Assembly: GCA_964554215.1 (NCBI GenBank) | Contig: CAZKND010000001.1 | Location: 9,158 to 73,157, forward strand | Reading direction: 5' to 3' | Origin: Candidatus Hadarchaeota archaeon | GTDB lineage: Archaea; Hadarchaeota; Hadarchaeia; Hadarchaeales; JAGGTB01 | DNA: 64,000 nucleotides | Shown: positions 1 to 64,000 of the stretch, one piece after another | Position numbering within the stretch: position 1 is the stretch's first letter | Layout: the number at the start of each line of letters is the position of its first letter | Program-made: the position numbers and the translations under genes | Notes under the pieces: model-generated | Told to the model about the DNA's origin: nothing | Databases searched by the model: none | What the model saw: the letters and a program-made list of their open reading frames with translations, nothing else

Positions 1-6
1 TACCTA

Positions 7-1683
7 CTATGAATACGCGTTCAATATATATTCTCTAACCATTCTATGAGTGTTGAAATAAGAAGCATTAAACGCTATAGCATTTTTCATTACACGAGTC
101 CATCCCTTCCTATTAGTATAGAATTTAGGAAGTATCTCTTCTTCAAGACTTTTATAAATATCAGAGGAGTCCAATTCATCCATATCTTCTTCAGAATCTT
201 CATCCGCATTCGAACCAATCTTCCAACCTGTAACATCTTCCAAATGACCCTCTATCCACCATCCATCTAAAGTACTAAGCTGAGGAACTCCATTACACGC
301 CGCTTTCATTCCCGACGTTCCACAAGCCTCTCTACCTCTCTTAGGATTATTCAGCCAAAGGTCCACACCGGAAGTAAGCAAATCACCCCATCTCATATCG
401 TAATCTTCGATATATGTAATTTTTATATCCTCTTTCACATCTTTCATGTGATCATAAACACTCCTTATCATATCTTTACTGGCTCCAGCCTGAGGATGAG
501 CTTTTCCTGCAAAAATAATCTGAAAATCTCCAATATTTTGTGAGATATCTATAAGTTTTTCCTTATTATGGAAGATGAGATCCGCTCTTTTGTAAGGTGC
601 AGCTCTACGAGCAAACCCAATAGTGAAAACACGACTATTCATATCAACTTCTGAAACATTATTAACCTCTTCAATGAGCCTCTCCTTCTCTTTTAGATGA
701 CTATTCCAAATTTCTTCGCCAGGAATTCCTACACAATGCTTCAACTTATACGGATCTTTCCTCCAACCTGGAACATTCTCATCATACAACTCTTCAAAAC
801 TATCTGAAACCCAAGTAGGAATATGAATACCATTTGTAATTGAATCTATAGAATAATCAGAAAAAACGGACTTTGTAACATCTTCATGACGCTTCGATAC
901 AGCATTTATATAGCTACTCAGATTCATAGCGAGTAAAGTCATGTGCAAACTCTCTTCCTGACTAAGTTCTTTAAGCTCCGAAATCGGTAAATAATCATCT
1001 CTTATGACCTCTTCTACAATATCATAAGAAAACTCATCATGACCTGCTTTAACAGGCGTATGAGTAGTAAAAACACACTTTTCCCTAACCTTCTCACGAT
1101 CCCCCTCAAACCTATCAAGAAGTTCCAAAGTAAGTAGACTCGAATGACTTTCATTCATATGGTATTTCCCTATTTCATATCCCATTTCATCAAGAATCCG
1201 AGCTCCCCCAATACCCAAAACAATTTCCTGATATAATCTATATTTATAGTCACTGCTCTTATAAAGAGAATTAGTTATATCTCGATATTCCTCGTCATTT
1301 TCTTCAATATCCGTATCCAGAAAAATAACAGGTACAGAACTATCCTTATACCCTTGAACCTCTTTCTTCCAAGCCCCCACCTTAACCTCATCGCCATTTA
1401 TCTTCACAGAGGTCTTCACAGGTAACTTTTCCAAAAACTGATCGGGATCCCAAGGCTCCGGTCCATCAACCTGATTTCCTTCCTCATCCAACTCTTGTTT
1501 GCAATATCCCATCTTGTTAAGCTGTGTCACACCTACCGCAGGAATATTCGAATCTGCAAAAGTCTTAATGGTGTCACCGGCCAAAACACCCAATCCACCA
1601 CTATAGGTATTCATATCTGATTCTATTCCAATCTCCATAGTGAAATAAGCAACTCGTGCATCTTCTAATTCTGGTGAAAACAT
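7..1683 (-). CDS. alpha-glucan (glycogen/maltodextrin) phosphorylase, GT35 family; ORF runs to the window edge so the C-terminus may be cut off
   Basis: 558-aa ORF. Contains the PLP-lysine motif EACGTSGMKAACNG (compare the glycogen phosphorylase signature EASGTSNMK). N-terminus has the GGLGVLAGD glucan-phosphorylase motif. Confidence 0.85.
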   Translation of the reverse strand: MFSPELEDARVAYFTMEIGIESDMNTYSGGLGVLAGDTIKTFADSNIPAVGVTQLNKMGYCKQELDEEGNQVDGPEPWDPDQFLEKLPVKTSVKINGDEVKVGAWKKEVQGYKDSSVPVIFLDTDIEENDEEYRDITNSLYKSSDYKYRLYQEIVLGIGGARILDEMGYEIGKYHMNESHSSLLTLELLDRFEGDREKVREKCVFTTHTPVKAGHDEFSYDIVEEVIRDDYLPISELKELSQEESLHMTLLAMNLSSYINAVSKRHEDVTKSVFSDYSIDSITNGIHIPTWVSDSFEELYDENVPGWRKDPYKLKHCVGIPGEEIWNSHLKEKERLIEEVNNVSEVDMNSRVFTIGFARRAAPYKRADLIFHNKEKLIDISQNIGDFQIIFAGKAHPQAGASKDMIRSVYDHMKDVKEDIKITYIEDYDMRWGDLLTSGVDLWLNNPKRGREACGTSGMKAACNGVPQLSTLDGWWIEGHLEDVTGWKIGSNADEDSEEDMDELDSSDIYKSLEEEILPKFYTNRKGWTRVMKNAIAFNASYFNTHRMVREYILNAYS

Positions 1684-1818
1684 GGAACCTACCTTAGGCC
1701 TTCTAAAATTCTATATTCTTAAGGCTTTCCCAAAGAAATAATTTGAAAAATATTCCTAAACAAGACCCAAGACTGAAATAATTCAAAAAAAGCTAATGGA
1801 CCAATAAGAACAATTTGA

Positions 1819-3993
1819 TTAGCTCTCTCTATCTAATTGACCCTTAATTCTCTTAGCAGTGCCTTTCCCTATACTTTTTACATTACTCAATTCTTCCAAA
1901 CTAGCCTTTCTCAAATCTGACTTATCGTAACCGCTATCGTACAAACTCCTTGCTCTTACTCGACCTACGCCTTTGATATCTATCAAATCTAACAATTCTT
2001 TTTTTATTCCATATTTAACACGATCACGAAGCTTTTGGAGGGAACTCATAGCTTCTCTAACATTAAAAAGCTTAGCCAGCTCGTAACCTGCATATAACAA
2101 CCATTCAGCCGTGCTCACCTTCCTCCTGATATCTCCAGCGCCAACACCATATTTGTCATGGATGGTCTCCTCCGGCACCTCATTTATCCAGTCTATCAGC
2201 ATTTCAGCCGTTTTCACTTGGGTTAGGAAATATTCAAACTTTTCAGGATATCGCCACTCTTCCGGTGGTTCCAACAGTAATTTGTCTTCTTTCTGATAAT
2301 CTGAAACAATCGATTCTAGTTCTCTCTTATCCCCTTTCTTCAGATACAAAGTGTCCATATCCGGAGTAGCACAAATCATCTGCAAAAATCCTATATCGGA
2401 TGGATTTTTCGATTCAACATTCTCAATGCCTTCCCGTAACTTTACTCCAGATAGAGGATCTATATAAAGTTGGGAAACTCTCTCACCATACTTTGTAGCA
2501 CTCAACCACTTACCTTCAGAAGAAACCATATCTTCAGTTCCAAGAAAATCTAATACTTTTTCAATAGTCCCCTCAACCATGCTAGTTGAACTCTGATAAG
2601 CGAAAAAAGTCCCGTCAATGAAATCCATCATGGACTCAAAACTATTGACATATCCAGCCGCAATAGAACCTAAAACATGAGTTCTAATAGCTGGTTCGGA
2701 AGACAGCTTCGACTCTATTCTCTCAGGCTCAGCACTTACATATTTATCCAACAAGGCTTCTCTCTCCTCTTCTGAACTACCAACCATTATCGCTTCCCCA
2801 TAATCATCATATTCAGGACGTCCTGCCCGACCTGCCATCTGCTTATATTCCAAAACCGGAATTGGTTTCATCCCCTCCGGAGGAGAATATCTTTTATAAT
2901 CTCTAATTATTGACCTCTGAGAAGGTAAACTAACACCAGCCGCAAGCGTAGGTGTAGCACAAATCACCTTGACCAAATCTTTCCGAAAAGCTTCCTCCAC
3001 AGCACTTCTCTGATCATGATGTAAACCAGCATGATGAAAAGCGGCGCCATTCCTTACATACTCGGCAAGGTTCTCACAAGTTTCAGTTGATTCGCCTAAT
3101 GCATTTTCAATTGTTTCAGCATACTCCTCAAGTTTCTCCTTTTCCTCCGAATCCAATAACTTACCTACCTCTTTTGAAACTCTTCTAGCTTCTGCTTGAG
3201 TAGACCGCCTAGTATTGACGAAAACAAGAGACTGTCCATCTTCGTTCTTAATAGTGTCTACAACTAATTTAGAAACCTTGTTATTAGAAGAAACAGAAAT
3301 CTCTCTTTCCGAACGATCGCTAAAAACTATCCTATCGTTATGATAAACACCCTCCTTTAAGGGCACAGGACGCCATTCGCTTTTTAGATGCTTAGCATCT
3401 AACCAGTCCGCCATCGCACCAGAATTACTAATGGTAGCACTGAGGCCTAAAATCTGAATATCAGGATTTAACTGCCGCAGCCTTGCAGCCAAAATCTCTT
3501 GGGTGGGGCCTCTGCCTTGGTCATCTATCAAGTGGATTTCATCAAAAACTGCAACAGTACTAATGTCTGCTAACCATTTCGCTTCATTCCGCAATAAAGA
3601 ATCTACTTTCTCTGAAGTCGCTATCAAAATATCGTGCTTGGAAACGTTTGATCCATCTATCTCGTAATCCCCAGTAGCTATACCAACGTCGACACCTAAG
3701 GGTTCATATTTTTCCTTAAAATCCTCATATTTTTCACTAGCAAGAGCTCGTAATGGAACAATGTAGACACACATCCCCCCTTCTTCAAATATAGATTTCA
3801 ACATGGCTAGCTCGGAGACTAAAGTCTTCCCCGCAGCCGTAGGGATAGCCAGAACCAAATTTTCACCATCCAAAACACCCTCCTCTAAAGCTTCAACCTG
3901 TGGAGGATAAAGCTCATCGATTCCCTGATCCTTCAAAACTTCCAAAACATCTTCAGAAATATTGTACTTTTCTTGTAAATCTGAAAGTTTCAA
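1819..3993 (-). CDS. hel308: Hel308/Hjm-type Ski2-like DNA helicase
   Basis: 724 aa. Motif I AIPTAAGKT, motif II DEIH, motif III SAT. C-terminal winged-helix/HhH region typical of archaeal Hel308. Confidence 0.85.
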   Translation of the reverse strand: MKLSDLQEKYNISEDVLEVLKDQGIDELYPPQVEALEEGVLDGENLVLAIPTAAGKTLVSELAMLKSIFEEGGMCVYIVPLRALASEKYEDFKEKYEPLGVDVGIATGDYEIDGSNVSKHDILIATSEKVDSLLRNEAKWLADISTVAVFDEIHLIDDQGRGPTQEILAARLRQLNPDIQILGLSATISNSGAMADWLDAKHLKSEWRPVPLKEGVYHNDRIVFSDRSEREISVSSNNKVSKLVVDTIKNEDGQSLVFVNTRRSTQAEARRVSKEVGKLLDSEEKEKLEEYAETIENALGESTETCENLAEYVRNGAAFHHAGLHHDQRSAVEEAFRKDLVKVICATPTLAAGVSLPSQRSIIRDYKRYSPPEGMKPIPVLEYKQMAGRAGRPEYDDYGEAIMVGSSEEEREALLDKYVSAEPERIESKLSSEPAIRTHVLGSIAAGYVNSFESMMDFIDGTFFAYQSSTSMVEGTIEKVLDFLGTEDMVSSEGKWLSATKYGERVSQLYIDPLSGVKLREGIENVESKNPSDIGFLQMICATPDMDTLYLKKGDKRELESIVSDYQKEDKLLLEPPEEWRYPEKFEYFLTQVKTAEMLIDWINEVPEETIHDKYGVGAGDIRRKVSTAEWLLYAGYELAKLFNVREAMSSLQKLRDRVKYGIKKELLDLIDIKGVGRVRARSLYDSGYDKSDLRKASLEELSNVKSIGKGTAKRIKGQLDRES

Positions 3994-4045
3994 ACTAACA
4001 CCATCTCTAATGGTTAAAAATCAAACCCAATAAACATTCCCCGAA

Positions 4046-4858
4046 CTACAGCTCCTCCAATCCCAAAACCTCAACGTCTTCCTTACCTTCAACACCATTT
4101 TCCAAATCCACGATAGCTATATTCCTTTCATAAGCCCGATTATTGTCTACGTAAGCCTGAGACGTAAAAATAGTAAGAGCATAATCAGAGAAAGACCATC
4201 CCTGCATCTTAGGTTGATGAGCTCTAATCAACAAATTACAATTATGCTTTTGCAGATATTCCATAACCTTCTCTTTCCCGAACTGTGGCCTACCAGTAAG
4301 ACCATCAACCTGAGCCCCCGTAATCCTAGAGTTCAAATCACCCCAAGTAACAGACCTCCAAATAGGGATTTCCAAATCGTTTTCCTGATTAAAAGGATCA
4401 TCCAACCCCTCTAGACGTTCCAAATCAGATACGAAAGGGAGAGAACCGTGAGAAGCAATAAGTCCATCGGCTTTTACAACCCATGGCAAATGCATCAATT
4501 CTTTGTAATACTCATACTCTTCTTCTGAAAGATTGGGCCAAAAGTTAACGGGCCTCAGTTTTTTCTTATGGTACGCATCGTGGTTACCTAATAATAGTAT
4601 CAGGCCGGACGGGTTCTCCTTCTTCTTAGAGAGTAAAAAATCAATATTTTCTTTGGATTTTTTTCCACGATCAACATAATCACCTAAAAAAACGAGATAA
4701 GCATCTCCATTAACCACATCAGATCCATACTTTTTCCAAATTAATCGAGAGGCCTCTAAGTCCCCATGTGTATCTCCAACAAAAATAGCAGACGATCTCT
4801 CATCAAGTTCTACAAGTTTATCATTTTCAACTATTTTCGGAATGGAGACTGTTATCAA
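4046..4858 (-). CDS. PPP-family serine/threonine protein phosphatase (calcineurin-like metallophosphoesterase)
   Basis: GDTHGD ... GDYVDRG ... GNHD metal-binding motifs in the canonical PPP order. Confidence 0.7.
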   Translation of the reverse strand: MITVSIPKIVENDKLVELDERSSAIFVGDTHGDLEASRLIWKKYGSDVVNGDAYLVFLGDYVDRGKKSKENIDFLLSKKKENPSGLILLLGNHDAYHKKKLRPVNFWPNLSEEEYEYYKELMHLPWVVKADGLIASHGSLPFVSDLERLEGLDDPFNQENDLEIPIWRSVTWGDLNSRITGAQVDGLTGRPQFGKEKVMEYLQKHNCNLLIRAHQPKMQGWSFSDYALTIFTSQAYVDNNRAYERNIAIVDLENGVEGKEDVEVLGLEEL

Positions 4859-4879
4859 ATCACCCGAAAAAGATTAGGT

Positions 4880-6124
4880 TTACATCTCGTTACTCTTCAC
4901 TTCTAACCAAACATCCATCCAATCTTCGATATGACGTGTTATCAAAAACTTATTCTTAACTCTCTCTCTTCCTTTCTTACCCATCTCATCTTTCATTTGC
5001 TCATCAGACAATATATCCATCACTTTCTTAGCCACTTCCTCGTAATCATTCGGATTAACTAAATAACCATTTTCTCCGTCCACAATCTGAGTAGGAATTC
5101 CACCAATATTGGATCCAACAACAGGAGTTTCCTTCCACAAAGCCTCAGAAACCGTTAAAGCAAATCCTTCCTTCAACGACTTTTGAAGAACAACATCAGC
5201 CGCCCTTTGGATAGAATTAACCATTATATCCGGAGCATCTACAATAAGGTGAATATCATCGTCTCCATTTACCTTCTTATGAATCCGGTCATAGACCTCC
5301 TGCCCTTCAGGATCATCAGTCGCCATTGACCCACATAGAACTAATTGACAATCAATTTCCTCATTCACTCTCCTATAAACATCTATTACACCAGAAGGGT
5401 CTTTCCACTTGTCAAATCTTGATATCTGAGCAATAATCGGCTTATCCCGATTAACACCGGCATCCTCAAGGTACTTATCCATAGTTGACTGACCTATATC
5501 CGTATTTTTGGTCGTCAAAGGATCTATAGACGGCCTTATAATTTTATGACCATTAGAGAAACCCTTAGCTGCAAAATCCTGCATTTGGAAAACATACTTG
5601 TCGTAAGCCAGAGCAAAGGATTTCAAATAGTCCCATACCTCTTCATAAGGATCTGATAAGTCGATATGGCAACGCCAAATCCATGGCTTACGCTTAGGAT
5701 AACAATTTATTAAAGGCAAAGGTTGAGGATCATGAACCACAACGATATCATGATCCAGATGGGTGAAAGAAGCAAAATCTTTACTAGTTTGCTCAAAAAC
5801 ATCCTTCTTCATTTCTGTAAGATTAATTTCATCCCCTTGCAAAGCGTTATGAAACTTCTTAGTTATCTTGAAAAAGTCAGGATTCCCGATCATAGCCCTC
5901 CAGCCAACGTCTATACCTATTTCGTTCATTAACAAAGTCATATTACGCATAATTTCAGCCACACCGCCACCATAATATGTAGAATTTATGTTTACAATAT
6001 GCGTATCAGATAAGTGAGTTGCTTTTCTATAAAGTTCAGAAACTTTCGCATCCCCTACGAACTTCCTATAATCCATCAATCTCTTCATCATTTTAACCTC
6101 AAATTCGTTCTCACTCTTTTCCAA
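4880..6124 (-). CDS. treT: GT4 glycosyltransferase, most likely trehalose glycosyltransferring synthase (TreT)
   Basis: 414 aa. Motifs KFHNALQG, VHDPQP, PWIWRCHIDLS and C-terminal GGIPTQIVDGENGYLV match what I remember of Thermococcales TreT. The family call is firm; the TreT assignment is less certain. Confidence 0.55.
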   Translation of the reverse strand: MEKSENEFEVKMMKRLMDYRKFVGDAKVSELYRKATHLSDTHIVNINSTYYGGGVAEIMRNMTLLMNEIGIDVGWRAMIGNPDFFKITKKFHNALQGDEINLTEMKKDVFEQTSKDFASFTHLDHDIVVVHDPQPLPLINCYPKRKPWIWRCHIDLSDPYEEVWDYLKSFALAYDKYVFQMQDFAAKGFSNGHKIIRPSIDPLTTKNTDIGQSTMDKYLEDAGVNRDKPIIAQISRFDKWKDPSGVIDVYRRVNEEIDCQLVLCGSMATDDPEGQEVYDRIHKKVNGDDDIHLIVDAPDIMVNSIQRAADVVLQKSLKEGFALTVSEALWKETPVVGSNIGGIPTQIVDGENGYLVNPNDYEEVAKKVMDILSDEQMKDEMGKKGRERVKNKFLITRHIEDWMDVWLEVKSNEM

Positions 6125-6300
6125 AGACCTAATAACATAATTTGCTTAAAAAGTTTCCTTTTAATCACGCTAAAAATCGTAAAAATTTACCAAGAAAAAA
6201 TGAATTCCAAATACTTACATGCAAAAAGATTAGTTCAAATAATTTGTCTGCCCCGGCAAATTTGAAAATCGTATTAAACAATCATCGAGAAAATGAAAAC

Positions 6301-7896
6301 ATGTCAACGGAAAATAAGAGAGCTCAAAAAGAGATTATAGAAAGAATAGTAAAGGGCGAGATCTCAGACAAAAAAAATCTAGAAAAGAAAAAAAGAGAAA
6401 TAAGCAAAAAATTCGGACTTTCCGGAGTACCAAGCAACGCCGAAATATTGAAAACCGCAGGGAAAGAGAAAAGAGACGAACTAATTCCTTTACTAAGAAA
6501 AAAACCAGTCCGTTCTATTTCTGGAGTTACTGTCATAACAGTTATGCCGGAACCAAAAGGATGCCCGAAGGACGATCCATGTATTTACTGCCCCGGAGGT
6601 CCTGAAGAGGACACCCCTCAGAGCTATACCGGTAAAGAACCTGCTTCTGCCAGAGCAAAACAGGCCTCTTACGATCCAGTAAAACAGATAAATCGTAGAA
6701 AAAAACAGCTCAAAGCAATCGGGCATGTAGTAGACAAAGTGGAGCTAATTATATTTGGAGGAACATTCTTATCTCAACCAATCAATTATCAGAAAGAATT
6801 CGTCCGCAATTGTATAGATACTATTTCTGAAAATGATTCTTCAGACCTAAAAACTGCAAAAAAAAGAGCCGAAACTTCCGATACCAGAGTAATAGGAATA
6901 ACTTTCGAAACCAGACCGGATTATTGCCGAAAAGAACAAATAGATAATATTCTGAATTTTGGAGGTACCAGAGTAGAAATAGGAGTACAAACTTTAGATA
7001 ACGAAATTTATCGGAAGACGAATCGTGAACATACATTACAAGATGTGATTAATTCTACTCAAGAAGCTAAAGATGCCGGGCTAGCCGTAGTCCACCATAT
7101 CATGCCTGGTCTACCGGGTTCAACTCCAGAGAAGGACTTGGAAAACTTTGAGAAGCTTTTTGACAATCCGAAATTCAGACCCGACATGTTGAAAATTTAT
7201 CCGTGCTTAGTGATTGAAGACACTGAACTCCACGAGATGTGGAAAAAAGATAATTATCAACCTCTCACAGAAGAAGAAGCTTACGATCTAATCGCAGACA
7301 TGAAAGAGAAAACCCCTGAGTGGGTTAGGATCCAACGTATACAAAGAGACATACCTTCCGGAGAAATCGAAGCTGGCGTTCAGAAAGGAAATTTACGAGC
7401 TATTGTTCAAAGGAAAATGAAGAGGGAAGGAAGAAAATGCAACTGTATAAGATGTCGAGAAGTAGGTCATAAAACAAAAAATGAAAATATTAATCCAAAA
7501 GTAGAAAATGGAGAAATATTAGTCAGAGAATACGAAGCTTCAAAGGGAAATGAAATATTTATCTCCTACGAGGATACAAAAAAGGACATTATTTTCGGCC
7601 ATCTTAGAGTGAGAATACCCTCAGAAAACGCACATAGAAAAGAAATCAATAACAAAACCGGCCTAGTCCGTTTGCTTCACGTTTTTGGAAAGCTAGTATC
7701 CGTAGGAAATGAAAACAAATCAAACAGTTGGCAACACTCGGGAATAGGAAAAAAGATGTTGAAAAGAGGAGAGAAAATAGCCCAAGAAGAATATGATGTT
7801 AACAAGATGTCTATCCTGGCCGGAATCGGAGCAAGAGAATATTATAGAAAACTAGATTACGAACTAGAAAGTCCCTACATGGTTAAAAATATTTAA
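6301..7896 (+). CDS. elp3: Elp3-type tRNA uridine(34) acetyltransferase (radical SAM plus GNAT)
   Basis: Radical-SAM cysteine cluster (CPKDDPCIYCPGG). Central region RPDMLKIYPCLVIEDTELHEMWKKDNYQPL. C-terminal GNAT motif QHSGIGKKMLKRGE. I moved the start to the ATG at 6301 (MSTENKRAQ); the track ORF begins at 6142. Confidence 0.85.
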   Translation: MSTENKRAQKEIIERIVKGEISDKKNLEKKKREISKKFGLSGVPSNAEILKTAGKEKRDELIPLLRKKPVRSISGVTVITVMPEPKGCPKDDPCIYCPGGPEEDTPQSYTGKEPASARAKQASYDPVKQINRRKKQLKAIGHVVDKVELIIFGGTFLSQPINYQKEFVRNCIDTISENDSSDLKTAKKRAETSDTRVIGITFETRPDYCRKEQIDNILNFGGTRVEIGVQTLDNEIYRKTNREHTLQDVINSTQEAKDAGLAVVHHIMPGLPGSTPEKDLENFEKLFDNPKFRPDMLKIYPCLVIEDTELHEMWKKDNYQPLTEEEAYDLIADMKEKTPEWVRIQRIQRDIPSGEIEAGVQKGNLRAIVQRKMKREGRKCNCIRCREVGHKTKNENINPKVENGEILVREYEASKGNEIFISYEDTKKDIIFGHLRVRIPSENAHRKEINNKTGLVRLLHVFGKLVSVGNENKSNSWQHSGIGKKMLKRGEKIAQEEYDVNKMSILAGIGAREYYRKLDYELESPYMVKNI

Positions 7897-8378
7897 GATT
7901 CTATATCTTCTTTCAAGATATTAATAAAGGGTTCTTCCATTTTGTCCTTAACTTTACTATGAACTATGAAGGTTTCAGTTTCCTTAATTCCATCTAAATC
8001 GTGAATCTTCTTAACAAAATCAGTTAATTCATCTCTACTTTCAGTCCACACTTCTAATAAGCCACTATATCGACCGAAAAGACGGAAAAAATTAGATACT
8101 TGTGGATAATTATTTATCTCTTCTTCATCTTTTTCTCTAATCTCAATCTCGGGATCTTCTTGAAGAAAGACAAAAGCCCTGACTGATAAACCTATTCTTT
8201 CAGGATCTAGGACATTTATTGAGTCGTCTATCAAATTGTCCTCTTTAAAATTCTTTATTTTTTTAGAAACAGTCTGTCTCGTGGCGCCTACTTCTTCAGC
8301 TATGTCCACAACCGGTCTATCCGCATCTTTCAAAAGTTGAAGAAGTATCTTCTTATCTAACTCTTTCATGAATCTCAC
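7893..8378 (-). CDS. Lrp/AsnC family transcriptional regulator
   Basis: N-terminal HTH (VDIAEEVGATRQTVSKKIKNF) plus a C-terminal RAM domain. 161 aa. Confidence 0.8.
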   Translation of the reverse strand: MRFMKELDKKILLQLLKDADRPVVDIAEEVGATRQTVSKKIKNFKEDNLIDDSINVLDPERIGLSVRAFVFLQEDPEIEIREKDEEEINNYPQVSNFFRLFGRYSGLLEVWTESRDELTDFVKKIHDLDGIKETETFIVHSKVKDKMEEPFINILKEDIES

Positions 8379-8426
8379 TTAACATAATGTTAATAGTAAA
8401 GTTTAAAAACTTTACTAAAAAGTGAA

Positions 8427-10376
8427 ATGAGGAAACTATTAGGTGACGGAGTTAAAATGGTCGAAAACGAAATAAAAATGAGAGATTTTCTACCAGAAGT
8501 TGAGGACAAGGAAAAGACTCTGAAAGAAAAATGCGGCGAAGAAGGATACGAAAAGATAGCAGCGCTTGATAACCCAAAAGTAACTGACTTTTTAGCCAGA
8601 TATCTTAATCATTGCAATCCAAAATCAGCTTTCGTAAGAGGAGCTAGTGAAGAAGACGAAAACTACATCAAAGAAAGATCTATAGAAAAGGGGGAAGAAA
8701 AAGAGTTGAAGGTCAGAGGGCATACAGTTCACTACGATGGTATAGAAGACCAAGCTCGAGATAAAGAAAAAACAAAATTTTTGCTAAACCCTGAAGAAGA
8801 CTTGGGACCACAATTTAACTCTATGGATAAAGAGAAAGGGCTGAAAGAAGTCCAAGAATATTTAGAAAATATTATGGAAGGAAAAGAAGCCTATATCATC
8901 TTCTTATGCCTCGGGCCAAAAAATTCCAAATTTTCTGTTCCCGCACTTCAAATAACTGATTCAACTTACGTAAGTCATTCAGAAGATATACTCTACAGAA
9001 ATGGTTACGACCTTTTCAAGAATGAGGACTTTGAGAGTGAAAATGATTTCTTTAAATTTGTCCATTCCGCTGGGAAACTAGAAGATGGGATATCCAAAAA
9101 CATTGACGAAAGAAGAGTTTACACCGATTTAAACTCCAACATAGTTTTCTCTACAAATACCCAATACGGAGGAAACACCCTAGGTGCAAAAAAACTGGCA
9201 ATGAGACTGGCAATAAAAGAAGCCTCAGAAGAAGGTTGGCTCACAGAACACATGTTTATAATGGGTGTAGATGGACCTGGTGATAGAAAATCATATTTCA
9301 CTGGTGCTTTCCCATCAGGTTGTGGAAAAACTTCCACAGCAATGATAGAAAGGGAGAGCTTAGTAGGAGATGACATCGCATATCTAAGAAATATCGACGG
9401 AGAGATAAGGGCAGCAAACCCCGAAAACGGAATATTTGGGATAATCCGTGATGTGAACCCACAAGATGACCCATTGATATGGAAAGCGATAACCACTCCC
9501 GGCGAAGTAATATTCTCAAACGTTCTCGTACATGAGGGTTATTCCTACTGGATGGGGATGGGAAGAGTACTGCCAGACGAAGGAATTAATTACTCAGGAG
9601 AATGGTGGGAAGGAAAAACCGACGAAGAAGGAAATGAACTAACACCTTCTCATCGAAATGCTAGATACACTTTAAGAATATCAGATCTGGAAAATGAAGA
9701 TTCGAAACTAGAAGACCCTGAAGGAGCAAAAATAGAAGGGATAATTTATGGTGGTAGAGATTCTGACACATGTGTACCGGTTGAAGAATCCTATAATTGG
9801 AATCACGGAATATTAACAAAAGGAGCTACTCTAGAGTCCGAAACTACCGCTGCCACGCTTGGAAAATCGGGTGAGAGAAGGTTCAACCCAATGTCAAACT
9901 TAGACTTTCTATCGATACCAATCGGTCAATATATCAAAAATCAACTAGATTTTGGCAAAAAAGCAGAGAATACACCTTCAATATTCTCAGTAAACTACTT
10001 CCTCAGAAACGAAGAAGGAGAATACCTGAACGACATGCATGACAAAGGAGTATGGTTGAAGTGGATGGAATTAAGAGCAAATGGAGATGTCGACGCAATA
10101 GAAACACCTACCGGTTATATTCCAAAGTATGAAGATCTGAAGAGATTATTTGAAGAAGTACTCGACAAAGAGTACTCCAAAGAGGAATACAAAGAACAAT
10201 TCAAAATAAGAATACCCAAACATCTTAACAAAATCGAAAGGATGAAAAATATCTACGAAGAGGACATTCAAAACACACCAGAGAAACTCTTCGAAGAACT
10301 TGAAGCCCAAAGAAAGAGATTGAAAGAAACACAAGAAGAATACGGAGATTATGTTTCTCCTTTTGAACTAGAATAA
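8427..10376 (+). CDS. pckG: phosphoenolpyruvate carboxykinase (GTP)
   Basis: Kinase-1a motif FPSGCGKTSTAM (compare FPSACGKTNLAM of GTP-PEPCK). Length 649 aa. Confidence 0.85.
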   Translation: MRKLLGDGVKMVENEIKMRDFLPEVEDKEKTLKEKCGEEGYEKIAALDNPKVTDFLARYLNHCNPKSAFVRGASEEDENYIKERSIEKGEEKELKVRGHTVHYDGIEDQARDKEKTKFLLNPEEDLGPQFNSMDKEKGLKEVQEYLENIMEGKEAYIIFLCLGPKNSKFSVPALQITDSTYVSHSEDILYRNGYDLFKNEDFESENDFFKFVHSAGKLEDGISKNIDERRVYTDLNSNIVFSTNTQYGGNTLGAKKLAMRLAIKEASEEGWLTEHMFIMGVDGPGDRKSYFTGAFPSGCGKTSTAMIERESLVGDDIAYLRNIDGEIRAANPENGIFGIIRDVNPQDDPLIWKAITTPGEVIFSNVLVHEGYSYWMGMGRVLPDEGINYSGEWWEGKTDEEGNELTPSHRNARYTLRISDLENEDSKLEDPEGAKIEGIIYGGRDSDTCVPVEESYNWNHGILTKGATLESETTAATLGKSGERRFNPMSNLDFLSIPIGQYIKNQLDFGKKAENTPSIFSVNYFLRNEEGEYLNDMHDKGVWLKWMELRANGDVDAIETPTGYIPKYEDLKRLFEEVLDKEYSKEEYKEQFKIRIPKHLNKIERMKNIYEEDIQNTPEKLFEELEAQRKRLKETQEEYGDYVSPFELE

Positions 10377-10455
10377 AATCCTAAACTTTTCAGTTTACCT
10401 TACCAAAATATGAAATTTTAAACCAGATTAGTGCTATTTCCATTGTGGTAATAAA

Positions 10456-11796
10456 ATGGGAGATTATACCAGGAAAGCTAAAAAACTAATAAAATCCACT
10501 GAGGCCAGTATAGGGGATGAAGTAAAGGTAAAAAAAGAGGGGAAGACGTTCAAGGGTTTATTGATGCCTCAAACAGGCAAAGAAAAAGATAAGCACATTA
10601 TCTTAAAGTTAGAAAATGGTTACAATACTGGAATAAAAATAACAGAAGATTTAGAATTCGAAAAAATAAATGAAGGAAGAGAACCCGAAATAGACAGAAA
10701 AAATGATAATATAGAACCCGATGAAAACAATCCTAATATCTCTATTCTGGGAACTGGAGGAACTGTTGCTTCAAGAGTTGATTATAAAACAGGAGCAGTT
10801 AAACCTACTTTTTCAGCAAGTGAGATATATAGCGCAGCTCCGGAGATTGCAAATATTGCCGATATAAAAGCGAAAACAATCTGTAACGTGCTAAGTGAAA
10901 ATATGTCTCCTGAACTCTGGGAAGAGATAGCTCAAGAAGTAGCAAATGAACTTAATTCCGGGGCCGATGGAGTCGTAATAGCTCATGGTACAGACACTAT
11001 GGGATATACTGCCTCAGCGCTAAGCTTCATCTTGAAAAATCTCTCAAATCCAGTCATATTAGTTGGTTCACAAAGGTCCTCGGACCGTCCCAGTAGCGAC
11101 GCTCCGTTAAATCTGGCGAGCGCTGTTTCAGTGGCCACAACTAACTTTCCAAAAGTAGGGGTCGTAATGCACGGAAGTACTGAGGATGATTTTTGCCTTG
11201 TTCACAAGGGTTCAAAAGTTAGAAAATGTCATACGAGTCGAAGAGATGCATTCCAGACCATAAACGAAAAACCTATCGGAGTAGTGAAAGATCAAAATGT
11301 GGAATTTTTCCAAGATGTTGAGAAGGAAACGTCTGAAAAGGAGGTGGAGGTGGAAGGAGGTTTTGAAGAAAAGGTAGCAATGGTAAAAATACATCCTGGA
11401 ATAGAACCTACTCAAATTAGCCATCTTATAGAAGAAGATTACAAAGGAATTATTTTAGAGGGAACAGGGCTGGGACATGTCCCTGAAGCACTCAATTCGG
11501 AGATAGATAGAGCAATAGAAAACGGCATCTCAGTGGGAATGAGCTCCCAATGTATCTGGGGGAGAACAAATATGAAAGTATATTCCACGGGAAGAAATCT
11601 TTTAGACCTCGGCGTTTATTCGCTCGAAGACATGTTGCCCGAAACTGCTTATGTTAAACTGATGTGGGTATTGAATAAAACTCAAGATAAAGAGAAGGTT
11701 GAAGAGCTCATGAAGACGAATATAGCGGGAGAGATATCTTCCAGAACTTTGCCTGAAGATTTCCTAAAACCCGATCTTCCCTTCGAGGACAGATAA
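10456..11796 (+). CDS. gatD: Glu-tRNA(Gln) amidotransferase subunit D (asparaginase-like)
   Basis: ILGTGGTVASR and GTDTM asparaginase motifs. Sits immediately upstream of gatE. Confidence 0.9.
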   Translation: MGDYTRKAKKLIKSTEASIGDEVKVKKEGKTFKGLLMPQTGKEKDKHIILKLENGYNTGIKITEDLEFEKINEGREPEIDRKNDNIEPDENNPNISILGTGGTVASRVDYKTGAVKPTFSASEIYSAAPEIANIADIKAKTICNVLSENMSPELWEEIAQEVANELNSGADGVVIAHGTDTMGYTASALSFILKNLSNPVILVGSQRSSDRPSSDAPLNLASAVSVATTNFPKVGVVMHGSTEDDFCLVHKGSKVRKCHTSRRDAFQTINEKPIGVVKDQNVEFFQDVEKETSEKEVEVEGGFEEKVAMVKIHPGIEPTQISHLIEEDYKGIILEGTGLGHVPEALNSEIDRAIENGISVGMSSQCIWGRTNMKVYSTGRNLLDLGVYSLEDMLPETAYVKLMWVLNKTQDKEKVEELMKTNIAGEISSRTLPEDFLKPDLPFEDR

Positions 11797-11797
11797 A

Positions 11798-13684
11798 ATG
11801 GAATTGGATTATGAAGAGCTCGGACTCATGGTAGGATTTGAAATTCATCAAGAATTAGATACACACAAACTCTTCTGCGAATGCCCTTCAAAGTTGAGAG
11901 ATGAAGACCCAGACATAATTATAAAACGTGAACTACGGCCCACAGAAAGTGAGATGGGTGAAATTGACCCTGCAGCCCTAGCCGAAGCAGCGAAAAGTAA
12001 AAAATTCAAATATGAAGTCCATCCGGAATCGACCTGTCTGGTGGAACTCGATGAAGAACCTCCTCATCCTCTAAACGAAGACGCAACGGAGATAGCTCTA
12101 GAAGCAGCTCTATTATTAAATGCAGATCCAGCTGACGAAGCTCACGTAATGAGAAAAACTGTAATTGACGGAAGTAACACCACAGGATTTCAGAGAACAG
12201 TTTTACTAGCTACAGACGGCACTATAGAAATTGAAGGCTCAGAAATCGGACTGGATACTCTCTGTCTTGAGGAGGATGCAGCTAGAAAGGTTGAGGAAGA
12301 AGACGAATACGTGAAATTTAGACTGGACCGGTTAGGAATACCCTTACTGGAGATAGCAACGGCACCCGATTTCAGCGATCCTAAAACACCTGCAAAAGCT
12401 GCAGAGAAAATCGGAAAGATCCTAAGAGCTACCGGAAAAATGAAGAGGGGTATTGGAACGATAAGGCAAGATGTTAACGTATCTATTGAAGATGGATCCA
12501 GACAGGAGATTAAAGGCGTGCAAGAACTTTCTCTGATAGAGACTGTAATCGAAAGAGAGGTTCAAAGACAGGTAAGATTGTTGGAGATAAAAGAGGAGTT
12601 GGAGAAAAGAAGCCCTCCAAAACCAGAAGAAAACATTCGCGAAGTCACAAGGGTTTTTGAAGATACTGATTCTAAAATAATCAAAAAGAGTATTTCGGGC
12701 AAAAAAGGTGTTTATGCGATAAAATTAGAAGGATTCAATGGATTATTGGGTAAAGAACTGATTCCCGACCACAGATTCGGAACCGAACTCTCCCAATACG
12801 CTAAGACTTTTGGAAAGGTCAACGGGATTTTTCATACTGACGAACTTCCAAAATTTGGAATAACTGAAGAAGAGGTTCAAGATTTAGAAAATGAAATGGA
12901 CGGGGGCAAAGAAGACGCCATAGTCATCATAGCTGATGAGGAAAATAAGGCCAGAAAGGGATTAGAAGCAGTTATAGATAGAGCTAAAAAAGCCTTTGAG
13001 GGAGTGCCTGAGGAAACAAGGCGTGCCCTTTCCGACGGAAACACTGAATACATGCGCCCGCTTCCAGGATCAGCTAGAATGTATGTAGAAACAGACGTCC
13101 CACCTGTTAAGATAACTGAAGAGAAAATATCAAAAATAGAAAATAATCTACCGGAAAAACCATCTCAGAAAAAAGAGAGATACGAAGATGAAATCGGGTT
13201 GAGCAAGGAACTGGCTAGACAACTAAGCACCTCTAATAAATCTCCTTTCTTTGATGAAATGATAGAAAAATACGATATAGACCCGACTCTCGCCGCTTCA
13301 GTACTCGTCGAAAAGTTGACCAAGCTAGAGGGGGAAGGTGTACAAGTTGAAAACATCACAGAGAAAAACTTGGAGAAAATTTTCGAACTAGTAGATAAAG
13401 ATAAGATTTCCAAAGACGCAATATCATCTCTTCTAGAAGAGACCAGTAAGGGTATCTCTGTAGAAGAAGCTGTAGACTCTCTCGGAATAAGTAAGATGGG
13501 TGAAGAAGAAGTATCAGAGATTATTGAAAATGTAGTGGACGAGAAACAAGAGTTAATCAAGGAAAAAGGTGAAAAAGCGGCTAACGCTTTAATGGGTGTC
13601 GCAATGGGTCGAGTGAAAGGCAAAGCAGATGGAGAAACAGTTCACAAATTGCTAGAAGAGAAAATTGAAAGCAAACTTGAATAA
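11798..13684 (+). CDS. gatE: Glu-tRNA(Gln) amidotransferase subunit E
   Basis: N-terminus MELDYEELGLMVGFEIHQEL typical of GatE. 628 aa. Its start is 2 nt after the gatD stop. Confidence 0.9.
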   Translation: MELDYEELGLMVGFEIHQELDTHKLFCECPSKLRDEDPDIIIKRELRPTESEMGEIDPAALAEAAKSKKFKYEVHPESTCLVELDEEPPHPLNEDATEIALEAALLLNADPADEAHVMRKTVIDGSNTTGFQRTVLLATDGTIEIEGSEIGLDTLCLEEDAARKVEEEDEYVKFRLDRLGIPLLEIATAPDFSDPKTPAKAAEKIGKILRATGKMKRGIGTIRQDVNVSIEDGSRQEIKGVQELSLIETVIEREVQRQVRLLEIKEELEKRSPPKPEENIREVTRVFEDTDSKIIKKSISGKKGVYAIKLEGFNGLLGKELIPDHRFGTELSQYAKTFGKVNGIFHTDELPKFGITEEEVQDLENEMDGGKEDAIVIIADEENKARKGLEAVIDRAKKAFEGVPEETRRALSDGNTEYMRPLPGSARMYVETDVPPVKITEEKISKIENNLPEKPSQKKERYEDEIGLSKELARQLSTSNKSPFFDEMIEKYDIDPTLAASVLVEKLTKLEGEGVQVENITEKNLEKIFELVDKDKISKDAISSLLEETSKGISVEEAVDSLGISKMGEEEVSEIIENVVDEKQELIKEKGEKAANALMGVAMGRVKGKADGETVHKLLEEKIESKLE

Positions 13685-13741
13685 GTCAATAGTAGAACTA
13701 TTCTCAAATCAAACTAAGTTAGAACTATCTCAAAGGCAAAT

Positions 13742-14059
13742 TTAAGTTATCAATCCCATGTCAAACAAAGAATCTCTAAAAGATCTCAAAACTTCTCTAA
13801 TTTCATCTTCACTAGGAGCATAAATTTGAACATAGCCAGAGGGGAATAAAAGAAGATATTTTCCCTTGCCTTCCTCGAATTTCACTACTTCTTTTCCCGA
13901 TGTCCTAACGTTCCGAGCATTATCTACTTTACCTACAATCTCGTCATGATCAACCTCTTGTCTGAGAGAAGAGACCCCACGTACAGATTTTATCTCAGGC
14001 ATATCAAAAACATTGAACAGTCGAGGTATACCCATCGAATTAGAATTGTTCTCTTCCAT
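13742..14059 (-). CDS. small hypothetical protein (about 97-105 aa)
   Basis: ORF with no motif I recognise. An internal ATG (MGIPRLF) could be the real start. Confidence 0.35.
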   Translation of the reverse strand: MEENNSNSMGIPRLFNVFDMPEIKSVRGVSSLRQEVDHDEIVGKVDNARNVRTSGKEVVKFEEGKGKYLLLFPSGYVQIYAPSEDEIREVLRSFRDSLFDMGLIT

Positions 14060-14253
14060 ACTTCCATCTAAACAATTGATGAAAACCGACTAAAAATATT
14101 AACTGTAACATTCCAAATCGATTTACAAAATAACTAAAATGGTCCAACAGAAAAAAGATTCACAACCCAATTTCATAAAAAATTCTAAAGCCCTTGAGTA
14201 AAACTTGGTAAAAAGTTATAAACTTTCTAAACTTACGACCATGTGCAGATACA

Positions 14254-15273
14254 ATGACTTGTAGAATAGTCACCGGTGGACAATGGGGCGATGAGGGAAA
14301 AGGCAAAATAGCTTCTTATTTAGCTCTAGAAGATGAACCTTCTGTAGTGGGACGAAGTGGAGTAGGACCAAACGCAGGACATTCCCTTGAATGGGATGGT
14401 AAAGAATTTGGTCTAAGAGAAATCTCATGTGGATTTATCCAAGAGAAAAGTGAAGTTCTAATTGGACCTGGAGTTTTGGTAAATCCTGAAGTATTTCTCG
14501 ATGAAGTGGAAAAAACGGGTATCGAAGACAGAATTGGTGTAGACCCTAAATGTCCTATTATCGAAGAAAAACATATTGAAGAAGATAAAAGTTCTGATCA
14601 TTTGAATGACGAAATCGGAAGCACTGGTACCGGATGTGGACCAGCTAATTCGGAAAGAGCTAACCGATCCATCAAATTAGCGGAAGAGGTAGATGAACTA
14701 GATGAGTTCATAACTGATGTTCCTAAAAGAATGAATGAAGCAATAGAATCAGGAGAAGATGTTCTTATAGAAGGATCACAAGGATTTGGACTTTCCCTTT
14801 ACTTCGGAACCTATCCATATGTCACCAGTAAAGACATTACCGCTAGTTCGCTAGCTGCGGATGTTGGAGTAGGACCAACAAATGTTGATGAAGTAATCCT
14901 TGTTCTAAAAGCGTTTATTAGTAGAGTTGGAGAGGGACCTTTCCCAACTGAAATATCCACAGAAGAGGCTGAAGAGATGGGCTTAACAGAATATGCCACC
15001 GTTACGGGCAGAAAACGTCGTATAGGAAAGTTCGACTTCGATTTCGCAAAAAGGTCCGCTATGATCAATAGTGCGACGCAGATAGCTTTGACAAATATAG
15101 ATAGACTATTTGATGGAAATGAAGGAGTTACAGATTATGAAGAACTCACTTCAGAAGCCAAAGAGTTCATTGGAGAAGTTGAGGAAAAACTCGATATCCC
15201 TGTCACACTGATTTCTACAGGCCCAGAAACGGAAGACACGATAGATTTGAGATCTGAAAAAGTGTCTGAATGA
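14254..15273 (+). CDS. purA: adenylosuccinate synthetase (short archaeal form)
   Basis: [12 protein letters not shown]-loop signature at the N-terminus. 339 aa. Confidence 0.9.
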
Positions 15274-15305
15274 GTGTAAAGACGGGCATAGTTTAAAACG
15301 ACTTA

Positions 15306-16469
15306 GTGTTTAACATTTTACTAGGTGAATATAGATTGACGGTTTACATCGGAGAATGTCCATTAGGCGTATTTGCTTTCGATAATCAGCTCAATTTGAT
15401 AGAATCTGAACCATTCTCAAATGATACTAGGGAAATCGCCAATAAGATGTACAAAATACAGGAGGACGAACCTACTAAAGAACATTTTCAGCTTTTTGAA
15501 AAACTGATGGAAGAAAACGGTGAAAGCTTTTCGCTGGAATCGAAACAAATCGCGTCTGAAATACAGAAAAAGTTTGAAAATGTCGAAATTGAGATAGAAG
15601 TCCCAAATCCGGCGAATGAAAAATTAAGATCTTCGATGAGAGAAATTGGTAAAGATTTAGAGTTTGACGACGTACATCAGCTAATTCGAGATGTTAACAT
15701 CCTAATGACTAGGAAAGCTCTAAAAAGAGAAGCATCCGAGCGAGATAAGATAATAATAGAAACCATAGACATCATAGACGAGCTAGATGAAACAATAAAC
15801 TCTCTATACGGACGGATAGAAGAATGGTATGGAATACACTTCCCTGAATTAGAAAGACATATTTCTGAAAACTCAAAATACCTTCAATTAATATCAGAGC
15901 TAGGAAATAGAGAAAAATTCACTAAAGAAGAACTAATAGATTTAGATTTACCTGAAAAAAAAGCAGAAAGGATAGAAAACGATTCTAATAACTCTATAGG
16001 AGCTGAATTTGACGAAAAAGATATCGGAGCAATACAAGAAAATGTGCAAAAGGTCCGAGGACTCGAAGAATCCAGAAAAGAAACAGTTGAGTATCTAGAC
16101 GGTTTGATGGAACAAGTAGCTCCAAATATCAAAACACTCGTTGGGGGGCCTCTAGGCGCTAGACTGATTTCTCTTGCAGGAGGGTTGAAAGAACTAGCAA
16201 AAAAACCGTCAAGCACTATTCAAGTCCTAGGTGCCGAAAAAGCTCTCTTCAGATCTCTTAACGAAGGTGCCAAACCACCTAAACACGGGATAATTTTCCA
16301 ATACCCGGATATTAGAGGAGCTCCTGAGAGAAAAAGAGGAAAAATAGCCAGAGCCTTAGCCGGGAAAATCACGATAGCTGCCAGAGTGGACTCAATGTCC
16401 GGAAAATTTGTAGGGGACAAACTCAATAAAGAGTTGAAAGACAGGATAGAATCAATCAAGGAGGAATAG
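15306..16469 (+). CDS. nop5: Nop5/Nop56/58 C/D-box snoRNP protein
   Basis: Nop domain GAEKALFRSL ... GKIARALAGKITIAARVD. GTG start in the track; a TTG 10 codons downstream is also possible. Followed directly by fibrillarin. Confidence 0.85.
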   Translation: MFNILLGEYRLTVYIGECPLGVFAFDNQLNLIESEPFSNDTREIANKMYKIQEDEPTKEHFQLFEKLMEENGESFSLESKQIASEIQKKFENVEIEIEVPNPANEKLRSSMREIGKDLEFDDVHQLIRDVNILMTRKALKREASERDKIIIETIDIIDELDETINSLYGRIEEWYGIHFPELERHISENSKYLQLISELGNREKFTKEELIDLDLPEKKAERIENDSNNSIGAEFDEKDIGAIQENVQKVRGLEESRKETVEYLDGLMEQVAPNIKTLVGGPLGARLISLAGGLKELAKKPSSTIQVLGAEKALFRSLNEGAKPPKHGIIFQYPDIRGAPERKRGKIARALAGKITIAARVDSMSGKFVGDKLNKELKDRIESIKEE

Positions 16470-17159
16470 GTGTTTCAAATGATAGTTGAAGAACATAAAG
16501 ATTTTGAAGGTGTATATTGGATAGAATTCGAAGAAGGGAAAAAGAACCTTGCAACAAAAAACCTCTCTCCAGGAAATCAAGTTTATGAAGAAAAATTAGT
16601 CGAGTATCGAGGGGACGAATACAGAGTTTGGAACCCATATCGTAGCAAATTAGGAGCCGGGATACTGAGAGATATAGAAAATCTGCCCATTTCTGAAGGG
16701 GACAAAGTACTATATCTAGGTGCAGCCAACGGAACAACCGCCAGCCATATCTCAGACATTGTAGGCGAAAGCGGGATGGTTTACTGCGTAGAAATATCAT
16801 CAAGACCCCTGAGAGACTTGCTAGTAACTTCAGAACAGAGGCCTAATATGGCTCCAATACTTTCTGATGCTCAAAAAACAGAGAAATATAGAGCTACTAT
16901 TGAAGAAGTGGACCTGGTTTACCAAGATGTGGCTCATCCTGAACAGACCAATATAGCTCTTGAGAATACGAGAACTTTCCTCAAAGATAATGGAAAAGCG
17001 ATTATTGCCCTCAAAGCTAGAAGCATAGATGTTACAAAAGATCCTAGAGAGATATTCAGAAACGAAATGGAAAAAATAGAAGAAAAGATGGAAATAATCG
17101 AATCAAAGCTCTTGGATCCGTATGAAGAGGACCATGCGCTAGTAATTTCGGAAAAATAA
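16470..17159 (+). CDS. flpA: fibrillarin rRNA/tRNA 2'-O-methyltransferase
   Basis: YRVWNPYRSKLGAGIL ... VLYLGAANGTTASHISDIVG SAM-binding region. Classic nop5-flpA pair. Confidence 0.9.
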   Translation: MFQMIVEEHKDFEGVYWIEFEEGKKNLATKNLSPGNQVYEEKLVEYRGDEYRVWNPYRSKLGAGILRDIENLPISEGDKVLYLGAANGTTASHISDIVGESGMVYCVEISSRPLRDLLVTSEQRPNMAPILSDAQKTEKYRATIEEVDLVYQDVAHPEQTNIALENTRTFLKDNGKAIIALKARSIDVTKDPREIFRNEMEKIEEKMEIIESKLLDPYEEDHALVISEK

Positions 17160-17176
17160 TTTTTTTAGAAAAAAAT

Positions 17177-18223
17177 TTATCTTGTTGTTACTTCAACGCC
17201 GTCTTCAGTAACTATCATAGTGTGTTCTGCTTGGGCTACTATTCCGTCATCAACTTCTTTCAAAACGTAATAAGGTTTAATTGCTTCTGAAGCCACCATC
17301 TCTCTCAGTGTCATTTGTAGTCGAATTCTTGAAAGATCCTGAGTCAACCATCTCTCTGCAAATGGCAAGCCCTTATATTTACCTTTAATTTTCCTAAGGG
17401 TTTGTTGAGCCATCCTTCCAGATACAGATCCTCCGCCTACTGTCTTGAAAATGTAAATCTCTTGCATATCCTCCACCTCTCCTTCACCATCTGTTATGAA
17501 AGGTTCTACAGCAATAACTTCTCCTTCCTCCAACTCCACATCCGTATCTTTCTCAACGTTAGGTATTGAAATACCGCCGTGAAGTGAATACTGCTTCAAA
17601 TTATGGCCGGTCAAGTTTTCAATAGAATTATACCCATTCTCTTCGGCTTTTTCTTCTACAATTCTTCCTATCTCTCCTATGTTGACACCGGGTTCAATAA
17701 AGTCAATCAATTCCTCCAAAATTTCATCAATCGTTTCAATCATATCCTCTTTCTTTCTCAACAATTTTTCTTCCTCGCTCAACTCCTCTTCCTCGTCTTC
17801 CTGTTCTTCCTGATTTTCCTCTTCCTGCTCATCTTCACTTGCTTCATCTTCTTCTGAGATTTCTTCATCTTCTTCCTCTTCATCCTCTTCTTCATCTTTT
17901 GTCGCTAGAGTAGTCGTAGCCATATCAGCTATATATCCATTAACATGGACACCTAAATCGACTTTAACGACATCTCCATCTTCTATAACCGTATCATCTT
18001 CTTCGGAAGGAGTGTAATGAGCAGCTTTTTCATTTATCGATATATTGCAAGGGAAAGCCGGTTTTGCATCTTCCTCTTCTATTCGCTCTTCAACAGTCTC
18101 CGCTATATCGAGAAGTTTTACGCCGGGTTCTACCATTTCTTTAGCTTCTTCCATAACTTCTGAAGCTATTTCCCCAGCTTCACGATACTTACCGATTTCA
18201 TCCTCATCTAGTTCTTTTGACAT
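17177..18223 (-). CDS. map: type 2 methionine aminopeptidase with an internal poly-acidic insertion
   Basis: VDLGVHVNGYIADMA and LTGHNLKQYSLHGGISIPN match the archaeal MetAP2 core. A roughly 55-residue D/E-only stretch lies between them. Confidence 0.85.
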   Translation of the reverse strand: MSKELDEDEIGKYREAGEIASEVMEEAKEMVEPGVKLLDIAETVEERIEEEDAKPAFPCNISINEKAAHYTPSEEDDTVIEDGDVVKVDLGVHVNGYIADMATTTLATKDEEEDEEEEDEEISEEDEASEDEQEEENQEEQEDEEEELSEEEKLLRKKEDMIETIDEILEELIDFIEPGVNIGEIGRIVEEKAEENGYNSIENLTGHNLKQYSLHGGISIPNVEKDTDVELEEGEVIAVEPFITDGEGEVEDMQEIYIFKTVGGGSVSGRMAQQTLRKIKGKYKGLPFAERWLTQDLSRIRLQMTLREMVASEAIKPYYVLKEVDDGIVAQAEHTMIVTEDGVEVTTR

Positions 18224-18314
18224 CGATGAGTGTTTAAACCCAATTTGATAAAAAAGATACGGTTCGCATTAGGAAATCATGACCCTAATTATTACCTAAC
18301 AGGAGAACTAAATA

Positions 18315-18737
18315 TTGAAACAATACATGGATATAGAAAAATCATTTCTGACGGAAAAACAAATCGAAGTACTGAAGCTACGAGCAAGGGGAAAGACCCA
18401 AGCTGAGATAGCTAGAGAACTTCAAACATCCAGATCAAACATCCACTCTATCGAAAAAAGAGCTAAAGAAAATATAGAAAAAGCAGAAAACACATTGAAG
18501 ATTTCCAAGAAGATAAAATCACCAGTAATGGTGAAAATCAAAATTAATGAAGACATTATGGAAGGGTCAAAAAAGCTCCTTTCAAAAGCCGACGAAAAAG
18601 AAATACATGTTTCTTCAGACATGCCAGAACTGATCTCTAAAATTAGAAACGAAGCAGAAGGCAAACTGGAAGGTAGAAGAGCCATCAAAGAAATCGAACT
18701 ATACTTATCTCCAAACGGCAAAGTACTAGTTTCGTAA
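18315..18737 (+). CDS. tfx: Tfx-family DNA-binding protein
   Basis: SFLTEKQIEVLKLRARGKTQAEIARELQTSRSNIHSIEKRAKENIEKAENTL closely matches the Methanothermobacter Tfx N-terminal HTH. Confidence 0.75.
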   Translation: MKQYMDIEKSFLTEKQIEVLKLRARGKTQAEIARELQTSRSNIHSIEKRAKENIEKAENTLKISKKIKSPVMVKIKINEDIMEGSKKLLSKADEKEIHVSSDMPELISKIRNEAEGKLEGRRAIKEIELYLSPNGKVLVS

Positions 18738-18738
18738 A

Positions 18739-21168
18739 TCAGTTCCCGAAAGAACTCAAAGAAGTCTGCCTAGTATCCTCATATCTCAACTCTTCTTCCG
18801 AATAACCCAAAACCTCCATCACCCTCATAACCGCAGGTAAAATCTGATTCTCAATATAGTAGTCCGGGTCGTATTCTCTATCCCCAAAAAGAGAGACAGG
18901 TATAGACTTATCACCCACATTACCTGAGCCTTTCTCCACAATATACCTAATAGTCATCTCAGGCTCAATCTCTTCACCGGCATCACGTAACCTCTTAGCC
19001 GCAACCACATGAGGGCCCTCAGATTCATACTCCTCTATAGGCTTTTTCAAACGAGTGTGGATCACCAACCTCTCCGGGTCCACATCTCCTTTCTCAACCT
19101 TCTTAGTCACCTCTTGAACTATCTCAGCAGCCTTTTCTGGAGAACCCTCATCTAATACAGCTTTCAGCACCCTTTCTTGAGTATCTTTCGCGAGCTCGGC
19201 CCAGTCTCGTCTGACGAACTCGAGGCCCTTAACCTCCATCTTACCATCTTCGTCGACCATAGCGTATCTTTTCTTAGAAACAAAGACCCCACGCTTGTAG
19301 AAACCTTCAAACTCCAGCTCCATTATGCCCGGCATGTCATCATTGATCTTTTTCAAGAAGTCTTGGACTTGACCCTCGTCCTTATCTCCCACCTTACACA
19401 ACAAACTGTCCGTATCACCATACACCACATCGAAACCGTCCTCTTCCGCCTGTTCTATGGTTTCCTTTATATAGTGGCGGCCGAAACTAGTGACACTTTC
19501 CGCACACTCCTTAGAATACCACCTGGCTCGAGAATAACCCAACATGCCGTAAAAAGAGTTCGCTATTATCTTCAAAGCCCACTGCCTATTGTTTATAGAT
19601 TGATAATCTCCACTATCCTCATCCATATCCGCCATTTCTTCCTTCAAATCTGCTCTTTCACTTATTATCGACCTCAAGGCTTCAGGGATAAAACCGGTCT
19701 TGTTCTGACAGAACTCGTAATCCAGATTGGGTGCCTGAACAGCATCTTCCGAATCGCAACAATCACAGTCTATAGTCGCGGGATCTATGTTATGGGTGAC
19801 AATTATGGTAGGATATAGAGAACGAAAATCGAAGACAGCTAAATCCTCATGCAATCCTGTATCCGGTTCCTTAACATATCCTCCAACGTAACTATTCCCT
19901 CTCCTACGCTTGTATTCATCACCTATAGGACGGGCCGGAACAAGTTCTCCATCTTCGTGGGCCCTGAAAACCAACAACCATTCCACTAACTGTCCTGGAG
20001 TCATCCGGCTGACATCGAACAGAGACTGTTTAACAGTCCTACTTAGTTCAGAAACAAGTGGGAATATTTCCATCCCTATGTCTAAGGAAGCTTGAGAATC
20101 CGACAAAGAATACTTTAGTAATTTCCTACCTTTCTCACCTTCCTCATCCCATGCCAAAGAAATATCGTCTTTCTTTATATCGGGTTTCGTTTTATCCAAC
20201 ATGTGTTCGTAAACATTTTCAAGATCATAATCTATCAGACGAATTGCACCTATCCTTGAGAGAAAATCAACCATAGCATAAACATCTATATGGGGACGTC
20301 CCGGAACTCGAGTTACGGTCTCAAACCTTCTCCTTCTCGAAGATATCTCCCCGCCATTGCGGCCTAAGGTTAGCTTCACGCCCAACTCTTCGGCCCTATC
20401 TTCCAAATAAGGAAAATCAAAAAGGTCCGTATTGTACCCTGTTATAACGTCAAAATTCTGATCCTCCACGATTTGCACAAATCTTTCTAAAAGTTTCCTC
20501 TCGTCTCTAACTACCTCTACAAAATCTTCATCAGAATCGAAATCTTTCCATGTCAAAACTTTTTCATAACCCTGATTGCTCACTATGCTTAACATTATCA
20601 CAGGGTCTTCTTCCGATCTAGGTTCACCTTCAGGATTGTAGGCTTCGATATCGAAACTCATAATGTTTAAGTCTTCATCGACTTTTTCTACAGATTCCGG
20701 AGGTTTTGTAGCAATGAGTTTCCGGTCATCTTCATCACCCTTAAACTCCCCTTCGACCTCTACCCCACTCATAGAAGTCAAACCATGGTCGATAAGATAT
20801 CTTCGAGCCGGAGGTATGTCATGTTCAAACACATCCTCGACATCAGGACGATTCCAAATCTCCTTTCTCAGAGGTGTGATATGTAGAGGATTATTCACAG
20901 TGATTTTAACTACTTCTTCCAACTCTCCTAAATGCTTCTTCTCAACAACTTCAGTAGAACGGGGTTTAACATCCTCACCCCTCCAATCACCTTCAACATC
21001 TTCCAAAGATTCCGCTAATTCATGAGGATTCTGAGAAGAAGCGAAAAAATAATGACGAAAATTAGGATCTAAAACGGTGAAAATTTCCCCCTCACTCTTT
21101 ATAAATAGCCTCATACAAGGGGGGCTTCTATATTTCAAATAATCACTATCTAGTAGTAACCCACGCAT
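18739..21168 (-). CDS. polB: family B DNA polymerase
   Basis: Exo motif FDIEAYN. Motif A DFRSLYPTIIVTHNI. Motif C YGDTDS. I chose the ATG start (MRGLLLDSDY); the track ORF begins at a TTG at 21216. Confidence 0.85.
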   Translation of the reverse strand: MRGLLLDSDYLKYRSPPCMRLFIKSEGEIFTVLDPNFRHYFFASSQNPHELAESLEDVEGDWRGEDVKPRSTEVVEKKHLGELEEVVKITVNNPLHITPLRKEIWNRPDVEDVFEHDIPPARRYLIDHGLTSMSGVEVEGEFKGDEDDRKLIATKPPESVEKVDEDLNIMSFDIEAYNPEGEPRSEEDPVIMLSIVSNQGYEKVLTWKDFDSDEDFVEVVRDERKLLERFVQIVEDQNFDVITGYNTDLFDFPYLEDRAEELGVKLTLGRNGGEISSRRRRFETVTRVPGRPHIDVYAMVDFLSRIGAIRLIDYDLENVYEHMLDKTKPDIKKDDISLAWDEEGEKGRKLLKYSLSDSQASLDIGMEIFPLVSELSRTVKQSLFDVSRMTPGQLVEWLLVFRAHEDGELVPARPIGDEYKRRRGNSYVGGYVKEPDTGLHEDLAVFDFRSLYPTIIVTHNIDPATIDCDCCDSEDAVQAPNLDYEFCQNKTGFIPEALRSIISERADLKEEMADMDEDSGDYQSINNRQWALKIIANSFYGMLGYSRARWYSKECAESVTSFGRHYIKETIEQAEEDGFDVVYGDTDSLLCKVGDKDEGQVQDFLKKINDDMPGIMELEFEGFYKRGVFVSKKRYAMVDEDGKMEVKGLEFVRRDWAELAKDTQERVLKAVLDEGSPEKAAEIVQEVTKKVEKGDVDPERLVIHTRLKKPIEEYESEGPHVVAAKRLRDAGEEIEPEMTIRYIVEKGSGNVGDKSIPVSLFGDREYDPDYYIENQILPAVMRVMEVLGYSEEELRYEDTRQTSLSSFGN

Positions 21169-21258
21169 TTTGCCAACCAAGTAAATATCAGAGGGATGCA
21201 AGTTAAAATCTTTCAAATTTGCAAAATTATTTACCTATTCATAAGGAGAATTAAAAAC

Positions 21259-22029
21259 ATGGTCACTGAAGAAAACAAGATTAAAGCAAAGGAAATTGCA
21301 GCATTCATAATCCCAATCTTATTAATAGCCGGTGTAGGAGGAGCTGTCACCTATCAAAGAATGAGAGATAAACCCCAAATCGGCGTAATAAATGTCGCCG
21401 GGCCAATTAATGGATTTGAATATGCCAATCTAATCAACGAAGCACGAGAAGACCCTCAAATTAAAGCTGTGGTTTTAAGAATAAACAGTCCAGGAGGCGG
21501 AGTATATAGCAGCTTCCAAACAGAAGAGGCAATAAGAAAATTTTCAGAAGAGAAACCTATAATAACTAGACTTGAGGAATATGCTGCTTCAGGCGCCTAT
21601 ATAATCGCATCAGCTTCAGACAAGATCTATGCACATGAATATACCACAACAGGCGGCCTCGGAGTAAGAGCAGAGTGGATCAGTTACAAGGACTATTACG
21701 AAAATTTAGGCATTCATATTTATCGATGGGAATCAAGAGATCAAAAAACACTTTTTGACCCGCTAAGTAAGCCGACCGAGAACGACAAAGAATACATACA
21801 AAATCTAATTGAACAACTAGACAACGAACTCTACAGAAGAATAGAATGGAACAGACCAGAAGCAAAACTTGAAGATAACGACATCCAAAATGGACTAACT
21901 ATTAGAGGATACGAAGCCCTCGAATTAAATCTAATCGACAATTACGTAAGCCAAAAAGACTCTATAGAATCTGCAAGAAAAGCAGCAGGTTTAGAAGAAG
22001 ACGAATACGAAGTAGTAAACCTTAATTAA
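21259..22029 (+). CDS. sppA: signal peptide peptidase SppA (S49, 36K type)
   Basis: N-terminal TM helix, then VVLRINSPGG of the ClpP/SppA fold. RBS AAGGAGA lies 9 nt upstream of the ATG at 21259. Confidence 0.7.
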   Translation: MVTEENKIKAKEIAAFIIPILLIAGVGGAVTYQRMRDKPQIGVINVAGPINGFEYANLINEAREDPQIKAVVLRINSPGGGVYSSFQTEEAIRKFSEEKPIITRLEEYAASGAYIIASASDKIYAHEYTTTGGLGVRAEWISYKDYYENLGIHIYRWESRDQKTLFDPLSKPTENDKEYIQNLIEQLDNELYRRIEWNRPEAKLEDNDIQNGLTIRGYEALELNLIDNYVSQKDSIESARKAAGLEEDEYEVVNLN

Positions 22030-22033
22030 TAAT

Positions 22034-23005
22034 TTAAGAATTCAATCTCTTTCCCAATCTAGCGAAATGAGCCAAAGCTGCCTCTAGTTGTATCCTCTCA
22101 TTAGCACCTTCAACCATTCGAAAATCGTACTCACCTATTTTGTCTACTAACTTAACTTTCATAGCATCCGGAATGTCTAAATCATAAATCTCTCTATGAA
22201 TCTGTTGCAAAATATCATCACCTGCCAAACCTTGATTTATAGTCAAATCTCTGAGTTTTTTCCGAGCTTCTTCAAACTCTCCATCGAAAGCAACTTTTAT
22301 CATATCTTTAACTTCTCCCGGACTAGCCGTTGCACTCACTTGATAGACAATATCTTTCGTAATCTCCTCCCCTAATGCTGAAGCTGCTTGGAGAATATTT
22401 ATTGCTCTTCTCATATCTCCTTCGGAAGCATAAATTATTGCCTCTATACCACCATCAGTCAAATTCAGATCCTCCTCTTCGCTTATACCCTTCAAAACTT
22501 CTCTAATTCCATCTTCAGAAAGTCTTTTGAAACGGAAGACCGCACACCTCGACTGTATAGGTTCTATAATCTTACTTGAATAATTGCAAGCTAGAACAAA
22601 TCTACAAGTATCGGAATACATCTCCATGGTCCTTCTAAGAGCATGTTGGGCTTCAGAAGTCAAAGCGTCAGCCTCGTCCAGATATATAATCTTGTATGAG
22701 GCATCGCCTACCGGTCTAGTTCTGGCGTAGTCCTTCACTCTATTTCTAATGGTGTCTATACCTCTCTCGTCCGAAGCATTGAGTTCAAGAAAGTTTTGAT
22801 TCCACTGATCTCCGAAAAGTTCTTTGGCAATAGCCAGAGCAGCTGTCGTCTTTCCATTTCCGGGAGGGCCAGCAAAAAGCAAGTGGGGAAGTGAATCCTT
22901 TTCTACAAATTTCTGAAGACGTTCCGTTATTTCTTCCTGACCCACGATTTCTTCAAGGCTTTGTGGACGATATTTTTCCACCCATACACTATGTTGATCG
23001 GTCAA
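22034..23005 (-). CDS. rfcS: replication factor C small subunit
   Basis: WVEKYRPQSLEEIVGQ ... LLFAGPPGNGKTT ... DEAD ... SRC motifs. 323 aa, no intein. Confidence 0.9.
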   Translation of the reverse strand: MTDQHSVWVEKYRPQSLEEIVGQEEITERLQKFVEKDSLPHLLFAGPPGNGKTTAALAIAKELFGDQWNQNFLELNASDERGIDTIRNRVKDYARTRPVGDASYKIIYLDEADALTSEAQHALRRTMEMYSDTCRFVLACNYSSKIIEPIQSRCAVFRFKRLSEDGIREVLKGISEEEDLNLTDGGIEAIIYASEGDMRRAINILQAASALGEEITKDIVYQVSATASPGEVKDMIKVAFDGEFEEARKKLRDLTINQGLAGDDILQQIHREIYDLDIPDAMKVKLVDKIGEYDFRMVEGANERIQLEAALAHFARLGKRLNS

Positions 23006-23266
23006 GTTTCCACCACTTTCTATTTTTTTGATTGGGTTGTTATGTTTTTAGTCTTTAGATTTTCCAAACTTCACAACAGAGATTTTCCAGACAATGAGAA
23101 AACTTCAAACACTGATAGAATATTTTAAATCCCTCATTTTAGCTATTGAAAACTTAATAAAACTCCATAATTCAAGAATCACTCTGAAAGTAAACAATAG
23201 CTACAATCAAGTGAAATCCTTACAAAACATGTTTAAAGAAAAAACACAGAGTATAATTGGTCAAAA

Positions 23267-24082
23267 ATGTCTCAGTTTTTAATCGGTCTGATTGTTCTGA
23301 TAGTAATTCTTTTGTTAGCCATAATACCTCAATCGGTGAACATGGTCGAAGAGTACAAACGAGTAGCCCACTTTAGATTCGGAAGATTTATCGGGATAAA
23401 AGGTCCGGGTATAGTGCTGATAATTCCTTTCGTGGACTCTTTACAGTGGAAAGATCTTCGAGTTAGAGATATGGACGTTTCCAAGCAGAACGTAATAACC
23501 AAGGACAACGTTAGCGCGAACGTGGACGCCGTAGCATATATGAAAGTTTTCGATCCGGAAAAAGCAACTCTCGAAGTGGAGAACCACTACAGAGCCACAA
23601 GTCGACTCGCACAAACAACCCTTAGAGACGTACTGGGTAAAGTAGAACTCGACGAACTTCTGAGCAGAAGAGAAGAGTTAGCGGAGGATATAAGGCAGAT
23701 AATAGACGAGGAGACAGACCCTTGGGGTGTCAAAGTGACGAACGTCACAATAAGAAATGTAAACTTACCTAAAGATATGGTGAGAGCCATAGCCAGCCAG
23801 GCTGAAGCAGAAAGAAATCGCAGAGCTCGAGTGAAAAAAGCCCAAGGAGAAGAAGAAGCTGCAGAGAGAATGGCAGATGCAGCTGAAAAATACGGAGAGA
23901 GCAAAGAAGCAATGCGTCTAAGAGAGCTACAAACACTCGTAGAGATAGCCACAGAGAGAAATCTGATAGTAGTCACACCTTCTCAGATGGGATCCGATAT
24001 CGGTGAGATCACAGGTATTTCGGCCGCCCTGAACAACTCCGAGGACTTAGATCTAGAGGAAATAGAAGAAGAAAAAGATTAG
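23267..24082 (+). CDS. SPFH/band-7 (stomatin/prohibitin-like) membrane protein
   Basis: N-terminal TM helix followed by an SPFH domain (VDAVAYMKVFDPEKA ... NVTIRNVNLP) and a C-terminal coiled coil. Confidence 0.8.
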   Translation: MSQFLIGLIVLIVILLLAIIPQSVNMVEEYKRVAHFRFGRFIGIKGPGIVLIIPFVDSLQWKDLRVRDMDVSKQNVITKDNVSANVDAVAYMKVFDPEKATLEVENHYRATSRLAQTTLRDVLGKVELDELLSRREELAEDIRQIIDEETDPWGVKVTNVTIRNVNLPKDMVRAIASQAEAERNRRARVKKAQGEEEAAERMADAAEKYGESKEAMRLRELQTLVEIATERNLIVVTPSQMGSDIGEITGISAALNNSEDLDLEEIEEEKD

Positions 24083-25371
24083 TCTTCTGAAAGCGTGCTC
24101 ACAAGAAGAGTAGTTTGGCCGTTTTTCTCGATGATGTCTTCGACAATCACTTCTTCTCCCTTCTCTATTTTTTCCTCCGAAAAAGCAGACCATCTCTCAC
24201 CTTTTACTCGAACAACGCCATCTGGATCAATTTCCTTAACAACTGCCCCTTTTGCATCTATGAAGGTCTCCATACCGGTCGCCGGTTCTTTCTTCATAGA
24301 ACCTCGAACTGCCTTAATGAGAAGGAGGACAATCACTACCAGAACTGCCGTGCCACCCCATAAAACACCTCTCGGGACACTCATCCAAGGCTCTCCACCA
24401 GGACCAATGATAAAAAGTCCCAAAATGATGGAAGTGATTCCACCTATTCCAAAAATTCCAAATCCCGGCTCATATATTTCAGCCGCAATTAAAACAGCGC
24501 CTAAAGAAGTCAGAGCTAATCCCAATAGGCTTATCTCCAAAATCTGCAATCCGAAAAATCCCAATAATAAAAATATAGCTCCCACCACCCCAGGCCCTCC
24601 AACTCCACCTGTCGTTATCTCAGTCGCTACACCCAACAAACCAAGCAAGAACAATATGCTAGCTAACTGAGGATTGCTTAAAATACCAAGGAATTTGCTC
24701 GTAAAATCTACACTCAAAGTATCATAACTGGCTCCACTCATCCCCAAATAATTTTCAATATCTTCCCTATCATCTGTAACCAAGTCCACCATATTCTCTT
24801 TTTTCGCATTCTCAGAGCCATACGTCTGATTGTTCTCCACAAACATTTTTGCCTTCTCTTTGGGACGGTTCTGATTTTCTGCAATTTGTCCCATCCACTC
24901 AGACATCGCATTTACCAATTTCTCTTCCTTAGGCCTCGGTTCTGCCGCCCCTATTGTCGAATTTGGATACATAACGGCCACGTCAGAAGCCATCAAAATG
25001 AATGTGCCGGCCGAATAGGCATAAGCTCCTTCCGGTTTCACCCAGGTAACAACAGGCACTTCCGATCCAAGAATCTGGTCAACTATATCTTTTGTAGGCG
25101 CTATCAAACCACCTGGAGTATCAAGCTCAATTATCAATGGAGTTCCGTTCTTTTCAGAAATTTTTATCGCTCTTTCCAAATGATTAGCAGTCCCTGCATC
25201 TATTTCACCTTCAACTCGTGTTATGTGAATATCGGTTCCTGGAGAACCTTGGCTTTTAGGAGTCACTAGTCCGAAAAGAAGAAAAACTAAGATTCCGAGG
25301 CATATCAAAGAATAAACATAACTTTTCTGGGACATCATTTCATTTTTCCCTAACATAAGATAAAAATTCAT
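24079..25371 (-). CDS. NfeD-like membrane-bound ClpP-class serine protease (long form)
   Basis: N-terminal ClpP-like domain (IIELDTPGG ... AYSAGTFI), central multi-TM region and a C-terminal OB-fold. This is the usual partner of stomatin. Confidence 0.75.
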   Translation of the reverse strand: MNFYLMLGKNEMMSQKSYVYSLICLGILVFLLFGLVTPKSQGSPGTDIHITRVEGEIDAGTANHLERAIKISEKNGTPLIIELDTPGGLIAPTKDIVDQILGSEVPVVTWVKPEGAYAYSAGTFILMASDVAVMYPNSTIGAAEPRPKEEKLVNAMSEWMGQIAENQNRPKEKAKMFVENNQTYGSENAKKENMVDLVTDDREDIENYLGMSGASYDTLSVDFTSKFLGILSNPQLASILFLLGLLGVATEITTGGVGGPGVVGAIFLLLGFFGLQILEISLLGLALTSLGAVLIAAEIYEPGFGIFGIGGITSIILGLFIIGPGGEPWMSVPRGVLWGGTAVLVVIVLLLIKAVRGSMKKEPATGMETFIDAKGAVVKEIDPDGVVRVKGERWSAFSEEKIEKGEEVIVEDIIEKNGQTTLLVSTLSED

Positions 25372-25565
25372 TCAATACCTGATGAAAACCAAATAATCTG
25401 GAAATAGAGAATCAATTATCTAAGCTAACACGAAAAAATCACCGAAAAAAGATAATAATAAATTATCTAGAGCTCCAGGTAAAGTTTGAAATAAGATGTA
25501 ATACCCCTTACTAATGTCCTTAAATTATAAAGGCTCATAATTTAACCGTTAGTTCGGTGGATAAT

Positions 25566-28500
25566 ATGATTCAAGAAGCTCCTAAAAATTACGAAGCTCC
25601 GGAAAAAGAAGAAGAGATTCAGGAATGGTGGGATTCGGAGGGTATTTTCGAAAAGGTAAAAGAAGATCATGAAAATGACCCTGACTGGTACTTCCTGGAT
25701 GGACCACCCTATGCAAGTGGAAGAATACATCTAGGCACAGCTTGGAACAAATTAATCAAGGACACAGTTTTGCGTTTTCAGACAATGAAAGGCTATGATG
25801 TGAGGAGACAACCAGGATGGGATACTCATGGACTACCAATCGAGGTAAAGGTGGAGGAAGAACTAGGTGTAAATTCCAAAAAAGATATCGAGGAAGAATA
25901 TGGAATAGACAATTTCATCGACGAGTGCAAAAAGTGGGCAACTGAACACATCGACATGATGAGCGAACAGTTTCAACGATTAGGTATCTGGATGGATTGG
26001 GACGAACCTTACGTTACTTATGAAAATGACTACCTAGAATCAGCTTGGTGGACTCTGAAAAAAGCTGCAGAAAAGGATTTGATGGAGCAAAGACTCCAAG
26101 TCATACAATGGTGCCCCCGTTGCGAAACAGCTCTAGCAGAACACGAAGTTCGTGGCGAATATAAACAGGTTAAAGACCCCTCTATGTATGCTCGATTCAA
26201 ACTCACTTATTCCTCAGATGAATACTTACTTGTTTGGACTACCACCCCCTGGACAATTCCAGCGAATATGGCCGTAACAGTTGATCCCGATCTCTATTAT
26301 GCGAAAATCGAGATTGATGGAGATATTTACATAATGGCTGAGGCTCTCGTTTCTGACGTGATGAACAAACTTGGCGTCTATGATTACAAGCGGGTGGGAC
26401 TTGTAAAAGGTGAAGAGTTGGAAGGTCTGAGATATGAACATCCTCTACTGGATGAAGTTCCCAAACAAAATGAGTATAAAAATCATCACAAGGTCATCAC
26501 TGGAGAGCATGTTACAATTGAAGATGGTACAGGTTGTGTCCATACTGCCCCTGGTCATGGTGTAGAGGACTTTGAAATCGGGCAGGAATATGATTTGCCT
26601 GTATTCAGCCCGGTCGGAGGCGATGGAAAATTCACAGAGGAAGCTGGCAAATACGAAGGTATGGATGTAAAAGATGCTGATGAGGTAATCCTTGATGAAT
26701 TGGAAGAAAAAGATATCCTCATGAAAAGAGGTGTAATCCGACACTCTTATCCTCACTGTTGGCGTTGTGATTCTCCACTCATATTCCGAGCTACAGATCA
26801 ATTGTTCCTAGACATAAGCGAATTGAAACCTAAAATCATAGCAGAAAACACTGAAAAAGTCAAATGGACCCCAGAATGGGCTGAAGATAGATACAACGAT
26901 GGAGTTGAATCAGTTGGAGATTGGTGTATTTCTAGACAAAGGTATTGGGGTATACCGATTCCGATTTGGGAATGTGAAAATTGTGAAAACTCCGAGATGA
27001 TTGGAAGTAGAGAAGAACTATTTGAAAAGTCCATATACGAACTCGATGAAGATATCGACCTGCATAGACCTGGAGTTGACGATGTAAAATTCAATTGTCC
27101 CAATTGTAGCGGTGAGATGTCACGAGTTGAAGATGTTTTAGATGTCTGGTTCGACTCTGGAATCGCACCATGGGCAAGTCTAGGATTCCCTCAAGATGAA
27201 GAACTTTTAGACGAGATGTGGCCTGTGGACTTTGTCACCGAAGGTGAAGATCAAGTTACCAAATGGTTCTACAGTCAACAAGCAGCCTCAATGATTGCTT
27301 TCGACGATATACCTTACAGGGAAGCAGGTATGCATGGATTCACTCTCGACGACGAAGGTAGAAAGATGTCCAAATCTCTCGGAAATGTCGTCGAACCTTC
27401 CGAAGTTGTTGAAGAATACGGAGCCGATGCTTTAAGATTCTATATGCTACATACAAGCCCGATTTGGGAAGACTTGAAGTTTAGCTGGGACGAGTTAGAA
27501 GTCGCTGAAAGATTAATGAACGTGCTCTGGAACAGTTTTGTCTTCGGAACCACTTACATGAGTCTAGACGATTTCGACCCGAAAGAGATGAATGAAGAAG
27601 AAATAGAAGAAAACCTACAAATAGAGGATAAATGGATACTTTCCAGAATCAATCAAACCATAGCCCAAGTATCAGAACACTTAGAAAACAGAAAGTTTCA
27701 CAAAGCAACCAGAGCTTTAGAATCCTTCATCCTAGAAGACCTTAGCAGATGGTACATAAAACTGGTCAGAAAAAGGACCTGGATCGAAGAAGACGATCCT
27801 CGAAAGAAAGTTGCCTATCAAACTCTTTACCGCACATTCGACAAGCTTCTCAGAATAATATCCCCATTACTACCACACCTCTCAGAAGAAATGTATCAGA
27901 AAATGATAAGAGCCGGAGACGAAGAAATGCCGGAAAGTGTTCATCAGCTTTCATGGCCTAAAACCAGAGAAGAAAGAATAGACGAACAACTGGAAGAAAA
28001 AATGGAAAGAAAGACAGAAGAAATTCATAAAACATCAAAAAGAAAACTGGAAGAAAACATGGAAAAAGTGAGAGATATAGTTGAAACCGGAGCCAAAGCC
28101 AGACAAAGAGCCGGGATAAAAGGTAGATGGCCGGTTCAAAAAGTGATTGTCAGTGCTGAATCTGAAGACACTAAAGAAGCAATTAACGAACTAGAAAGCA
28201 TTCTTGTTGATCAGTTAAACTGTAAGGAATTGGAAGCTATGACCGAGGAAGAGTTCCAAGAAGAAGTAGATTTGATTTGCGATGTCAATACTGAATCTCT
28301 AAAAGATCGTTTCGGAGATTTAGCCTACAAAATCGAGAGAATCATCAAAGACATGGATTCAGACCAAGTGAAAAAACAAGGAGAATCTCAAGGGTTTATT
28401 GGACTTACTGTAGAAGGACAGAAAATCAAGGTTGGTCTAAATGAGCTCACCATGGATAAACTACCAGAAAACCTCACCAGTGCAGAATCCGAGTATGGAG

Positions 28501-28811
28501 AAGTAATAATCGACGAAAGTACTACACCCGAGCTAGAGGCTGAAAGGCTGACCCGGGACATAGTAAGAAGACTTCAAGAGATGAGAAAAGATATGGAGTT
28601 GGAAATGGAGGAGGAGATAAACGTTTCAATCGGAGTCCAAAACGAAAAGTTCAAGAACTATTTGAAGAAAGAGCAGGACTATATCGAAGAAGAGGTCAGA
28701 GTCCATACTCTTCTGATCGGAGCTCCAAAGAAAGTGAAAGAGCAAAGATACATGAAAGAATGGAATATAATGGACGAAAAATTCGAACTCTCAATGAGTC
28801 GTACAAAATAA
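25566..28811 (+). CDS. ileS: isoleucyl-tRNA synthetase
   Basis: HIGH-type motif PYASGRIHLGTA and KMSKS motif. About 1080 aa. I chose the ATG at 25566; the track GTG at 25557 is 3 codons upstream. Confidence 0.9.
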   Translation: MIQEAPKNYEAPEKEEEIQEWWDSEGIFEKVKEDHENDPDWYFLDGPPYASGRIHLGTAWNKLIKDTVLRFQTMKGYDVRRQPGWDTHGLPIEVKVEEELGVNSKKDIEEEYGIDNFIDECKKWATEHIDMMSEQFQRLGIWMDWDEPYVTYENDYLESAWWTLKKAAEKDLMEQRLQVIQWCPRCETALAEHEVRGEYKQVKDPSMYARFKLTYSSDEYLLVWTTTPWTIPANMAVTVDPDLYYAKIEIDGDIYIMAEALVSDVMNKLGVYDYKRVGLVKGEELEGLRYEHPLLDEVPKQNEYKNHHKVITGEHVTIEDGTGCVHTAPGHGVEDFEIGQEYDLPVFSPVGGDGKFTEEAGKYEGMDVKDADEVILDELEEKDILMKRGVIRHSYPHCWRCDSPLIFRATDQLFLDISELKPKIIAENTEKVKWTPEWAEDRYNDGVESVGDWCISRQRYWGIPIPIWECENCENSEMIGSREELFEKSIYELDEDIDLHRPGVDDVKFNCPNCSGEMSRVEDVLDVWFDSGIAPWASLGFPQDEELLDEMWPVDFVTEGEDQVTKWFYSQQAASMIAFDDIPYREAGMHGFTLDDEGRKMSKSLGNVVEPSEVVEEYGADALRFYMLHTSPIWEDLKFSWDELEVAERLMNVLWNSFVFGTTYMSLDDFDPKEMNEEEIEENLQIEDKWILSRINQTIAQVSEHLENRKFHKATRALESFILEDLSRWYIKLVRKRTWIEEDDPRKKVAYQTLYRTFDKLLRIISPLLPHLSEEMYQKMIRAGDEEMPESVHQLSWPKTREERIDEQLEEKMERKTEEIHKTSKRKLEENMEKVRDIVETGAKARQRAGIKGRWPVQKVIVSAESEDTKEAINELESILVDQLNCKELEAMTEEEFQEEVDLICDVNTESLKDRFGDLAYKIERIIKDMDSDQVKKQGESQGFIGLTVEGQKIKVGLNELTMDKLPENLTSAESEYGEVIIDESTTPELEAERLTRDIVRRLQEMRKDMELEMEEEINVSIGVQNEKFKNYLKKEQDYIEEEVRVHTLLIGAPKKVKEQRYMKEWNIMDEKFELSMSRTK

Positions 28812-28828
28812 TTTGAGCTGATTTTATT

Positions 28829-29518
28829 ATGAAAAAAATAGGGGTAATTTCAGACCCTCATGCAAATCTAGAAGCGCTTAGAACCGTTCTAGAGGATATG
28901 CCGGATGTCGATAAAATAATCTGTGCAGGGGATTTAGTAAATCTCGGACCACAACCAAACGAAGTAATAGATTTGATAAAAAACGAAGACATACTTACCG
29001 TCTTAGGAAACCACGACCATGCTGTAATAGAAAACGATGCTAGCTCATTCAACGAGGAAGTCGCGGAATCTCTAAAATGGACTCGAGAAGAACTCACTAA
29101 GGACAACCTCAATTTTCTAAAAGACTTATCAAAAACGGAAAGATTAGAGGAAGAGGATTACGAAATATTTATCGCTCACGGAACTCCCAGAAAACCTTTG
29201 AAAGAATATCTCTACCCTGGAACTTCTAACCGAGCGCTAATGAAAATGACAAAAAAAGTAGACACAGACGTAATAGTTCTAGGTCATACACACGTCCCAT
29301 TAAAACGAACTATTCAAAGCAAACGTATTCTAAATCCTGGATCCGTTGGTCAACCTAGAGACAGAAATCCAAAGGCAAGCTACAGCGTCATAGAACTAGG
29401 TGATGAAATAGAGGGAGAACAATACCGAGTATCTTACGATATAGAAAAAACTAAGAAAAAAATAGAGGACTTCGATCTTCCGGAAAAACTTGGTATCAGA
29501 CTTGAGTTCGGTTGGTAA
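28829..29518 (+). CDS. metallophosphoesterase (MJ0936/YfcE-like phosphodiesterase)
   Basis: DPHAN ... GDLVNLGP ... GNHD ... GHTHVP motifs. Confidence 0.75.
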   Translation: MKKIGVISDPHANLEALRTVLEDMPDVDKIICAGDLVNLGPQPNEVIDLIKNEDILTVLGNHDHAVIENDASSFNEEVAESLKWTREELTKDNLNFLKDLSKTERLEEEDYEIFIAHGTPRKPLKEYLYPGTSNRALMKMTKKVDTDVIVLGHTHVPLKRTIQSKRILNPGSVGQPRDRNPKASYSVIELGDEIEGEQYRVSYDIEKTKKKIEDFDLPEKLGIRLEFGW

Positions 29519-29791
29519 TTAGCGAGTCTTCAGTTGTTGTATTGCCAAACTGTTCTCGTTTACTACAATGTAATCCTTAACAGATGCTACTGCTCCGAAG
29601 GGCACCATAGCATAACCTTCTTCGTTCGTTGTAAGGCTTTGAGCTATTTCTTCAGATTCAGGTTTGATAACTAAAGTTTCTACGTCTCCTGTCTCCTCGT
29701 CAACTTCCAAATCATAAATATTTCCAACTCTGAGACCTTTGTCCGTTAGGACTCGCATGTCTCTTAGACTACTAGCCAAGATTCTTGACAT
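29519..29791 (-). CDS. PRC-barrel domain protein
   Basis: About 90 aa. V..KGLRVGNIYDLEVDEETGDVETLVI pattern typical of archaeal PRC barrels. Confidence 0.5.
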   Translation of the reverse strand: MSRILASSLRDMRVLTDKGLRVGNIYDLEVDEETGDVETLVIKPESEEIAQSLTTNEEGYAMVPFGAVASVKDYIVVNENSLAIQQLKTR

Positions 29792-29931
29792 CTTTTGTTC
29801 CTCCGTACTTTCTTCTGCGTCCGAGGTTTAAAAATATAACTCTCTGCAATACAAAAAGAAGTCTCTACTCAAGAATAACTAAATATAAATTAAACCAAAT
29901 CGAGCGTTAACAAAAAATTGAACATCTGAAA

Positions 29932-30771
29932 TTATTCTACCAACAAATCAAGAACCACATGGTACAAATTGGGAGCATATGACCGAACTATCGCCTTGTC
30001 TTTCAACTCAACAGACCTATCAATATCCAAATTTTTTATGAACTCAAAAGAAGGTCCAAACACTTCCGGCTCCTCTCCGTAATCATAAAAATGAATAATA
30101 CCCCCCTCGGGCTTAACCGTCTTGAAAGCGGGCTCAATGAAATCCCTCGCAAACTCAGGGAGTGGCATCAAAACACGGTCTGATTTTCCAACCAGGTACT
30201 CATCAATGACTTCACGAGCATCTCCTCTGACAGGAATCACTTTATCTCCCACCTTGTTCTTTCTGATATTCTTCTCCATATACTCAACCGCCTTTTCATT
30301 CTTATCTATAGAATAGACCTTTTCAGGATCTGAATTAACAGCGGCAAGAATAGAATAACAACCTACACCGGCAAACATGTTAGTGACAACTTCGCCATCC
30401 TCAATCTTCTCAGTTATCCTATTTCTCTCATGAGCCAACCGAGGAGAGAAATACATCTCTTCCAGATCAACATCGAAAGAACAGCCGTACTCTTTGTGGG
30501 TGGTCTCCGTCTTATCCTCACCGGCTATCACTTCCAGATCTCTAGTCCTGAACTCCCCGCTGACAGGACTCTTCTGTCGTAGAACTGTGTTGACATTTCC
30601 CTGCACTTCCAAAAGAGACTCTCCAATCAAATGTTTCTTGTCAACCAACGAATCGGGAATCTTGATAACAGCTATATCACCTACTACATCGAAAGAAGTG
30701 GGGATGTCCTCCTTCTCGTCATCGTCCAACTTACTCTTAAGAACCTCTTTCAAACTCTTCAGCTCTGCCAA
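29932..30771 (-). CDS. Met-10+ family tRNA methyltransferase (Trm5/Taw2-like); its 279-aa length favours Taw2
   Basis: FSPRLAHERNRI ... NMFAGVGCYSI ... class I SAM methyltransferase motifs of the Trm5/Tyw2 family. Confidence 0.75.
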   Translation of the reverse strand: MAELKSLKEVLKSKLDDDEKEDIPTSFDVVGDIAVIKIPDSLVDKKHLIGESLLEVQGNVNTVLRQKSPVSGEFRTRDLEVIAGEDKTETTHKEYGCSFDVDLEEMYFSPRLAHERNRITEKIEDGEVVTNMFAGVGCYSILAAVNSDPEKVYSIDKNEKAVEYMEKNIRKNKVGDKVIPVRGDAREVIDEYLVGKSDRVLMPLPEFARDFIEPAFKTVKPEGGIIHFYDYGEEPEVFGPSFEFIKNLDIDRSVELKDKAIVRSYAPNLYHVVLDLLVE

Positions 30772-30801
30772 AAAATCACCTACAAGAATAGTGTAGTTTC
30801 A

Positions 30802-31251
30802 CTATTCCGATATATTGTCTTCAACTTTGTCCAACAAAGCCGATTCGTAGTTATTCAAAAGATTATTTCGAAGATTCTCCAATTTATCACTTTTCTTCCT
30901 AAATCTCCTGATGAAAACTACGGAGACAAGTATAGGAGCCACACCTGCAATAATCAGTAAAAAGTAGATCATAGGAGAAGCTTCAAATATCACTTCTGGC
31001 CCCCAAAAAATCGCCATAGTGGCTGCAAAAGCTGCTATTCCAAATATCCAAGCCCCAATTCCGTATTTTAACAATCTCTTAGCATACACCCATTGTACAC
31101 TTGAAAGATTTTCCAATTCATCTTCAATAACGCTAAGTTTCCTTTTGATATCATCAGGACTGGCCTCCTCCGGCTCCATTTCCTCCTCATCAATATCTAC
31201 ATCAAAATCTTTAACATCATCCAAATCTTCAACATCAGCCAAATTATTCAC
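30802..31251 (-). CDS. hypothetical membrane protein (acidic N-terminus, two predicted TM helices)
   Basis: ORF only. No recognisable domain. Confidence 0.4.
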   Translation of the reverse strand: MNNLADVEDLDDVKDFDVDIDEEEMEPEEASPDDIKRKLSVIEDELENLSSVQWVYAKRLLKYGIGAWIFGIAAFAATMAIFWGPEVIFEASPMIYFLLIIAGVAPILVSVVFIRRFRKKSDKLENLRNNLLNNYESALLDKVEDNISE

Positions 31252-31318
31252 CTCAAATACTTAACACTCTAGTTTAACTATTTCTTTAATTACCTAAAAA
31301 TTAAACCCATACATCGAA

Positions 31319-31714
31319 TCAGGACTTTACTTTGGTTACTGAAATAGAATCTCTTTCCGCGACCTCTCGAAAGCTGTCAACACCGTCCTCTATCTTAGCG
31401 AAAGTGCTAACAGGGCTAACCGGCTGAGAATCTCCATAGAATACACAAAAAGCAGGGCCCTTGGGCCAATACGAAACGTCGCCTTTCTCTGTATTAGCAC
31501 TTCCTTCCTCCGGCTCAATATTCACAGGGATTGTGAAGTAGACCTCTTCCTTGAAGACAGAAGCTTTTCCTTCAAAGGGTAAAGACTCCCAAACGGCTTT
31601 GCAAGTCTCAGGCCTCTCGTCTTCGAGGAGTTTAGCTGTCGCTTCGAAATCGTCACCTGATATCTTAATTCTCTTAGTCATATTATCCTCAGTTAGTCTT
31701 GATTGATTTGCCAA
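31319..31714 (-). CDS. cyclophilin-like superfamily protein (DUF369/PF04126-like)
   Basis: Pattern IKISGDDFEA.L ... LPFEGKASVFKEEVYF ... GDVSYWPKGPAFCVFYG resembles the TM1367-type cyclophilin-like family. An internal ATG (MTKRIKI) is the probable start. Confidence 0.5.
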   Translation of the reverse strand: MANQSRLTEDNMTKRIKISGDDFEATAKLLEDERPETCKAVWESLPFEGKASVFKEEVYFTIPVNIEPEEGSANTEKGDVSYWPKGPAFCVFYGDSQPVSPVSTFAKIEDGVDSFREVAERDSISVTKVKS

Positions 31715-31782
31715 ATAAAACTGATGGACATGAAAATTTTCTCTTTAAAAAACACCGGCACAAAACCCCTAACAGGATTAGA

Positions 31783-32562
31783 ATGCCAATACAAGATTTC
31801 GGCGCGGTATGCGACATAAGTACGCTGACAGATAAGAACTCATTAGAAAAAGCACATCGTTACTTCAAAAACTCCGGTCTATACCTCCCTTCCCCCACAT
31901 ATTCCTGGCTTTCCAGATCTAAGCTTATAGAAGTCCGAAACCAACCAGTGAAATACAGCCTAATCCGAAAAGAAGTACAGAAAAGGAAAATATACCCTAT
32001 CCACTTCCCGGAGATATATGACGAACTCAGCAGACAAATCCTATTTGACACAGATCATAATATTCCCCTAACCGACATAAGAAGTCTATTACTGAGCACT
32101 CATCTTCAAATTCCCACTCTCACATTTGACCCGGAAATGTTGGAACGCATTTCAAAAGAAATAGGGATGATAACAATGAAAGAGATTAAAGTGAACTCTC
32201 ACTGGAAAAAACTCAAAGAGATACTCAGACTATACAGAGAAATGCTCTTCAAAGCAGGAGCAGAATTTCACAAAAATATTGAAAAAAATCAAACTTTTCC
32301 TCAAATAACTCAAGAAATTGAAGAATCACAAAAAGAAGAGATTAAGAGAACGTTAAACGCAATAAATGGAATTCAGGAAAATCAAAAAGCTGGTAAAAAA
32401 ATAAAGTTTCACTTTCTGACCTGGGATATATTACCCAGTCTCAGAGAATACCATGCTCAAAAAATACTACCATCTCAGATGATAGAAAGAATATGTGAAA
32501 GAACAACTCTTCTTATAGCTACCCCTGAAAATTTCGAAAAAACGAAAAATATAGGTAAATAG
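31783..32562 (+). CDS. hypothetical protein (259 aa from the ATG at 31783)
   Basis: ORF with no recognisable domain. Lies in a lower-GC block. Confidence 0.4.
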   Translation: MPIQDFGAVCDISTLTDKNSLEKAHRYFKNSGLYLPSPTYSWLSRSKLIEVRNQPVKYSLIRKEVQKRKIYPIHFPEIYDELSRQILFDTDHNIPLTDIRSLLLSTHLQIPTLTFDPEMLERISKEIGMITMKEIKVNSHWKKLKEILRLYREMLFKAGAEFHKNIEKNQTFPQITQEIEESQKEEIKRTLNAINGIQENQKAGKKIKFHFLTWDILPSLREYHAQKILPSQMIERICERTTLLIATPENFEKTKNIGK

Positions 32563-32638
32563 TTCGAATACACGGAGAAAATTAATAAAATAAACGGAAA
32601 AACAAAAACTCTGAAAATGATTAAAACGGCGGATCAAA

Positions 32639-33976
32639 ATGAAAAAGAAGATTACAGCTGTACTTCTAATACTTTCATTCCTAATCCTACTACCTAGTAG
32701 CAATTTTGTAGTACAGAACTACGCCGAAAGAGATTACGTTCAATACAAAACCGAACCAGAAAATTATAATCCTCCAATCATCAAAATGTCGGAAAACTCA
32801 GGTCTATCGACAAAGATATGGTCAGAAAACAAATACACATACGAAGAAGTTGAAAACTTTCAAGATACTAGAAAAGTTGTTGACCATTATGAAGAAAAAC
32901 CAAAGTACGGAGTGTGGTCCGCAGACTCCTATACCTCAAGAATCCAAGTAGAAGCGGATCTTTCCGAAATGGACGAAGACACTCTAAGTTATCTGGAATC
33001 TACAAAAGACGAGGATTGGTGGTTAAACTATTTTGAATCAGTTTCTTACGGTAGACCTCGAAATTTTAGTTTAGAACCTAATGAAAAGCAAAAATTCGAA
33101 TATGGATTCCAAAATTTTCAAGGATTCATAAATTGGAGAGATTTTAGAATCAGAGGAAGGTTCGGAACCTACTATCATATCCCCATTCCTAGAACTTATA
33201 GATACTTAAAAGAGGAAGGAAAATACCAAGTTCCAATTTATAAAGATGAAAAATACACCCGTTGGCGTACTAAAACTTTCGAAAACATAGAATACGAAGC
33301 AGAAGGATGGAAAAAAGCGGAAATAGAAGTGGAACTTTCAGAATATACCCCTCCCAGCTATATCGAAGACAATATTTATTTGAAATCTAAAGTCAAGCCT
33401 AACGGACTAAACGTAAAACTAGATAATAATATCTTAGACTCAAAATCTTCTGTAATACACCTTAGTATTCAACCTACAAATAAAATGAAAAAAGGGAAGT
33501 ATCCCATCTTTTTAGAAGCATACACCTCTGAAAATGAGAAAATTGACACATCAAAATACAAATTAAACCTCAAAAAAGGAAGTGTCCCTGAAAACAAACA
33601 TAGAAAAATAAACGAAGAAGTATCCGATAAAAAACCGGATGAGAAAGGAGATTCTAAGGAGGGTGAACAAAAAGAATGGGTTGGAGTAGGAGGAACAGTT
33701 TACTCCAGTAAAACAGGTGACAAACTAATAGAATACTCAGATGGAGTAAAAGTCCACATCGAAAGAGATGGTTTTTCCGGAACAGCCTCATGGACCACAT
33801 CAACACAATATATTCACAAAAATCACACATATCAAGACAAAACCTGGGAAATGAAACTAAGAGCTACCGCAGATGGTTACTATAGAGAAACTGCTCAAGT
33901 AACGGATTCTACCGATGACCATGGATGGGCTAACCAGGACTTCGAATTAAAACCCAATTCTAATTTTATAAACTAA
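32639..33976 (+). CDS. hypothetical secreted protein (445 aa), rich in Tyr/Trp/Lys/Glu
   Basis: N-terminal signal peptide MKKKITAVLLILSFLILLPSS. No known domain. Lower GC by eye. Confidence 0.5.
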   Translation: MKKKITAVLLILSFLILLPSSNFVVQNYAERDYVQYKTEPENYNPPIIKMSENSGLSTKIWSENKYTYEEVENFQDTRKVVDHYEEKPKYGVWSADSYTSRIQVEADLSEMDEDTLSYLESTKDEDWWLNYFESVSYGRPRNFSLEPNEKQKFEYGFQNFQGFINWRDFRIRGRFGTYYHIPIPRTYRYLKEEGKYQVPIYKDEKYTRWRTKTFENIEYEAEGWKKAEIEVELSEYTPPSYIEDNIYLKSKVKPNGLNVKLDNNILDSKSSVIHLSIQPTNKMKKGKYPIFLEAYTSENEKIDTSKYKLNLKKGSVPENKHRKINEEVSDKKPDEKGDSKEGEQKEWVGVGGTVYSSKTGDKLIEYSDGVKVHIERDGFSGTASWTTSTQYIHKNHTYQDKTWEMKLRATADGYYRETAQVTDSTDDHGWANQDFELKPNSNFIN

Positions 33977-34005
33977 ATCTAGAAAAAGGAAAGGAATGTG
34001 AAACC

Positions 34006-34884
34006 ATGGGAGAAAACAAAAAAGGTACTAATCAGGATAATAGTTCCGCTTTCACCTACCTAATAGCTTTACTCGTAGTAATATTCATAATCGGAACTTC
34101 TTTAGCAATAACGCCTTTAGGAGATATACTATCCGAAGAATTAGCTGACAGTAAATTTGTCGAAAGTTATGATAACAAAAACTTGAGCAAAAAAGACAAC
34201 TCAAACATACAAGACGAGAACAAAAAAGTGACCTTCACGTATACTGCAAAATACAATCACCTTGGAACAGAAAACGATATATTATTAGACGGTACTGTTT
34301 TCTTCTCCTTTCCAACACCAATGATAGAGAATAATCCTGCAGTGAACCTAGGTCCATATAATCACAAAATTGAAAATAGTACCGTTCAGCTCTTGGCCAA
34401 TTATAAAGAAAACGATGAGAATATAACACAAGTTCAAATAGAAAATGGAAATTATGGAAAATTAATTGACCCACGACAAGACGCAATATTCTCCAAAAAA
34501 CCCTTCCTCTCTAATCCGGAAAATCATGGTAAAAAAATTACAGTTCAATCATCGGGGGGTGGTTTCACTGAAGCTTTTAGAAAAAAAGGACCTGGAGGAG
34601 CAATTTATGAACACGAAAGTATACTAATTGAAGTAAAATTTTCAGTTCAAAAAGAAAAAACAGACGAGGTAACCCTTGAGGATCAAAAAGGCAATATTTC
34701 ATCAAAAATTATTGGAACTACCGATGGACCCAATACAAATCATACTGTTATCCCAATCCAATACTCTGTCTCAGTAACACTTTCTCGAGAAATCGAAAAC
34801 AAACAAAAAGTCGATAAATTTAGATTCAAGGCAGAAAAACCCATACCCAAAGATAAATCTGTTGAACTGAAAAAGATTGCTTAA
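34006..34884 (+). CDS. hypothetical membrane-anchored extracellular protein (292 aa), Asn/Lys-rich
   Basis: Single N-terminal TM helix (FTYLIALLVVIFIIGTSLAI). No known domain. Immediately downstream of the secreted ORF. Confidence 0.45.
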   Translation: MGENKKGTNQDNSSAFTYLIALLVVIFIIGTSLAITPLGDILSEELADSKFVESYDNKNLSKKDNSNIQDENKKVTFTYTAKYNHLGTENDILLDGTVFFSFPTPMIENNPAVNLGPYNHKIENSTVQLLANYKENDENITQVQIENGNYGKLIDPRQDAIFSKKPFLSNPENHGKKITVQSSGGGFTEAFRKKGPGGAIYEHESILIEVKFSVQKEKTDEVTLEDQKGNISSKIIGTTDGPNTNHTVIPIQYSVSVTLSREIENKQKVDKFRFKAEKPIPKDKSVELKKIA

Positions 34885-34886
34885 TA

Positions 34887-36422
34887 TCACATGAAGGCTT
34901 TTACGTCTTGTTTGTCCTGTGCTCTATCATCTTCGTAGTCTTTGGCTATTTCCTCCAGACCAACATCGTGATTTGCTTCTTTTGATTTTCTTTCTCTTAC
35001 ATTTACAAAAACTGGATGATTCACAGCCTCACCTACAACAAGAGCCTGTCCAACAGGGAGGGAAGATATAATGCTTGAAGTGTCCTTCGTAATCTTTTCG
35101 GAAGATTTCTTTATATGGTCCAAATCGTACGGATTCGTCACTCTGAGAATTATATTCGTGTTTGCCTGGGAGAGTACGGTGGTAGACAGCCTCTTAGGTC
35201 TTTGACTTATGAGGATTAATGAGGCGTAAAATTTCCTACCCTCTCGAGCCACCTTTTTCAAAATCCCTGATGAAATCGAAGAATTCTGCGAGGGAGCAAA
35301 CTGGTGAGCTTCCTCCACCAACATAGCGAAAGGAGGAGCTTTTCCCGATTTTCTCTTGTTGAACAATTTTCTAGCAAAATATGTGAGAATCACCCTCTTC
35401 TCTCTGAGACTGAATACCCTACTCAGATCTAAAATCGCTGCTTTTCCCGGTTTCACAAGTTCTTTCCATGTCGGATAGTCATTCTTTCCAAATATTCCAA
35501 GTTTTTTGAGATCGTACAACCTGTCAAGCAATGCTTTACGGAGCTGTTTATTGGACTTACCGTTGTCCTCCACTCGAGCTATAACATCATCAAGATCATA
35601 TCTTCCCTTACCATTCCTCATCTCGGATCTCAAGTTACTTATCACTCTACTGAGCTCTCTCGCTTGACTACTGCTCATGTCAGGAGCAAACTCCTTGAAC
35701 TGATAGGCCGACATGCTTGGAACTCCAATTTTCACATTTTCACCGCCTATCAAAGACACCTGATCGGAATAATCGACTCCTTCCGACCCATTAGACTCCG
35801 CTAAGGAAGTGTATTCTCCATGGACATCGACAATAACCGAAGCAATCCTACCATCATCTCTATCCCGTTCTAACAGTTCTTCGATGAGGACGGAGGCCGT
35901 GTAGCTCTTACCGGCACCGCTCATAGCAAGAATGGCGGCATGTTTGCGCAAAAGTTTAGTTAGGTCAAATTTGGCCCTAAGATCGTGATAACGAATCTCT
36001 CCTAAATCCACACCGCCATCCTTATCAATCCCTAAAAAATCGCAAAGCGAATCTTCATCGATTTTGAAAACCTTATCTCCCGGGGAAACTGGAAAACTTA
36101 CCTGTTTCAACCCATCATCGGATTTTATCCCTGAGGACTTCGCTTCTGCAACGATATATTCCCACCTGCCAGCCGGAAAAATCGAAGTCAGAGACTCCTC
36201 CCCTTTTTCGTATTCTTTCACCGACTCAGGTCGCATAAAATAACGGTTGGTCTTCTTAACGTTCTGAACCTGGGCAATCACCTTACCCTCTTTCGATTCC
36301 AACTCTACAAATTGACTCCTACGAACTGGAATCCCCCCATTCTTGTTTGTAACTACGAAAGAGAAATCTCCTGAAGATGGTCCGTCAGGAGTGCAAATTA
36401 CTGTGCCTAACTCTTCTGTCAT
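34887..36422 (-). CDS. herA: HerA DNA helicase/translocase (FtsK-HerA superfamily ATPase)
   Basis: N-terminal HAS-barrel. Walker A AILAMSGAGKS. Walker B MLVEEAHQFAP. The gene is translationally coupled to upstream nurA. Confidence 0.8.
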   Translation of the reverse strand: MTEELGTVICTPDGPSSGDFSFVVTNKNGGIPVRRSQFVELESKEGKVIAQVQNVKKTNRYFMRPESVKEYEKGEESLTSIFPAGRWEYIVAEAKSSGIKSDDGLKQVSFPVSPGDKVFKIDEDSLCDFLGIDKDGGVDLGEIRYHDLRAKFDLTKLLRKHAAILAMSGAGKSYTASVLIEELLERDRDDGRIASVIVDVHGEYTSLAESNGSEGVDYSDQVSLIGGENVKIGVPSMSAYQFKEFAPDMSSSQARELSRVISNLRSEMRNGKGRYDLDDVIARVEDNGKSNKQLRKALLDRLYDLKKLGIFGKNDYPTWKELVKPGKAAILDLSRVFSLREKRVILTYFARKLFNKRKSGKAPPFAMLVEEAHQFAPSQNSSISSGILKKVAREGRKFYASLILISQRPKRLSTTVLSQANTNIILRVTNPYDLDHIKKSSEKITKDTSSIISSLPVGQALVVGEAVNHPVFVNVRERKSKEANHDVGLEEIAKDYEDDRAQDKQDVKAFM

Positions 36423-37606
36423 TTGAACGGCCTCCTCTCTCTTCTGAGGTCCATCATAGTTGACGGTTCTAACTGGTCAGCGATATTGTCCCTCAGGATT
36501 GTGATTTCTTCCTGGGAGAGCGATGCTCTGGCATCGGCTTCTATAAGTACTGATGGGAGGGCACAAGCATCGTGAGAAGCCGATAGGGAATTGATAAGCG
36601 ATGCAGTTTTTTCAATTGTTTTCTTCGGGCGTTTAGGATTTGTCAAAAATTCCACTCTAGTAGGTCTATCATATTCAACTGGTTTCATATAGAAAGCTCG
36701 AACCCTCTTGCTCCAGGGACGAAGCTCTGATAATAGACTTGAGGGTGTTTTGGAATATTTGAATGTGAAGCTTCTCTCCCCCGCTCCAAGAAGGTAATCT
36801 AGAAATGCTGTATCTCTGGATTTCATAACTATGTTTTTATTATCGTTGAACCGTGCACGATTTTTCTCAGACATATCAGCGTTTTCCAAAATTTCAGGAA
36901 ATATCTTCTCTTCGAAAATACTTGTTAATCTTGTACTCCTGCTGTCCTCCACAGCCCCTATCAACAGAACATCATTTCTCGTAGCGGTTTTGTATATTTT
37001 GCTATAAGTTTCAATTACTTCTTCGTAAAGTTCTTCCGTCCTTTCCTCTGAGGACTTATGGATATATTGTGGAACTATCGACCCATCTAAAACCATTACA
37101 TCAAGATCAACCCCTTTCAAAACTTCGTAAGCTCTTTGAAGCTCTGTAAGCTGCCTTTTCAGTCCTGTCAACAAGTCCAGCTCCTTAGCGTCCAGAGGTT
37201 CGTGAACATTAACCAGTTGAGGAGCGGGTACTTCGCTAGGATGATAATCCACATTCTTTAAATCACCCTCCTTATATTGAAACATCGAAACAACTGCTCT
37301 GACGAGAATAAGATCTAAACCATGTAGTGGTTTCGTAAGAACACCGCCGTCTACTCCAGCGACCTTCAAATCTTCCAAGGATTTTTCTTCTACAGGATAG
37401 ACAAGTTTTGGTTCTACAGGGCAATCGTTTTCCCCGTGAGGGATTTCTACATCGGTCTTTACATCCCTAATCAAGTCTGATAGAACCTTTCTCTTCTCAC
37501 CTTGTGTCTTTATTTTATCGGCTATCGTACCAATTTTATTTTCCAAATTCTTATGATTCGATAAGTTAATGGAATCATCTACCGGTATCATCGGATCAGG
37601 CACCAT
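36419..37606 (-). CDS. nurA: NurA 5'-3' nuclease
   Basis: VAGVDGG and VMVLDGS motifs. Overlaps the herA start by 4 nt. Confidence 0.75.
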   Translation of the reverse strand: MVPDPMIPVDDSINLSNHKNLENKIGTIADKIKTQGEKRKVLSDLIRDVKTDVEIPHGENDCPVEPKLVYPVEEKSLEDLKVAGVDGGVLTKPLHGLDLILVRAVVSMFQYKEGDLKNVDYHPSEVPAPQLVNVHEPLDAKELDLLTGLKRQLTELQRAYEVLKGVDLDVMVLDGSIVPQYIHKSSEERTEELYEEVIETYSKIYKTATRNDVLLIGAVEDSRSTRLTSIFEEKIFPEILENADMSEKNRARFNDNKNIVMKSRDTAFLDYLLGAGERSFTFKYSKTPSSLLSELRPWSKRVRAFYMKPVEYDRPTRVEFLTNPKRPKKTIEKTASLINSLSASHDACALPSVLIEADARASLSQEEITILRDNIADQLEPSTMMDLRRERRPFK

Positions 37607-37719
37607 TTCGTAAAGAGGGCTCAGTCTTTTTAAGGAGGAAGTAGAGGGGTAGGTGAAAGTAAAACTGGTTAAGACGACTTCACAAAAAGCGTAAAATAGT
37701 TACAAAACAAATTGGAAAC

Positions 37720-38253
37720 GTGAACAAAATGTTTAGAGCATATAGATGTGAAATTTGTGGAGAAACCTATCTAGGTAAAGGAAAACCTGAAAACTGTCCA
37801 TATTGCGGAGCACAAGAAGAATACCTGAAGAAGATAGAAAATTACGAAAGACTGATGCCGGAAAAAATAACGGAAAAATCTCGAGAAAACATCAAAGAGG
37901 CAATAAAGCTCGAAATAGACAACGCTAAATTCTACAATTGCGCCTACGAAAAAACGGAGAACGAGGATGACGCTGCAATATTCAAAAGGTTGAGAAAGAT
38001 AGAAGCAGAACACGCAGAACTTTTAGCAGAGATAATAGACGTTCCAGAAAAAGAAATACCTGACTACGAAGAATGTTCAGAAGATGCAGAAGAAAACTAC
38101 AAGGATGCTCACGATAGAGAAGACCGAGCGATAAAGTCCTATTCGAAATTCGCCAAAGAAGCAGAAAATCCAAAGGTCAAAGAAGTATTCGAAGCTATTG
38201 TCGAAATAGAATCAGACCATCTGGATCTTTCAGAAGAAAAAATCTCGGATTGA
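37720..38253 (+). CDS. reverse rubrerythrin-like protein (N-terminal rubredoxin-type zinc ribbon plus ferritin-like diiron domain)
   Basis: CEICG ... CPYCG zinc ribbon at the N-terminus. Two E..H pairs (IEAEHAEL; EIESDHLD) and further glutamates in a four-helix-bundle-like C-terminal part. Confidence 0.6.
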   Translation: MNKMFRAYRCEICGETYLGKGKPENCPYCGAQEEYLKKIENYERLMPEKITEKSRENIKEAIKLEIDNAKFYNCAYEKTENEDDAAIFKRLRKIEAEHAELLAEIIDVPEKEIPDYEECSEDAEENYKDAHDREDRAIKSYSKFAKEAENPKVKEVFEAIVEIESDHLDLSEEKISD

Positions 38254-38338
38254 GTTCTGAATAGAGAGCACTTTTCAAAAGAGCCTTCGGACCAAACAGA
38301 ATATACACTCAACAGATAATATCTAAGAGGAGATTAAA

Positions 38339-38752
38339 TTGGATATGGAATATGAAGGAATAGGAATTAGAGCTCTATCTATAATCTTGGATTCCATAAT
38401 TCTATCAATATTCTTCTTTCCATTAGGATACACCCACACCGGGTACTTCCCATATGAAGTGTATGGAAGAGGCGCATTTCTAATATTCAATAGTACTGCT
38501 ATAATCTCTCTAGCTTACTTCATCATCCTAGAAGGTTTAATGGGTCAAACAATAGGTAAACTCATAACCGGAATAAAAGTAGTGAAAACAAACGGTGACC
38601 CTTGCGATTTCGAAGCATCCTTCGTCAGGAATATACTTAGGATTGTAGATATAATCTTTGCCTACATAGTTGGCGCAGTATTAATAGCTCGTTCTGACAA
38701 AAATCAGAGATTCGGAGATAGAGTAGCGGATACAGTGGTGATAAACGCTTAA
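38339..38752 (+). CDS. RDD family membrane protein
   Basis: GIRALSIILDSII ... GQTIGKLITGIKVV ... RFGDRVADTVV with three TM segments. Confidence 0.75.
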   Translation: MDMEYEGIGIRALSIILDSIILSIFFFPLGYTHTGYFPYEVYGRGAFLIFNSTAIISLAYFIILEGLMGQTIGKLITGIKVVKTNGDPCDFEASFVRNILRIVDIIFAYIVGAVLIARSDKNQRFGDRVADTVVINA

Positions 38753-38818
38753 ATTTACTCATTCCATTTATAAAAAAATATAAAAGCGTCTGTTAGTAAA
38801 ATAAAGTGGACGAATTCT

Positions 38819-39577
38819 ATGTTTGATGACGATAAATTCAGAAATCTGAGAATATTTAATCTTTCGATGGGATTTTTCCATCTGATTCAGTCCATGTTAA
38901 TGATATTTCTTAGCACAGACTTCGCGATATCAGTGACGAGTACCTACATGCAGGGACCACCAGGTACTGTAGAAGTAGCAAGAGAGGTTCTATTCGATAT
39001 AAAATTAGGACCTGCAATCGCATTGTTCCTATTGCTCTCAGCGGTGGCCCATTTCTATCTCTCATCTGTAGGTTTTGATTGGTACAAAGAAAATCTAAAA
39101 AATCATATAAATAAGGCTCGATGGATAGAGTATTTCTTCAGCAGTTCTCTCATGATCGTTATCATAGCTATGCTGGTTGGAATCACCGATTTAGCAGCTT
39201 TGGTAGCCTTGTTTGTTGTAAACGGATCCATGATCTTGTTCGGTTGGCTAATGGAATCATATAATCAAAACACTGAAGATGTTGCTTGGTCACCTTTCGT
39301 ATTCGGATGCATCGCCGGGATTGCTCCCTGGATTGCAATAGCCATCCGGCTAGCAACAGCTTTCTCCTTCACTTCCGTTCCTATTCCAAGTTTCGTTATC
39401 TGGATATTTGTATCGATAGCTATCTTTTTCAATATCTTTGCAGTTAACCAAGCCTTACAATACAAAGAAGTAGGGCCGTGGGAGAACTATCTTTTCGGAG
39501 AAAAGGTCTACATAGCCCTCAGCCTCATCGCGAAATCATTGCTAGCTTGGCAGGTCTTTGCAGGCACACTGGTCTAA
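38819..39577 (+). CDS. heliorhodopsin (7-TM retinal protein, inverted topology)
   Basis: FNLSMGFFHLIQ ... TYMQGPPGT ... WIEYFFSSS ... NGSMILFGWLMESYNQ ... FGCIAGIAPWIAIAI ... QALQYKEVGPWENYLFGEKVYIALSLIAKSLLAWQVFAGTL align block-for-block with heliorhodopsin 48C12 as I recall it. The Schiff-base lysine is in SLIAKS (codon 39533-39535) and the counterion Glu is in WIEYF. Confidence 0.85.
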   Translation: MFDDDKFRNLRIFNLSMGFFHLIQSMLMIFLSTDFAISVTSTYMQGPPGTVEVAREVLFDIKLGPAIALFLLLSAVAHFYLSSVGFDWYKENLKNHINKARWIEYFFSSSLMIVIIAMLVGITDLAALVALFVVNGSMILFGWLMESYNQNTEDVAWSPFVFGCIAGIAPWIAIAIRLATAFSFTSVPIPSFVIWIFVSIAIFFNIFAVNQALQYKEVGPWENYLFGEKVYIALSLIAKSLLAWQVFAGTLV

Positions 39578-39608
39578 ATCATATCTGAAAACGGACGCCG
39601 ATCAAATC

Positions 39609-40331
39609 TTAACTTTCATCTTTTCTAACTTCATCTTTGCAGTCTTCATCATCTAAAAACTCGTCTACTTCAAACTCTACGTCTTCCTTTTCCCTTATTT
39701 TGCCTTTAGCCTCTCTTTCAGGGGCCTTTGCAAAGAAGTATATAGTGGAACCGAGAATCAATCCCATTACAAAAGTGAATACCCCTACACCACCCCATAC
39801 TCCCAAACTGCCTCCTACATTGCTAAAGAATTCAGTTACAGTAGTAGCTCTACTAGGATGGATAAGTATTTTCCCTATCCATGCTAGCGTGAAAATGAAG
39901 ATTATCCATATATACATCCTCTTCAGTCTTCTCTTTACTGCTTCTGGCCAAGTTACTTTAAACTCTGGTTCTCGAAAGTCTCGTGAAATTAAATCTTGCC
40001 ATCCCTCATCCACCTCTACATTCGAATCAAAAAATCTTGACAGGAACATTTCCTCTAAGGCTCTAACTCTTCCTCGCCAAGCATCGTAATATCTATATCT
40101 TCTAGCCTCAGCGAAAAGTAGAACATATGTCAAAAACAAACCTGGTAACATCGTCCAATGCGGAGCGGTCTTGGTACCAAGAGCAAAGGTCAAAACACCT
40201 ACTGTCATGACGATAGCCCAATTCGTAGTCCTATCCATACGGGTTCTCCAAGTATTAATACGTTGAAGCTCTCCACGGTAAACGTGCATAATGACGTTCG
40301 TGTCTCCACGACTTATCTCATCCCAATCCAT
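39609..40331 (-). CDS. conserved membrane protein (possibly DUF2270-like)
   Basis: Four predicted TM helices, a YRGELQRINTWRTRMDRTTNW N-terminal motif and an acidic C-terminal tail. The family assignment is tentative. Confidence 0.45.
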   Translation of the reverse strand: MDWDEISRGDTNVIMHVYRGELQRINTWRTRMDRTTNWAIVMTVGVLTFALGTKTAPHWTMLPGLFLTYVLLFAEARRYRYYDAWRGRVRALEEMFLSRFFDSNVEVDEGWQDLISRDFREPEFKVTWPEAVKRRLKRMYIWIIFIFTLAWIGKILIHPSRATTVTEFFSNVGGSLGVWGGVGVFTFVMGLILGSTIYFFAKAPEREAKGKIREKEDVEFEVDEFLDDEDCKDEVRKDES

Positions 40332-40455
40332 AATCTCCCCTAAGTCCTTTTTAAACTATACTTATACGCTCTCAAAAAAGTAATGGAACAATTAAACCCT
40401 CTCAAATATCGATTAAATAACAAAAACGAAGAAAAATCCCATTCTCCAATAAAAA

Positions 40456-40863
40456 CTAATAAGTGGTATACTCTTCTTTGATTTCTCTTCTTTCAATCGA
40501 CTTATTCTCTTTTTTTAGTTTCTTTATAACTTCTTCAGGGTGCTCCATTCCAATTTCCGCTAGAATCTTCTTCAACTCACTAATCTTAATATTTTCCAGT
40601 TCAGGGTGGTTCTCGGAGATTCCTACAATTTCGTTGAAGAAATCCTTAGCTTCAGCTTCCATCTCTTTCGAAGAGACCTCAGAAGTATCCAACGGTTCCT
40701 CCGACGTATCCTCTTCCCTCTTCAAAAACCTCTCTCCAAGTCTACTCACATCCTCCCCCTCTTCTTTCTTCTTTTCAAAACGCTCGCCTAACCTTTGGGC
40801 AAGTACTTCGGACTCCTCACTCTCACTTTTCTCATTTTCTTCACTCATCATTATCCCCCTCAC
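40456..40863 (-). CDS. acidic coiled-coil protein encoded directly downstream of parA (candidate ParA partner/adaptor)
   Basis: 135 aa. Overlaps the parA 3' end by 23 nt on the same strand. Duplicated RLGERF motif and no obvious HTH. Confidence 0.4.
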   Translation of the reverse strand: MRGIMMSEENEKSESEESEVLAQRLGERFEKKKEEGEDVSRLGERFLKREEDTSEEPLDTSEVSSKEMEAEAKDFFNEIVGISENHPELENIKISELKKILAEIGMEHPEEVIKKLKKENKSIERREIKEEYTTY

Positions 40864-41635
40864 ATTTTGATATAACTAAATCAGCAAGGCTCATGAAATT
40901 TTCCACCTGATCACAAGAAGGATCATGATTATAAAGAGTAGTCCTCTTCTTCATAGCTCTCCTAATCGCAACCCTTTGACGAAGCTCGAAAGGCGTCAAA
41001 TATTCTTTCAAACCATCCATCTCTCGCAACTTATCCAGCGTAGAGGAAGCCACATTGTCCGGCCTCACCAGATTAGGTACGATTGCAAGTATCTCCACAT
41101 TTATCCCAAAAGCGTTCTCTATCTCCTCAATCTCATCGAGAGCTCTGTGAACGGACACAACACTCATGTCTTCATCTTTTATCGGAACAACCACTCTCCC
41201 CGCAGCAAGTATGGCATTATCGTAAAGTATACCTACGGTCGGAGGCGAGTCTACCACTACATAATCGTAAGGGTCTTCAACCTCTTCCAAAAACATTTTT
41301 AATCTCATTTCTCGATTCCTCTCAGAACTTAGCCTCTCCTCCACCCCTCTCATATCATAATTAGAAGGAACCAAATCAACTCCTTCCTCTGTAGTAATGA
41401 TTGTATCTTCTGGATCGCCTTTAGTTCCTTTAATCAAGTGATATGCTAAACTGTCCTTATTTTCATCATAATACTCCCGATCAAAACCTAAATGGGCCGA
41501 AAGGTAAGCGGAAGGATCAAGATCCACTATCAATACGTCCTTGTCTTTCTTAGCCAAAGCCACTGCAAGATGCAGCGCTATAGTGGTCTTTCCAACACCA
41601 CCCTTCTGATTTGAAACGGTTACACGATAAGTCAT
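40841..41635 (-). CDS. ParA/MinD/Soj-family P-loop ATPase
   Basis: Deviant Walker A KGGVGKTT. 264 aa. Confidence 0.85.
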   Translation of the reverse strand: MTYRVTVSNQKGGVGKTTIALHLAVALAKKDKDVLIVDLDPSAYLSAHLGFDREYYDENKDSLAYHLIKGTKGDPEDTIITTEEGVDLVPSNYDMRGVEERLSSERNREMRLKMFLEEVEDPYDYVVVDSPPTVGILYDNAILAAGRVVVPIKDEDMSVVSVHRALDEIEEIENAFGINVEILAIVPNLVRPDNVASSTLDKLREMDGLKEYLTPFELRQRVAIRRAMKKRTTLYNHDPSCDQVENFMSLADLVISKCEGDNDE

Positions 41636-41792
41636 CTTAGCTCCATAATAAAAATGAGTTCTAACGTTAAATTATTTGACCCAAATTCCACCGGAAGAAC
41701 CTCAAATAATCTGTTATGAATTTATTACCAATTCAATGCTTAACAATCTTCAACCAAAAATATACTCAAAAATCAAAATAGTTCTACTTCAG

Positions 41793-42842
41793 TCAAATCT
41801 CTACTAACTCGTAATCCCTCTCACCCATACCCAGTTTCTCAGCATATCTCACCTGGATCTCCGGATCGGTATCACCATCAAACTTATCGGTGTCGGACAA
41901 GTCCAATCCAGCCTGATCTATCGACACTATATCATCAGACAAAAGTATACCGACATCTTCCATCACAGGCTCCTGTTTCTCGTTCATACAATCACAATCA
42001 GGCGTCACATCCATCAAAACTGTCATGAAGTAGGATCTTCTATCCTTGAGGGCAGCGTAAGCGTATTCCACGATTCTCTCATCCAACTTCTGAGCAGACC
42101 CATCTTCCCAAGGAATCTCAACCGCGTCTTCTGGACAAACAGCTATGCACATACCGCACCCAATACATTTATCCTGATCAATGCTCGCAGCCCCTCCGTT
42201 AATGCTAATCGCATCGACTGGACATTCCTGTACACACTTTCCACAAGCTATACAGTCGGAAGAAGCTATCTCTAAGTTGAAGACCTGATGCATCGCCATT
42301 TTTCCCTCCCTAGTTCCCAATCCCATACCTATATTCTTCAACGCTCCACCGAAACCCGCAGGGTTGTGACCCGTGAGATGGGAGAGAGCAAACAGAACGT
42401 TATAATTTCCCAAAGCCTCACCGAGTTTCGCCTTGTCAAAGTGATTCAAATCGACCGGAACGACCATCTCTTCTCCACTTTTCTCCCCATCCGCAATCTC
42501 AATAGGAGCGAAATCAAACCCATTATCTTTAGCAAGTTTTCTATGGGAAGATCCAAGAGACCTCTCACTGTTATATAGAACATTACAATCCATAAGAACC
42601 GTTTTTTTAACCTCATCATTCACTTCACCATAAATCGACTCCACCAAGTCTGGACTCAAATGAGTTTCACTCTTCCTTTCCCCAAAGTGAAGTTTTATGG
42701 CTACCTCGTCTTCAGGGTCCAAATAATCTAAAAAAACATCCGATAATTTCTTCAAGTCTTCTTTAAAATCAAAAGATTCCTTATCCGTCCTTAAAAGATA
42801 AACCTTGCTCATCTTTCCACCATTACAATAAAAATAACTCAT
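41793..42842 (-). CDS. DUF362 domain protein with a C-terminal 2x[4Fe-4S] ferredoxin domain
   Basis: CIACGKCVQECP and CIGCGMCIAVCP cluster motifs. The DUF362-like N-terminal part contains VAIKLHFGE. The probable start is the internal ATG (MSKVYLL, 42812). Confidence 0.7.
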   Translation of the reverse strand: MSYFYCNGGKMSKVYLLRTDKESFDFKEDLKKLSDVFLDYLDPEDEVAIKLHFGERKSETHLSPDLVESIYGEVNDEVKKTVLMDCNVLYNSERSLGSSHRKLAKDNGFDFAPIEIADGEKSGEEMVVPVDLNHFDKAKLGEALGNYNVLFALSHLTGHNPAGFGGALKNIGMGLGTREGKMAMHQVFNLEIASSDCIACGKCVQECPVDAISINGGAASIDQDKCIGCGMCIAVCPEDAVEIPWEDGSAQKLDERIVEYAYAALKDRRSYFMTVLMDVTPDCDCMNEKQEPVMEDVGILLSDDIVSIDQAGLDLSDTDKFDGDTDPEIQVRYAEKLGMGERDYELVEI

Positions 42843-42967
42843 AACTTATGATTATTTTTGAGCCATTACCTACTCAAATCTATAGATTATTCAAAAGCAT
42901 TAATGGAATACATAATACAAAGTTATCCGTAGACATTATGCACATCTCAACGAAGTCAAATCGAAAA

Positions 42968-43396
42968 CTATTCGTCCTTTTTCATCTCTTCTTCTACTTC
43001 TTCAAGACCATCTGAAATTTCTGTATCAAGCTCAATCTCTTCATCTTCCGCAGCCTCACCTGTCATAGAATCTATCATCTCTTCAACCTTCTCACCACTG
43101 AACTCCTCGTTCGTCAAAATTCCTTCACTGGTTATATCAACTGCCGTAGACAATGCTTCGTCCATAGATTCAGCTTTAAGCATGGCCTTTTCCATCTCCT
43201 TCTGGGTTGAAGCTATATCTTCAATCTCCGCACCCTCACCGATGGATTCCGCAACATCTTGAGCGAATTCTACAAAATTTCCGGAAAGTTTTACTAATTC
43301 TCTCTGTATCTGAGCTTCTTCCATTACCATCAAAAGCTTCTTACCTCTCTGAATTCTTTCCTGAAGAGTGAGATACTTTTTCGCCTGTCTTTTCAA
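42968..43396 (-). CDS. Snf7/ESCRT-III-like coiled-coil protein, apparently lacking an N-terminal start (possible pseudogene or 5'-truncated gene)
   Basis: The only start codon is the TTG at 43396. The reading frame stays open a further 43 codons upstream (KQRTIRYRKAKSKINKYISNLKELQNKVFEQGKEAASLNDKKF) with ESCRT-III-like composition (GKEAA...L.KRQAKKY) up to a TAG at 43526-43528. The C-terminal half is acidic, as in ESCRT-III. Confidence 0.35.
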   Translation of the reverse strand: MKRQAKKYLTLQERIQRGKKLLMVMEEAQIQRELVKLSGNFVEFAQDVAESIGEGAEIEDIASTQKEMEKAMLKAESMDEALSTAVDITSEGILTNEEFSGEKVEEMIDSMTGEAAEDEEIELDTEISDGLEEVEEEMKKDE

Positions 43397-43695
43397 AAAT
43401 TTCTTATCATTCAGACTCGCGGCCTCTTTACCCTGTTCAAAAACCTTATTTTGAAGTTCTTTAAGATTAGAGATATACTTGTTAATCTTGCTTTTCGCTT
43501 TCCTATAACGGATTGTTCTCTGCTTCTATCGAGACCTGATTCCGTAAAATCTAAAATGCTTGTCCTACCCTACTTTTGAATGTGCAGGAAATACACCTCC
43601 TCTCGATCCACCCTCCGGAAGAGGTGTACTCCTTTTCAACCACATCACTTGCAATACAAACTCAGCAAAAAAAGGATTTCAGAAGAGCCAAAAAA

Positions 43696-43710
43696 ATTTA
43701 AATAATTTGT
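43696..43710 (+). promoter_or_regulatory. BRE/TATA-like promoter element TTTAAATAATTTGT preceded by an A-run
   Basis: Lies 57 nt upstream of the GTG of the 170-aa gene. The identical 14-mer occurs at 51721-51734, upstream of the 508-aa gene. Confidence 0.5.
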
Positions 43711-43766
43711 CATCCGAACAAGAGAACTAAGAAATAACCTCTAAAATAACAAAGGAGGTGAGATTT

Positions 43767-44270
43767 GTGGCAGCAGGATTTAATTCAATGAGAGCAATGG
43801 CGGAACTCATGAGTCAAATGGACAAAGATGAAACCGTTACGTTGATTGAGTCTTCCAGAGATATTCTTGACGCTCTTGCAGAAAACCCTGAAGTATTGAA
43901 AACATTCAGTTCTATCCTGAAAGAATTAGCAGAAGATGAAGAAATCGCTAAAGGTTTATCCAATTTAGTTTCCTTAGCCGGACCATCTATCGATGCTCTG
44001 AACAACACAATGACTCCCGAAGCAGTAGACATGATGCACGAACTAGCACAGAACGATGATGTGAAGGAAGGCATAGGTTCTTTCCTATCAATTATAGACC
44101 CCGAAATGTTAGGGGCTCTACTACCAGTGATCGGATCAATTATAGGAGCAGTCCTATCTGAAATATCCAAAAATGAAGAAGCAAAAGAACACTTGATTGG
44201 TTTAATCTCTCATAGTGGTCCATTGGCTAAGAAAGCCAACACCGCTTTTATGGGTGAATCAGTCGACTAA
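43767..44270 (+). CDS. all-alpha helical-repeat protein (DUF1641-like?), copy A
   Basis: GTG start 7 nt after the AAGGAGGTG RBS. Differs from copy B (53366-53869) at 27 of about 167 aligned residues (roughly 84% identity), by my manual count. Confidence 0.6.
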   Translation: MAAGFNSMRAMAELMSQMDKDETVTLIESSRDILDALAENPEVLKTFSSILKELAEDEEIAKGLSNLVSLAGPSIDALNNTMTPEAVDMMHELAQNDDVKEGIGSFLSIIDPEMLGALLPVIGSIIGAVLSEISKNEEAKEHLIGLISHSGPLAKKANTAFMGESVD

Positions 44271-44302
44271 TGATTTCTAAAGACTTTTTAGAGGAATAAA
44301 AA

Positions 44303-44398
44303 ATGCCAGTGAAAAAGAAAGCTCTGGTCACAGGTGCGTGTGACTTTGTAGGTCCGCACATTATAGATTTTTTAGTAGCGCAGTATTCACGTAGGTAA
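44303..44398 (+). pseudogene. 5' remnant (31 codons) of an NAD-dependent epimerase/dehydratase gene
   Basis: MPVKKKALVTGACDFVGPHIIDFLV matches the N-terminus of the intact paralog at 53902 (MSGKKKALVTGACGFVGSHIIDLLV). Homology then breaks at about 44379 and a stop follows. Confidence 0.6.
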
Positions 44399-44420
44399 AA
44401 ATCCCTTTGTCTTTTTTGGT

Positions 44421-44457
44421 AAAATCTTCCCCGAGTTTTGAGGGATGGGGAGATTTT
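44421..44457. repeat. inverted repeat AAAATCTTCCCC / GGGGAGATTTT with a 14-nt spacer, just inside the insertion boundary
   Basis: Read directly from the sequence. The ATG of ORF 44445 lies in the spacer, immediately before the right arm (44447-44457). Confidence 0.5.
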
Positions 44458-44831
44458 GCCTATATCTTTTTAGATTCCCATTCGTGCCCGTGTTAGTTAG
44501 AGATTCGGTGTACGGAAAATTTTTGGAGGAGGATATTTACCTCTACCAGAAATTATTGAAAGTTTTCAGACTAGGACTGGAATCGACAAAGGTCGAGACT
44601 TCCCACTCCCAAATACTTGAAGCACTTTCAAAAAACATTTCAACCGTTCTTGAACCCGTGAGCTCTCGGACGCTCACCCCACATCACGAATTAATCGAAG
44701 CATACTCTATAAAGCTCACAAACGAAGTAAAAACATTCTACGAAACCGAAATCAAATCGCACGGAAATTCAGCCCGTACAAGCATGCAAAAAGCATTAGT
44801 CATCGTGCTCGAAGAAGGCGAAAAAGAATGA
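44445..44831 (+). CDS. hypothetical protein (128 aa) inside the higher-GC insertion
   Basis: ORF only. No recognisable motif. Confidence 0.35.
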   Translation: MGRFCLYLFRFPFVPVLVRDSVYGKFLEEDIYLYQKLLKVFRLGLESTKVETSHSQILEALSKNISTVLEPVSSRTLTPHHELIEAYSIKLTNEVKTFYETEIKSHGNSARTSMQKALVIVLEEGEKE

Positions 44832-44936
44832 GTTAATTTTGTAACAATGCCGAATCAAGGGAAGAATTTATTAAGATTTGTTAAATCATAAATATTTGTT
44901 GGAGCATAAAGAGACGAAAAATAAGAGTGGTTCAAG

Positions 44937-45098
44937 ATGAAATGTTGGATATGTCGAGAAGAGAAGGAAGACCTTAAGGAGATAGAAGCCATGGGGTCGG
45001 AGCATCACGTGTGTTCTGACTGCCTCTGGAGGGTATTAGACGAGCACGGTAAGCCAAAGTACGAGACAAAGCCTAAGTGGGAGAATATCTATGAGTAA
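44937..45098 (+). CDS. small zinc-ribbon protein (53 aa; CWIC ... CSDC); not in the supplied ORF track
   Basis: My own translation: MKCWICREEKEDLKEIEAMGSEHHVCSDCLWRVLDEHGKPKYETKPKWENIYE. Overlaps the start of the downstream epimerase gene by 8 nt. Confidence 0.35.
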   Translation: MKCWICREEKEDLKEIEAMGSEHHVCSDCLWRVLDEHGKPKYETKPKWENIYE

Positions 45099-46284
45099 TT
45101 CTGATAAAGTCCTAGTCATGGGAGCGTGTGGTAACGTCGGCTCGAAGTTAGTGAGGATTCTGCTGGATAACGGATACGATGTAAGGGCTAGCGACCTGGA
45201 GGATGCGAGTAAGGAGCTTTTAGGGGACCTTGATGTGGAGTTCGTTCCCGGGGACATCACGAAACCAGAAACTTTACAAGACGTTGTCGAGGACGTGGAC
45301 GCGGTTTTTAACACGGTATCATTCCTGGCCTACTCGAACCTTATCTCTTACGACCAGATGTACAAGGTCAATGTAGAGGGGGAAAGGAACTTACTTGAGG
45401 CCACCATGGAAAACAATGACGATCTTAAGGCCTTCATACACTGGGCTTCGGGAGAAACTTACGGTCTGGGCGGTTTGTTTGAAGAGCGGTTCCTCCATGA
45501 AAATGGAGAAAGTAGAGAGGATCATCCTCAAACTGCATCTGATGCTCCCTATCCGAAGACGAAATTGCTAGGTGAGCGAGAGTGTTGGCAGTACTACGAG
45601 GAGGAGGATTTACCATTGATAGTAATGCGACCATCCATGATTTATGGACCGGAGCCATCATTCGAGGACAGAAGGTGGCTCAGATACTCCAAGTATTTCA
45701 TGGTAATGCGGGATTTAGTAGAGATGATGGGAGGATGGCCAGGGCTTCTGAACTTTAAAAACCCGCTTGTCCACGCGGAGGATTCAGCCAGAGCGGCAGC
45801 ATTCCTTTACGAGAACAAAGAGGATGCCATAGGTGAGGCATTCAATATCGTGGACGACCAAAATTACACCATGGAAGACATCGTTCGTTTCATGTTTGAC
45901 TATTTCGGCTGGGATATTCAAGAAAATCCTTCTGCACATCTCAAGCCCCTGTTGAAGGGACTTCCACTGCCAAAACCCACCATCAGGGTGTTCAAGAAGG
46001 CGTACAGGGCCTGGATGGACGAAGTAAGGGAACAGGGACCAATCTGGTGGGACTCGAACTACCAGGATCACTATCTTGAAGAGATGCTGAGCATGGAGAA
46101 TTACTGTGAGGACTTCAAATATTCCAACAGAAAGATAAAGGATCTCGGCTTTGAATTCAAGTATCCGGACGTGAGGGACGCCTTACCAGACATATTCGAG
46201 AACTGGAAGGAAAAAGACCTGGTGCCAGAGAGCTCCGGATTCAAGCACTTCTTTCTCAAGGCATTCCTGCTGGATGAACGCTAA
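45091..46284 (+). CDS. NAD-dependent epimerase/dehydratase (extended SDR) family protein, divergent homolog of 53902-55089
   Basis: Rossmann motif VMGACGNVGSKL and catalytic YxxxK (APYPKTK). Noticeably higher GC than its surroundings. Roughly 35-40% identity to the other copy by eye. Confidence 0.8.
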   Translation: MSNSDKVLVMGACGNVGSKLVRILLDNGYDVRASDLEDASKELLGDLDVEFVPGDITKPETLQDVVEDVDAVFNTVSFLAYSNLISYDQMYKVNVEGERNLLEATMENNDDLKAFIHWASGETYGLGGLFEERFLHENGESREDHPQTASDAPYPKTKLLGERECWQYYEEEDLPLIVMRPSMIYGPEPSFEDRRWLRYSKYFMVMRDLVEMMGGWPGLLNFKNPLVHAEDSARAAAFLYENKEDAIGEAFNIVDDQNYTMEDIVRFMFDYFGWDIQENPSAHLKPLLKGLPLPKPTIRVFKKAYRAWMDEVREQGPIWWDSNYQDHYLEEMLSMENYCEDFKYSNRKIKDLGFEFKYPDVRDALPDIFENWKEKDLVPESSGFKHFFLKAFLLDER

Positions 46285-46430
46285 ACAGGGTATTAATTTA
46301 CCCCGGAAATAGGAGAGCAGGAAGCAGTAACTCAGTCTGTACCGTTGGAAGTACCTGGGCAACCCGAGTTATTCTATTAATCAATGGGGTCAAAATAACA
46401 ACTTCATAAAAAGTAAAAATCTTATATTTT

Positions 46431-46448
46431 TTGTTATATATACAACAA
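46431..46448. repeat. near-perfect 18-bp palindrome TTGTTATATATACAACAA, 8 nt upstream of the ATG at 46457
   Basis: Read directly. Partner palindrome at 46736-46753. Confidence 0.7.
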
Positions 46449-46456
46449 TATAGACC

Positions 46457-46732
46457 ATGGTAAAAATACTCATACTCTGGGACATCAAATCGAAAGGATC
46501 CAAAGCCACATGCTTCTATCGAGACTTGAAAGGTTATGATTACAAAACAAAATCAGGGAAAAAACATAGCGATGGAATATTAGATGAACTTCCCCAAGAC
46601 GTCTGGGACTTTGTCAGCCGTAGTGCACTATTGATAGAGAAGAAGCACGCAAACGAGATAGAACAAGTCTTCAAAAAGTATGATTCTCATCTAAAGTGGA
46701 AAAAGTTCAAGGTTGAAGAAAATGAAAAATGA
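46457..46732 (+). CDS. hypothetical small basic protein (91 aa) bracketed by palindromes
   Basis: ORF MVKILILWDIKSKGSKATCFYRDLKGY.... Weak resemblance to the Cas2/VapD-like beta-alpha fold start, too weak to claim. Confidence 0.45.
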   Translation: MVKILILWDIKSKGSKATCFYRDLKGYDYKTKSGKKHSDGILDELPQDVWDFVSRSALLIEKKHANEIEQVFKKYDSHLKWKKFKVEENEK

Positions 46733-46735
46733 GAG

Positions 46736-46753
46736 TTGTTGTATATACAACAA
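46736..46753. repeat. perfect 18-bp palindrome TTGTTGTATATACAACAA, 3 nt after the stop of the 91-aa gene
   Basis: Read directly. Its reverse complement is identical. Confidence 0.7.
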
Positions 46754-46799
46754 AAGGTTTAATAGAGTATATAAACAATTCAAGATTGAGGAATAGAAC

Positions 46800-49070
46800 A
46801 TGTCAGAAGGGAAAAAAGAATTAGAACTTACAGTAGCAGAAGCACGTAGGCAAAAAGATGTAGGCAAAAATGTCGCGAGGATAAGCAAAAAAGCGATGAA
46901 AGAACTCGGAGTCAAACAAGGCGACATCATAGAGATCGAAGGTAACAAAAAATCCGGCGCCATAGTAAGGACAAGTTATAGAGAAGACGAAGGATTGGAC
47001 ATCATAAGACTAGACGGTCTCGAACGGAAAAACACTGGTACTTCAATTGGAGAAAAAGTGAAAGTACGGGAAGCAGAAGTGAAAGAAGCCGACAAGATCA
47101 CTATAGCCCCTGCAGATCAAAACATACAGATACAAGGAGGAGGTAGAGCACTAAAACAGAGCCTCCTAGGACGACCGGCAACCAAAGGCGACCTCATTAC
47201 ACCAACAGGACAACCAGGAGATATATTCTCCCAAATATTTGGAGGAATGTTCCAAGGTACATCTCCATCTTCATCTTTTGGACTGGGAGAACTTAGATTC
47301 ATGGTGACAAACGTAAATCCGGACGACCTAGTGCTGATCACAAAAAATACGACAGTAAACCTATCTTCAAAAACAGCAGATATAGAAGAAGCATCCACCC
47401 CGTCTATAACCTATGAAGATATCGGTGGACTAGACAAAGAAATCCAGAGAGTTCGAGAGATGGTCGAACTACCATTAAGACATCCAGAACTCTTTGACCA
47501 ACTAGGGATAGAACCACCGAAAGGAGTACTCCTACACGGACCTCCAGGAACTGGAAAAACGCTAACCGCAAAAGCAGTGGCAAACGAATCTGACGCCCAC
47601 TTCCAATCAATAGCAGGGCCAGAGATAATGTCAAAATTCTACGGAGAATCAGAAAAGAAGCTAAGAAACATTTTTGAAGAAGCAGAGAAAAACGCACCTT
47701 CCATAATATTCATCGACGAAATAGACGCCATAGCTTCAAAAAGAGAAGAGGTAAGCGGAGATGTGGAAAAAAGAGTTGTATCACAACTCCTATCCTTGCT
47801 GGATGGATTAGAATCTCGAGGAAAAGTCATAGTAATAGCAGCTACCAACCGAGTGGACGCCGTCGACCCCGCACTAAGAAGACCAGGTCGTTTCGACAGG
47901 GAGATAGAAATCGGAGTTCCAGACCGAGAGGGACGTAAAGAGATCATGCAAATACACACTCGAGGAATGCCCCTTTCAGAAGACGTCGACTTAGATAGGT
48001 TGGCCGACAATACTCACGGTTACGTCGGTGCAGACCTAGCTTCCTTGTCAAGAGAATCGGCGATGAACGCTTTGAGAGAGATATTGCCTGAGATCGACTT
48101 AGAAGATAAGAGAATTCCATCCGAAACTCTCGAAGGATTAGAGGTATCCGGAGAAAACTTCAGAAAAGCAAGACAACAAATAGAACCTTCCGCAATGAGA
48201 GAAGTGCTGGTCCAAGTTCCCGACACTCCATGGGAAGATGTAGGAGGGTTAGAAGAATCCAAACAACAACTTAGAGAAGCAGTTGAATGGCCGCTGAAGA
48301 AAGACGAAGCGTTCGAAAGAGTCGGTATAGAAGCCCCACACGGTATACTCCTATACGGACCACCAGGAACCGGTAAGACAATGCTCGCAAAAGCCGTAGC
48401 CACCGAAAGCGATTCTAATTTCATCTCTGTAAAAGGACCCGAACTCCTATCTAAATGGGTCGGAGAATCCGAAAAAGCGGTAAGAGAAACATTTAAAAAA
48501 GCAAGACAAGCTGCACCAACCGTAATATTTTTCGACGAAATCGACGCAATGGTGCCAAAAAGAGGCCGGAGACAAAGTAGTTCACAAGTAGGAGAAAGAG
48601 TGATCAGTCAACTATTAACAGAGATGGACGGTCTAGAGGAACTAGAAAACGTAGTAGTTATCGGTGCAACAAACAGGCCTGATCTCGTAGATCCAGCTCT
48701 ATTGAGACCAGGAAGATTCGACAGAGTCATGATGGTTCCAGGACCAGACAAAGAAGCGAGAGAAGAAATCTTCAAGATACACACCAGAGAGATGCCAATA
48801 GCAGAAGATGTCGACCTAGAAGAACTTGCTGAAGAAACTGCTGGATACAGCGGAGCAGATATCGCAGCTGTTTGCAAAGAAGCAGGGATGCTCGCTCTAA
48901 GAGAAGATATAGAAACAGAAACCGTCTCCAAAGAAGAATTCGAAGAAGCTTTGAAATCGGTCGGTCCATCGATTACAGATGAGATAACTGATACCTACAA
49001 AGAGTTCAAAAGTAAACACGGGAAAGAAATCGCTGAAGAAGCTAAAAAGGAAATGAAAGCCTACTACTAA
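46800..49070 (+). CDS. cdc48: CDC48/VCP-like AAA+ ATPase (N-domain plus two AAA modules)
   Basis: Two Walker A motifs (GPPGTGKT twice), two Walker B DEID/DEIDA motifs and second-region-of-homology arginines. 756 aa. Confidence 0.9.
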
Positions 49071-49155
49071 AGCCTACACTTCTTTATTTTTTTTATTTAT
49101 TCTAACTACTAGAATAACTAGAAAAAAGAAAAAAAGAGAATTAAGATTTTCGTTC

Positions 49156-49539
49156 TCACTCCAATCTTATTTCTTTAGAAGATTCCCAAACGCCGTGCAG
49201 ATTGCATTTGGCCTTAGCTCTCAAAGGATGGGAATGGTCCAATTTAACCGTAGTCTTCATAACATAGTCACTCTTCTCAGGAGTTAGAGATAGTCGTGCC
49301 AAAAAAGTATCACCAGAATAAAGTTCCATCCATTCAATGAAATGCCCGGGTTCATTAGGATGCTCTTTATACTCCCCGACTCTAACCTCTACTTCAAAAG
49401 GCTCATTTTCCTCTACTGAATCCGGAGCATCTATAATTACTGTATGCTTCTTCTCTAAAGCATTCATATCTTCAGGGTCGTCAGTAGAAGGTTTGTTCAC
49501 CCCACAAAACAAGTCATCTTCACAAGATTCTTCAGACAT
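49156..49539 (-). CDS. sor: superoxide reductase (neelaredoxin/desulfoferrodoxin-type)
   Basis: Iron ligands in EKKHTV ... EHPNEPGHFIEWMEL ... CNLHGVW, in the order typical of SOR. 127 aa. Confidence 0.7.
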   Translation of the reverse strand: MSEESCEDDLFCGVNKPSTDDPEDMNALEKKHTVIIDAPDSVEENEPFEVEVRVGEYKEHPNEPGHFIEWMELYSGDTFLARLSLTPEKSDYVMKTTVKLDHSHPLRAKAKCNLHGVWESSKEIRLE

Positions 49540-49653
49540 AAAAAAATTTCACCTCCATAAAAAACTTAGTAACAATTAAACATACGGCAGAAAGAAAAAT
49601 AAACCTTTGCTTACCGCTATTTAGAAAATATTCTAAAACCTCAATTCAGATAA

Positions 49654-50181
49654 CTAATCAATTTTTGAGATAAAGCGGGGGGGAATCTCATCCGCAACGT
49701 AAACCCTATCGCTAGCTCTTTCTATCTGAACCCCTTCCTCCTTAGCCCCGCTAACATCTATCTTCAAGATAACGGGCGAAGAAGACCTTCTCTTACCTAC
49801 ACTTCGAGCACCTTCAATGCTGGAGGAAAGATGCACCTTTTGTCGACCTTTCGATTTCAATCCTTCTTTCAAAATCTTATCCGCCGATTCTGAAGTGGTC
49901 CCATGATACAAAGTCTCAACGCTTACGGGCTCCAAAGTAGGATCGACATCAATAGAATGACCATACCTAGCTCTAATCCTATCATCCTTTATCTCGTATC
50001 TCCCCTTAGGGTCTTCATCAACTATCTCCTCGACATCATCTCTATCTATTTCAGACCATCGGTCATGCAACTCTTCCAATAAACCGTCCAAACCAACCCA
50101 CCCCTCATCTGAAATCTCCAAACCTGACGGATCATGTCTCAAAATATAAGCCAAAGTCTTACTGACCTTTTTCCGATTCAA
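49654..50181 (-). CDS. kptA: RNA 2'-phosphotransferase KptA/Tpt1
   Basis: VSKTLAYILRHDP and HGT ... motifs. 175 aa. Confidence 0.75.
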   Translation of the reverse strand: MNRKKVSKTLAYILRHDPSGLEISDEGWVGLDGLLEELHDRWSEIDRDDVEEIVDEDPKGRYEIKDDRIRARYGHSIDVDPTLEPVSVETLYHGTTSESADKILKEGLKSKGRQKVHLSSSIEGARSVGKRRSSSPVILKIDVSGAKEEGVQIERASDRVYVADEIPPRFISKID

Positions 50182-50286
50182 AACTATACACCAACCAAAT
50201 CTTTACCACAAATCGAGCTTGAAAAATCTTACCCGGTTTTAGCCAAGACTGAAATACCGAGCAAAAAATATCAATAAATAGAGATC

Positions 50287-51507
50287 ATGATCAAATCCTG
50301 GACAGAAAAATACCGGCCAAAAAAACTAGAAAACGTCGCAGCACAAGGACGAGCCCTAAAAGACGTAAGAAAATGGGCCAAAAAATGGGAAAAAGGAAAC
50401 CCGGAAAATAAAGCCTTACTGTTTTACGGCCCTCCGGGAACTGGGAAGAGCGCTACGGCCCATGCTCTGGCCGAAAAAATGGATTGGGACCTTATTGAGA
50501 TGAATGCAAGCAATAAACGGACAAAAAAGGAAATCGAAAAAATCGGCGGGTCGGCGGCAAAAATGGGAACTCTAACAGGTGGAGGAAGAAAAAGATTAAT
50601 CGTTCTAGACGAGGCCGATAATGTCCATGGGAACGCCGACAGGGGAGGAAATAGAGCTATTTCCAGTCTATTGAAAGAAACCAACAATCCTGTAATACTG
50701 ATAGGTAACGACCGATATGAGATGCCAAAAAGCATACGAAACAAAGTCAAGGAGGTAAACTTCCGAAGACTGAGACAGAGCTCTATAGCCAAAGCATTAC
50801 GACAAATCGCAAAAAACGAAGGTATAGATGCCGATGAAGAAGTTTTGCAAGAACTAGGGGACAGAGCAAATGGTGATCTGCGTTCCGCTATAAACGATTT
50901 TCAAGCTATAGCTGAAGGAAGAGAGAAAGTCGAAAAAGAAGACATTGCCACAAAAGATAGAGATAGGTCCTATGACATTTTCAAAGTCCTGGGCAAGATT
51001 AAGAAAACAAGAGATGCCGAAGAGGCCAGACAAGTACTAATGGATTTCGACGAGACTCCAGAAGAAGCTATAGATTGGATAGAAGAGAATCTTCCAAAAA
51101 TGATGGGTAACATCCCTGATTTAGCAGACGCTTACGAAAAACTTGCTAGAGCAGATATTTTCTTAGGAAGAACTCGAAGAAAACAAGACTACCATTATTG
51201 GAAATACGCAGCAGATTTGATGAGTGCCGGCGTAGCTCTAGCGCAAAAGGGGAAAGGAGGAAAAGGAAGATTCAGTTATCCTGGTTCCAGAAAAACATAT
51301 GGTAGAACCAAGAAGAAGAGAAAAATAAGAGACAATCTAGCCAATAAAATCTCTGAAAATTATCACGTTTCAGAACAGAAAGCAATAAACGATTTCTTTC
51401 CATATCTCTCATTAGTATTCAGCAATGACAAAGAAAAATCAGAACAAATCGTAAAGGAACTAGAACTGAAGGATGAAGAAACTAACTACCTCACAAACTT
51501 TAGATAA
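50287..51507 (+). CDS. rfcL: replication factor C large subunit
   Basis: WTEKYRPKKLENVAAQ ... [13 protein letters not shown] ... LDEADN. 406 aa. Confidence 0.85.
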   Translation: MIKSWTEKYRPKKLENVAAQGRALKDVRKWAKKWEKGNPENKALLFYGPPGTGKSATAHALAEKMDWDLIEMNASNKRTKKEIEKIGGSAAKMGTLTGGGRKRLIVLDEADNVHGNADRGGNRAISSLLKETNNPVILIGNDRYEMPKSIRNKVKEVNFRRLRQSSIAKALRQIAKNEGIDADEEVLQELGDRANGDLRSAINDFQAIAEGREKVEKEDIATKDRDRSYDIFKVLGKIKKTRDAEEARQVLMDFDETPEEAIDWIEENLPKMMGNIPDLADAYEKLARADIFLGRTRRKQDYHYWKYAADLMSAGVALAQKGKGGKGRFSYPGSRKTYGRTKKKRKIRDNLANKISENYHVSEQKAINDFFPYLSLVFSNDKEKSEQIVKELELKDEETNYLTNFR

Positions 51508-51720
51508 GATTCTATTTCCAAAATATTACTTTTCTATTTTTGACGAACCAACCTATTCGTGGATGTATTCTAATGAGTTTAGAGAGTGAAAAGAATAATA
51601 CTTTCACATTATCTCAGAAGAGAACTTCCTAGACAATGCAAAAATATAACCTCCAAACAATTCCCAACGATGCAAAATCCAAAAGCAAAAAAAGGAACTA
51701 TCCAGAAAAAAAGAAAAAAG

Positions 51721-51734
51721 TTTAAATAATTTGT
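51721..51734 (+). promoter_or_regulatory. BRE/TATA-like element TTTAAATAATTTGT upstream of the 508-aa gene
   Basis: 39 nt upstream of the ATG at 51773. A GGTGA RBS lies in between. Same 14-mer as at 43696. Confidence 0.5.
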
Positions 51735-51772
51735 GAGTGCATGGATAGAATTGCAAAGAAGTGGTGAAGTAA

Positions 51773-53299
51773 ATGCCAAAATTCGAGCTTTCGGAAATCG
51801 ATAAGGAAGGATTGGAAAAAGGTGCAGACAGGGTACAACCAGAATGGTGGCAGATAGTTGAAGTCTCCGGAGCTCTTGAAAAGGGAGAAGTTCCATCAGC
51901 TGAAGAAAGATTCGGAGGAGTTGCATTAGCTCCCATTGAACTTGACCATGGTATTCTTCCAAACTTGATGAAAGATTTTCTACCTCAAATCTTCATAGAC
52001 AACCCAACGATGACAACTCTAATTACAGACGAAGAAGGCGACCATATCATATGGGCAGGTGTAGAGCATGCCGAAGGCGGAGTTTACAAATGGGTTGAAA
52101 GAGTTGACCCTAAAGGCGAATGGGCAGAACCAGTGAATGAAAAATTATCAGAGGGAGATTATGAAGGTGCCTACGAAGAAACCAAAAAGATGGTTGAAGA
52201 AGAATTTGGAGTTGATTTAGGACTAATAAAAATAGCTAAACCTCAATTCTTTATAGAATTAGAAAAAACCTTTGAAGCTGCAGAAGAAGGGGAAGACTTA
52301 ATCGGATGGATTCCTCAAGTAATGGATTTCGGAGTCACTATTTTTGAAGAAGATTATATCAATTTTTATCCTGAACCCTATTTTTACCAATTTTTAAACG
52401 AAGTACTTGAACCCATGATAAAGGAATTAGATGGAGACGAGCTTGAACCTATTCTCAGGAAGTTCATCGACGAACCTCCACTCGACATAATCATACCACT
52501 CAAGAGCAGAGGGAAATCCTCCGCACTCAGAATAAAGCAAGATAGCGATAACATAGTGATAACTTCAGTCGATTTAGAAGTCAATGAGGAATTGTATTCA
52601 GACGATGTGAAAAAACTAGCTCAAAATTACAGGGACAAGTTCCCCGAAGCGGACTTAGTTCTTTCCCTAAACGTCAATGAAGACTTAAAGAATCTACTAA
52701 GTCAGCTAATGACAGACATTCCGATGAGTGAAGAAACATACGCTAAAATAGGGACCTATGTGGGCAATCTGTTAAACTCACTTGGAGAAGATGTTTGGAT
52801 TGAAATGAATGATAACTGGCTTAATCTAAACAACATCTTGGAGTGGGCGGAAGAATTGTTGGATTATGACATCAGAGAGCTTAATCTACCTCTAGATATG
52901 GTGATGGTGGGAATGGAAAAAACGCTATCCCAACATCCTATGGGAATATTCGTCACGGACGAAAACAGAGAATTGGTAACATCAATAGTAGCAGACTTCA
53001 CGGAAGATGTCCCTAAACTTGAAACAGTAAACAAAAGTGAACTAGAGGAAATATTTAAAATAGAAGGTTCAAATGCAGTGAGCGAAGCTGTTTCCGAACT
53101 TCCTGAGGAATATGGAACTGTCCACCCATGTATCGAGGTTAAGATAGACGAGATAGTACCTATAGTCGCCGAACTAAAGAAATCAATGAAAGAGCCTAGA
53201 AGATCTCCGCTATACCTCATGAGAATTCTAACTTACCTAGGGGACATTTTAGAAAAAGGGATAAACTTCTCAGATTCTCCTTATCAGTTAACAGAATAA
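51773..53299 (+). CDS. hypothetical acidic protein (508 aa), no recognisable domain
   Basis: Long ORF with normal codon usage, its own promoter and RBS. Sits upstream of the 170-aa helical protein (copy B). Confidence 0.5.
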   Translation: MPKFELSEIDKEGLEKGADRVQPEWWQIVEVSGALEKGEVPSAEERFGGVALAPIELDHGILPNLMKDFLPQIFIDNPTMTTLITDEEGDHIIWAGVEHAEGGVYKWVERVDPKGEWAEPVNEKLSEGDYEGAYEETKKMVEEEFGVDLGLIKIAKPQFFIELEKTFEAAEEGEDLIGWIPQVMDFGVTIFEEDYINFYPEPYFYQFLNEVLEPMIKELDGDELEPILRKFIDEPPLDIIIPLKSRGKSSALRIKQDSDNIVITSVDLEVNEELYSDDVKKLAQNYRDKFPEADLVLSLNVNEDLKNLLSQLMTDIPMSEETYAKIGTYVGNLLNSLGEDVWIEMNDNWLNLNNILEWAEELLDYDIRELNLPLDMVMVGMEKTLSQHPMGIFVTDENRELVTSIVADFTEDVPKLETVNKSELEEIFKIEGSNAVSEAVSELPEEYGTVHPCIEVKIDEIVPIVAELKKSMKEPRRSPLYLMRILTYLGDILEKGINFSDSPYQLTE

Positions 53300-53365
53300 T
53301 TTGTATTACCCTCCTAGCAGGAGAACTAAGAAATAACTTCCAAAATAATAAAGGAGGTGAAATTT

Positions 53366-53869
53366 GTGGCAACAGGATTTAATTCAATGAGAGCAATGGC
53401 GGAACTTATGAGTCAAATGGACCAAGACGAAGCCGTTACGTTAATCGAATCTTCCAGAGATATTCTTGACGCTCTTGCAAACAACCCAGAAGTACTGAAA
53501 ACCTTCAGTTCAATTTTGAAAGAATTGTCGGAGGACGATGAAATAGCTAAAGGTTTCTCCAATTTAGTTGCCTTGGCCGGACCATCTATCAGTGCTCTGA
53601 ACAACGCAATGACTCCAGAAGTAGTAGACATGATGCACGAACTCGTGCAAGACGATGATGTAAAGGAAGGTATAGGTTCATTCCTATCGATCATAGACCC
53701 AGAAGTATTGGGAACTCTACTACCAGTGATCGGATCGGTTGTAGGAGCAATTCTATCTGACATATCTGAAGATGAAGAAGCAAAAGAACATCTAATGGCT
53801 TTAATCTCTCATAGTGGTGCCTTGGCAGAGAAGGCCAACACCGCTCTTATGGGTGAACCAGTCGACTAA
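53366..53869 (+). CDS. all-alpha helical-repeat protein (DUF1641-like?), copy B
   Basis: GTG start 7 nt after the AAGGAGGTG RBS. Paralog of 43767-44270. Confidence 0.6.
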   Translation: MATGFNSMRAMAELMSQMDQDEAVTLIESSRDILDALANNPEVLKTFSSILKELSEDDEIAKGFSNLVALAGPSISALNNAMTPEVVDMMHELVQDDDVKEGIGSFLSIIDPEVLGTLLPVIGSVVGAILSDISEDEEAKEHLMALISHSGALAEKANTALMGEPVD

Positions 53870-53901
53870 TGATTTCTAAAGACTTTTTAGAGGAATAAAA
53901 A

Positions 53902-55089
53902 ATGTCAGGAAAAAAGAAAGCTCTGGTCACAGGTGCGTGTGGCTTCGTAGGCTCGCATATTATTGACCTTTTAGTAGAGGACGATGACTACGAAGATGTG
54001 ATTGCAACAGATCTCGAGTCAGCTGATACTAGTCATCTGGAAGACAAAGACGTAGACTTCAGACCGGCTGACTTTACAAAACCGGAGACCATCGATGAGA
54101 TACTGGATGAAGACATAGACGTTATTTTCAACCCAGCTGCGGCATTTAATTACGAGATGCCCATGCAGGTGATGAAGAAAATAAACGTTGAAGGAGGACG
54201 AAACTTTGCAGAAGCTGTGGTTGAAAACGTCGAGGACCTAGATATATTCGTCCATGTTAGCACCGGAGAAATCTATGGATACAACATGTTTGGAAAGAGC
54301 GAAGAACTAGATGAAGACGGTCATTTCAAGGAAGTAGAATCTAAAACACCTGGTGAAGCTCCCTATGCAAAAACCAAAAAACTACAAGAAGAAGAGATTT
54401 GGGAACTACACGAGGAAGAAGATCTACCAGTTGTAGACATGAGACTTGGAACTGTTTATGGACCAGGATTGTTCTTTGCAAGACTGGTGAATCTTTTCAT
54501 TGACCTTGCGTCTCTCGGAAGATTCCCAGACAATATCAACTTTAGATGGCCGCTGGTCCATGTCGAAGATGTAGCTTCAGCAGCTAAATTCCTCGCAGAA
54601 AAAGGAGACGAAGTTATAGGCGAGGCCTATAATATAGTGGACGAACAGGAATACATCCTATCGGACATGGTTTACAAAGTAGCTGACTACATGGACATGG
54701 AAGTAGAGAACCTACCTAATATTCCTTCTATGGGTGAACTTTGGAAATTAATTCCAAAGGGAGAACTGGTAGAAGATATTCTAGACGAAGCTTACCCAGA
54801 ATACCAAAACCAAGTGGAAGACCGATATGACGATGATGTCTGGATGAAATACAACCATGCAGGACCATACGCAAAACTCTTGCTAAATAACATGCCTGAA
54901 TGGGACGATGATTTCACATATTCCAACAAAAGTTTGAAAGAAATTGGTTGGGAACCGAAGTACGAAAGTTTCCTCGATGCTATTCCAGAGATTATAGAAT
55001 GGAGTAAAGAAAACGGTTATCTCGTAGAGAATCCAGGTCTAAAGCATCTAGTAACAAAGGCTCTAATCTCCGACCCTTCAGAAGCCTAA
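53902..55089 (+). CDS. NAD-dependent epimerase/dehydratase (extended SDR) family protein, intact copy
   Basis: LVTGACGFVGSHI Rossmann motif and catalytic APYAKTK. 395 aa with a C-terminal extension. Confidence 0.8.
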   Translation: MSGKKKALVTGACGFVGSHIIDLLVEDDDYEDVIATDLESADTSHLEDKDVDFRPADFTKPETIDEILDEDIDVIFNPAAAFNYEMPMQVMKKINVEGGRNFAEAVVENVEDLDIFVHVSTGEIYGYNMFGKSEELDEDGHFKEVESKTPGEAPYAKTKKLQEEEIWELHEEEDLPVVDMRLGTVYGPGLFFARLVNLFIDLASLGRFPDNINFRWPLVHVEDVASAAKFLAEKGDEVIGEAYNIVDEQEYILSDMVYKVADYMDMEVENLPNIPSMGELWKLIPKGELVEDILDEAYPEYQNQVEDRYDDDVWMKYNHAGPYAKLLLNNMPEWDDDFTYSNKSLKEIGWEPKYESFLDAIPEIIEWSKENGYLVENPGLKHLVTKALISDPSEA

Positions 55090-55148
55090 TACCGCCATCT
55101 TTTCTTTTTTTCTTTTTTATTATTAGAAAAAATCTTTTTTCGAAAAAT

Positions 55149-56087
55149 TTACGAAATTTTCATCTTTTCTTTTTTGAAATAAGGTTCCCTTCTGCTTATA
55201 GCCTCTTTGTAAGCCTTCCGAACTTTTTCATGATCCTTTTCTCTTACTGGAGTGAGAGCATCCACAAGATTATCATTTCTCATCAAACAAGGCTTCAAAA
55301 ACCCTCCAGATGTCATCCTTAACCTAGTACAATATTCGCAAAATTCAGAGTTATGCATCGGATTTACGACCTCTACTTCCCCTCCATCAATTTTATACTT
55401 TCGTCTAGCTTGCATCATCCATCGTGTGTCGACATCTTCCGCTCTCTCTCTGATTCTCTCTTCTATAGTATCTAAATCCTTATGATACTCTTGATAAGAT
55501 TGTTTGTTTTCTGGCAAGACTTCTTCAAACTCTATCAATTGCAGGATAGCTTCCGTGTCAACGGAGTAATCTATTAAACTTTCGATGTTTTCCCCATCGT
55601 TAACCCCATCTAAAACTATCGTATTCAGCTTCACAGGATAGAGATTCGACTCTACTGAGGCCTCAATACCAGCAAGGACATCATCCAGAACGTCCTTGCC
55701 TGTTATCTCCTCATAGATAGAATGATCGAGGGTATCCAAACTAATATTGACCCTATCCAAACCTGCATCCACCAATTCATCCACCTTTTCATCTAAAAGT
55801 ACTCCATTTGTAGTCAAAGAAACATCTTTAATTTTAGGATTGGAAACGGCTTTTATTATCTCAACTATGTCATCTCTTACTAGCGGTTCTCCTCCTGTAA
55901 TCTTTATCTTTTCTATACCGAACTCCGTGCCAATATCCACTAATTTTTCTATTTCTGAAGGGGTCATCTTTCTTTCAGGAATCTCGCAACCTTCTTTGTG
56001 ACAGTAAAAGCAATCAAGATTACAATCTTGAGTTACGGAAATCCTTAAACTTGTCAACGGCCTACCATAATCATCCTTCATCCTCAT
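55149..56087 (-). CDS. moaA: GTP 3',8-cyclase MoaA (radical SAM)
   Basis: CNLDCFYC radical-SAM motif and C-terminal cysteine cluster. 312 aa. Confidence 0.85.
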   Translation of the reverse strand: MRMKDDYGRPLTSLRISVTQDCNLDCFYCHKEGCEIPERKMTPSEIEKLVDIGTEFGIEKIKITGGEPLVRDDIVEIIKAVSNPKIKDVSLTTNGVLLDEKVDELVDAGLDRVNISLDTLDHSIYEEITGKDVLDDVLAGIEASVESNLYPVKLNTIVLDGVNDGENIESLIDYSVDTEAILQLIEFEEVLPENKQSYQEYHKDLDTIEERIRERAEDVDTRWMMQARRKYKIDGGEVEVVNPMHNSEFCEYCTRLRMTSGGFLKPCLMRNDNLVDALTPVREKDHEKVRKAYKEAISRREPYFKKEKMKIS

Positions 56088-56838
56088 TCAACTCCAGCAC
56101 AATTCTATCACCGTCCCCCTCTTTCAGAGACGAAACCATTCCAGAAACGGTGTTTTTGATCAAGTCCTTAACGAAAGGTTTGAGAGGTATCTCCCTACCA
56201 TCGACTTTCAGAGTAACTTGACCTTCAAAAGCCACACACTCGTCTTGAGAGACATTCTCTTCAGAGACAGCTTGAACAAATTCTCCACAAGTGTCAAAGC
56301 CACATTGTCCACAATCCAAATTCCCAACCGGTTGCATCGCTTTATCCTCTACTAATTCAACTATTGAATCCATATCATCGCAATCTAATACGGGCTTATC
56401 TCTAATTCCGTTTTTCAAAAATGCAACAGTAAACATATCATCTAACCTCTCCACCTCATCGTCATTATCCGCAATAGCCACTTTAGGAATAATTTCAGAA
56501 TCTCGAAAACCTTCTACTATAACGTAATCCAAACCCTCCATATTCCCAAGAAAGTTTTCTAAACTAAATCCCCCTTTTTTCATGGTAACCGTTTCATCAG
56601 GACTCAGCAAACAAACCTCTTCCGCACCCGCTTCAGCATGCCTCCAAGTATCCGTACCCTCTCGATCAATCGTAAAACCTTCCTGAGAAACATGTTTCAC
56701 TGTACCAACACTAAACCCTCTCTTTTTCAATCTTTCAACAACTCCTTCGACAACCTTCGTCTTCCCGCTTTCCTTAAAGCCTGTTATTGCTATGAACTTA
56801 ACCAAAACTTCCACCTCCAAACAAGTTAACTTCAACAA
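56071..56838 (-). CDS. mobB: MobB-like P-loop protein with a Cys-rich C-terminal extension
   Basis: AITGFKESGKTKVVEGVVERLKKRGFSVGTVKH matches the MobB N-terminus. The C-terminal part carries CGQCGFDTC plus further Cys residues. Confidence 0.7.
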   Translation of the reverse strand: MLKLTCLEVEVLVKFIAITGFKESGKTKVVEGVVERLKKRGFSVGTVKHVSQEGFTIDREGTDTWRHAEAGAEEVCLLSPDETVTMKKGGFSLENFLGNMEGLDYVIVEGFRDSEIIPKVAIADNDDEVERLDDMFTVAFLKNGIRDKPVLDCDDMDSIVELVEDKAMQPVGNLDCGQCGFDTCGEFVQAVSEENVSQDECVAFEGQVTLKVDGREIPLKPFVKDLIKNTVSGMVSSLKEGDGDRIVLELNEDEG

Positions 56839-58042
56839 TTTCTCCTTTTTCTAAAATTTCCGTCGCTACTGGAACCTCTGCATAACCATCCGATTTCACC
56901 AAAGCAGTAATAGCTCCGGAGCCTTTCTTCAAAGGCTCGGCCAAAAACTTATTCTCCAATTCATTGACCTCTACTGGAGCCAATTGTCTCCGACCTTTTG
57001 AAGATAAAATCTTCCTAGAGAGTTCTGCTTCCAAACTTTTCCTTTCAGGTTTGCTAAATCCCGCTAATTCCCGAATGTAGGGAGATACTAACTGATCGAA
57101 AACCATGAGCGCGGAAACGGGATATCCTGGAAGACCAAAGATAGATTTTCCCTTAACCATGGCCATGAGAGTCGGCTTCCCCGGTTTTTGAGCAAGTCCA
57201 TGAATTATTACTCCCGGGTCTCCTAGTTCATCAATCGCCTTTGGAATCAAATCCTTTGATCCGGCTGAAGAGCCTCCGGAGGTGATAACTATATCATTTT
57301 GAGAGAGGGCATCTCTAATATTACTCTTTACATCTGGGATGTTATCTCCCACAATTCCACAATAATTACTCCTTCCACCTGCTGATTCAACCGCATCGCA
57401 AACTGCAGGGCCATTTATGTCGTAAAGCTCTCCTCTTTCCAGATCTTTCTCTGGCTTCACAACTTCTTCCCCTGTGGATAGAACTGCAACTTTCGGTTTC
57501 CTAATCACTTGAACTTCTTTCACACCTGCTCCATAGAGGGCTCCTCTAACCTGTGGTGCGATTTTTTGGCCTTTCTCAGCTATTTTTTCTCCTTTTTTTA
57601 TCTCCGAACCTTTTTGAGATATATTCTCTTCGGGGGATACGGACCTCCGGATCTCAACTGTTTGGCCTTTCTCATCAGTGTCTTCGACCATTACTACGGC
57701 GTCTGCGCCTTCGGGTATTACAGCTCCGGTAGCTATTTCCACACAGCTTCCTTCGGACACTTTTATTTCGGGATTTTCACCTGCATGGACTTCACCTTTC
57801 CTCGTTAATTTTACGGGGTCGTTTTCTTCTGCGCCAAACGTGTCCTCTGCGCGGACTGCAAATCCATCGTATACCGCTCTATCAAAAGGAGGTAAATCTA
57901 TTTTTGATTGAACATTTTCGGCAAGTATCTGACCTTTTACATCCTCTAAACTTTTTCCTTCGGTCTGAATCTTCGAATCCCAATTTTTATCTATCTCTTC
58001 CCGAGCTTCTTCTAAGGTCCTAACTGAAAGAGGTTCATGCAT
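56798..58042 (-). CDS. moeA: molybdopterin molybdotransferase MoeA (paralog 2)
   Basis: [13 protein letters not shown] ... GGSSAGSKD motifs. 414 aa. Confidence 0.85.
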
Positions 58043-58110
58043 GAAATCGAGTTATATATAATGAATATTAGTTAAAAAAGATGACATTGTTAATCGTTTT
58101 CAGTTAACAA

Positions 58111-59364
58111 CTACAGGTCAATAAGCTGAACATCGACATGCTCTCCTCGAGAATAACCCTCCTGATTCTCCGGAACCATAACAACGCCATCAGCTTCCGA
58201 AATAGACCTCAAAACACTCGAACCAGTAACCCTCAGAGGTTTAACAACATAGCCATCCTCCCGTTCTTCCAACTCAACTCTGACCACATCGACCCTACCC
58301 AAAGAAGAACTGATCTTCCTATCCAGAACCCCCTCCACATTCCAACCAAAGTCCAGAGGTTTCAATCCTAACATTTTTCTCAAAACGGGTTTTAACAGGG
58401 TTTCAAAAGCAACTAGCGCAGCCGCTGGGAATCCGGGAAGTGAAAATACTAAAGTCCCATCTACAACACCAAAAGCACATGGACTACCAGGGCGTATACC
58501 CACTCCATGGAAAAATAATTCTCCAACTTCGTCAATAGCAAGAGGAACTAAATCCTTCTCCCCGACCGAAGACCCACCTGTGAGAACCATCAAATCAAAA
58601 CCAGACGTGTTCTCTAAAACCTTTTTAATCTCATCTAGATCATCGGAAAATATACCCAATCTCTCAAAATCCCCACCTACTTTCTCAACTGAATGACCCA
58701 AAGTATACCCATTTACCTCCGTGATTTCCCCAGGGCTCAAAGAGCTGTCCACTTCCTTGAGCTCATCTCCTGTCATGACAATGGCAACTTTAGGTTTTTT
58801 TCTGACGCTGATTTTCAGATTTTTAGTGGAAGCTAAAATGCCTATATCGGAAGGTTTAATTTCCCTGCCTTCCTCCAATACCTTCTGGCCTTCTCTAAAA
58901 TCTTCCCCCTTAGGAGAAACATTCTCACCAGGAGACACAGGGGACAAAATATCTACTTTCGAACCCTCTCTGACCGTTTCCTCAAACTTCACCGTAGCAT
59001 CCGCTCCTTCAGGCATAGGAGCTCCAGTAGCAATTTCTGCAGTTTTTCCACTCTCTATATTTTTTTCCGGACTGGAACCAATTTTTACAGATTCCACGAT
59101 CTCCAACTCTTTAGGATCGTTCTCGTCTGCACCGAACGTATCTTCAGCCTTTACTGCAAATCCATCCATCGCAGATCGGTCAAAAGGAGGTACATTTACA
59201 TTTGAAACTACTTCTTCTGCCGTTATCCTTCCTAGAGAATCATCAAAACGAACAATTTCTTCATCCAAAACATGCGTTTTTGAAAGAGCTATCTGCTGTG
59301 CCTTCTCCAAAGCAGTATACTCGGAAAAACCTTTCTTTCTAACATCCATCTTATTCACGCGCAT
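58111..59364 (-). CDS. moeA: molybdopterin molybdotransferase MoeA (paralog 1)
   Basis: PPFDRSAMDGFAV ... GGSSVGEKD motifs. 417 aa. Confidence 0.85.
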   Translation of the reverse strand: MRVNKMDVRKKGFSEYTALEKAQQIALSKTHVLDEEIVRFDDSLGRITAEEVVSNVNVPPFDRSAMDGFAVKAEDTFGADENDPKELEIVESVKIGSSPEKNIESGKTAEIATGAPMPEGADATVKFEETVREGSKVDILSPVSPGENVSPKGEDFREGQKVLEEGREIKPSDIGILASTKNLKISVRKKPKVAIVMTGDELKEVDSSLSPGEITEVNGYTLGHSVEKVGGDFERLGIFSDDLDEIKKVLENTSGFDLMVLTGGSSVGEKDLVPLAIDEVGELFFHGVGIRPGSPCAFGVVDGTLVFSLPGFPAAALVAFETLLKPVLRKMLGLKPLDFGWNVEGVLDRKISSSLGRVDVVRVELEEREDGYVVKPLRVTGSSVLRSISEADGVVMVPENQEGYSRGEHVDVQLIDL

Positions 59365-59866
59365 GCTTTACGATATGACCCAAATCAGTTGAAATCAAAT
59401 TCATTCCTTCCTCAACAGAGTTGGGGGCTCCCGGCAAGCAAAAAACAGGTTTATCATCCGCAATACCTAATGTTGCCCTAGTTATTATCGCAGGGAAACC
59501 AACTGATTCAAAGCCTTTTCTTCTCAATGTTTCACCGAACCCAGGAAGTTCTTTATCAAAATATTCTCTAACGACCTCAATGGTTATGTCCCTTTCAGCA
59601 ATCCCAGTTCCCCCAGTAGTGATTATAGCATCAACCTCAGAATCCTCTAACCAATCTTCCAACAATTTGCTCAATTTTTTCTCATCGTCAGGAATTATCA
59701 CGCGATCAGAAGAATGGCCTGAATCATTTAATCTTTTTTCAATTAACTGTCCCGATTCATCTTTATCTTCACCGTTCTCCATAGCAGCTGATCTAGAATC
59801 ACTGACAGTGATAACGCCTACATGTAAAGTATCTGGAGCTTCTTTTCTGTGTTCTTCGGAGGTCAT
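59351..59866 (-). CDS. moaB: molybdopterin adenylyltransferase MoaB/MogA family
   Basis: ITTGGTGIAERD and LPGAP motifs. 171 aa. Confidence 0.8.
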   Translation of the reverse strand: MTSEEHRKEAPDTLHVGVITVSDSRSAAMENGEDKDESGQLIEKRLNDSGHSSDRVIIPDDEKKLSKLLEDWLEDSEVDAIITTGGTGIAERDITIEVVREYFDKELPGFGETLRRKGFESVGFPAIITRATLGIADDKPVFCLPGAPNSVEEGMNLISTDLGHIVKHARE

Positions 59867-60297
59867 TTTTTCACCTTTTCATCAACCGAAACATCCCTTA
59901 TTTTTGTATCCGGATATTGCCCTTCTTCATCTTTCTCGAAACCCTTAGTCATATCCCAAATTGTAAGGAGAGAAGCGTTAACTCCTGATAGCGCTTCCAT
60001 CTCTACACCAGTCTGACCTCTGCTCTTTACTTCAACCTCAACTCTTACCCCATCTTCTTGAAGATTGATATCAACATTTGCCCCTGTTATCGGAATTGGA
60101 TGTGTTAATGGAACTATCTGAGTTGTATTTTTTATAGCCATCACTCCCGCAGTTTTCGAAACAGATATTACATCGCCTTTAGGAACCTCATCATTTTCAA
60201 TTTTTTCTACCGTATCAGAATCTAGTTCTATAAATCCAGACGCTTTAGCCACCCTCTTCACGTGGTCCTTTCCTCCAATATCAACCATCTTGGTCAA
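59863..60297 (-). CDS. moaC: cyclic pyranopterin monophosphate synthase MoaC
   Basis: VDIGGKDHVKRVAKASG ... TGVEMEALSGVNASLLTIWDM conserved MoaC blocks. 144 aa. Confidence 0.85.
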   Translation of the reverse strand: MTKMVDIGGKDHVKRVAKASGFIELDSDTVEKIENDEVPKGDVISVSKTAGVMAIKNTTQIVPLTHPIPITGANVDINLQEDGVRVEVEVKSRGQTGVEMEALSGVNASLLTIWDMTKGFEKDEEGQYPDTKIRDVSVDEKVKK

Positions 60298-60393
60298 GTA
60301 ATCACCTGTTTAAGAATCAGTACTATGAACTAAAAATGTATTGCGTCTCAAAAAGTATTTTACCCTCTATAAACCATATTAAATGGTGAAAAA

Positions 60394-60786
60394 TTGAGTA
60401 TAAGACTGATCCTTAGTATACTTCTTATTCTCTCAATAATTGGATTTCTATTCTTTCTCTGGATTCGAAAAAGAAAGATTCGAAAGAAAAAAGAGGAGAT
60501 AGAAGAGCTGAAAGAGGATTTTCAAGGAGAAATTGACACAGAACCAGTAAATGAAGAAGACAAGAAGATTTTAGATGACATTGTAGAAAAAATAAAGAGC
60601 TCAACGGAGGAAGAAGGAAATACAGTAAAAATAGATATTAACGAAGATTGCGATATAAAAATAGTCACTCCTGACGTTATATCCATTGAAACGCCACAAA
60701 CGAGGCTACACAAATCGTTTAGCCAATTGAAATTCAAAAAAATAGAAGATTACAATCAAGGTAAGAAGATATACTTTAAGGAATAA
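60394..60786 (+). CDS. hypothetical small membrane-anchored protein (TTG start)
   Basis: N-terminal TM helix followed by a K/E-rich soluble part. Weak call. Confidence 0.3.
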   Translation: MSIRLILSILLILSIIGFLFFLWIRKRKIRKKKEEIEELKEDFQGEIDTEPVNEEDKKILDDIVEKIKSSTEEEGNTVKIDINEDCDIKIVTPDVISIETPQTRLHKSFSQLKFKKIEDYNQGKKIYFKE

Positions 60787-60817
60787 ATTAAGAAATCCAA
60801 ATCAAACTTCTAAGCTC

Positions 60818-61486
60818 TCAGGAAGGTTTTATCAAATGAAAACAGTTGCCATCGCTTTCTCCTATCCCTTTTCCCCCAGAAACTTCACAATTTGACATAA
60901 CGTTTTCTACTACCTCTTTATGCAAGTTACAAAGCTTATCAGAGATTTCGTCATCCAAAACATCATTATCTAGATTATTAAATACGCAATTTCTATATTC
61001 GACCTTAAAAAATCCATTTTCTTTCGATTTCTCAGGAAAGAAACCAAAATCATCTAGCGAATCTATAAATACTTCTAGTTTATCTTCTGTAGAAGAAAAT
61101 TCTCTATCTGGAGCCAAATTTTCCGCTAACCTAGAAGCAGCGCTCGTAAAGACCTTATCCAAAACTTCCTCATCTATTCTTTCCTGTAAATCATCAATCA
61201 TAAAGGAAAAAAGCTTACACGTCTTTTGAGGAAAAATATTGTTTCCCGATTCTGTCAAACTGTACATTTTCTTAGGTCGACCTTTAGAAGCTTTTTCAAA
61301 ATAGGGCTTAACTAAACCTTGATTCTGAAGTGTATCTAAATGGCGTCGAACAGCGCTTTCGTTTATTTCAAGTTTTTCTTCCAAATCAATGGCTGTTAAG
61401 TCTTTATTTAGCAAGTTACTCATTATTAGAGCCCGTGTATCGTTTAAAGGCACTCCTGTTATCTCTGAAAGGTCCATAGTTCTCAA
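60818..61486 (-). CDS. winged-helix (ArsR/TrmB-like) transcriptional regulator with a C-terminal Cys-containing domain
   Basis: LTAIDLEEKLEINESAVRRHLDTLQNQGLV wHTH. Located beside the cdh genes. Confidence 0.55.
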   Translation of the reverse strand: MRTMDLSEITGVPLNDTRALIMSNLLNKDLTAIDLEEKLEINESAVRRHLDTLQNQGLVKPYFEKASKGRPKKMYSLTESGNNIFPQKTCKLFSFMIDDLQERIDEEVLDKVFTSAASRLAENLAPDREFSSTEDKLEVFIDSLDDFGFFPEKSKENGFFKVEYRNCVFNNLDNDVLDDEISDKLCNLHKEVVENVMSNCEVSGGKGIGESDGNCFHLIKPS

Positions 61487-61612
61487 TTATTACTTTAAGC
61501 TGTTACCTTTATAATCCTTTACACACTATAACTACTGTAAAATTTACAAAACATTGCCAAGGCTTGCTATAAAACTTCAATAAATAAAATTCGATAGAAT
61601 ATTAAATCAAGC

Positions 61613-63013
61613 TCAATTAGAGCACCAATTCTCTTCTAGATACTCCTTGATTCCCGAAGAATCCTGAGAACCCACCATAGTCTCCCATTCTGATTTGTCT
61701 TCTATTTTTCCTGCTAATACTGCGGCAGGGCCGGGAAGAATAATTGTCCTATGGTCAATTTTTTCATCTAGATTCTCTTCCTCAATTGAATTAATAATCT
61801 TATCAGCAGTTAGTATATCCCCAGCAATTGAAGCCGTTACAGAAGTACCCCCAGTATCTACAGGATAGATATACACATCCAACCCCTCACAATCTCCTTC
61901 GACAGTATAATAAGTTAGAGCAAAATTAGTCGTGATTAATACTGGAGAATCTTTATCGGGCTCTCCCACCTCTTTTAACTCTGAATCAACATTGGCCGGA
62001 TTTCGAGGATCTTGATACAAATCCTGTCTCAAAACCAGAATCGGCATTAGAGACCATATCTCATCCGAATGGAAAATCAAAGCATCAGCCCCACTAGCCA
62101 TCATCGTTGCCCCAAGAGTGGCTTCCATGAAAGCGGCCTCATTTTCATCCTCTTCAATTAGCCATGAAGTAGCCGGTACTCCAAGAAGAGGATATCTTAA
62201 GAGATCAAACTTATCCTCTATCGCAGCTCTTCTCAACTCTATTATCCTATTTTGAGTTTCTCTAACATTTCTAGGATCCGTACCAAAATCCAACACAACC
62301 TTATCATCATCTAAACCTTCGGCTTTCGATTTTCTCGACAAATCTATCAAATCTTGAACTCTATCAGAACTTAGAACTAAAGGACAATCATTTTCAACTG
62401 CCAAATCCACTACTTTCTCCCAATTCTCAAGAGTCGCCCCATACAAAATGGGATTTTTATCTGCCAACCTATCGATACCCTCCTCAAGACTTTCACTATC
62501 AAAAGAACACAGAACTATCGGATAATCCGTATTCTTATTCACAACTTCTACCTTTTCTCCAAAAGTTTCAGGGTCACCGCTCTTAGCTCTGATAGCTATT
62601 GCATCAAAACTTAAACTCTCTCCTATTTTTTCTCTAGAATAATTAGAAACCAACTCCACTTTTCTTTTGATTTTTTCATCACTCATTTCATCATCAACGT
62701 CTACTATAATCGCAGTCTGATTGAACCAGGTTTTTTCATGTCTATACATGACGTCCTCACCACCAATCTCAAAGGAGTTTTCTCCACTACCAATCTCCAC
62801 AGTTTTCACAGGAGGAGTCAAAAGCTCTACCAACTTCCTCCTATCGCCCTTATACTCCTCTTCCTTAAGAACAGGGCAATCATCAACATCCGCTCTTCTC
62901 TCTAAAAGCTCAGTAGCAAAAGACATACAGTTATCAGATCCACAGTCTCCACAGTTCTCACCTGGCAAAAGTCTATAAATATCCATAGGTCCAACATCTG
63001 ACATTTTAACCAC
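61613..63013 (-). CDS. cdhE: CO dehydrogenase/acetyl-CoA synthase gamma subunit (corrinoid Fe-S protein large subunit)
   Basis: N-terminal LLPGENCGDCGSDNCMSFA [4Fe-4S] motif and a TIM-barrel pterin-binding-like body. 466 aa. Confidence 0.85.
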   Translation of the reverse strand: MVKMSDVGPMDIYRLLPGENCGDCGSDNCMSFATELLERRADVDDCPVLKEEEYKGDRRKLVELLTPPVKTVEIGSGENSFEIGGEDVMYRHEKTWFNQTAIIVDVDDEMSDEKIKRKVELVSNYSREKIGESLSFDAIAIRAKSGDPETFGEKVEVVNKNTDYPIVLCSFDSESLEEGIDRLADKNPILYGATLENWEKVVDLAVENDCPLVLSSDRVQDLIDLSRKSKAEGLDDDKVVLDFGTDPRNVRETQNRIIELRRAAIEDKFDLLRYPLLGVPATSWLIEEDENEAAFMEATLGATMMASGADALIFHSDEIWSLMPILVLRQDLYQDPRNPANVDSELKEVGEPDKDSPVLITTNFALTYYTVEGDCEGLDVYIYPVDTGGTSVTASIAGDILTADKIINSIEEENLDEKIDHRTIILPGPAAVLAGKIEDKSEWETMVGSQDSSGIKEYLEENWCSN

Positions 63014-63014
63014 C

Positions 63015-64000
63015 TCAAATCCCCTTTATCCAATTTTGATATCCAGAAACTTCTTCCCCACCTGACAAACGGTCAACCATCTTATTCAAAACATCTACAG
63101 CTCTAGGATGGAGGGCCATAAGAAGGTCTGAACCTGCCATAATCATTGATAATCCGGTAAGTGTCTCCCACAGTGGCCCCCTAAACTCTCTAGGGCCCCA
63201 ATCTTCATCATATTTCTCTTGAGGGACCTCATTGCCCATCCAAGATTCTCTAGCCCCCCACGCATTAGTCACCCCATTACTTATCGGTAAATCCAACTCA
63301 TTATCTCCTCCCAAACCAGCCAATCGAATCCTTTGAAGAACGGAAAAGGAATACTCTAAACCATAGCCCATAGCCGCCGTCGTCGGGTCCATCACTATCC
63401 TATTTTTATCCACCCCATAATTGATCAAACGTCTGTTAAGCTCCCTTTGAAGATTGATATCAAGAGTAGTCCAAGCCAAAATATTGTGTCCGTACTCCAT
63501 AGCTGCATCAGCTACAGTCCTCCAATCCAAATCCAATGTAGCAGAGGCCAGTAAACATTTCTCCCCTTCCGCTGCTTCGGCCGCCGCTTCTAAGACTTCA
63601 GGATCTTTTTTCGGGTTTCCACTCCCCCCTATTACCAGCGGAACATCAACAGCTTCGAGAACATCTTCCACAGTACTTGCCGCTTCTTTTGGGCTGGTGT
63701 CTTCCCCTTTCGGGTCAGTTGAAGTTAGGTGAAGAGTCACCATCTCAGCATCGTAGGTATTTACAGCTTTCTTTGCCCATTCTGCAGGATTTCCAATCAC
63801 GTCCTCATAATGTTTGCTTATCACACCCGGGAGAGGCTCTTCACGGTCAAAAATGTCAAAAGTAACTACCGGACTATGATCATTTTCTCCATCCGGATAA
63901 AATGGGAGTTGTTCCTCCCCTCCTAAAGTGAGAGTTGTTTTTCTAGTTCCCCCTTCCGAAGAAGTTGCACCCATCTGAACTTCTTCTATCTGATTGGACC
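63015..64000 (-). CDS. cdhD: CO dehydrogenase/acetyl-CoA synthase delta subunit (corrinoid Fe-S protein small subunit); N-terminus beyond the window
   Basis: Frame stays open to the window edge upstream of the track's ATG at 63974. Sequence matches CdhD/AcsD family proteins. Stop is 2 nt before the cdhE start. Confidence 0.8.
   Translation of the reverse strand, partial: SNQIEEVQMGATSSEGGTRKTTLTLGGEEQLPFYPDGENDHSPVVTFDIFDREEPLPGVISKHYEDVIGNPAEWAKKAVNTYDAEMVTLHLTSTDPKGEDTSPKEAASTVEDVLEAVDVPLVIGGSGNPKKDPEVLEAAAEAAEGEKCLLASATLDLDWRTVADAAMEYGHNILAWTTLDINLQRELNRRLINYGVDKNRIVMDPTTAAMGYGLEYSFSVLQRIRLAGLGGDNELDLPISNGVTNAWGARESWMGNEVPQEKYDEDWGPREFRGPLWETLTGLSMIMAGSDLLMALHPRAVDVLNKMVDRLSGGEEVSGYQNWIKGI

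What the first reader, a model, noticed from the sequence alone, without database searches (positions are those of the whole stretch)
31699..34884. Lower-GC block of three unknown genes including a secreted W/Y-rich protein and a membrane-anchored N/K-rich protein
The region is visibly AT-richer than its neighbours. It encodes a 259-aa cytoplasmic unknown, a 445-aa protein with a canonical signal peptide, and a 292-aa protein with one N-terminal anchor helix. None has a motif I recognise. The arrangement and composition suggest an accessory, possibly horizontally acquired, cell-surface module such as an adhesin, S-layer accessory or phage-receptor-related function. It abuts herA-nurA.
Basis: partly seen in the sequence, partly recalled or inferred. 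Interest (0 to 1): 0.5.

Follow-up and report, generated by a model that had tools for sequence, protein, structure and literature searches.

The report
PIN-like gene plus clade-specific surface-protein pair
The AT-rich block is not a recently imported island: it is one old, phylum-wide PIN-like nuclease gene followed by a fast-evolving pair of cell-surface genes, one secreted and one membrane-anchored, that only the brine-dwelling (MSBL1-type) Hadarchaeota carry and whose function is unknown.

Summary
The three + strand ORFs (259, 445 and 292 aa) exist as described. The 3.2-kb stretch is the lowest-GC stretch of that length in the window (34.9% vs 39.8%).

The "horizontally acquired module" reading is only partly right.
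- The GC deficit sits at codon position 1, so it reflects amino-acid composition. Synonymous codon use is native.
- There are no tRNAs, flanking repeats or viral relatives.
- The genes keep the same position in 10 related Hadarchaeota/MSBL1 loci, down to 23-26% identity.

ORF2 and ORF3 are therefore an old, brine-clade-specific insertion between ORF1 and herA.
- ORF2 is a Sec-type secreted multi-domain beta protein: a novel N-domain, an Ig-like domain, a charged linker and a C-terminal beta domain.
- ORF3 is a membrane-anchored beta ectodomain.
- Both evolve much faster than their neighbours, and the ORF2 family has only 28 relatives among 1.84 billion representative proteins.

Every protein in the ORF2 slot, including giant non-homologous variants, keeps an "RDYVxY" strand just after the signal peptide. 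I infer that this strand docks onto ORF3, or drives strand-donation assembly. This is untested.

The parts
31319..31681 (-). Context: cyclophilin-like gene, divergent from ORF1. It is the conserved left neighbour of ORF1 throughout Hadarchaeota.
   Evidence: PF04126, E 7e-27. Same position in L002-L019 and in L014-L018.
31682..31782 (.). 101-bp divergent intergenic region with an A/T-rich TATA-like stretch (TTTAAAAAA, about 31745-31753) roughly 30 nt upstream of the ORF1 ATG.
   Evidence: Read directly from the sequence. Promoter function is inferred only.
31783..32562 (+). ORF1, 259 aa, pI 9.3. N-terminal PIN-like domain (about aa 1-138, nt 31783-32196) with conserved acidic residues D11, E81 (D80), D98 and D116, followed by a C-terminal alpha/beta domain with no structural match (aa 139-259). 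Phylum-wide core gene.
32639..33976 (+). ORF2, 445 aa, secreted modular beta protein.
- Signal peptide: aa 1-29 (nt 32639-32725).
- Conserved N-terminal strand motif ERDYVQYKTEPENY: aa 30-43 (nt 32726-32767).
- Novel W/Y-rich domain of long beta hairpins plus three helices: aa 45-224 (nt 32771-33310).
- Ig-like sandwich: aa 225-330 (nt 33311-33628).
- K/E/D-rich linker: aa 312-346.
- C-terminal beta domain: aa 347-445 (nt 33677-33973).
34006..34884 (+). ORF3, 292 aa. Short cytoplasmic N-terminus, one transmembrane helix at aa 16-38 (nt 34051-34119), and an N/K-rich beta ectodomain at aa 39-292. It is the conserved partner of the ORF2-slot protein. The gene is inverted in more distant relatives.
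   Evidence: Alignment A4 of 11 homologues at 21-78% identity. Invariant residues are Y79, P103, P105, R157, E204 and V214, with no catalytic-looking pattern. The gene is adjacent to the ORF2-slot gene in 9 loci, on either strand. No family hits; ComGD at E 0.57 only.
34887..37606 (-). Context: the nurA-herA operon. It is convergent with ORF3 here and directly convergent with ORF1 in Hadarchaeum genomes.
   Evidence: PF01935/PF09378 and PF09376. Gene order in L014-L017. HerA is 56-94% identical across loci.

Best explanation
The block is a composite of two unrelated units in a vertically inherited chromosomal region of a brine-clade (MSBL1-type) Hadarchaeota genome.

(1) ORF1 is a core, cytoplasmic, basic PIN-like metal-dependent nuclease with an extra C-terminal domain. 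It is most likely a housekeeping RNA- or DNA-processing enzyme. It has sat between the cyclophilin-like gene and herA-nurA since before the Hadarchaeum and brine-clade lineages split.

(2) ORF2 and ORF3 are a clade-specific pair of cell-envelope proteins. They entered the convergent gap between ORF1 and herA in the ancestor of the brine clade and have diverged quickly since.

ORF2 is exported by Sec and its signal peptide is removed. This exposes a conserved N-terminal beta strand ([ER][RK][DEN][YH]V.Y..(I/V)(E/D)N), followed by variable beta-sandwich domains.

ORF3 is held in the membrane by its N-terminal helix, with its beta-rich domain outside the cell.

The most likely mechanism is inferred, not shown. 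The conserved N-terminal strand of the ORF2-slot protein docks by beta-strand addition onto the ORF3 ectodomain. ORF3 thereby tethers a variable, W/Y-rich, probably ligand- or matrix-binding surface protein to the cell.

The low GC follows from amino-acid composition. These three proteins have fewer D/E/G/A/V residues (GNN codons) and more K/N/I/Y than the very acidic cytoplasmic proteome. It does not indicate foreign origin.
For: Shown:
- The same gene order (cyclophilin-like | ORF1 | ORF2-type | ORF3-type | herA nurA) occurs in L002/L003, L004, L005, L006, L009 and L010. The trio also occurs without herA-nurA in L008 and L011.
- Hadarchaeum loci L014-L017 have ORF1 directly beside herA-nurA and no ORF2 or ORF3.
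- Identity gradient, window vs L005: flanking genes 68-88%, ORF1 62%, ORF2 40%, ORF3 32%.
- Composition: GC1 ranks 1-3 lowest of 45 genes, GC3 is within 1.5 SD, and synonymous-codon log-likelihood z is +0.2, +1.6 and +1.2.
- No tRNA or flanking repeats, and no viral-contig relatives.
- ORF1 as PIN-like. Its pI is 9.29 where the median is 4.78, and the other proteins with pI above 8 are Elp3, TFX, HerA and RFC.
- ORF2 architecture and Ig-like matches.
- The N-terminal motif is present in 10 of 10 slot proteins. This includes L008 (1315 aa) and L019 (>=1035 aa), whose cores and C-termini do not match ORF2. A permissive regular expression for the motif gave only 4 matches in about 92,000 residues of ORFs; 3 of these were the ORF2-slot proteins and none of the others lay in the first 90 residues.
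- AF2 leaves aa 1-44 unpacked.
- An ORF3 homologue accompanies the slot protein in every locus that extends far enough, even after inversion and in L008 where herA is absent.
Against: - No experiment or complex prediction links ORF2 to ORF3. Adjacency lies within a broadly collinear region, so synteny alone is weak evidence.
- The ORF2 model is only moderately confident (mean pLDDT 57, 8 sequences). ORF3 was not modelled.
- Signal peptide and topology were judged by eye.
- The motif could instead serve self-polymerisation, signal-peptidase recognition, or intramolecular folding with the adjacent N-terminal domain.
- Gene-3 orientation differs between relatives, so ORF2 and ORF3 are not always co-transcribed.
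Confidence: 0.55

Rival explanations
1. Strand-donation filament or matrix. Mature ORF2 subunits polymerise outside the cell by inserting their conserved N-terminal strand into the next subunit, as in Sulfolobus threads, Tafi/ABP bundling pili, TasA or cannulae. ORF3 would be the membrane anchor or nucleator, analogous to TafF or TapA.
For: - The strand sits immediately after the signal-peptide cleavage site and is conserved across otherwise diverged or non-homologous slot proteins.
- It is left unstructured in the AF2 monomer.
- In threads, the first 7 residues after the SPI site are identical among homologues and form the donor strand (PMC9715654).
- Tafi loci encode a proposed membrane anchor, TafF. 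Its Natrinema counterparts consist of one transmembrane helix plus a jelly-roll domain (PMC12337348).
- The Ig-like domain resembles pilins and chaperones.
Against: - The locus has no dedicated signal peptidase (SipW/TafD type) or regulator.
- At 445 aa with four domains, ORF2 is large for such a subunit, and slot proteins of 1000-1300 aa are unlikely pilins.
- ORF3 and ORF2 show no profile similarity, unlike the Saci_0405/0406 pair.
Confidence: 0.15
2. Two-component S-layer. ORF2 would be the outer lattice protein and ORF3 its membrane-bound stalk, analogous to SlaA/SlaB of Sulfolobales.
For: - A secreted anchorless protein sits beside a membrane-anchored protein and both diverge fast.
- Both are present in every brine-clade locus.
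- Codon choice is well adapted.
Against: - TM-score to SbsB is only 0.18, so the similarity is limited to Ig-like domains.
- ORF2 has fewer N-glycosylation sequons than chance (2 vs 4.0 expected).
- ORF3 is anchored at its N-terminus and shows no evident coiled-coil stalk, unlike the SlaB architecture as I recall it.
- The slot protein varies from 417 to over 1300 aa with non-homologous cores, which is unlike a lattice protein.
- Abundance is unknown.
Confidence: 0.12
3. ORF2 is a free secreted glycan- or polymer-binding protein, or an unrecognised hydrolase used for feeding. ORF3 is an unrelated membrane protein that merely sits next to it.
For: - ORF2 is W/Y-rich (9.9%) with many invariant aromatic and acidic residues in the N-domain.
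- Relatives carry CarboxypepD_reg and Big-type domains common in secreted glycan-active proteins.
- Weak fold hits to non-catalytic domains of sialidases and hexosaminidases.
- MSBL1 is proposed to ferment sugars (PMC4725937, abstract).
Against: - No catalytic fold or family was detected.
- There are no invariant His, Cys or Ser residues.
- The ORF3 partner persists through an inversion and through locus rearrangement.
- This reading does not explain the conserved N-terminal motif.
Confidence: 0.1
4. One reading: a recently horizontally acquired three-gene accessory island, possibly phage-related.
For: Lowest-GC 3.2-kb stretch of the window. No annotated families for ORF2 and ORF3. Very rare in databases.
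Against: - Native synonymous codon use, with the GC deficit at codon position 1.
- Present at the same site in all related brine-clade loci down to 23-26% identity.
- ORF1 is phylum-wide.
- No tRNA, integrase or flanking repeats.
- No PHROG, PADLOC or viral-contig relatives.
Confidence: 0.04
5. All three genes form one functional system with herA-nurA, for example a defence or DNA-processing module with a PIN nuclease and membrane sensors.
For: ORF1 is adjacent to herA-nurA across the phylum. HerA-type ATPases partnering with nucleases in defence systems is drawn from my own knowledge and was not checked here.
Against: - ORF1 and herA are convergent, so they are separate transcription units.
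- No PADLOC hit.
- ORF2 and ORF3 are absent where ORF1 and herA-nurA are present, and herA-nurA is absent where the trio is present, in L008.
- The whole region is collinear housekeeping DNA.
Confidence: 0.04

Closest known systems
PIN-domain nucleases (VapC toxins; archaeal Nob1)
   Different: - No PIN HMM reaches threshold.
- It is 259 aa, with an inserted beta hairpin and a 120-aa C-terminal domain that has no structural match.
- It has no adjacent antitoxin gene, unlike VapBC.
- It has no zinc ribbon, unlike Nob1.
- It is a single-copy syntenic core gene of a phylum rather than a mobile toxin.
Strand-donation surface filaments of archaea and bacteria (Sulfolobus thread Saci_0406/0405; Tafi/ABP pili with the TafF anchor; TasA/TapA)
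   Same: - Sec-type export.
- A strongly conserved N-terminal strand directly after the cleavage site.
- Beta-sandwich body.
- A neighbouring gene for a single-helix membrane protein with a beta-rich ectodomain, as in TafF.
   Different: - No sequence or top-ranking fold similarity to any of these subunits.
- No dedicated signal peptidase gene.
- The subunit is much larger and multi-domain.
- Slot proteins of over 1000 aa exist.
- Polymerisation has not been shown.
Two-component archaeal S-layers (SlaA/SlaB) and Ig-domain S-layer proteins (SbsB, SbsC, Sap)
   Different: - Global TM-score is 0.18.
- ORF3's anchor is N-terminal, with no evident coiled coil.
- ORF2 is small and sequon-poor.
- The slot protein is not conserved in architecture across the clade.
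CarboxypepD_reg / bacterial Ig-like (Big) domain surface proteins
   Same: Relatives of ORF2 carry a CarboxypepD_reg-type domain straight after the N-terminal motif. One relative's C-terminal domain hits PF13620 weakly (E 0.0065).
   Different: The window's ORF2 itself has no significant hit to these families. Its 180-aa N-domain has no known counterpart.

Membership tests
PIN domain superfamily (ORF1) | Compact alpha/beta/alpha PIN fold | tested here: met
PIN domain superfamily (ORF1) | Conserved acidic residues (usually D, E, D, D) forming the metal site | tested here: met
   D11 and D116 are at least 90% conserved, and E81 and D98 are invariant, in 26 sequences. Their spatial clustering in the model could not be inspected.
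PIN domain superfamily (ORF1) | Match to a curated PIN profile above threshold | tested here: not met
   No Pfam or NCBIfam PIN hit for the window protein. PIN_5 at E 0.024 in 1 of 26 members. A PDB profile search found no PIN.
PIN domain superfamily (ORF1) | Metal-dependent nuclease activity | not testable with these tools
   Needs biochemistry.
VapBC toxin-antitoxin (ORF1) | Small antitoxin gene immediately upstream in the same operon | tested here: not met
   Upstream is a 101-bp divergent intergenic region and then the cyclophilin-like gene.
Nob1 (ORF1) | C-terminal zinc ribbon (four Cys) | tested here: not met
   Only 2 Cys in ORF1. The C-terminal domain is alpha/beta without a Cys cluster.
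Strand-donation filaments (thread, Tafi/ABP, TasA) | Exported subunit with a conserved N-terminal donor strand after the cleavage site | tested here: met
   Signal peptide plus motif within 15 residues or fewer in 10 of 10 loci. This shows the feature is present, not that it acts as a donor strand.
Strand-donation filaments (thread, Tafi/ABP, TasA) | Incomplete beta sandwich with an acceptor groove | tested here: inconclusive
   The AF2 model is only moderately confident and its coordinates cannot be inspected.
Strand-donation filaments (thread, Tafi/ABP, TasA) | Homology or fold similarity to known subunits | tested here: not met
Strand-donation filaments (Tafi, TasA type) | Dedicated signal peptidase gene in the locus | tested here: not met
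   Neighbouring genes are cyclophilin-like, PIN-like, herA and nurA.
SlaA/SlaB-type S-layer | Membrane-anchored stalk protein with coiled coil and a C-terminal transmembrane helix, plus a large outer protein | tested here: not met
   ORF3's helix is N-terminal (aa 16-38) and the ectodomain shows no evident coiled coil. ORF2 is 445 aa.
SlaA/SlaB-type S-layer | Very high abundance and lattice formation | not testable with these tools
   No expression or imaging data.
Recently acquired genomic island | Atypical synonymous codon usage | tested here: not met
   Synonymous-codon log-likelihood z is +0.2, +1.6 and +1.2 relative to 45 window genes.
Recently acquired genomic island | Mobility hallmarks (tRNA target, integrase, flanking direct repeats) | tested here: not met
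   0 tRNAs in the window, only short chance repeats, and no integrase among the ORFs.
Recently acquired genomic island | Patchy presence among close relatives | tested here: not met
   Present in all brine-clade loci found. Absent only from the distant Hadarchaeum clade.
Type IV pilin-like proteins (ORF3; lead from ComGD, E 0.57) | Class III signal peptide: short charged leader, G/A at -1, then the hydrophobic helix, conserved among homologues | tested here: not met
   The leader is not conserved. Homologues have plain anchors or three transmembrane helices. The hit is far below threshold.

The most novel reading that the evidence does not exclude
The slot downstream of ORF1 encodes a previously undescribed surface-display or assembly system of brine Hadarchaeota (MSBL1). 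A short conserved N-terminal 'RDYVxY..IEN' strand, exposed by signal-peptide removal, would act as a universal docking or donor strand. It would attach interchangeable passenger proteins (417 to over 1300 aa, with non-homologous cores) to the ORF3 membrane anchor, or link them into a strand-exchanged filament or matrix. That would be a new archaeal solution to cell-surface anchoring, independent of PGF-CTERM/archaeosortase, lipoboxes and type IV pili.
Probability: 0.2. Interest if true: 0.55.

Novelty: new variant of a known kind. Interest (0 to 1): 0.3.

Why it matters
Nothing is known experimentally about the cell envelope of MSBL1 / brine Hadarchaeota, an uncultured lineage of deep-sea brines. 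This analysis separates a core PIN-like nuclease, a candidate housekeeping enzyme with no curated family, from a clade-specific envelope gene pair that appeared with the move into brines. It also identifies a short, testable N-terminal motif shared by otherwise unrelated surface proteins.

If the motif is a docking or donor strand, it would give a handle on how these archaea attach or assemble surface proteins. Practically, it is also a caution: in organisms with a highly acidic proteome, low-GC patches can simply mark less acidic, K/N-rich proteins rather than foreign DNA.

Tried and rejected
- **Family libraries.** Pfam, NCBIfam, PHROGs and PADLOC on all three proteins gave nothing significant. 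Pfam on all 26 ORF1 homologues gave only noise. PDB profile searches with A1, A2 and A3 gave nothing.
- **Unavailable resources.** The afdb50 fold library was not available. ORF3 could not be modelled, because both AF2 jobs went to ORF2 and ORF1 and only 4 close ORF3 sequences were admissible.
- **ORF3 as a type IV pilin.** The lead was ComGD at E 0.57. Rejected because the leader and helix are not conserved among homologues.
- **ORF3 as a paralogue of an ORF2 domain.** hhalign probability 0.9%, rejected.
- **ORF2 C-terminal domain as CarboxypepD_reg.** Only one relative hits, at E 0.0065. Inconclusive.
- **Glycosylation.** Sequon enrichment as a surface-glycoprotein marker was not significant.
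- **Mobile-element hallmarks.** None found.
- **Wider scans.** The viral-contig scan with A2 found nothing, and A4 was too diverged to scan. The metagenome scan returned only the already known JGI contig.
- **Literature.** A search for PIN with HerA/NurA returned four papers, none relevant by title or abstract; I did not open them.
- **Source contig.** An exact look-up of the window's own ORF3 failed.


Full report
**1. Observation**

The region 31699-34884 holds three + strand ORFs:
- ORF1, 31783-32562, 259 aa from the ATG.
- ORF2, 32639-33976, 445 aa.
- ORF3, 34006-34884, 292 aa.

GC is 0.349 against 0.398 for the window. This is the lowest of all 3186-nt stretches, 2.7 SD below the mean. 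The three genes rank 5th, 4th and 2nd lowest in GC among 45 genes of at least 150 aa.

ORF2 has a Sec-type signal peptide (MKKK, a 15-residue hydrophobic core, then ...QNYA|ERDY). It is W/Y-rich at 9.9% against a mean of 3.9%. ORF3 has one N-terminal hydrophobic helix (aa 16-38) and is N/K-rich at 19.8% against 11.8%. The flanking genes are a cyclophilin-like gene on one side and herA-nurA on the other.

**2. Source lineage**

Related loci come from MAGs titled Candidatus Hadarchaeota and Hadarchaeum. One comes from the single-cell genome 'candidate division MSBL1 archaeon SCGC-AAA259E17'. The window proteome is very acidic, with a median pI of 4.78, which fits a brine organism.

**3. The composition is not a transfer signature**

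The GC deficit lies at codon position 1. The three genes have the three lowest GC1 values of 45 genes, while GC3 is within 1.5 SD of the mean. Synonymous codon choice fits the rest of the window as well as or better than an average gene does (z +0.2, +1.6, +1.2).

The three proteins are simply less acidic and richer in K/N than the proteome. D+E is 13-16% against 18.6%, and pI is 9.3, 5.7 and 6.0. D, E, G, A and V all use GNN codons, so fewer of them lowers GC1.

There are no tRNAs, no meaningful flanking repeats, no PHROG or PADLOC hits, and no relatives on viral contigs.

**4. Synteny**

The order cyclophilin-like(-) | ORF1 | ORF2-type | ORF3-type | herA(-) nurA(-) recurs in L002/L003, L005, L004, L006/L012, L009 and L010. 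The trio also recurs in L008/L013 and L011, where herA-nurA is not adjacent.

Identities to the window fall in the order flanks > ORF1 > ORF2 > ORF3:

| Comparison | Flanking genes | ORF1 | ORF2 | ORF3 |
|---|---|---|---|---|
| Window vs L002 | 79-94% | 76% | 72% | 65% |
| Window vs L005 | 68-88% | 62% | 40% | 32% |
| Window vs L006 | 48-76% | 48% | 26% | 24% |

The block is therefore vertically inherited and old, with fast-evolving ORF2 and ORF3.

ORF3 is on the + strand in the window, L002 and L005. It is on the - strand in the other six loci.

**5. ORF1 is older than the other two**

ORF1 homologues (34-40% identity) occur in Hadarchaeum, Hadarchaeales and Hodarchaeaceae MAGs. There the order is TYW2 | cyclophilin-like | ORF1 | herA nurA. 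No ORF2 or ORF3 homologue and no large ORF lies in the 0.5-0.8 kb gap. L014 instead has an unrelated 253-aa ORF there.

So ORF2 and ORF3 entered the convergent ORF1/herA gap in the ancestor of the brine clade.

**6. ORF1 is PIN-like**

The 26-sequence alignment A1 shows near-invariant D11, invariant E81 and D98, and near-invariant D116. It also shows the PIN-like stretch LTDLRGLLLAAHLQLPILTFD.

UniRef labels the MSBL1 homologue a 'PIN domain-containing protein'. ORF1's pI of 9.29 is one of five above 8 among 56 window proteins. The other four are Elp3, TFX, HerA and the RFC large subunit, all nucleic-acid binders.

No curated PIN HMM passes threshold, so ORF1 is a divergent PIN-like protein with a C-terminal domain that has no structural match. 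It is not VapBC-like, because there is no antitoxin gene. It is not Nob1-like, because there is no zinc ribbon.

**7. ORF2**

ORF2 has only 8 homologues among 5.8 billion clusters. A profile search gave 28 hits among 1.84 billion representatives, of which 9 score below 1e-30.

AF2 with 8 sequences gave a mean pLDDT of 57, but 70-90 over aa 45-330. That region comprises long beta hairpins with a three-helix insert (aa 45-224) and an Ig-like sandwich (aa 225-330). Residues 1-44 and 330-445 are unmodelled.

**8. ORF3**

The 11 homologues share a membrane anchor (one or three helices) and a roughly 200-residue beta-rich ectodomain. Only a few positions are invariant: Y79, P103, P105, R157, E204 and V214.

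A weak ComGD hit (E 0.57) suggested a pilin. The N-termini are not conserved in the class III manner, so I rejected that idea. ORF3 shows no profile similarity to ORF2.

**9. The shared N-terminal motif**

In all ten loci, the protein encoded just downstream of ORF1 has a signal peptide. Within 15 residues of the predicted cleavage site comes the motif [ER][RK][DEN][YH]V.Y..(I/V)(E/D)N.

This includes L008 (1315 aa, 65 Cys) and L019 (at least 1035 aa, from the MSBL1 single-cell genome). Their cores and C-termini do not match the ORF2 profile. More distant hits P0046-49, P0053, P0062 and P0063 also carry it. A permissive regular expression for the motif matched only 4 times in about 92,000 residues of ORFs; 3 of these were ORF2-slot proteins and none of the others lay in the first 90 residues.

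A strand kept constant while the passenger domains change, always next to an ORF3-type anchor, points to an intermolecular role.

Published archaeal filaments offer a precedent. In Sulfolobus threads, the first seven residues after the SPI site are identical among homologues and form the donor strand (PMC9715654). Tafi loci encode a proposed membrane anchor, TafF, whose Natrinema counterparts consist of one membrane helix plus a jelly-roll domain (PMC12337348).

The resemblance is functional only. No homology, no dedicated signal peptidase and no polymer have been shown here.

**10. Verdict**

The locus is ordinary chromosomal DNA carrying:
- a core divergent PIN-like nuclease gene, and
- an ancient, brine-clade-specific, rapidly evolving pair of envelope proteins of unknown function.

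My preferred mechanism is that ORF3 tethers the ORF2-slot protein through its conserved N-terminal strand. This is inference. The main rivals are strand-donation polymerisation and a two-component S-layer. Recent horizontal acquisition, a phage link, and a functional three-gene operon with herA-nurA are all poorly supported.

Interest is modest. The motif is a concrete and testable lead, but nothing here contradicts current knowledge.

Noticed in passing
window 38819-39577 (+): A heliorhodopsin gene (PF18761, E 8.6e-100) in a Hadarchaeota/MSBL1-type genome, syntenic in L002/L003. It is curious for a lineage described from dark deep-sea brines.
   Followed up: partly
window 43788-44270 and 53387-53869 (+); 45091-46284 and 53902-55089 (+): A duplicated two-gene unit. 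A 160-aa acidic protein with no Pfam hit occurs twice (84% identical). Each copy is followed by an NAD-dependent epimerase/dehydratase, and these are 39% identical to each other.
   Followed up: partly
L004 6110-7093, L006 10274-11092, L008 12892-13707, L009 12483-13301, L010 3045-3872, L011 12527-13474 (all - strand) versus window 34006-34884 (+): The ORF3 gene is inverted between subclades. In most relatives it points the same way as nurA-herA and lies 68-146 bp downstream of herA. In the window, L002 and L005 it follows ORF2 on the + strand.
   Followed up: partly
L008 8866-12813 (+); L019 6690-9796 (+): Giant variants occupy the ORF2 slot: 1315 aa with 65 Cys in repeats in L008, and at least 1035 aa at a contig end in L019. 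They share only the N-terminal RDYxxY motif and an Ig/CarboxypepD_reg-like domain with ORF2.
   Followed up: partly
window 7893-8369 (-) and 60818-61477 (-): The other low-GC troughs of the window are small transcription regulators (Lrp/AsnC and ArsR/PadR-like). In this genome, low GC tracks particular protein types rather than foreign DNA.
   Followed up: partly
window 30802-31251 (-): A 149-aa protein with a very acidic N-terminus and two predicted membrane helices. It has no significant Pfam hit and is conserved in synteny between TYW2 and the cyclophilin-like gene in the brine clade.
   Followed up: no
window 61613-63004 and 63015-63974 (-): Two adjacent CdhD-family (CO dehydrogenase/acetyl-CoA synthase delta subunit) genes, one with an N-terminal Fe-S domain. 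They suggest a Wood-Ljungdahl-type module at the window's end.
   Followed up: no
L014 3050-3898 (+): In one Hadarchaeota MAG, a 282-aa protein with an N-terminal membrane helix and a coiled-coil region lies between the cyclophilin-like gene and ORF1. This is another lineage-specific insertion at this locus.
   Followed up: no
window 34887-37606 (-): nurA-herA stand alone here, with no mre11/rad50 beside them in the window or in the related loci examined. HerA is one of the few basic proteins in the window (pI 8.75).
   Followed up: no

Follow-up and report, generated by a model that had tools for sequence, protein, structure and literature searches.

An intact heliorhodopsin gene in an MSBL1-like, salt-adapted anaerobic archaeon

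The DNA analyzed here (the window, a stretch of 64,000 nucleotides) carries a heliorhodopsin (HeR) gene within a 64 kb run of archaeal housekeeping genes (Table 1). Two genes upstream of it is a gene for a reverse rubrerythrin, in which an N-terminal rubredoxin-like domain is followed by a ferritin-like diiron domain; this protein is a peroxide-stress enzyme typical of anaerobes. The gene directly upstream encodes a small membrane protein of the RDD family, and the next gene downstream, for a DUF2270 membrane protein, runs toward the heliorhodopsin gene, with the two stop codons 31 nt apart. HerA/NurA is situated 1.2 kb upstream and a superoxide reductase 9.6 kb downstream. By coordinates and Pfam matches, the DUF2270, RDD and reverse rubrerythrin neighbors were as described in an initial annotation made from the sequence alone. 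The anaerobe-type context that it had reported is also real, as the CODH/ACS subunits, the superoxide reductase and the reverse rubrerythrin were all identified. Scans of the window for tRNAs and Rfam families gave no matches.

Table 1. Features of the heliorhodopsin locus and of the encoded protein (positions in the window, except where residues are given).
Feature	Position	Strand	Details and evidence
Reverse rubrerythrin	37720..38253	+	RUBY_RBDX residues 8-35, Rubrerythrin residues 56-169 (Pfam)
RDD-family small membrane protein	38339..38752	+	PF06271, E 1.3e-19; directly upstream of heliorhodopsin
AT-rich TATA-box-like element, TTTATAAAAAAATATAAAAG	38767..38786	+	33-52 nt 5' of heliorhodopsin ATG
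Heliorhodopsin gene	38819..39577	+	252 aa plus stop, ATG start; PF18761, NF038020, PDB matches, AF2 model
E104 codon GAG	39128..39130	+	Predicted single Schiff-base counterion (E107 of 48C12, E108 of TaHeR)
K239 codon AAA	39533..39535	+	Predicted retinal Schiff-base lysine (K241 of 48C12); HMMER alignment
DUF2270 (PF10028) membrane protein	39609..40331	-	Pfam E 1.1e-54; convergent with heliorhodopsin
Superoxide reductase	49156-49539		
Two CdhD-family CODH/ACS subunits	61613-63974		
Predicted TM helices	residues A 4-31, B 63-82, C 99-119, D 125-150, E 158-184, F 191-216, G 224-251		AF2 model
Long AB beta-hairpin	residues 36-62		Strands 36-44 and 53-62; AF2 model
Short BC helix	residues 86-94		AF2 model

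The ORF is a genuine, intact heliorhodopsin and not a type-1 rhodopsin. The Pfam heliorhodopsin family PF18761 matched it over model positions 1–242 of 242 (E 8.6e-100, 333.5 bits against a cutoff of 26.7), and the NCBIfam equivalog NF038020, “heliorhodopsin HeR”, matched it with 338.3 bits (cutoff 100). Among solved structures, its sequence matched the heliorhodopsins TaHeR (6IS6, E 3.8e-74) and 48C12 (6SU3, E 2.5e-71). A profile comparison of heliorhodopsin against type-1 rhodopsin had been proposed as a check, and no Pfam family other than PF18761, the type-1 family Bac_rhodopsin (PF01036) included, was found in the ORF at E ≤ 0.01. The block-for-block match to heliorhodopsin in the initial annotation is thus borne out. 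All four of its motifs are present in the protein (WIEYFFSSS at residues 102–110, FGCIAGIAPW at 162–171, SLIAKS at 235–240 and AWQVFAGTL at 243–251), but FGCIAGIAPW is located in helix E (TM5) of the model rather than in TM6. The HeR model spans residues 10–251 of the protein, which leaves no N-terminal extension, and Pfam showed neither a fused signaling domain nor a MORN or zinc-ribbon extension of the type that, along with linkage to a histidine kinase, distinguishes the MORN-HeR, Znf-HeR and kinase-linked variants of Bulzu et al. 2021 (PMC8612252). The protein itself is already known, in that the exact sequence is present in NCBI, where the NCBI model would name it “heliorhodopsin HeR”, and its MSBL1 homologues are labelled heliorhodopsin in UniRef.

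The residues that define the family are conserved. K239, invariant among 29 aligned homologues, aligns with K241 of 48C12, and E104, within the WIEYFFSSS motif, aligns with E107 of 48C12, so that the retinal lysine and the counterion are both where the initial annotation had put them. S235 corresponds to S237 of 48C12, the serine that replaces the second aspartate of type-1 rhodopsins. All 17 of the conserved core polar and charged residues listed with the heliorhodopsin defining residues by Kovalev et al. 2020 (PMC7049168) are identical in the window protein. The Schiff-base cavity of 48C12 is described by H23, H80, N16, N101, Y92, Y108, R104, E230, E149 and others; the polar cavity residues H21, H78, N14, N98, Y89, Y105 and R101 of the window protein are identical to those of 48C12, as are E228, E146, Q214, Y224, W102 and Q211, and position 200 is Ile. 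In the alignment to 48C12 the surface clusters Q24/S240/W244 and Q245/S199 are also kept, together with P170, and the retinal-pocket residues M138, I139, N135, F204 and Q211 are the same.

Structure prediction is in agreement with these assignments. The AF2 model (pLDDT 88.3, pTM 0.85) was matched by Foldseek to the heliorhodopsin crystal structures 7U55, 6IS6 and 6SU3 with TM scores of 0.88–0.91, as against ~0.6 for the best type-1 rhodopsin structure (E 5e-4, 11–16% identity). Counting lysines and arginines gives 7 on the N-terminal side (N-terminus; BC, DE and FG loops) and 2 on the opposite side (AB, CD and EF loops; C-terminus). This positive-inside count fits the inverted topology, with a cytoplasmic N-terminus, that had been expected, insofar as a computational prediction can indicate it. 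The gene is maintained under purifying selection, because dN/dS was 0.049 against the closest relative (88% identical); synonymous sites were saturated against all others.

The closest solved match by both sequence and structure is TaHeR from Thermoplasmatales archaeon SG8-52-1 (PDB 6IS6, 7U55, 7CLJ; 52% identity, Foldseek E 2e-21, TM 0.88). Both proteins come from archaea of an anoxic-sediment type without retinal synthesis (for the host of the window protein, as far as the 64 kb show), share the counterion Glu, the Schiff-base Lys and the His pair, and have a hydrophobic extracellular half (I199/F203 in TaHeR, I200/F204 here). They differ at about half of their residues, the E-F loop is 5 residues longer in the window protein, and the TaHeR host belongs to another archaeal lineage than the salt-adapted MSBL1-like host of the window protein. 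The 48C12 protein, from a freshwater actinobacterial fosmid (PDB 6SU3, 6SU4, 6UH3), is bacterial rather than archaeal and is about 50–51% identical over 245 aligned residues (TM 0.89–0.91). Its core polar residues, surface clusters, P172 (our P170) and retinal pocket are identical to those of the window protein, and differences are found at cytoplasmic-positive and dimer-interface positions (R91 to W88, K222 to P220, Y179 to R177 and P40 to S38 in the window protein). TaHeR and 48C12 have a slow photocycle and transport no ions, and a fenestration has been proposed to serve for the uptake of exogenous retinal.

The host is an MSBL1-like (Hadarchaeota-related), salt-adapted anaerobic archaeon, as indicated by the GatE protein of the window, whose closest homologues are from candidate division MSBL1, and by an acidic proteome (median predicted pI of the window proteins 4.79). 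The heliorhodopsin gene is native to this genome, since it is embedded in the 64 kb run of archaeal genes and since a sister lineage shows synteny over 20 kb around it in three independent assemblies; misbinning or contamination was rejected on the same grounds. Genes for retinal synthesis had been reported as not visible in the window, and Pfam scans of 53 of its 57 main ORFs likewise found no Blh, CrtB, CrtI or CrtY-type domains (the annotation of a relative served to identify the Ile-tRNA synthetase and metallophosphoesterase ORFs). Two genes of the extended-SDR type (45091-46284 and 53902-55089) were weighed as candidate retinol dehydrogenases and rejected, their NCBIfam matches being weak, sub-threshold and of the sugar-epimerase/dehydratase type. 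The absence of retinal synthesis is typical of genomes that have heliorhodopsin as their only rhodopsin, of which 1 in 381 has a complete retinal pathway.

The AT-rich, TATA-box-like element between the RDD and heliorhodopsin genes is likely the heliorhodopsin gene's own promoter, judging from sequence conservation; its core, AAA(A/C)AAT(A/T)TAAA, recurs 5' of HeR in both the 88% relative and a rearranged relative that is 80% identical. The heliorhodopsin, DUF2270 and RDD genes are adjacent in 3 of 3 sampled sub-lineages. In the 80% relative, represented by two independent assemblies (L086 and L087), the order of heliorhodopsin and DUF2270 is swapped, although they are still adjacent, and in L086 DUF2270 is on the opposite strand between RDD and heliorhodopsin. 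An obligatory RDD-HeR operon was therefore rejected, as DUF2270 intervenes in this relative and the TATA-like box is conserved directly before the heliorhodopsin gene.

To compare neighborhoods more widely, tblastn searches with the window neighbors from 29.9 to 50.2 kb as queries were run against 179 heliorhodopsin loci. No rubrerythrin, RDD or DUF2270 homologue was found near heliorhodopsin in the ~170 loci outside the window lineage, which include other MSBL1-like contigs and relatives with 63–75% identity. A general association of these three genes with heliorhodopsin was rejected, as they co-occur in the window's own lineage only, and because the neighborhood is confined to so narrow a lineage it lends almost no statistical support to any particular partner. 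Unlike AbHeR and other heliorhodopsins with a partner gene, the window gene is not adjoined by a glutamine synthetase, photolyase, DegV, histidine kinase, ABC transporter or transducer, and HisKA, PAS and response-regulator domains were not found among the neighbors scanned by Pfam. Elsewhere, SOR-like genes are within 2 kb of heliorhodopsin in two unrelated loci, and a pyrimidine-dimer glycosylase adjoins heliorhodopsin in an MSBL1-like contig.

The initial annotation had implied that a heliorhodopsin is out of place in an anaerobe. This does not hold, as the family is already known in strict anaerobes and archaea: a genome scan placed it in Methanomassiliicoccales, Methanohalarchaeum, Theionarchaea, Halanaerobiales, Anaerolineae and Dehalococcoidia MAGs, and Bulzu et al. 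2021 (PMC8612252) discuss both its presence in strictly anaerobic Firmicutes and a connection with genes of oxidative stress “for both aerobes and anaerobes”. The window protein forms one clade with heliorhodopsins from MSBL1 single cells (Red Sea Discovery Deep), Thermoplasmatota, Natronoplasma and Halanaerobiales, which are 62–72% identical to it, equal in length and equal in their key residues. The MSBL1 hosts are of the same lineage as the window host or a related one, and the gene neighborhoods of the MSBL1 and hypersaline-MAG heliorhodopsins are entirely unlike that of the window. In a rough, poorly resolved neighbor-joining tree, the window protein grouped with Thermoplasmatota and Natronoplasma and not with Red Sea MSBL1; this grouping hints that heliorhodopsins may have been exchanged among hypersaline anaerobes. 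Viral carriage of the clade was rejected, as the viral heliorhodopsins found were only 36–41% identical to the window protein.

Some members of this clade were recovered from sediment metagenomes, and others from MAGs of Natronoplasma, Halanaerobiales and Methanohalarchaeum; these three are organisms of shallow lakes, where light is available. Intact homologues, 66% identical to the window protein and with all key residues kept, are present in the MSBL1 single-cell genomes AAA259I09 and AAA259E17 from the Discovery Deep brine, which is lightless and lies at 2141 m (44.8 °C, 26.2% salt). One and the same brine heliorhodopsin gene was found in each of three separate SAG assemblies. Between the two brine heliorhodopsins 19% of the residues differ, and a dN of 0.114 with saturated dS indicates purifying selection. 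In the literature searched, no paper was found that mentions heliorhodopsin and MSBL1 together.

Overall, we consider it reasonably probable (about 60%) that the product of the ORF is a functional heliorhodopsin of the same type as TaHeR and 48C12, acting as a non-transporting photosensor with scavenged retinal in an MSBL1-like salt-adapted anaerobe. Family membership, residue conservation, the predicted fold and purifying selection are the basis for this reading in our own data, and retinal binding, a photocycle and the lack of ion transport would follow by analogy with the characterized homologues. The protein would be inserted with its N-terminus in the cytoplasm, probably as a dimer, and would form a Schiff base through K239 with all-trans retinal, probably of environmental origin, E104 being the sole counterion. 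Green light, expected at ~540–555 nm, would isomerize the retinal, upon which the Schiff-base proton would move into a water-filled cytoplasmic cavity (H21, H78, E104, E228, N98, Y105, S235) and stay inside the protein. A long-lived late intermediate may then be the signaling state for at least one partner protein. The identity of that partner and the physiological output are speculative; in an oxygen-sensitive host, light would most plausibly lead to a shift in metabolism or to a reaction against the oxidative or DNA damage that accompanies it. The local context, with reverse rubrerythrin, HerA/NurA and superoxide reductase nearby, fits such a sensor of oxidative or DNA damage. The general idea of a non-transporting heliorhodopsin regulating a partner under light is shared with AbHeR, which is reported to regulate glutamine synthetase when illuminated (PMC9529153). 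With this regulation and viral proton transport (PMC9448325) both reported, the earlier statement that heliorhodopsins are of unknown function is partly outdated.

The brine homologues raise the question of light itself, because a sensor of solar light makes little sense at 2141 m. The protein might have a light-independent role: it could be a membrane scaffold that binds retinal or a carotenoid, it could use the Schiff-base cavity to sense anions or pH, or it could regulate a partner enzyme constitutively. Intact and selected homologues in dark MSBL1 cells speak for such a role, as does the ability of the 48C12 and TaHeR cavities to take acetate or chloride at low pH. We consider it unlikely, however, since strict conservation extends to the Schiff-base lysine and to the entire retinal pocket, a sign that the chromophore is important. 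The clade also has its members from sediments and from Natronoplasma, Halanaerobiales and Methanohalarchaeum, and the brine-pool cells may stem from populations whose range includes lit habitats. That the clade has a function independent of sunlight (e.g., a chromophore-dependent regulatory or chemosensory one, perhaps exerted in the window lineage through the ThsF-like DUF2270) is likewise decidedly unlikely. A more specific form of partnership, in which light-activated heliorhodopsin gates or regulates the adjacent DUF2270, a ThsF-like ring-forming membrane protein, and/or RDD as a functional module, draws on the adjacency of the three genes in all sub-lineages despite the swap. DUF2270 members have recently been described as ligand-gated, ring-shaped membrane effectors, and a weak match of DUF2270 to the octameric-membrane-protein family 8xMP fits a ring architecture. 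Yet adjacency alone carries little weight where all 20 kb of the region are syntenic, and both the absence of these neighbors from the ~170 outside loci and the arrangement in L086 count against a module. We regard it as improbable, and DUF2270 as a weak candidate partner.

Light could instead be harvested with the help of a second, externally acquired carotenoid antenna, for example xanthophylls from neighboring phototrophs or haloarchaea. Hypersaline habitats are rich in carotenoids and archaea are single-membraned, which would both suit an antenna. A 2025 preprint (10.1101/2025.11.27.691015) reports that heliorhodopsins share a conserved carotenoid site and lateral fenestration, and it makes the case that monoderm cells recruit xanthophylls from outside. 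The claim rests on that preprint, however, and transport that could turn harvested light into energy is not expected because the extracellular half is hydrophobic, with I200/F204 in place of a Glu/Trp pair; we find this explanation unlikely. For the same reason, a light-gated proton channel or pump like that of the coccolithovirus protein V2HeR3 is highly improbable. Some heliorhodopsins do transport protons, E191 and W195 in TM6 being the hallmarks of transport in V2HeR3 (PMC9448325), and E228, the equivalent of E215 of V2HeR3, is present here, although it is conserved in all heliorhodopsins. In the window protein I200 stands in the place of E191 and F204 in that of W195, the same residues as in TaHeR and 48C12, which do not transport; E205 is replaced by Q214, and both sequence and model are nearest to these two non-transporters and distant from the viral proteins. 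A non-transporting photosensor is the reading that we prefer.

These data make MSBL1-like archaea one more host lineage for a well-catalogued family, and they open no new mechanism. Their ecological value is modest: an uncultured, strictly anaerobic archaeon of hypersaline habitats that uses the acetyl-CoA pathway has a conserved predicted photoreceptor beside its defences against peroxide and superoxide. Such an arrangement agrees with a published proposal in which heliorhodopsins alert monoderm cells to oxidative damage associated with light. The homologues from deep, dark brine present a cheap and testable puzzle on what heliorhodopsins do.

The 252-residue open reading frame (ORF) encodes a heliorhodopsin (HeR), as the initial annotation had claimed, and its similarity to that family is beyond chance. 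In a Pfam search its sole match was PF18761 (Heliorhodopsin; E 8.6e-100; 333.5 bits, gathering score 26.7), which covered the whole model (1-242 of 242) across residues 10-251, and no type-1 rhodopsin model was matched at E ≤ 0.01. The NCBI equivalog NF038020 ("heliorhodopsin HeR") scored 338 bits, above its cutoff of 100, so automatic annotation would give the ORF this same name. The best sequence matches among solved structures were TaHeR, from Thermoplasmatales archaeon SG8-52-1 (6IS6, E 3.8e-74; about 52% identity), and 48C12, from a freshwater actinobacterial fosmid (6SU3, E 2.5e-71; 51% identity). All four motifs quoted in that annotation were found in the translation, one of which has to be relocated: FGCIAGIAPW, previously placed in TM6, occupies residues 162-171, which form helix E (TM5) in an AlphaFold2 model.

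In that model (29-sequence alignment; mean pLDDT 88.3, pTM 0.85) seven helices are accompanied by a long beta-hairpin between A and B (36-62) and a short helix between B and C (86-94), a combination described as typical of HeRs. When the predicted model was used as a Foldseek query against the PDB, every HeR entry was matched at E about 1e-21 to 1e-17 (TM 0.88-0.91), versus E 5e-4 and TM about 0.6 for the best type-1 rhodopsin. Lysines and arginines in the loops number seven on the N-terminal side and two on the opposite side, and these computed charges agree with the inverted, N-terminus-inside topology that had been proposed.

Published numbering was transferred through a HMMER alignment to 48C12; since the published residue identities were recovered, the numbering offset is valid. 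The retinal lysine and counterion glutamate claimed previously proved to be K239 and E104, which align with the Schiff-base lysine K241 and counterion E107 of 48C12. All 17 polar or charged residues reported as conserved across HeRs by Kovalev et al. (2020, PMC7049168; in 48C12 numbering S237, E107, S111, S76, H23, H80, N101, Y108, N16, E230, R104, Y92, E149, Q216, Y226, W105 and Q213) are identical in the window HeR, as are the surface clusters Q26/S242/W246 and Q247/S201, P172, and the pocket residues M141, I142, N138 and F206. Differences from 48C12 are peripheral (P40 to S38, R91 to W88, Y179 to R177, L202 to I200, K222 to P220 and R231 to K229). Proton transport by the coccolithovirus HeR V2HeR3 depends on E191 of TM6 together with W195, positions that are I199/F203 in the non-transporting TaHeR (PMC9448325). 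These align with I200/F204 in the window HeR, a likeness to the non-transporting, slow-cycling HeRs, which are currently regarded as sensory.

The window (G+C 39.8%) is clearly archaeal, with genes for Nop5, fibrillarin, GatD/GatE, a family-B DNA polymerase, RFC subunits, TFX, HerA/NurA and CDC48. The anaerobe hallmarks that had been named, CODH/ACS, a superoxide reductase (SOR) and a reverse rubrerythrin, are all real. The proteins predicted from the window have a median pI of 4.79, and 84% of 57 ORFs fall below pI 5.5; such an acidic proteome is typical of halophiles with a salt-in strategy. GatE is 66-72% identical to that of five single-cell genomes (SAGs) of the archaeal candidate division MSBL1 and about 60% identical to two others, versus about 54-65% for Hadarchaeota, which indicates that the host is an MSBL1-like archaeon. 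The gene content matches the description of MSBL1 by Mwirichia et al. (2016, PMC4725937) as probably sugar-fermenting, with the Wood-Ljungdahl pathway, rubrerythrin and superoxide reductases.

Coordinates of features in the window and in compared HeR loci
Feature	Location	Strand	Remark
TreT trehalose synthase	7-1683		
Phosphorylase-like protein	4880-6124		
GTP-dependent PEP carboxykinase	8427-10376		
Three successive ORFs	31699-34884	+	287, 445 and 292 aa; no Pfam match; adjoin HerA/NurA pair
Rubrerythrin	37720-38253	+	N-terminal rubredoxin-like domain
RDD protein		+	
HeR	38819-39577	+	ATG start, 252 residues
DUF2270 (PF10028) membrane protein	39609-40331	-	adjoins HeR
Very acidic ORF	40456-40863	-	135 aa; no Pfam match
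ParA/MinD-type ATPase	40841-41635	-	upstream of acidic ORF; its end overlaps it by 23 nt
Extended-SDR protein	45091-46284	+	about 396 aa
SOR	49156-49539		desulfoferrodoxin-type
Extended-SDR protein	53902-55089	+	about 396 aa
Molybdenum-cofactor cluster	55149-60297	-	MoaA, MobB with Fe-S domain, two MoeA, MoaB/Mog-like, MoaC
Two CdhD-family CODH/ACS subunits (gamma, delta)	61613-63974		one with N-terminal Fe-S domain
Segment compared with 80% relative	38339-40331		
80% relative, compared segment	L086 490-2503; L087 17-2030		
MSBL1-like contig, Pyr_excise	L089 9163-9567		
MSBL1-like contig, ferritin/peroxiredoxin entry	L089 510-2115		
Discovery Deep MSBL1 HeR	L091-L093 636-1397		intact
Discovery Deep MSBL1 HeR	L094 3606-4373		intact

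Other features of the window were also noted. Compatible-solute synthesis (e.g., TreT) beside the salt-in signature may merit attention. Just upstream of the CODH/ACS genes and an ArsR/PadR-type regulator is the compact molybdenum-cofactor cluster. The two extended-SDR proteins are paralogous (epimerase/3-beta-HSD-like) and had weak NCBIfam matches and nothing stronger; between the first and its orthologue from the metagenomic relative whose HeR is only 88% identical to that of the window (the 88% relative), identity reaches 97.7%, an unusual degree of conservation. The three ORFs beside HerA/NurA show 64-74% identity in a relative.

The order of genes around HeR in the window, from rubrerythrin to ParA, recurs in the 88% relative, as three independent assemblies show, but inside 20 kb of complete synteny, which makes the shared order by itself uninformative. 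In the 80% relative, two independent assemblies agree on rubrerythrin(+), RDD(+), DUF2270(-) and HeR(+), with a carbonic anhydrase gene inserted downstream. HeR and DUF2270 are swapped there, still adjacent and with strands kept, an outcome that a simple inversion would not yield. An obligatory RDD-HeR operon is excluded, as DUF2270 separates the two genes in this relative. Some 40 nt ahead of the HeR ATG, all three arrangements retain an AT-rich TATA-like box, suggesting that HeR may have its own promoter.

Outside the window lineage the HeR neighbors were wholly different (in Thermoplasmatota, 72% identity, in two MSBL1-like contigs and in the Red Sea MSBL1 SAGs), and when the window neighbors were searched by tblastn against the 179 fetched loci, neither rubrerythrin nor RDD nor DUF2270 turned up close to HeR in any locus outside the lineage. 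SOR-like genes occur less than 2 kb from HeR in one Thermoplasmatota and one Berkelbacteria locus. In a 717 kb MSBL1-like contig, a Pyr_excise pyrimidine-dimer DNA glycosylase gene is directly upstream of HeR, encapsulated-ferritin-like, ferritin and 1-Cys peroxiredoxin genes are 8 kb upstream, with a NiFe hydrogenase cluster on the downstream side. PolX and an NAD-dependent ligase are near the Red Sea MSBL1 HeR, and HerA/NurA is upstream in the window. These stress and repair genes are loose thematic echoes that fit the proposal by Bulzu et al. (2021, PMC8612252) that HeRs help monoderm cells, aerobic or anaerobic, answer light-induced oxidative damage.

A preprint of December 2025 gives the DUF2270 family the new name ThsF, as a type V Thoeris membrane effector predicted to be a ring-shaped channel gated by 3'cADPR. 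No TIR gene lies near the window DUF2270, so this archaeal protein is ThsF-like but an orphan; a weak, sub-threshold match to 8xMP, a family of octameric membrane proteins, was also obtained for it. The acidic ORF accompanies the ATPase gene in every relative and possibly encodes the partner of that ATPase.

A protein identical to the window HeR was already in NCBI (86 kb contig), and the 88% and 80% relatives are metagenomic. The next tier (62-72% identity) is labelled Thermoplasmatota, Candidatus Natronoplasma, MSBL1 and Halanaerobiales, and the Methanohalarchaeum thermophilum HeR is 55% identical. In a rough neighbor-joining tree all of these relatives formed one clade, and the window lineage adjoined the Thermoplasmatota/Natronoplasma HeRs, not those of Red Sea MSBL1. 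The tree is crude and suggests that HeR may have been exchanged among hypersaline anaerobes. Among the metagenome contigs with 63-75% identical HeRs (L101-L111, L137), several are named SL_5KL_010_SED or SL_8KL_010_SED, sediment metagenomes that are probably from hypersaline soda lakes. Strong purifying selection acts on the gene: between the window and the 88% relative dN/dS was 0.049 (synonymous sites were saturated in all deeper comparisons).

The oddity implied for a HeR in an anaerobic genome did not hold up. A species-level genome scan found HeRs in at least nine methanogen-lineage MAGs (Methanomassiliicoccales and relatives, Methanomethylophilaceae, Methanohalarchaeum), and also in Theionarchaea, Halanaerobiales and many Anaerolineae and Dehalococcoidia. 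HeRs have been published from strictly anaerobic Firmicutes (PMC8612252), Thermoplasmatales and sedimentary Thermoprofundales, and a HeR in an anaerobe is not very unusual. No mention of HeR together with MSBL1 was found in the searchable literature; in UniRef, MSBL1 proteins already carry the heliorhodopsin label. Domain scans, covering 53 of the 57 main ORFs, found no carotenoid- or retinal-synthesis domains within the 64-kb window, bearing out the initial annotation. This is the usual situation for HeR carriers: a full retinal pathway is present in only 1 of 381 HeR-only genomes, the TaHeR host is without retinal synthesis, and the HeR lateral fenestration has been proposed as an entry for exogenous retinal.

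Two MSBL1 SAGs, AAA259I09 and AAA259E17, derive from cells sorted out of the Discovery Deep brine (2141 m, 44.8 °C, 26.2% salt; PMC4725937), which sunlight does not reach; that original paper makes no mention of rhodopsins. Each SAG has a full-length HeR, 66% identical to that of the window. The I09 protein is identical in three SAG assemblies, and the I09 and E17 HeRs share 81% protein and 72% DNA identity, with synonymous sites saturated. Of 22 key residues checked, 21 are kept in both; the exception is Y224, which is Ser in E17. HeRs have been described as mostly restricted to the photic zone, an exception being pointed out for BcHeR, which comes from a digester. Possibly the brine cells are part of populations that are also exposed to light; alternatively, the HeR clade of the window and MSBL1 may serve a function for which sunlight is not required. 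We consider it improbable that the hypersaline-anaerobe clade has a light-independent function, possibly involving the adjacent ThsF-like DUF2270. Overall, the window HeR is a canonical, non-fused heliorhodopsin of the TaHeR/48C12 type in an MSBL1-like hypersaline anaerobe and is most likely a retinal-scavenging photosensor.

Follow-up and report, generated by a model that had tools for sequence, protein, structure and literature searches.

A start-less ESCRT-III-like reading frame in an archaeal contig is probably a 5'-truncated gene fragment

How an ESCRT-III-like reading frame can be present without a start codon for its first helix is the question raised by one minus-strand locus in the window, the whole 64,000-nucleotide stretch of DNA that was analysed. 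The frame is open from its TAG stop back to 43525 (Table 1). As reported in the first-pass annotation, and found correct when the coordinates were re-read, its sole canonical start is the TTG at 43396, which gives a 142-aa product, and the 43 further open codons upstream of it (KQRTIRYRKAKSKINKYISNLKELQNKVFEQGKEAASLNDKKF) contain no ATG, GTG or TTG before an in-frame TAG is reached. A second in-frame TAG is located farther upstream at 43567-43565. The remaining two upstream frames, previously described as closed, hold neither a start codon nor family-like sequence, as judged from a three-frame translation and an N-terminal family HMM. No Shine-Dalgarno-like motif was seen upstream of the TTG at 43396. 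In the NCBI annotation, the locus is represented by a 121-aa protein (P0002, 99% identity) that is called from an internal start.

Table 1 Features of the ESCRT-III-like locus and its junctions (window positions).
Feature	Position	Strand	Description
ESCRT-III-like body, RTIRYRKAK... to ...EEEMKKDE	42971..43519	-	α1 to α5 and C-terminal amphipathic helix; 183 intact codons
TAG stop of the ORF	42968..42970	-	C-terminus no more than 1-2 residues from homologue ends
First in-frame canonical start, TTG	43394..43396	-	142-aa product without helix α1
43 start-less codons	43397..43525	-	Most of helix α1; required for the Snf7 profile match
Frame-closing in-frame TAG	43526..43528	-	Within the 5' junction zone
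5' breakpoint zone	43521..43540		Upstream collinear with L005-L008 (89%), downstream window-specific (blastn; pairwise alignment)
3' breakpoint zone	42958..42967		Just past the stop; L005/L012 homology resumes, strong from 42861 (DUF362 promoter region)
Native intergenic DNA	43541..43674		Common to L005-L008, absent from L012

The 185-aa conceptual translation of the complete frame matches Pfam Snf7 (PF03357) with an E value of 2.1e-5 over residues 8-133 (profile positions 7-135), and its score of 24.7 bits is just below the gathering score of 27.3. The 142-aa version does not match this profile, and the extension is thus required. By our own count on the alignment, the extension is ~76% identical to the homologue from Ca. 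Methanohalarchaeum thermophilum (HMET1), and a family HMM from which the window sequence was excluded recognizes the 185-aa frame with an E value of 4.3e-59. On account of these three results, the extension is derived from coding sequence and is not a chance similarity, in agreement with the initial description of it as ESCRT-III-like.

Among 5.8 billion proteins, a word-indexed search picked out three relatives (P0001, P0003 and P0002). The best homologue, P0001, is a 203-aa HMET1 protein (contig MSDW01000002.1) recorded as a 'putative cell division protein, ESCRT-III/Snf7 family'. It shares 71% identity over 98% of the 185 aa, the same helix order and an acidic C-terminal end (...ELDxEISDxLExIEEEMK) with the window translation; P0003 (199 aa) is 54% identical to that translation. 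An exhaustive HMMER search with a three-sequence profile gave 146 cluster representatives at E<=1e-3, mostly 195-215 aa in length and including a protein from an Anaerolineae MAG. This ~200-aa ESCRT-III family, which has a conserved MxLF N-terminus and an AAA ATPase encoded next to it, is found in Methanonatronarchaeia-like archaea and some bacteria. Pfam Snf7 is matched by 20 of the 47 aligned family members (best 1.4e-8), and the 47-sequence profile matches yeast Vps24 (6zh3) at nearly full length with 2.6e-10, as well as CHMP3 (3frt, 7.5e-5), crenarchaeal CdvB (S. islandicus, 9s9j, 8.9e-5), CHMP1B and Heimdallarchaeal ESCRT-IIIB (9ftl); the window sequence alone stays below the Pfam gathering score. 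These matches uphold the membership in the ESCRT-III/Snf7 superfamily proposed at first pass. Designed PPR proteins, a PDB match of the three-sequence profile, were discarded as a repeat artefact.

A PspA/Vipp1 affiliation had also been considered at first pass. The PspA/Vipp1 proteins (PF04012) form a bacterial branch of the ESCRT-III superfamily with a helical-hairpin architecture (PMC8281802). PspA_IM30 is absent from the Pfam matches of both the 185-aa and the 142-aa forms at E<=10, and the best profile matches lie on the Snf7/Vps24 branch. Based on the Snf7 and family-profile matches together with this negative result, the body can be assigned, as far as its sequence indicates, to the Snf7/Vps24 branch. 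CdvB carries a winged-helix C-terminal domain, whereas the window protein ends right after its acidic helix, with no room for such a domain. The conserved C-terminal amphipathic helix (ELDTEISDGLEEVEEEMKK), which is aligned with the C-terminus of Vps24 in the profile match, may bind MIT domains. In an AlphaFold2 model of the 185 aa, calculated from a shallow alignment of 8 sequences (pLDDT 71.5, pTM 0.56), helices span residues 2-37, 41-95, 101-136, 144-162 and 165-182. This predicted helix order and pattern is ESCRT-III-like, and the modelled fold would lend weak support to the assignment. A Foldseek search of the model against the PDB gave nothing significant; CdvB2/CdvB filaments rank 2-6 (E 0.15-0.5), with CdvB2 as the top ESCRT-III match (E 0.15).

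The missing part of the window copy is its 5' end. Full-length relatives (195-215 aa) start M-x-L-F-x-K, and the family consensus continues as M-x-L-F..K.KEE.E.E or M-x-L-F-x-K-S..E.E.ER. This N-terminus reads MGLKNYFKRKIFGVPREEKELKRNM-RYRKAK in HMET1 and MGIIKKLKGKSKAEKDIEREI-RYRKAK in P0003, and further full-length members open with MALFGKSKEEKELEREM.. and MSLFKSRRKRELEAEL... The corresponding N-terminal H0 region of ESCRT-III proteins is responsible for lipid binding (review PMC7619361). A 27-node N-terminal family HMM, from which the window sequence had been left out, aligns to the window from node 16 only (RTIRYRKAKSKI) and in a single frame, and nodes 1-15 were not found in any of the three upstream frames. 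Similarly, from profile position ~16 onwards the family can be aligned with the window body along its entire length, but the body does not have the conserved opening segment that the members carry. The start codon and the first ~15-20 codons are lost from the window copy. A split gene was considered and rejected: when all six frames of the 64 kb were searched, the missing N-terminal piece had no significant match, and neither an orphan N-terminal piece nor a second family member was found.

None of the family members checked is truly without this N-terminus. The one other short member among them, P0006 (183 aa, starting MERELAYRKAK), has a normal N-terminus (MKLFGRKSKEGRE) encoded upstream, and its shortness is a gene-calling artefact that results from the use of an internal ATG. 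The suggestion that the window ORF is an 'unusually N-truncated member' of the superfamily has no positive evidence in its favour.

The structure of the locus was further clarified by the neighbouring DUF362-ferredoxin gene. The close relatives of its product are P0158 (87% identity) and P0159 (83%), and P0159 is found on four independently assembled contigs (L005-L008) that are collinear with the window over ~21 kb, most orthologous proteins being 75-98% identical (range 64-98%). In the left part, the common gene order comprises a 508-aa protein, RFC, Tpt1, desulfoferrodoxin, Cdc48, an epimerase, a 53-aa ORF and a 170-aa protein; from DUF362, it continues with a ParA-type ATPase, an acidic ~130-aa protein, DUF2270, heliorhodopsin, RDD, rubrerythrin, NurA and HerA. 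No ESCRT-like sequence was found in L005-L008, either by tblastn with three queries or with the family HMM on six-frame translations. By blastn, window 44400->43540 aligns with L005 8616-9474 at 89% identity and window 42861->42703 with L005 9951-10110 at 82.5% identity, and weaker DNA similarity extends back to about window 42957. What remains is a window-specific segment of ~560-580 nt, in which the ESCRT ORF begins at about codon 15-20 and runs through its stop codon, with ~6 nt following. At the same place, L005 has 355 nt of unrelated sequence; the local alignment score between the two is 27, compared with 26.4 ± 3.3 for shuffles, which indicates no homology. L012, the contig that encodes P0158, is without either insert and is also without the stretch 43541-43674.

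The segment is flanked by two divergent genes, that for the 170-aa protein and that for DUF362, and the promoter regions of both are conserved. Its 5' junction is not placed more finely than 43521-43540; a short similarity (window AGGTCTCGAT--AGAAG, L005 AAGTTTCGATGGAGAAG) may or may not be homologous. Since the junction resolves only to this interval, the TAG at 43528 lies in or at it. Because the collinear relatives are without the ESCRT gene and homology breaks at both edges, the ORF is a lineage-specific, 5'-truncated segment in an intergenic spot that differs among three related lineages. Such a spot illustrates the creation and loss of gene fragments. The co-directional run that had been noted at this locus, in which the ESCRT piece is followed by DUF362-ferredoxin, a ParA-type ATPase and an acidic 135-aa ORF, is real as an order of genes. 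It would nevertheless seem positional rather than functional, since the relatives keep DUF362, ParA and the acidic ORF without the ESCRT piece.

These comparisons also bear on the sequencing or frameshift problem at 43526-43560 that was one of three options offered at first pass. Because the 5' end is absent, a single indel or sequencing error in this region cannot restore the gene, and rescue by a frameshift or indel was rejected on the three-frame translation and the N-terminal HMM. More broadly, the gene could be intact in the organism and appear damaged only because of a chimeric join in the contig or an indel near 43526-43560, in keeping with a source that is evidently a metagenome-assembled NCBI contig of 86,240 nt and with the presence of only one copy of the window ESCRT sequence in the databases searched. 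After an indel, however, the N-terminus would still be encoded in one of the other frames, and the 15 conserved N-terminal profile positions are absent from all three. The DNA upstream of ~43540 is native intergenic sequence that is 89% identical in the ESCRT-less relatives. Collinearity with the same set of relative contigs continues on both flanks, which means that two exact joins within 600 nt would be required for a chimera, and the nearby duplicates, at only 87% identity, are poor substrates for misassembly. An artefact of this kind is regarded as highly improbable.

We propose, with a probability of about 0.75, that the ORF is a pseudogene: a start-less piece, truncated at its 5' end, of a euryarchaeal-type gene for a membrane-remodelling ESCRT-III protein. 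The family is the one that has an annotated member in Ca. Methanohalarchaeum thermophilum. Of the initial options, 'pseudogene' is the one that fits best. A rearrangement would have placed or left ~560-580 nt of an ESCRT-III gene between the 170-aa gene and the DUF362 gene. The piece begins at roughly codon 15-20 and ends ~6 nt past the stop codon. It is devoid of the start codon, of the M-x-L-F..K.KEE.E.E segment (the H0 membrane-binding region) and of an adjacent Vps4/CdvC-type ATPase, and in its present form it cannot yield a normal ESCRT-III subunit. The event may have been a partial duplication, an illegitimate recombination or a deletion, and a partial duplication or a fragment-leaving deletion would fit because the region is rearrangement-prone. 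The fragment is presumably not expressed. On this account, an ORF with 'no start codon' can be explained without new biology as an ordinary object, a fragment of an already known ESCRT-III family, and the entry for the 121-aa protein P0002 would best be regarded as a pseudogene fragment.

The contrast with loci of full-length relatives is consistent with this proposal. The HMET1 gene, unlike the window fragment, has an ATG and a complete N-terminus, differs in GC content (34% versus 39%) and lies directly upstream of a gene for a 373-aa AAA ATPase. The ATPase matches NCBIfam CdvC with 7e-64 (positions 69-364 of 370) and also matches Cdc48 D2, and genes for two proteins without Pfam matches, of 665 aa and 664 aa, lie on either side of the pair. 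In L002, an ESCRT-III gene directly precedes that for a 718-aa double-AAA protein. Euryarchaeal ESCRT systems consist of Vps4, ESCRT-III and lineage-specific accessory proteins, and the named clades are Main, Halo_FHA, Meth_adaptin and Halo_adaptin (Makarova et al. 2024, PMC10936438). The HMET1 and L002 loci, in which ESCRT-III is followed by an AAA ATPase and large accessory proteins are present, resemble these systems, whereas the window has a fragment of the ESCRT-III component only. No Vps4/CdvC-like partner was found within the 64 kb by tblastn with the 373-aa HMET1 ATPase, the matches to which are the Cdc48 AAA domains (46800-49070) and, weakly, RFC-type AAA domains. The window shows no synteny with the HMET1 ESCRT locus, and the DUF362 neighbourhoods in HMET1, one Hadarchaeota MAG and two NCBI MAGs are likewise not syntenic with it. 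With no canonical start ahead of α1, with α1 (half of the defining hairpin) removed by starts at 43396 or 43330, and with H0, a nearby ATPase and the gene at this locus in the nearest relatives all lacking, the locus most likely has no current role as an ESCRT-III subunit.

The 183-185 retained codons contain no stop and no frameshift. In a relative-rate test with P0003 as outgroup, 9 substitutions are unique to the window and 17 to HMET1; with P0005 as outgroup, there are 11 of each. Substitution on the window lineage is therefore not accelerated by this test. Because the body is without excess substitutions, the truncation is probably recent. The GC content of the fragment is 39.3% and its GC3 is 37.7%, compared with host averages of 41.4% and 37.7%, and the HMET1 gene differs from it (33.7% and 26.5%). 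Taken together, the intact codons, the unaccelerated rate and the host-like composition suggest either that the sequence had a long history of selection in a genome with this composition before a recent cut, or that it is still functional. Intact codons without acceleration are also expected of a gene that is still selected, and the host-matching GC and GC3 do not give the appearance of a foreign, freshly imported scrap; both observations run against a dead fragment.

Continued function would take the form of an N-terminally shortened ESCRT-III-like protein, one that works without H0 or that regulates, or serves as a decoy for, a Vps4 whose gene lies elsewhere. Candidate starts are the TTG at 43396 (142 aa), the TTG at 43333 or ATG at 43330 (~120 aa, as in P0002) and, within the extension, the non-canonical ATC at 43513 and ATT at 43486. 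Besides its 185 intact codons, unaccelerated rate and host-like composition, such a protein would have a GAGAGGT Shine-Dalgarno-like motif before the TTG/ATG at 43333/43330, and it would keep the C-terminal helix that is aligned with the Vps24 C-terminus. There is, however, no canonical start ahead of α1, and a start at 43396 or 43330 drops this helix, the later one together with part of α2; ESCRT-III polymerisation depends on the α1-α2 hairpin (PMC7619361). Moreover, 43 well-conserved codons would be left unused, the Snf7 match is lost in the 142-aa form, every family member checked truly has its N-terminus, the relatives manage without a gene at this locus, and a partner ATPase is not nearby. 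A functional shortened protein is accordingly considered unlikely.

If the ORF is a fragment, it may be what remains of a resident gene, an incomplete copy of a paralogue located elsewhere in the genome or an acquired piece. Recent import from the low-GC Methanohalarchaeum is argued against by the host-like composition. With its HMET1 counterpart, the DUF362 neighbour shares only ~52-55% identity; it is closer to proteins of two MAGs (69% and 67%), a Hadarchaeota MAG (60%) and MSBL1 SCG-AAA382B04 (59%). This discordance with the 71% identity of the ESCRT sequence to HMET1 could point to a past lateral transfer. In searches for close relatives, the GTDB species representatives yielded HMET1 only, and none were found in JGI metagenome contigs or IMG/VR viral contigs. 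Two more elaborate scenarios are similarly unlikely when judged from the sequence: a live H0-less ESCRT-III-like modulator, made from a non-canonical or internal start, of Vps4/ESCRT-III elsewhere, or a Methanonatronarchaeia-type gene that would have been transferred into a different halophilic archaeal lineage.

A further way to supply an N-terminus would be read-through of TAG, for example as pyrrolysine, from the ATG at 43645; the product, of ~226 aa, would have a novel N-terminus. This ATG is the first downstream of a bidirectional TATA-like box (43693-43706) and is in frame with the ESCRT ORF, both intervening stops are TAG, and no TAA or TGA occurs in the 39 codons. The organism of the closest homologue belongs to a pyrrolysine-using lineage; Pyl machinery is present in Methanonatronarchaeia and has been reported as laterally transferred to MSBL1 archaea (bioRxiv 10.1101/2024.09.30.615893). 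In the window, however, TAG is an ordinary stop codon: it terminates 11 of the 57 long ORFs (19%) and ends the ESCRT ORF exactly where homologues end. The upstream stretch is native intergenic DNA, and the ATG at 43645 is not in a conserved ORF; in L005, the same ATG frame meets a TGA after 12 codons, and the upstream indels between the window and L005 are not multiples of three. The N-terminal HMM finds this stretch unlike the family N-terminus, and no tRNA-Pyl, pyl or other tRNA genes were seen within the window. Because TAG is a normal stop here, no window tRNA was seen, the upstream frame is unconserved and family-like sequence is missing from it, read-through is very unlikely, the least probable of the explanations considered.

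The same intergenic DNA contains a hairpin at 43583-43633 that is window-specific, its left arm not being conserved in L005. No Rfam family matches the region upstream at gathering thresholds, so that a structured RNA or riboswitch is not indicated, and matches at E<=10 are at chance level only; the fold of the 201-nt upstream sequence has a z of -1.27.

Several partial duplications make the neighbourhood of the fragment visibly rearrangement-prone. The segment 43701-44378 is an 87% copy of 53295-53977 that includes a truncated 5' fragment of the epimerase gene, 43664-43710 resembles 51684-51734, and a 10-bp repeat (AATAATTTGT) at 51725-34 and 53295-304 marks the absence of the 508-aa gene from the copy. 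The segmental duplication was rejected as the direct cause of the truncation, with its left edge at ~43664, ~125 nt from the breakpoint. An ORF of the DUF2080 'transposon-encoded' type is present in the neighbourhood, after the duplication. Otherwise, the window holds ordinary archaeal chromosomal genes, including those for Hel308, Elp3, GatDE, PurA, PEPCK, MetAP and TreT; its GC content is low, and by eye its predicted proteins are markedly acidic.

Near the 5'-truncated ESCRT-III-like ORF lies a segmental duplication, one copy of which looks like the operon at 51.7-54 kb from which the 508-aa gene has been deleted. A stretch resembling the promoter of the 508-aa gene is fused in this copy, at 43664-44378, to the duplicated segment, and the fusion point is a 10-bp repeat, AATAATTTGT, found at both 51725-34 and 53295-304 of the window. 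The duplication encloses the 170-aa gene together with its Shine-Dalgarno sequence and 5' region, and the two resulting paralogues are 84% identical as proteins. A second gene fragment, the truncated 5' end of an epimerase gene, is a product of the same event. The duplicated segment is separated from the epimerase gene that starts at 45091 by a region holding a 128-aa ORF, which may be the remnant of a mobile element.

At the orthologous position in L005, a relative's contig that is collinear with the window over ~21 kb and lacks the ESCRT gene, the 170-aa gene shares 84.7% identity with the window copy in the matching position but 89.4% with the distant paralogue. This pattern suggests gene conversion or paralogue exchange. 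No Pfam family was found for either the 170-aa or the 508-aa protein. The left arm of the hairpin at 43583-43633 is not kept in L005, and the hairpin has no Rfam match.

Features of the window and of related contigs
Feature	Position	Strand	Remarks
Segmental duplication	window 43664-44378 vs 51684-51734 + 53295-53977		87% nucleotide identity, 683 nt
Strong hairpin	window 43583-43633		stem ~16 bp (GGAGTACACCTCTTCC ... GGAGGTGTATTTCC), then TTTT on + strand
170-aa gene copies	window 43758-44270 and 53357-53869; L005 8745-9257		
Truncated epimerase 5' fragment	window 44306-44378		~75 nt, ~90% identical to epimerase gene starting 53902
128-aa ORF	window 44445-44831	+	Pfam match at the C-terminus (E 1e-4): DUF2080, 'putative transposon-encoded protein'
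252-aa membrane protein	window 38819-39577	+	87.7% identical to L005 orthologue carrying Pfam Heliorhodopsin (PF18761)
Intact ESCRT-III loci	L001 3386-9802 (HMET1); L002 43-2810 (Logan contig)		

The ATPase that follows the intact ESCRT-III gene differs between the two loci: HMET1 (Ca. Methanohalarchaeum thermophilum) has a CdvC-like protein of 373 aa with a single AAA domain, and L002 has a double-AAA protein of 718 aa. The HMET1 pair sits between proteins of 665 and 664 aa, neither of which has a Pfam match; the 665-aa protein gives weak SMC-like coiled-coil matches in NCBIfam. For P0006, a 183-aa database member of the ~200-aa ESCRT-III family (L004 207-812), the annotated start is an internal ATG. 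Translation from the true one, 13 codons further upstream, restores the conserved MKLFGRKSKEGRE N-terminus; short N-termini annotated in this family are unreliable unless checked.

Elsewhere in the window, the ORF at 15306-16469 (+) ends in a TAG after which the same frame runs straight on into the following ORF, 16470-17159 (+). By eye, these look like a Nop5-like and a fibrillarin-like gene, respectively, and they are probably just two neighbouring genes of the usual kind, not a fusion made by read-through. The gene for the 252-aa membrane protein is neighboured by DUF2270, RDD, rubrerythrin and NurA/HerA genes.

Follow-up and report, generated by a model that had tools for sequence, protein, structure and literature searches.

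Segmental duplication followed by degenerative loss leaves pseudogene remnants of redundant operon copies, and both inter-species homologous recombination and gene-specific sweeps have been described for archaea such as the haloarchaea. Compositionally atypical genes acquired by horizontal transfer reportedly undergo amelioration, a concept attributed to Lawrence and Ochman. GalE, RmlB, and HpnA are characterised members of the NAD-dependent epimerase/dehydratase family PF01370, to which the proteins discussed here also belong. In the window (the whole 64,000-nucleotide stretch of Candidatus Hadarchaeota DNA that was analysed), a truncated epimerase gene lies beside a GC-rich homologue, an arrangement that makes it tempting to conclude that one displaced the other. 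The relatives instead show a decaying duplicate and an independent cassette. We compared the species of the window (W) with its relatives W2, L, and X (the last represented by loci L015 and L016), these four being the only lineages available. The region is best explained as a mosaic that arose from at least four separate events, an account that we hold with somewhat better than even confidence.

The intact source locus, locus B (51675 to 55089, forward strand), contains a promoter followed by a 508-aa gene (51773 to 53299), a 170-aa gene (53357 to 53869), and the epimerase gene epi1 (53902 to 55089), which encodes 395 residues. The same gene order is found in a Thermoplasmata genome (UBA9212; L002), in Hadarchaeota (L003), and at loci L024 and L025, and it is kept in a marine relative with 58% identity. 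Orthologs of epi1 form a graded series at 95, 58, 56, 50, 49, and 44% identity, and the genes around the operon in relatives include a polysaccharide pyruvyl transferase. A profile search of genome contigs with the 508-aa protein gave no confirmed match, and a search with the epimerase alignment returned distant homologs only, informative on operon conservation and with no close relatives among them. The operon at 51.7 to 55.1 kb evidently represents the ancestral, conserved unit in intact form. The first-pass annotation had proposed that an insertion cut the native epimerase gene; the native operon is in fact complete at 51773 to 55089.

The truncated gene belongs to a second copy. Copy A (43713 to 44378, forward strand) matches locus B at 53312 to 53977 with 87% identity over 668 alignment columns, so that the two form direct repeats 9599 nt apart, and it comprises the 170-aa gene and the epimerase gene up to nucleotide 76. 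Immediately upstream lies a copy of the operon's promoter region (43652 to 43712, forward strand) that is homologous to 51675 to 51734, with a local alignment score of 28; among 588 other segments of the window, the highest score was 18. A 21-nt motif within it, AAAAAARTTTAAATAATTTGT, occurs only at 43690 and 51714. The promoter copy ends in the 10-nt repeat AATAATTTGT, which is present at 43701 to 43710, at 51725, and at 53295, where it spans the stop codon of the 508-aa gene. The promoter copy and the repeats suggest that the line leading to both W and L gained a second operon copy, 9.6 kb upstream and in the same orientation, which then decayed, the 508-aa ORF probably having been excised exactly between two copies of AATAATTTGT. 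Such an excision would have joined the 170-aa gene to the operon's promoter.

What is left of the duplicate is in poor condition. The 170-aa gene of copy A (43758 to 44270, forward strand; its true start is likely the GTG at 43767, giving 167 aa) retains an intact ORF in W and L and an ordinary third-position GC content (GC3) of 0.35, but its W-L dN/dS is 0.37 compared to 0.05 for copy B, which indicates relaxed constraint. Long antisense ORFs across both 170-aa genes were also considered; we attribute them to the GAx-rich, acidic nature of the coding sequence. The epimerase ORF that follows (44303 to 44398, forward strand) has 31 codons, as first reported: 25 homologous codons and then six contributed by junction DNA. 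Its homology to the intact paralog was correctly said to break off early, the match ending at 44378, 76 nt inside the ORF. In W, the Rossmann motif GACGFVG has become GACDFVG through a G-to-D change, while in species L a 1-nt deletion at codon 3-4 shifts the frame. The stub is what survives of the nearby operon's second, decayed copy. The epimerase copy, ending after codon 25, is a pseudogene, and the 170-aa gene is the sole survivor, under relaxed selection.

The 666-nt direct repeat at 87% identity, the loss of one gene between 10-nt microhomologies, the truncation of another gene with disabling mutations, and the raised dN/dS of the surviving gene are all features shared with segmental duplication and degenerative loss as known elsewhere. 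Unlike the general case, the surviving duplicate lies directly upstream of a distant paralog of the lost gene, a position that could have arisen by chance, at a tandem-duplication junction, or through selective retention. With X branching outside W and L, parsimony alone gives no polarity, and X may have deleted a DUF362 gene, copy A, and the stub. Synonymous dating favors gain of the duplicate over loss in X, on the assumption of no gene conversion between A and B: the A-B dS is 0.32 to 0.65, whereas flanking synonymous sites between W and X are saturated (pS of 0.74 to 0.94). Four-copy site patterns inside the repeat group the A copies together and the B copies together at ∼20 sites, with 4 and 4 for the two alternatives.

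Between the stub and the GC-rich genes lies a patchwork. Junction DNA (44379 to 44479) is common to W and L, which are 83% identical here, and has no other match in the whole window or in the loci of the relatives; local and global alignments with shuffles found no significant similarity to the spacer of species X. Because this segment has no counterpart in X, the right edge of the duplicate is not exactly fixed, and truncation by an arriving cassette is conceivable. An inverted repeat had been noticed here, and it does exist, with 14-nt arms (44418 to 44431 and 44447 to 44460) that are 86% complementary. It is not conserved and does not fold in species L (fold z of +0.65), and we dropped it as a feature. 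The next segment (44480 to 44527, beginning TTAGTTAGAG) is common to W, L, and X by both alignment and blast, and we take it as the old upstream spacer of the zinc-ribbon operon. It is followed by an insert of the W lineage (44528 to 44844, forward strand) that replaces ∼130 nt of the L/X spacer; it is absent from L and X and is present in W2 at 88% identity, where the frame is broken by a 2-nt deletion and a 17-nt insertion.

The 128-aa ORF listed in the first-pass annotation (44445 to 44831) exists as an ORF but not as a conserved gene. It reads through from junction DNA into a degenerate remnant within the insert, is absent in L and X, is frameshifted in the 92%-identical W2, and finds no match except itself in a homology search of the protein database. 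Its residues 86 to 124 match Pfam DUF2080 (PF09853), described as a putative transposon-encoded protein, with 22.5 bits, barely above the gathering cutoff of 21.5. The likeness to DUF2080 stops at this profile match, as the region has neither an intact gene nor an adjacent transposase nor a database homolog, and the remnant is disrupted differently in W and W2. On the right of the GC-rich genes, a conserved 3′ noncoding tail (46285 to 46355, forward strand) is followed in W by ∼40 nt (46356 to 46395) unlike L and X. The spacers on both sides have evidently been replaced in the W lineage, and the replacement on the left appears to have left behind a dead, transposon-associated DUF2080-like gene remnant, hence the spurious 128-aa ORF.

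The GC-rich unit itself begins with the promoter and 5′ region of a two-gene operon (44845 to 44936, forward strand), conserved in W, W2, L, and X and 88% identical between W and L. It is followed by a 53-aa zinc-ribbon-like gene (44937 to 45098, forward strand; C3-x2-C6...C26-x2-C29, ATGAGTAA), whose CxxC...CxxC pattern and 8-nt overlap with the next start were reported correctly at the outset. This ORF is conserved in the four species, with pN of 0.03 to 0.05 against pS of 0.15 to 0.47, the overlap is retained in all gene calls, and both CxxC pairs are conserved throughout; Pfam RING-type matches to the protein stay below threshold (17.3 versus 21). These patterns of conservation mark it as a real gene; we predict that it is translationally coupled to epi2 and that the pair forms an independent operon with its own promoter. 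In the 3′ tail, no covariation was found; an Rfam scan of 43300 to 46900 gave a chance-level match only, and a scan for bacterial-type promoters and terminators gave no excess of sites.

The second gene, epi2 (45091 to 46284, forward strand), encodes 397 residues and is, as first described, a full-length but distant homolog of epi1 (39% identity, E = 1e−78). Both are extended SDR proteins, scoring 104.8 bits (epi2) and 107 bits (epi1) against PF01370, for which the Pfam cutoff is 20.9. In an alignment of 14 family sequences, Gly11, Gly14, Gly17, Ser120, Tyr154, and Lys158 of epi2 fall on invariant columns. The two proteins keep the GxxGxxG and Ser/Thr...YxxxK motifs of the extended SDR family, and their best matches among solved structures are SDR oxidoreductases and epimerases. 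Unlike characterised SDRs, they have ∼60 additional residues at the C terminus, which end in a PGLKHLxTKAL-like sequence and are specific to a small archaeal clade. Neither reached the cutoff of any NCBIfam equivalog, including those of the specific nucleotide-sugar enzymes GalE, RmlB, HpnA, LegB, and others (best for epi2, HpnA with 74 bits against 367.65; best for epi1, RmlB with 76.8 against 365.1). In a neighbor-joining tree, epi2 is basal to the entire epi1 clade (72% bootstrap), within a clade that has 100% support, which bears out the view that the two epimerases are not recent paralogs. As judged from sequence, epi2 is a deep-branching member of the SDR subfamily of epi1 with its catalytic residues intact, and it would add a second enzyme to the cell and replace no lost one.

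The composition of the two genes is anomalous, and sharply so. GC3 is 0.604 for the zinc-ribbon gene and 0.584 for epi2 (z of ∼5), against a mean of 0.356, a standard deviation of 0.048, and a maximum of 0.462 for the 58 other genes of the window; GC1 and GC2 are normal, and the codon-level anomaly is confined to these two genes. The segment 45001 to 46400 has the joint highest tetranucleotide distance in the window (z = 3.6), while 43001 to 45000 is typical. The GC enrichment that the first-pass annotation assigned to all of 44379 to 46290, and the nonuniform composition expected across 44.3 to 46.3 kb, therefore apply from ∼44900 to 46300 (GC of 0.47 to 0.49), but the part from 44379 to 44900, at 0.38 to 0.41, equals the window mean of 0.398.

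Divergence between species points in the same region to young ancestry. The W-L pS is 0.17 for the 170-aa gene of copy A, 0.27 for the zinc-ribbon gene, and 0.19 to 0.21 for epi2, compared to 0.51 to 0.73 for 24 flanking genes, relative to which interspecies divergence in the cassette is 3 to 4 times lower. Both dS and dN are 3 to 5 times lower than in neighboring genes. For epi2 between W and L, dS is 0.21 to 0.24 and dN 0.011, whereas dN is 0.042 for CDC48 and 0.047 for epi1. In all species pairs, an identity plateau of 0.90 to 0.97 is confined to ∼44900 to 46250, and W-specific sequence lies on both flanks of the cassette. Polarised substitutions in the cassette run from GC to AT in 78 cases and from AT to GC in 39 (P = 0.0004), while the flanking control is biased the opposite way. 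The dS of epi2 rises from 0.155 (W2) through 0.21 to 0.27 (L) to 0.31 to 0.35 (X); it follows the species order, and a slow synonymous clock would fit this as well. Noncoding conservation inside the block, which at first looked unusual, was dropped as evidence because intergenic DNA taken as a control is also 78 to 95% identical between W and L.

The cassette, and for W and L the whole block from 43540 to 46355, would accordingly have a much more recent interspecies ancestry than its surroundings, with the cassette appearing to retain GC-rich third positions that are out of equilibrium. The zinc-ribbon-epi2 pair looks like a separate, foreign-looking unit beside the stub, recently exchanged among related archaea, and the divergence and substitution patterns make recent horizontal exchange between related species, with a GC-richer, unsampled relative as its ultimate origin, the most likely source. 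Horizontal acquisition as first proposed thus gains support from the foreign composition, the low dS and dN, and the decay from GC to AT, but the donor lineage was not found: a search of about 15 billion proteins gave no donor, and beyond the four species, none of 1.84 billion cluster representatives exceeded 50% identity. On the prediction that the two epimerases would trace to different donor lineages, no donor could be named. Viral contigs (IMG/VR) held no copy of epi2 or of the 170-aa protein.

The third-position-only GC anomaly, the normal neighbors, and the net flux from GC to AT in the cassette are what amelioration of acquired genes looks like. Unlike typical islands, the cassette is only 1.5 kb long, has one and the same location in each of the four known relatives, and comes without integrase, transposase, tRNA target, flanking repeats, or known donor. 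Searches for mobility genes, tRNA genes, and terminal or boundary repeats found only the dead DUF2080-like remnant, and the window is devoid of tRNA genes. As in archaeal recombination and sweeps, interspecies similarity is far higher in a short segment than around it, with a parallel drop in dN and dS; in contrast to them, the edges of the block are sharp and lie at nonhomologous spacer DNA, with no fading into flanking genes.

How the cassette came to lie beside the stub is best judged from its distribution. Zinc-ribbon gene and epi2 occupy the same slot, upstream of a 91-aa gene and CDC48, in four species, so that the empty site anticipated in related genomes was met in none of the four available lineages (present in 4/4). 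Species L was the only lineage recovered by a metagenome scan that used the 91-aa gene as its anchor. In species X, the order is ParA, 406 nt, zinc-ribbon gene, epi2, an 89-aa gene, and CDC48, with neither a 170-aa copy nor a stub. Since X has the cassette in this slot without the duplicate, the cassette probably did not cut the epimerase gene. From this distribution and the dating, the cassette was most likely resident before the duplicate landed alongside and would have truncated nothing.

The opposite order of events, in which a full second copy of the 170-aa gene and epimerase gene was present and a foreign, GC-rich zinc-ribbon-epi2 segment inserted and deleted the rest of the epimerase, strikes us as improbable. 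It would account for the abrupt end of the stub, for the ∼100 nt beyond it that match nothing in species X or elsewhere, for a cassette both compositionally foreign and recently shared, and for the equally low W-L divergence of stub, junction, and cassette, as if they had traveled together. Species X, with the cassette in the identical slot and no duplicate or stub, nevertheless speaks against displacement by the cassette. A single insertion is contradicted by the different distributions of 44379 to 44479, 44528 to 44844, and 44845 to 46355 among relatives: the GC-rich, highly conserved unit begins at ∼44845 and not at 44379, and what precedes it is the patchwork described above. No 3′ epimerase remnant lies downstream, and the duplicate's 508-aa gene was lost by an unrelated deletion, which already demonstrates decay without insertion. 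A doubtful alternative of about the same standing concerns how the duplicate formed: a single tandem duplication of ∼9.6 kb, with its ends upstream of the zinc-ribbon gene and at codon 26 of epi1, would have set the stub against the upstream DNA of the zinc-ribbon gene, later deletions taking the redundant first copies (zinc-ribbon gene through RFC, and the 508-aa gene). The spacing of the direct repeats agrees with it, the stub is found immediately before the zinc-ribbon operon, where such a junction would fall, short-repeat deletion is documented for the 508-aa gene, and the presence of an epi1 fragment next to epi2 is explained without coincidence. It does, however, require a further deletion of ∼7 kb, and no second copy of the junction DNA exists to the left of copy A.

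Transfer itself might be dispensed with if the cassette were an old, vertically inherited paralogous operon whose GC-rich codons and low divergence reflect strong selection (such as high expression and codon bias, with a plateau of synonymous sites free to change). We regard this as unlikely, though it fits the single locus in all four species, the rise of epi2 dS in species-tree order, the 18 of 32 informative sites that support (W,W2)|(L,X), the high GC3 in all four species, and the failure to find mobility machinery. Against it, the remaining 14 of the 32 informative sites disagree with the species tree; dN of epi2 is down as much as dS, leaving dN/dS at 0.05, equal to the neighbors; and the excess of GC-to-AT changes marks a composition out of equilibrium. 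Adjacent copy A, with ordinary GC3 and relaxed constraint, nonetheless has an equally low pS, and the DNA that flanks the cassette in W is different at either end. That the contig is a metagenomic chimera of two populations is scarcely credible. All the sequences do come from metagenome assemblies, but at least seven independent ones repeat the arrangement of species L at 99.8% identity and two that of species X, W2 independently confirms the right half of the W structure, and the shared segments are 88 to 95% identical rather than 100%. The mosaic of a decaying duplicate beside an independently exchanged operon remains our preferred account.

We tentatively take the mosaic one step further. 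The segment from 44845 to 46355 may be a self-contained 1.5-kb cassette that has passed between species and swapped its counterpart at one slot without a recognisable mobility gene, keeping its foreign GC-rich codons, and the extra 170-aa copy may have been retained as a partner of epi2, much as its parent partners epi1.

The finding leaves the current understanding of mechanisms unchanged. It provides a small, clean example, from uncultured and poorly sampled archaea, of a chromosomal segment whose ancestry is several-fold younger than that of the DNA around it, and if the exchange is confirmed, the cassette would be a useful marker of interspecies gene flow in this lineage. The 170-aa and 508-aa proteins are paired with this SDR subfamily in Thermoplasmata and Hadarchaeota alike, and the conservation of this pairing draws attention to an uncharacterised pathway that probably serves a surface glycan.

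A 666-nt direct repeat links the truncated epimerase gene to an intact one. Copy A (43713-44378) and copy B (53312-53977) are 87% identical, and each contains a 170-aa gene and the beginning of an SDR "epimerase" gene. In copy B this gene is complete (epi1, 53902-55089, 395 aa) and closes the operon 508aa-170aa-epi1 (locus B, 51.7-55.1 kb); in copy A homology to B ends at 44378 and the ORF stops after 31 codons. The Rossmann motif of this stub has a G-to-D change in the genome of the window (W), and in the sister species L the stub is frameshifted by 1 nt. The 60 nt 5' of copy A (43652-43710) share homology with the region that holds the 508-aa gene's promoter (51675-51734), aligning with a score of 28 where none of 588 other segments exceeded 18, and the 21-nt motif AAAAAARTTTAAATAATTTGT was found only in this promoter region and in its copy upstream of A. 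The 10-mer AATAATTTGT occurs at 51725 in the 508-aa promoter, at 53295 spanning the 508-aa stop codon, and at 43701, the fusion point of copy A, so that a deletion between the repeats in a duplicated operon would yield the exact structure of copy A. We read copy A as a decayed operon duplicate, with the epimerase stub as one of its two lesions. The dN/dS of the 170-aa gene is 0.37 in the surviving copy A versus 0.05 in copy B. Both 170-aa genes probably start at a GTG located 9 nt into the listed ORF (43758-43767 and 53357-53366), with a Shine-Dalgarno-like GGAGGTG 7 nt upstream, giving 167 aa and matching the species L call.

Orthologs of epi1 form a graded series (95, 58, 56, 50, 49, and 44% identity), and the arrangement 508aa-170aa-epimerase is also seen in three further lineages, namely, a Thermoplasmata MAG (L002), a Hadarchaeota MAG (L003), and the marine relative with 58% identity (L024/L025), whose trio is followed by a polysaccharide pyruvyl transferase. 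From this recurrence and the graded orthologs, locus B, which is intact, is the old, native operon; copy A is derived. The first-pass annotation held that a GC-rich insertion had cut and displaced the native gene; the truncated gene instead appears to be a dying duplicate of a native gene intact at locus B. The polysaccharide pyruvyl transferase lies after or before the trio in relatives (L024 223-6069; L002 4642-11140), and L002 also encodes a DUF362 protein there, along with a further 170-aa-like gene, a neighbourhood that hints at an uncharacterised surface-glycan pathway.

Downstream of the stub, a 53-aa CxxC...CxxC zinc-ribbon ORF (44937-45098) overlaps by 8 nt the 397-aa SDR gene epi2 (45091-46284), the two forming a cassette at 44845-46355. 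On recheck, the coordinates and gene descriptions in the first-pass annotation (the 31-codon, 128-aa, and 53-aa ORFs, epi2, and the 8-nt overlap) were correct, while its GC enrichment from the junction to ∼46290 held only in part: G+C reaches 0.47 to 0.49 only at 44900-46300, and 44379 to ∼44900 is at the window average (39.8%). The window also contains core archaeal genes (IleRS, TYW2, HerA/NurA, heliorhodopsin, ParA, CDC48, RFC, and Moco biosynthesis). The zinc-ribbon gene has a GC3 of 0.604 and epi2 one of 0.584, compared to a mean of 0.356 (sd 0.048, maximum 0.462) for the 58 other window genes; GC1 and GC2 of the zinc-ribbon gene and epi2 are ordinary, the excess being confined to the third codon position of these two genes. 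By tetranucleotide composition, 45001-46400 ranks as the joint strongest outlier in the window (z = 3.6), and 43001-45000 is typical. The second outlier, 32201-34800 (z = 3.6), is AT-rich with a GC3 of 0.27 to 0.30, and neither gene inside or at it (32639-33976 and 34006-34884) has a Pfam match. The heliorhodopsin gene (38819-39577; PF18761 according to its orthologs' gene tables) is rearranged relative to a DUF2270 gene in species X.

The two epimerases share 39% identity over their full length and both keep GxxGxxG and Ser/Thr...YxxxK, and neither reached an equivalog cutoff. An exhaustive search with a profile against 1.84 billion cluster representatives returned the epi2 cluster, the epi1-type cluster (365 bits), and a Hadarchaeota 370-aa cluster (324 bits) before scores fell to 214, with no epi2 relative above 50% identity outside the four species. 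In a neighbor-joining tree (200 bootstraps), epi2 falls within a 100%-supported clade with the epi1-type and Hadarchaeota 370-aa families, as sister to the entire tail-bearing epi1 clade (72%), whose C-terminal PGLKHLxTKAL-like tail is also present in epi2. Given this deep position, epi2 is a distant family member and not a recent paralog of epi1, so the two epimerases do not branch together in the way that would have refuted the first-pass annotation. The proposal of different donor lineages found no support, as neither the search nor the tree allowed a donor to be named.

Relatives were recovered from three lineages: species L (L001, L010-L014, and L018-L023; at least 7 assemblies, mutually 99.8% identical), with flanks ∼81% identical to the window; W2 (L017), 92% identical across 44497-49584; and species X (L015 and L016, assembly GCA_964531345.1), with flanks 73 to 77% identical and placed as the outgroup by protein identities. 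Species L shares copy A, the stub junction, and the following 100 nt with W. The order in X is ParA, 406 nt, zinc-ribbon, epi2, an 89-aa gene, and CDC48, and the DUF362 gene, the 170-aa copy, and the stub are all absent at the locus. Homology between W, L, and X picks up again at ∼44480 (TTAGTTAGAG...). Both spacers beside the cassette are common to L and X; W and W2 have in their place 317 nt on the left (44528-44844) and ∼40 other nt on the right. The left insert has a marginal DUF2080 match (22.5 bits; cutoff, 21.5), and its frame is broken in W2 by a 2-nt deletion and a 17-nt insertion. The 128-aa ORF (44445-44831), with no homolog except itself in the protein database, was treated as an ORF that reads through junction DNA and the remnant of a dead gene. 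The stretch is thus better described as a patchwork than as the single insertion first proposed.

The ∼680 nt separating the DUF362 gene from copy A (42861-43540), with a very acidic 142-aa minus-strand ORF (42968-43396), have no counterpart in species L, which has ∼480 nt of unrelated DNA there. The 71 nt 3' of the epi2 stop (46285-46355) are 87 to 96% identical in all four species, with no Rfam family and no covariation supporting a structure. For the 91-aa gene directly adjoining the cassette (46457-46732; L017 1981-2250), W-W2 pS is 0.66 compared to 0.32 for its neighbours CDC48 and desulfoferrodoxin, which points to another short segment of different ancestry.

A four-copy comparison supported ((A_W,A_L),(B_W,B_L)) with ∼20 informative sites versus 4 and 4. 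A-B dS is 0.32 to 0.65, whereas W-X and L-X synonymous sites have reached saturation in all flanking genes (pS, 0.74 to 0.94), indicating that the duplication postdates the split from X, unless gene conversion between A and B reset the clock. X would then represent the state before the duplicate arrived, with zinc-ribbon and epi2 already in place, and the order of events originally proposed would be reversed. The duplicate may instead have been lost in X, since parsimony alone permits loss in an outgroup, and the 100 nt after the stub (44379-44479) have no match anywhere in X, a caveat on the reversed order.

Synonymous divergence between W and L is much reduced across the block of copy A and the cassette compared to its surroundings. 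Across 24 flanking orthologous genes pS is 0.51 to 0.73, compared to 0.17 for copy A, 0.27 for the zinc-ribbon gene, and 0.19 to 0.21 for epi2, and dN falls alongside (epi2, 0.011; CDC48, 0.042; epi1, 0.047) at a steady dN/dS of ∼0.05. Cassette identity is 92 to 95% in every species pair, X included, and drops to 0.73 to 0.87 within 100 to 150 nt on both sides. Single-lineage changes in the cassette, once polarised, run mostly from GC to AT (GC>AT 78, AT>GC 39; p = 0.0004), the adjacent 91aa-CDC48 control showing the opposite bias, and 14 of the cassette's 32 informative sites disagree with the species tree. Codon selection could slow the synonymous clock, but it does not account for a dN that falls in proportion, for base changes that are out of equilibrium, or for copy A, whose GC3 is ordinary and constraint relaxed and whose divergence is just as low. 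These features favour a recent interspecies exchange of the segment, with an unsampled GC-richer relative as its ultimate source; no tRNA, integrase, terminal repeat, or viral copy was found for it. The first-pass annotation is right that the zinc-ribbon and epi2 unit looks horizontally derived, but this unit probably did not cut a native gene. In copy B, the 170-aa gene (53357-53869; L010 18259-18771) has a W-L pS of 0.36, lower than the 508-aa gene (0.57) and epi1 (0.51), which may reflect either a clock that runs more slowly or another exchange event.

Overall, the region reflects ordinary genome dynamics; its one feature of moderate interest is a small cassette whose ancestry seems much younger than that of its chromosomal neighbourhood.
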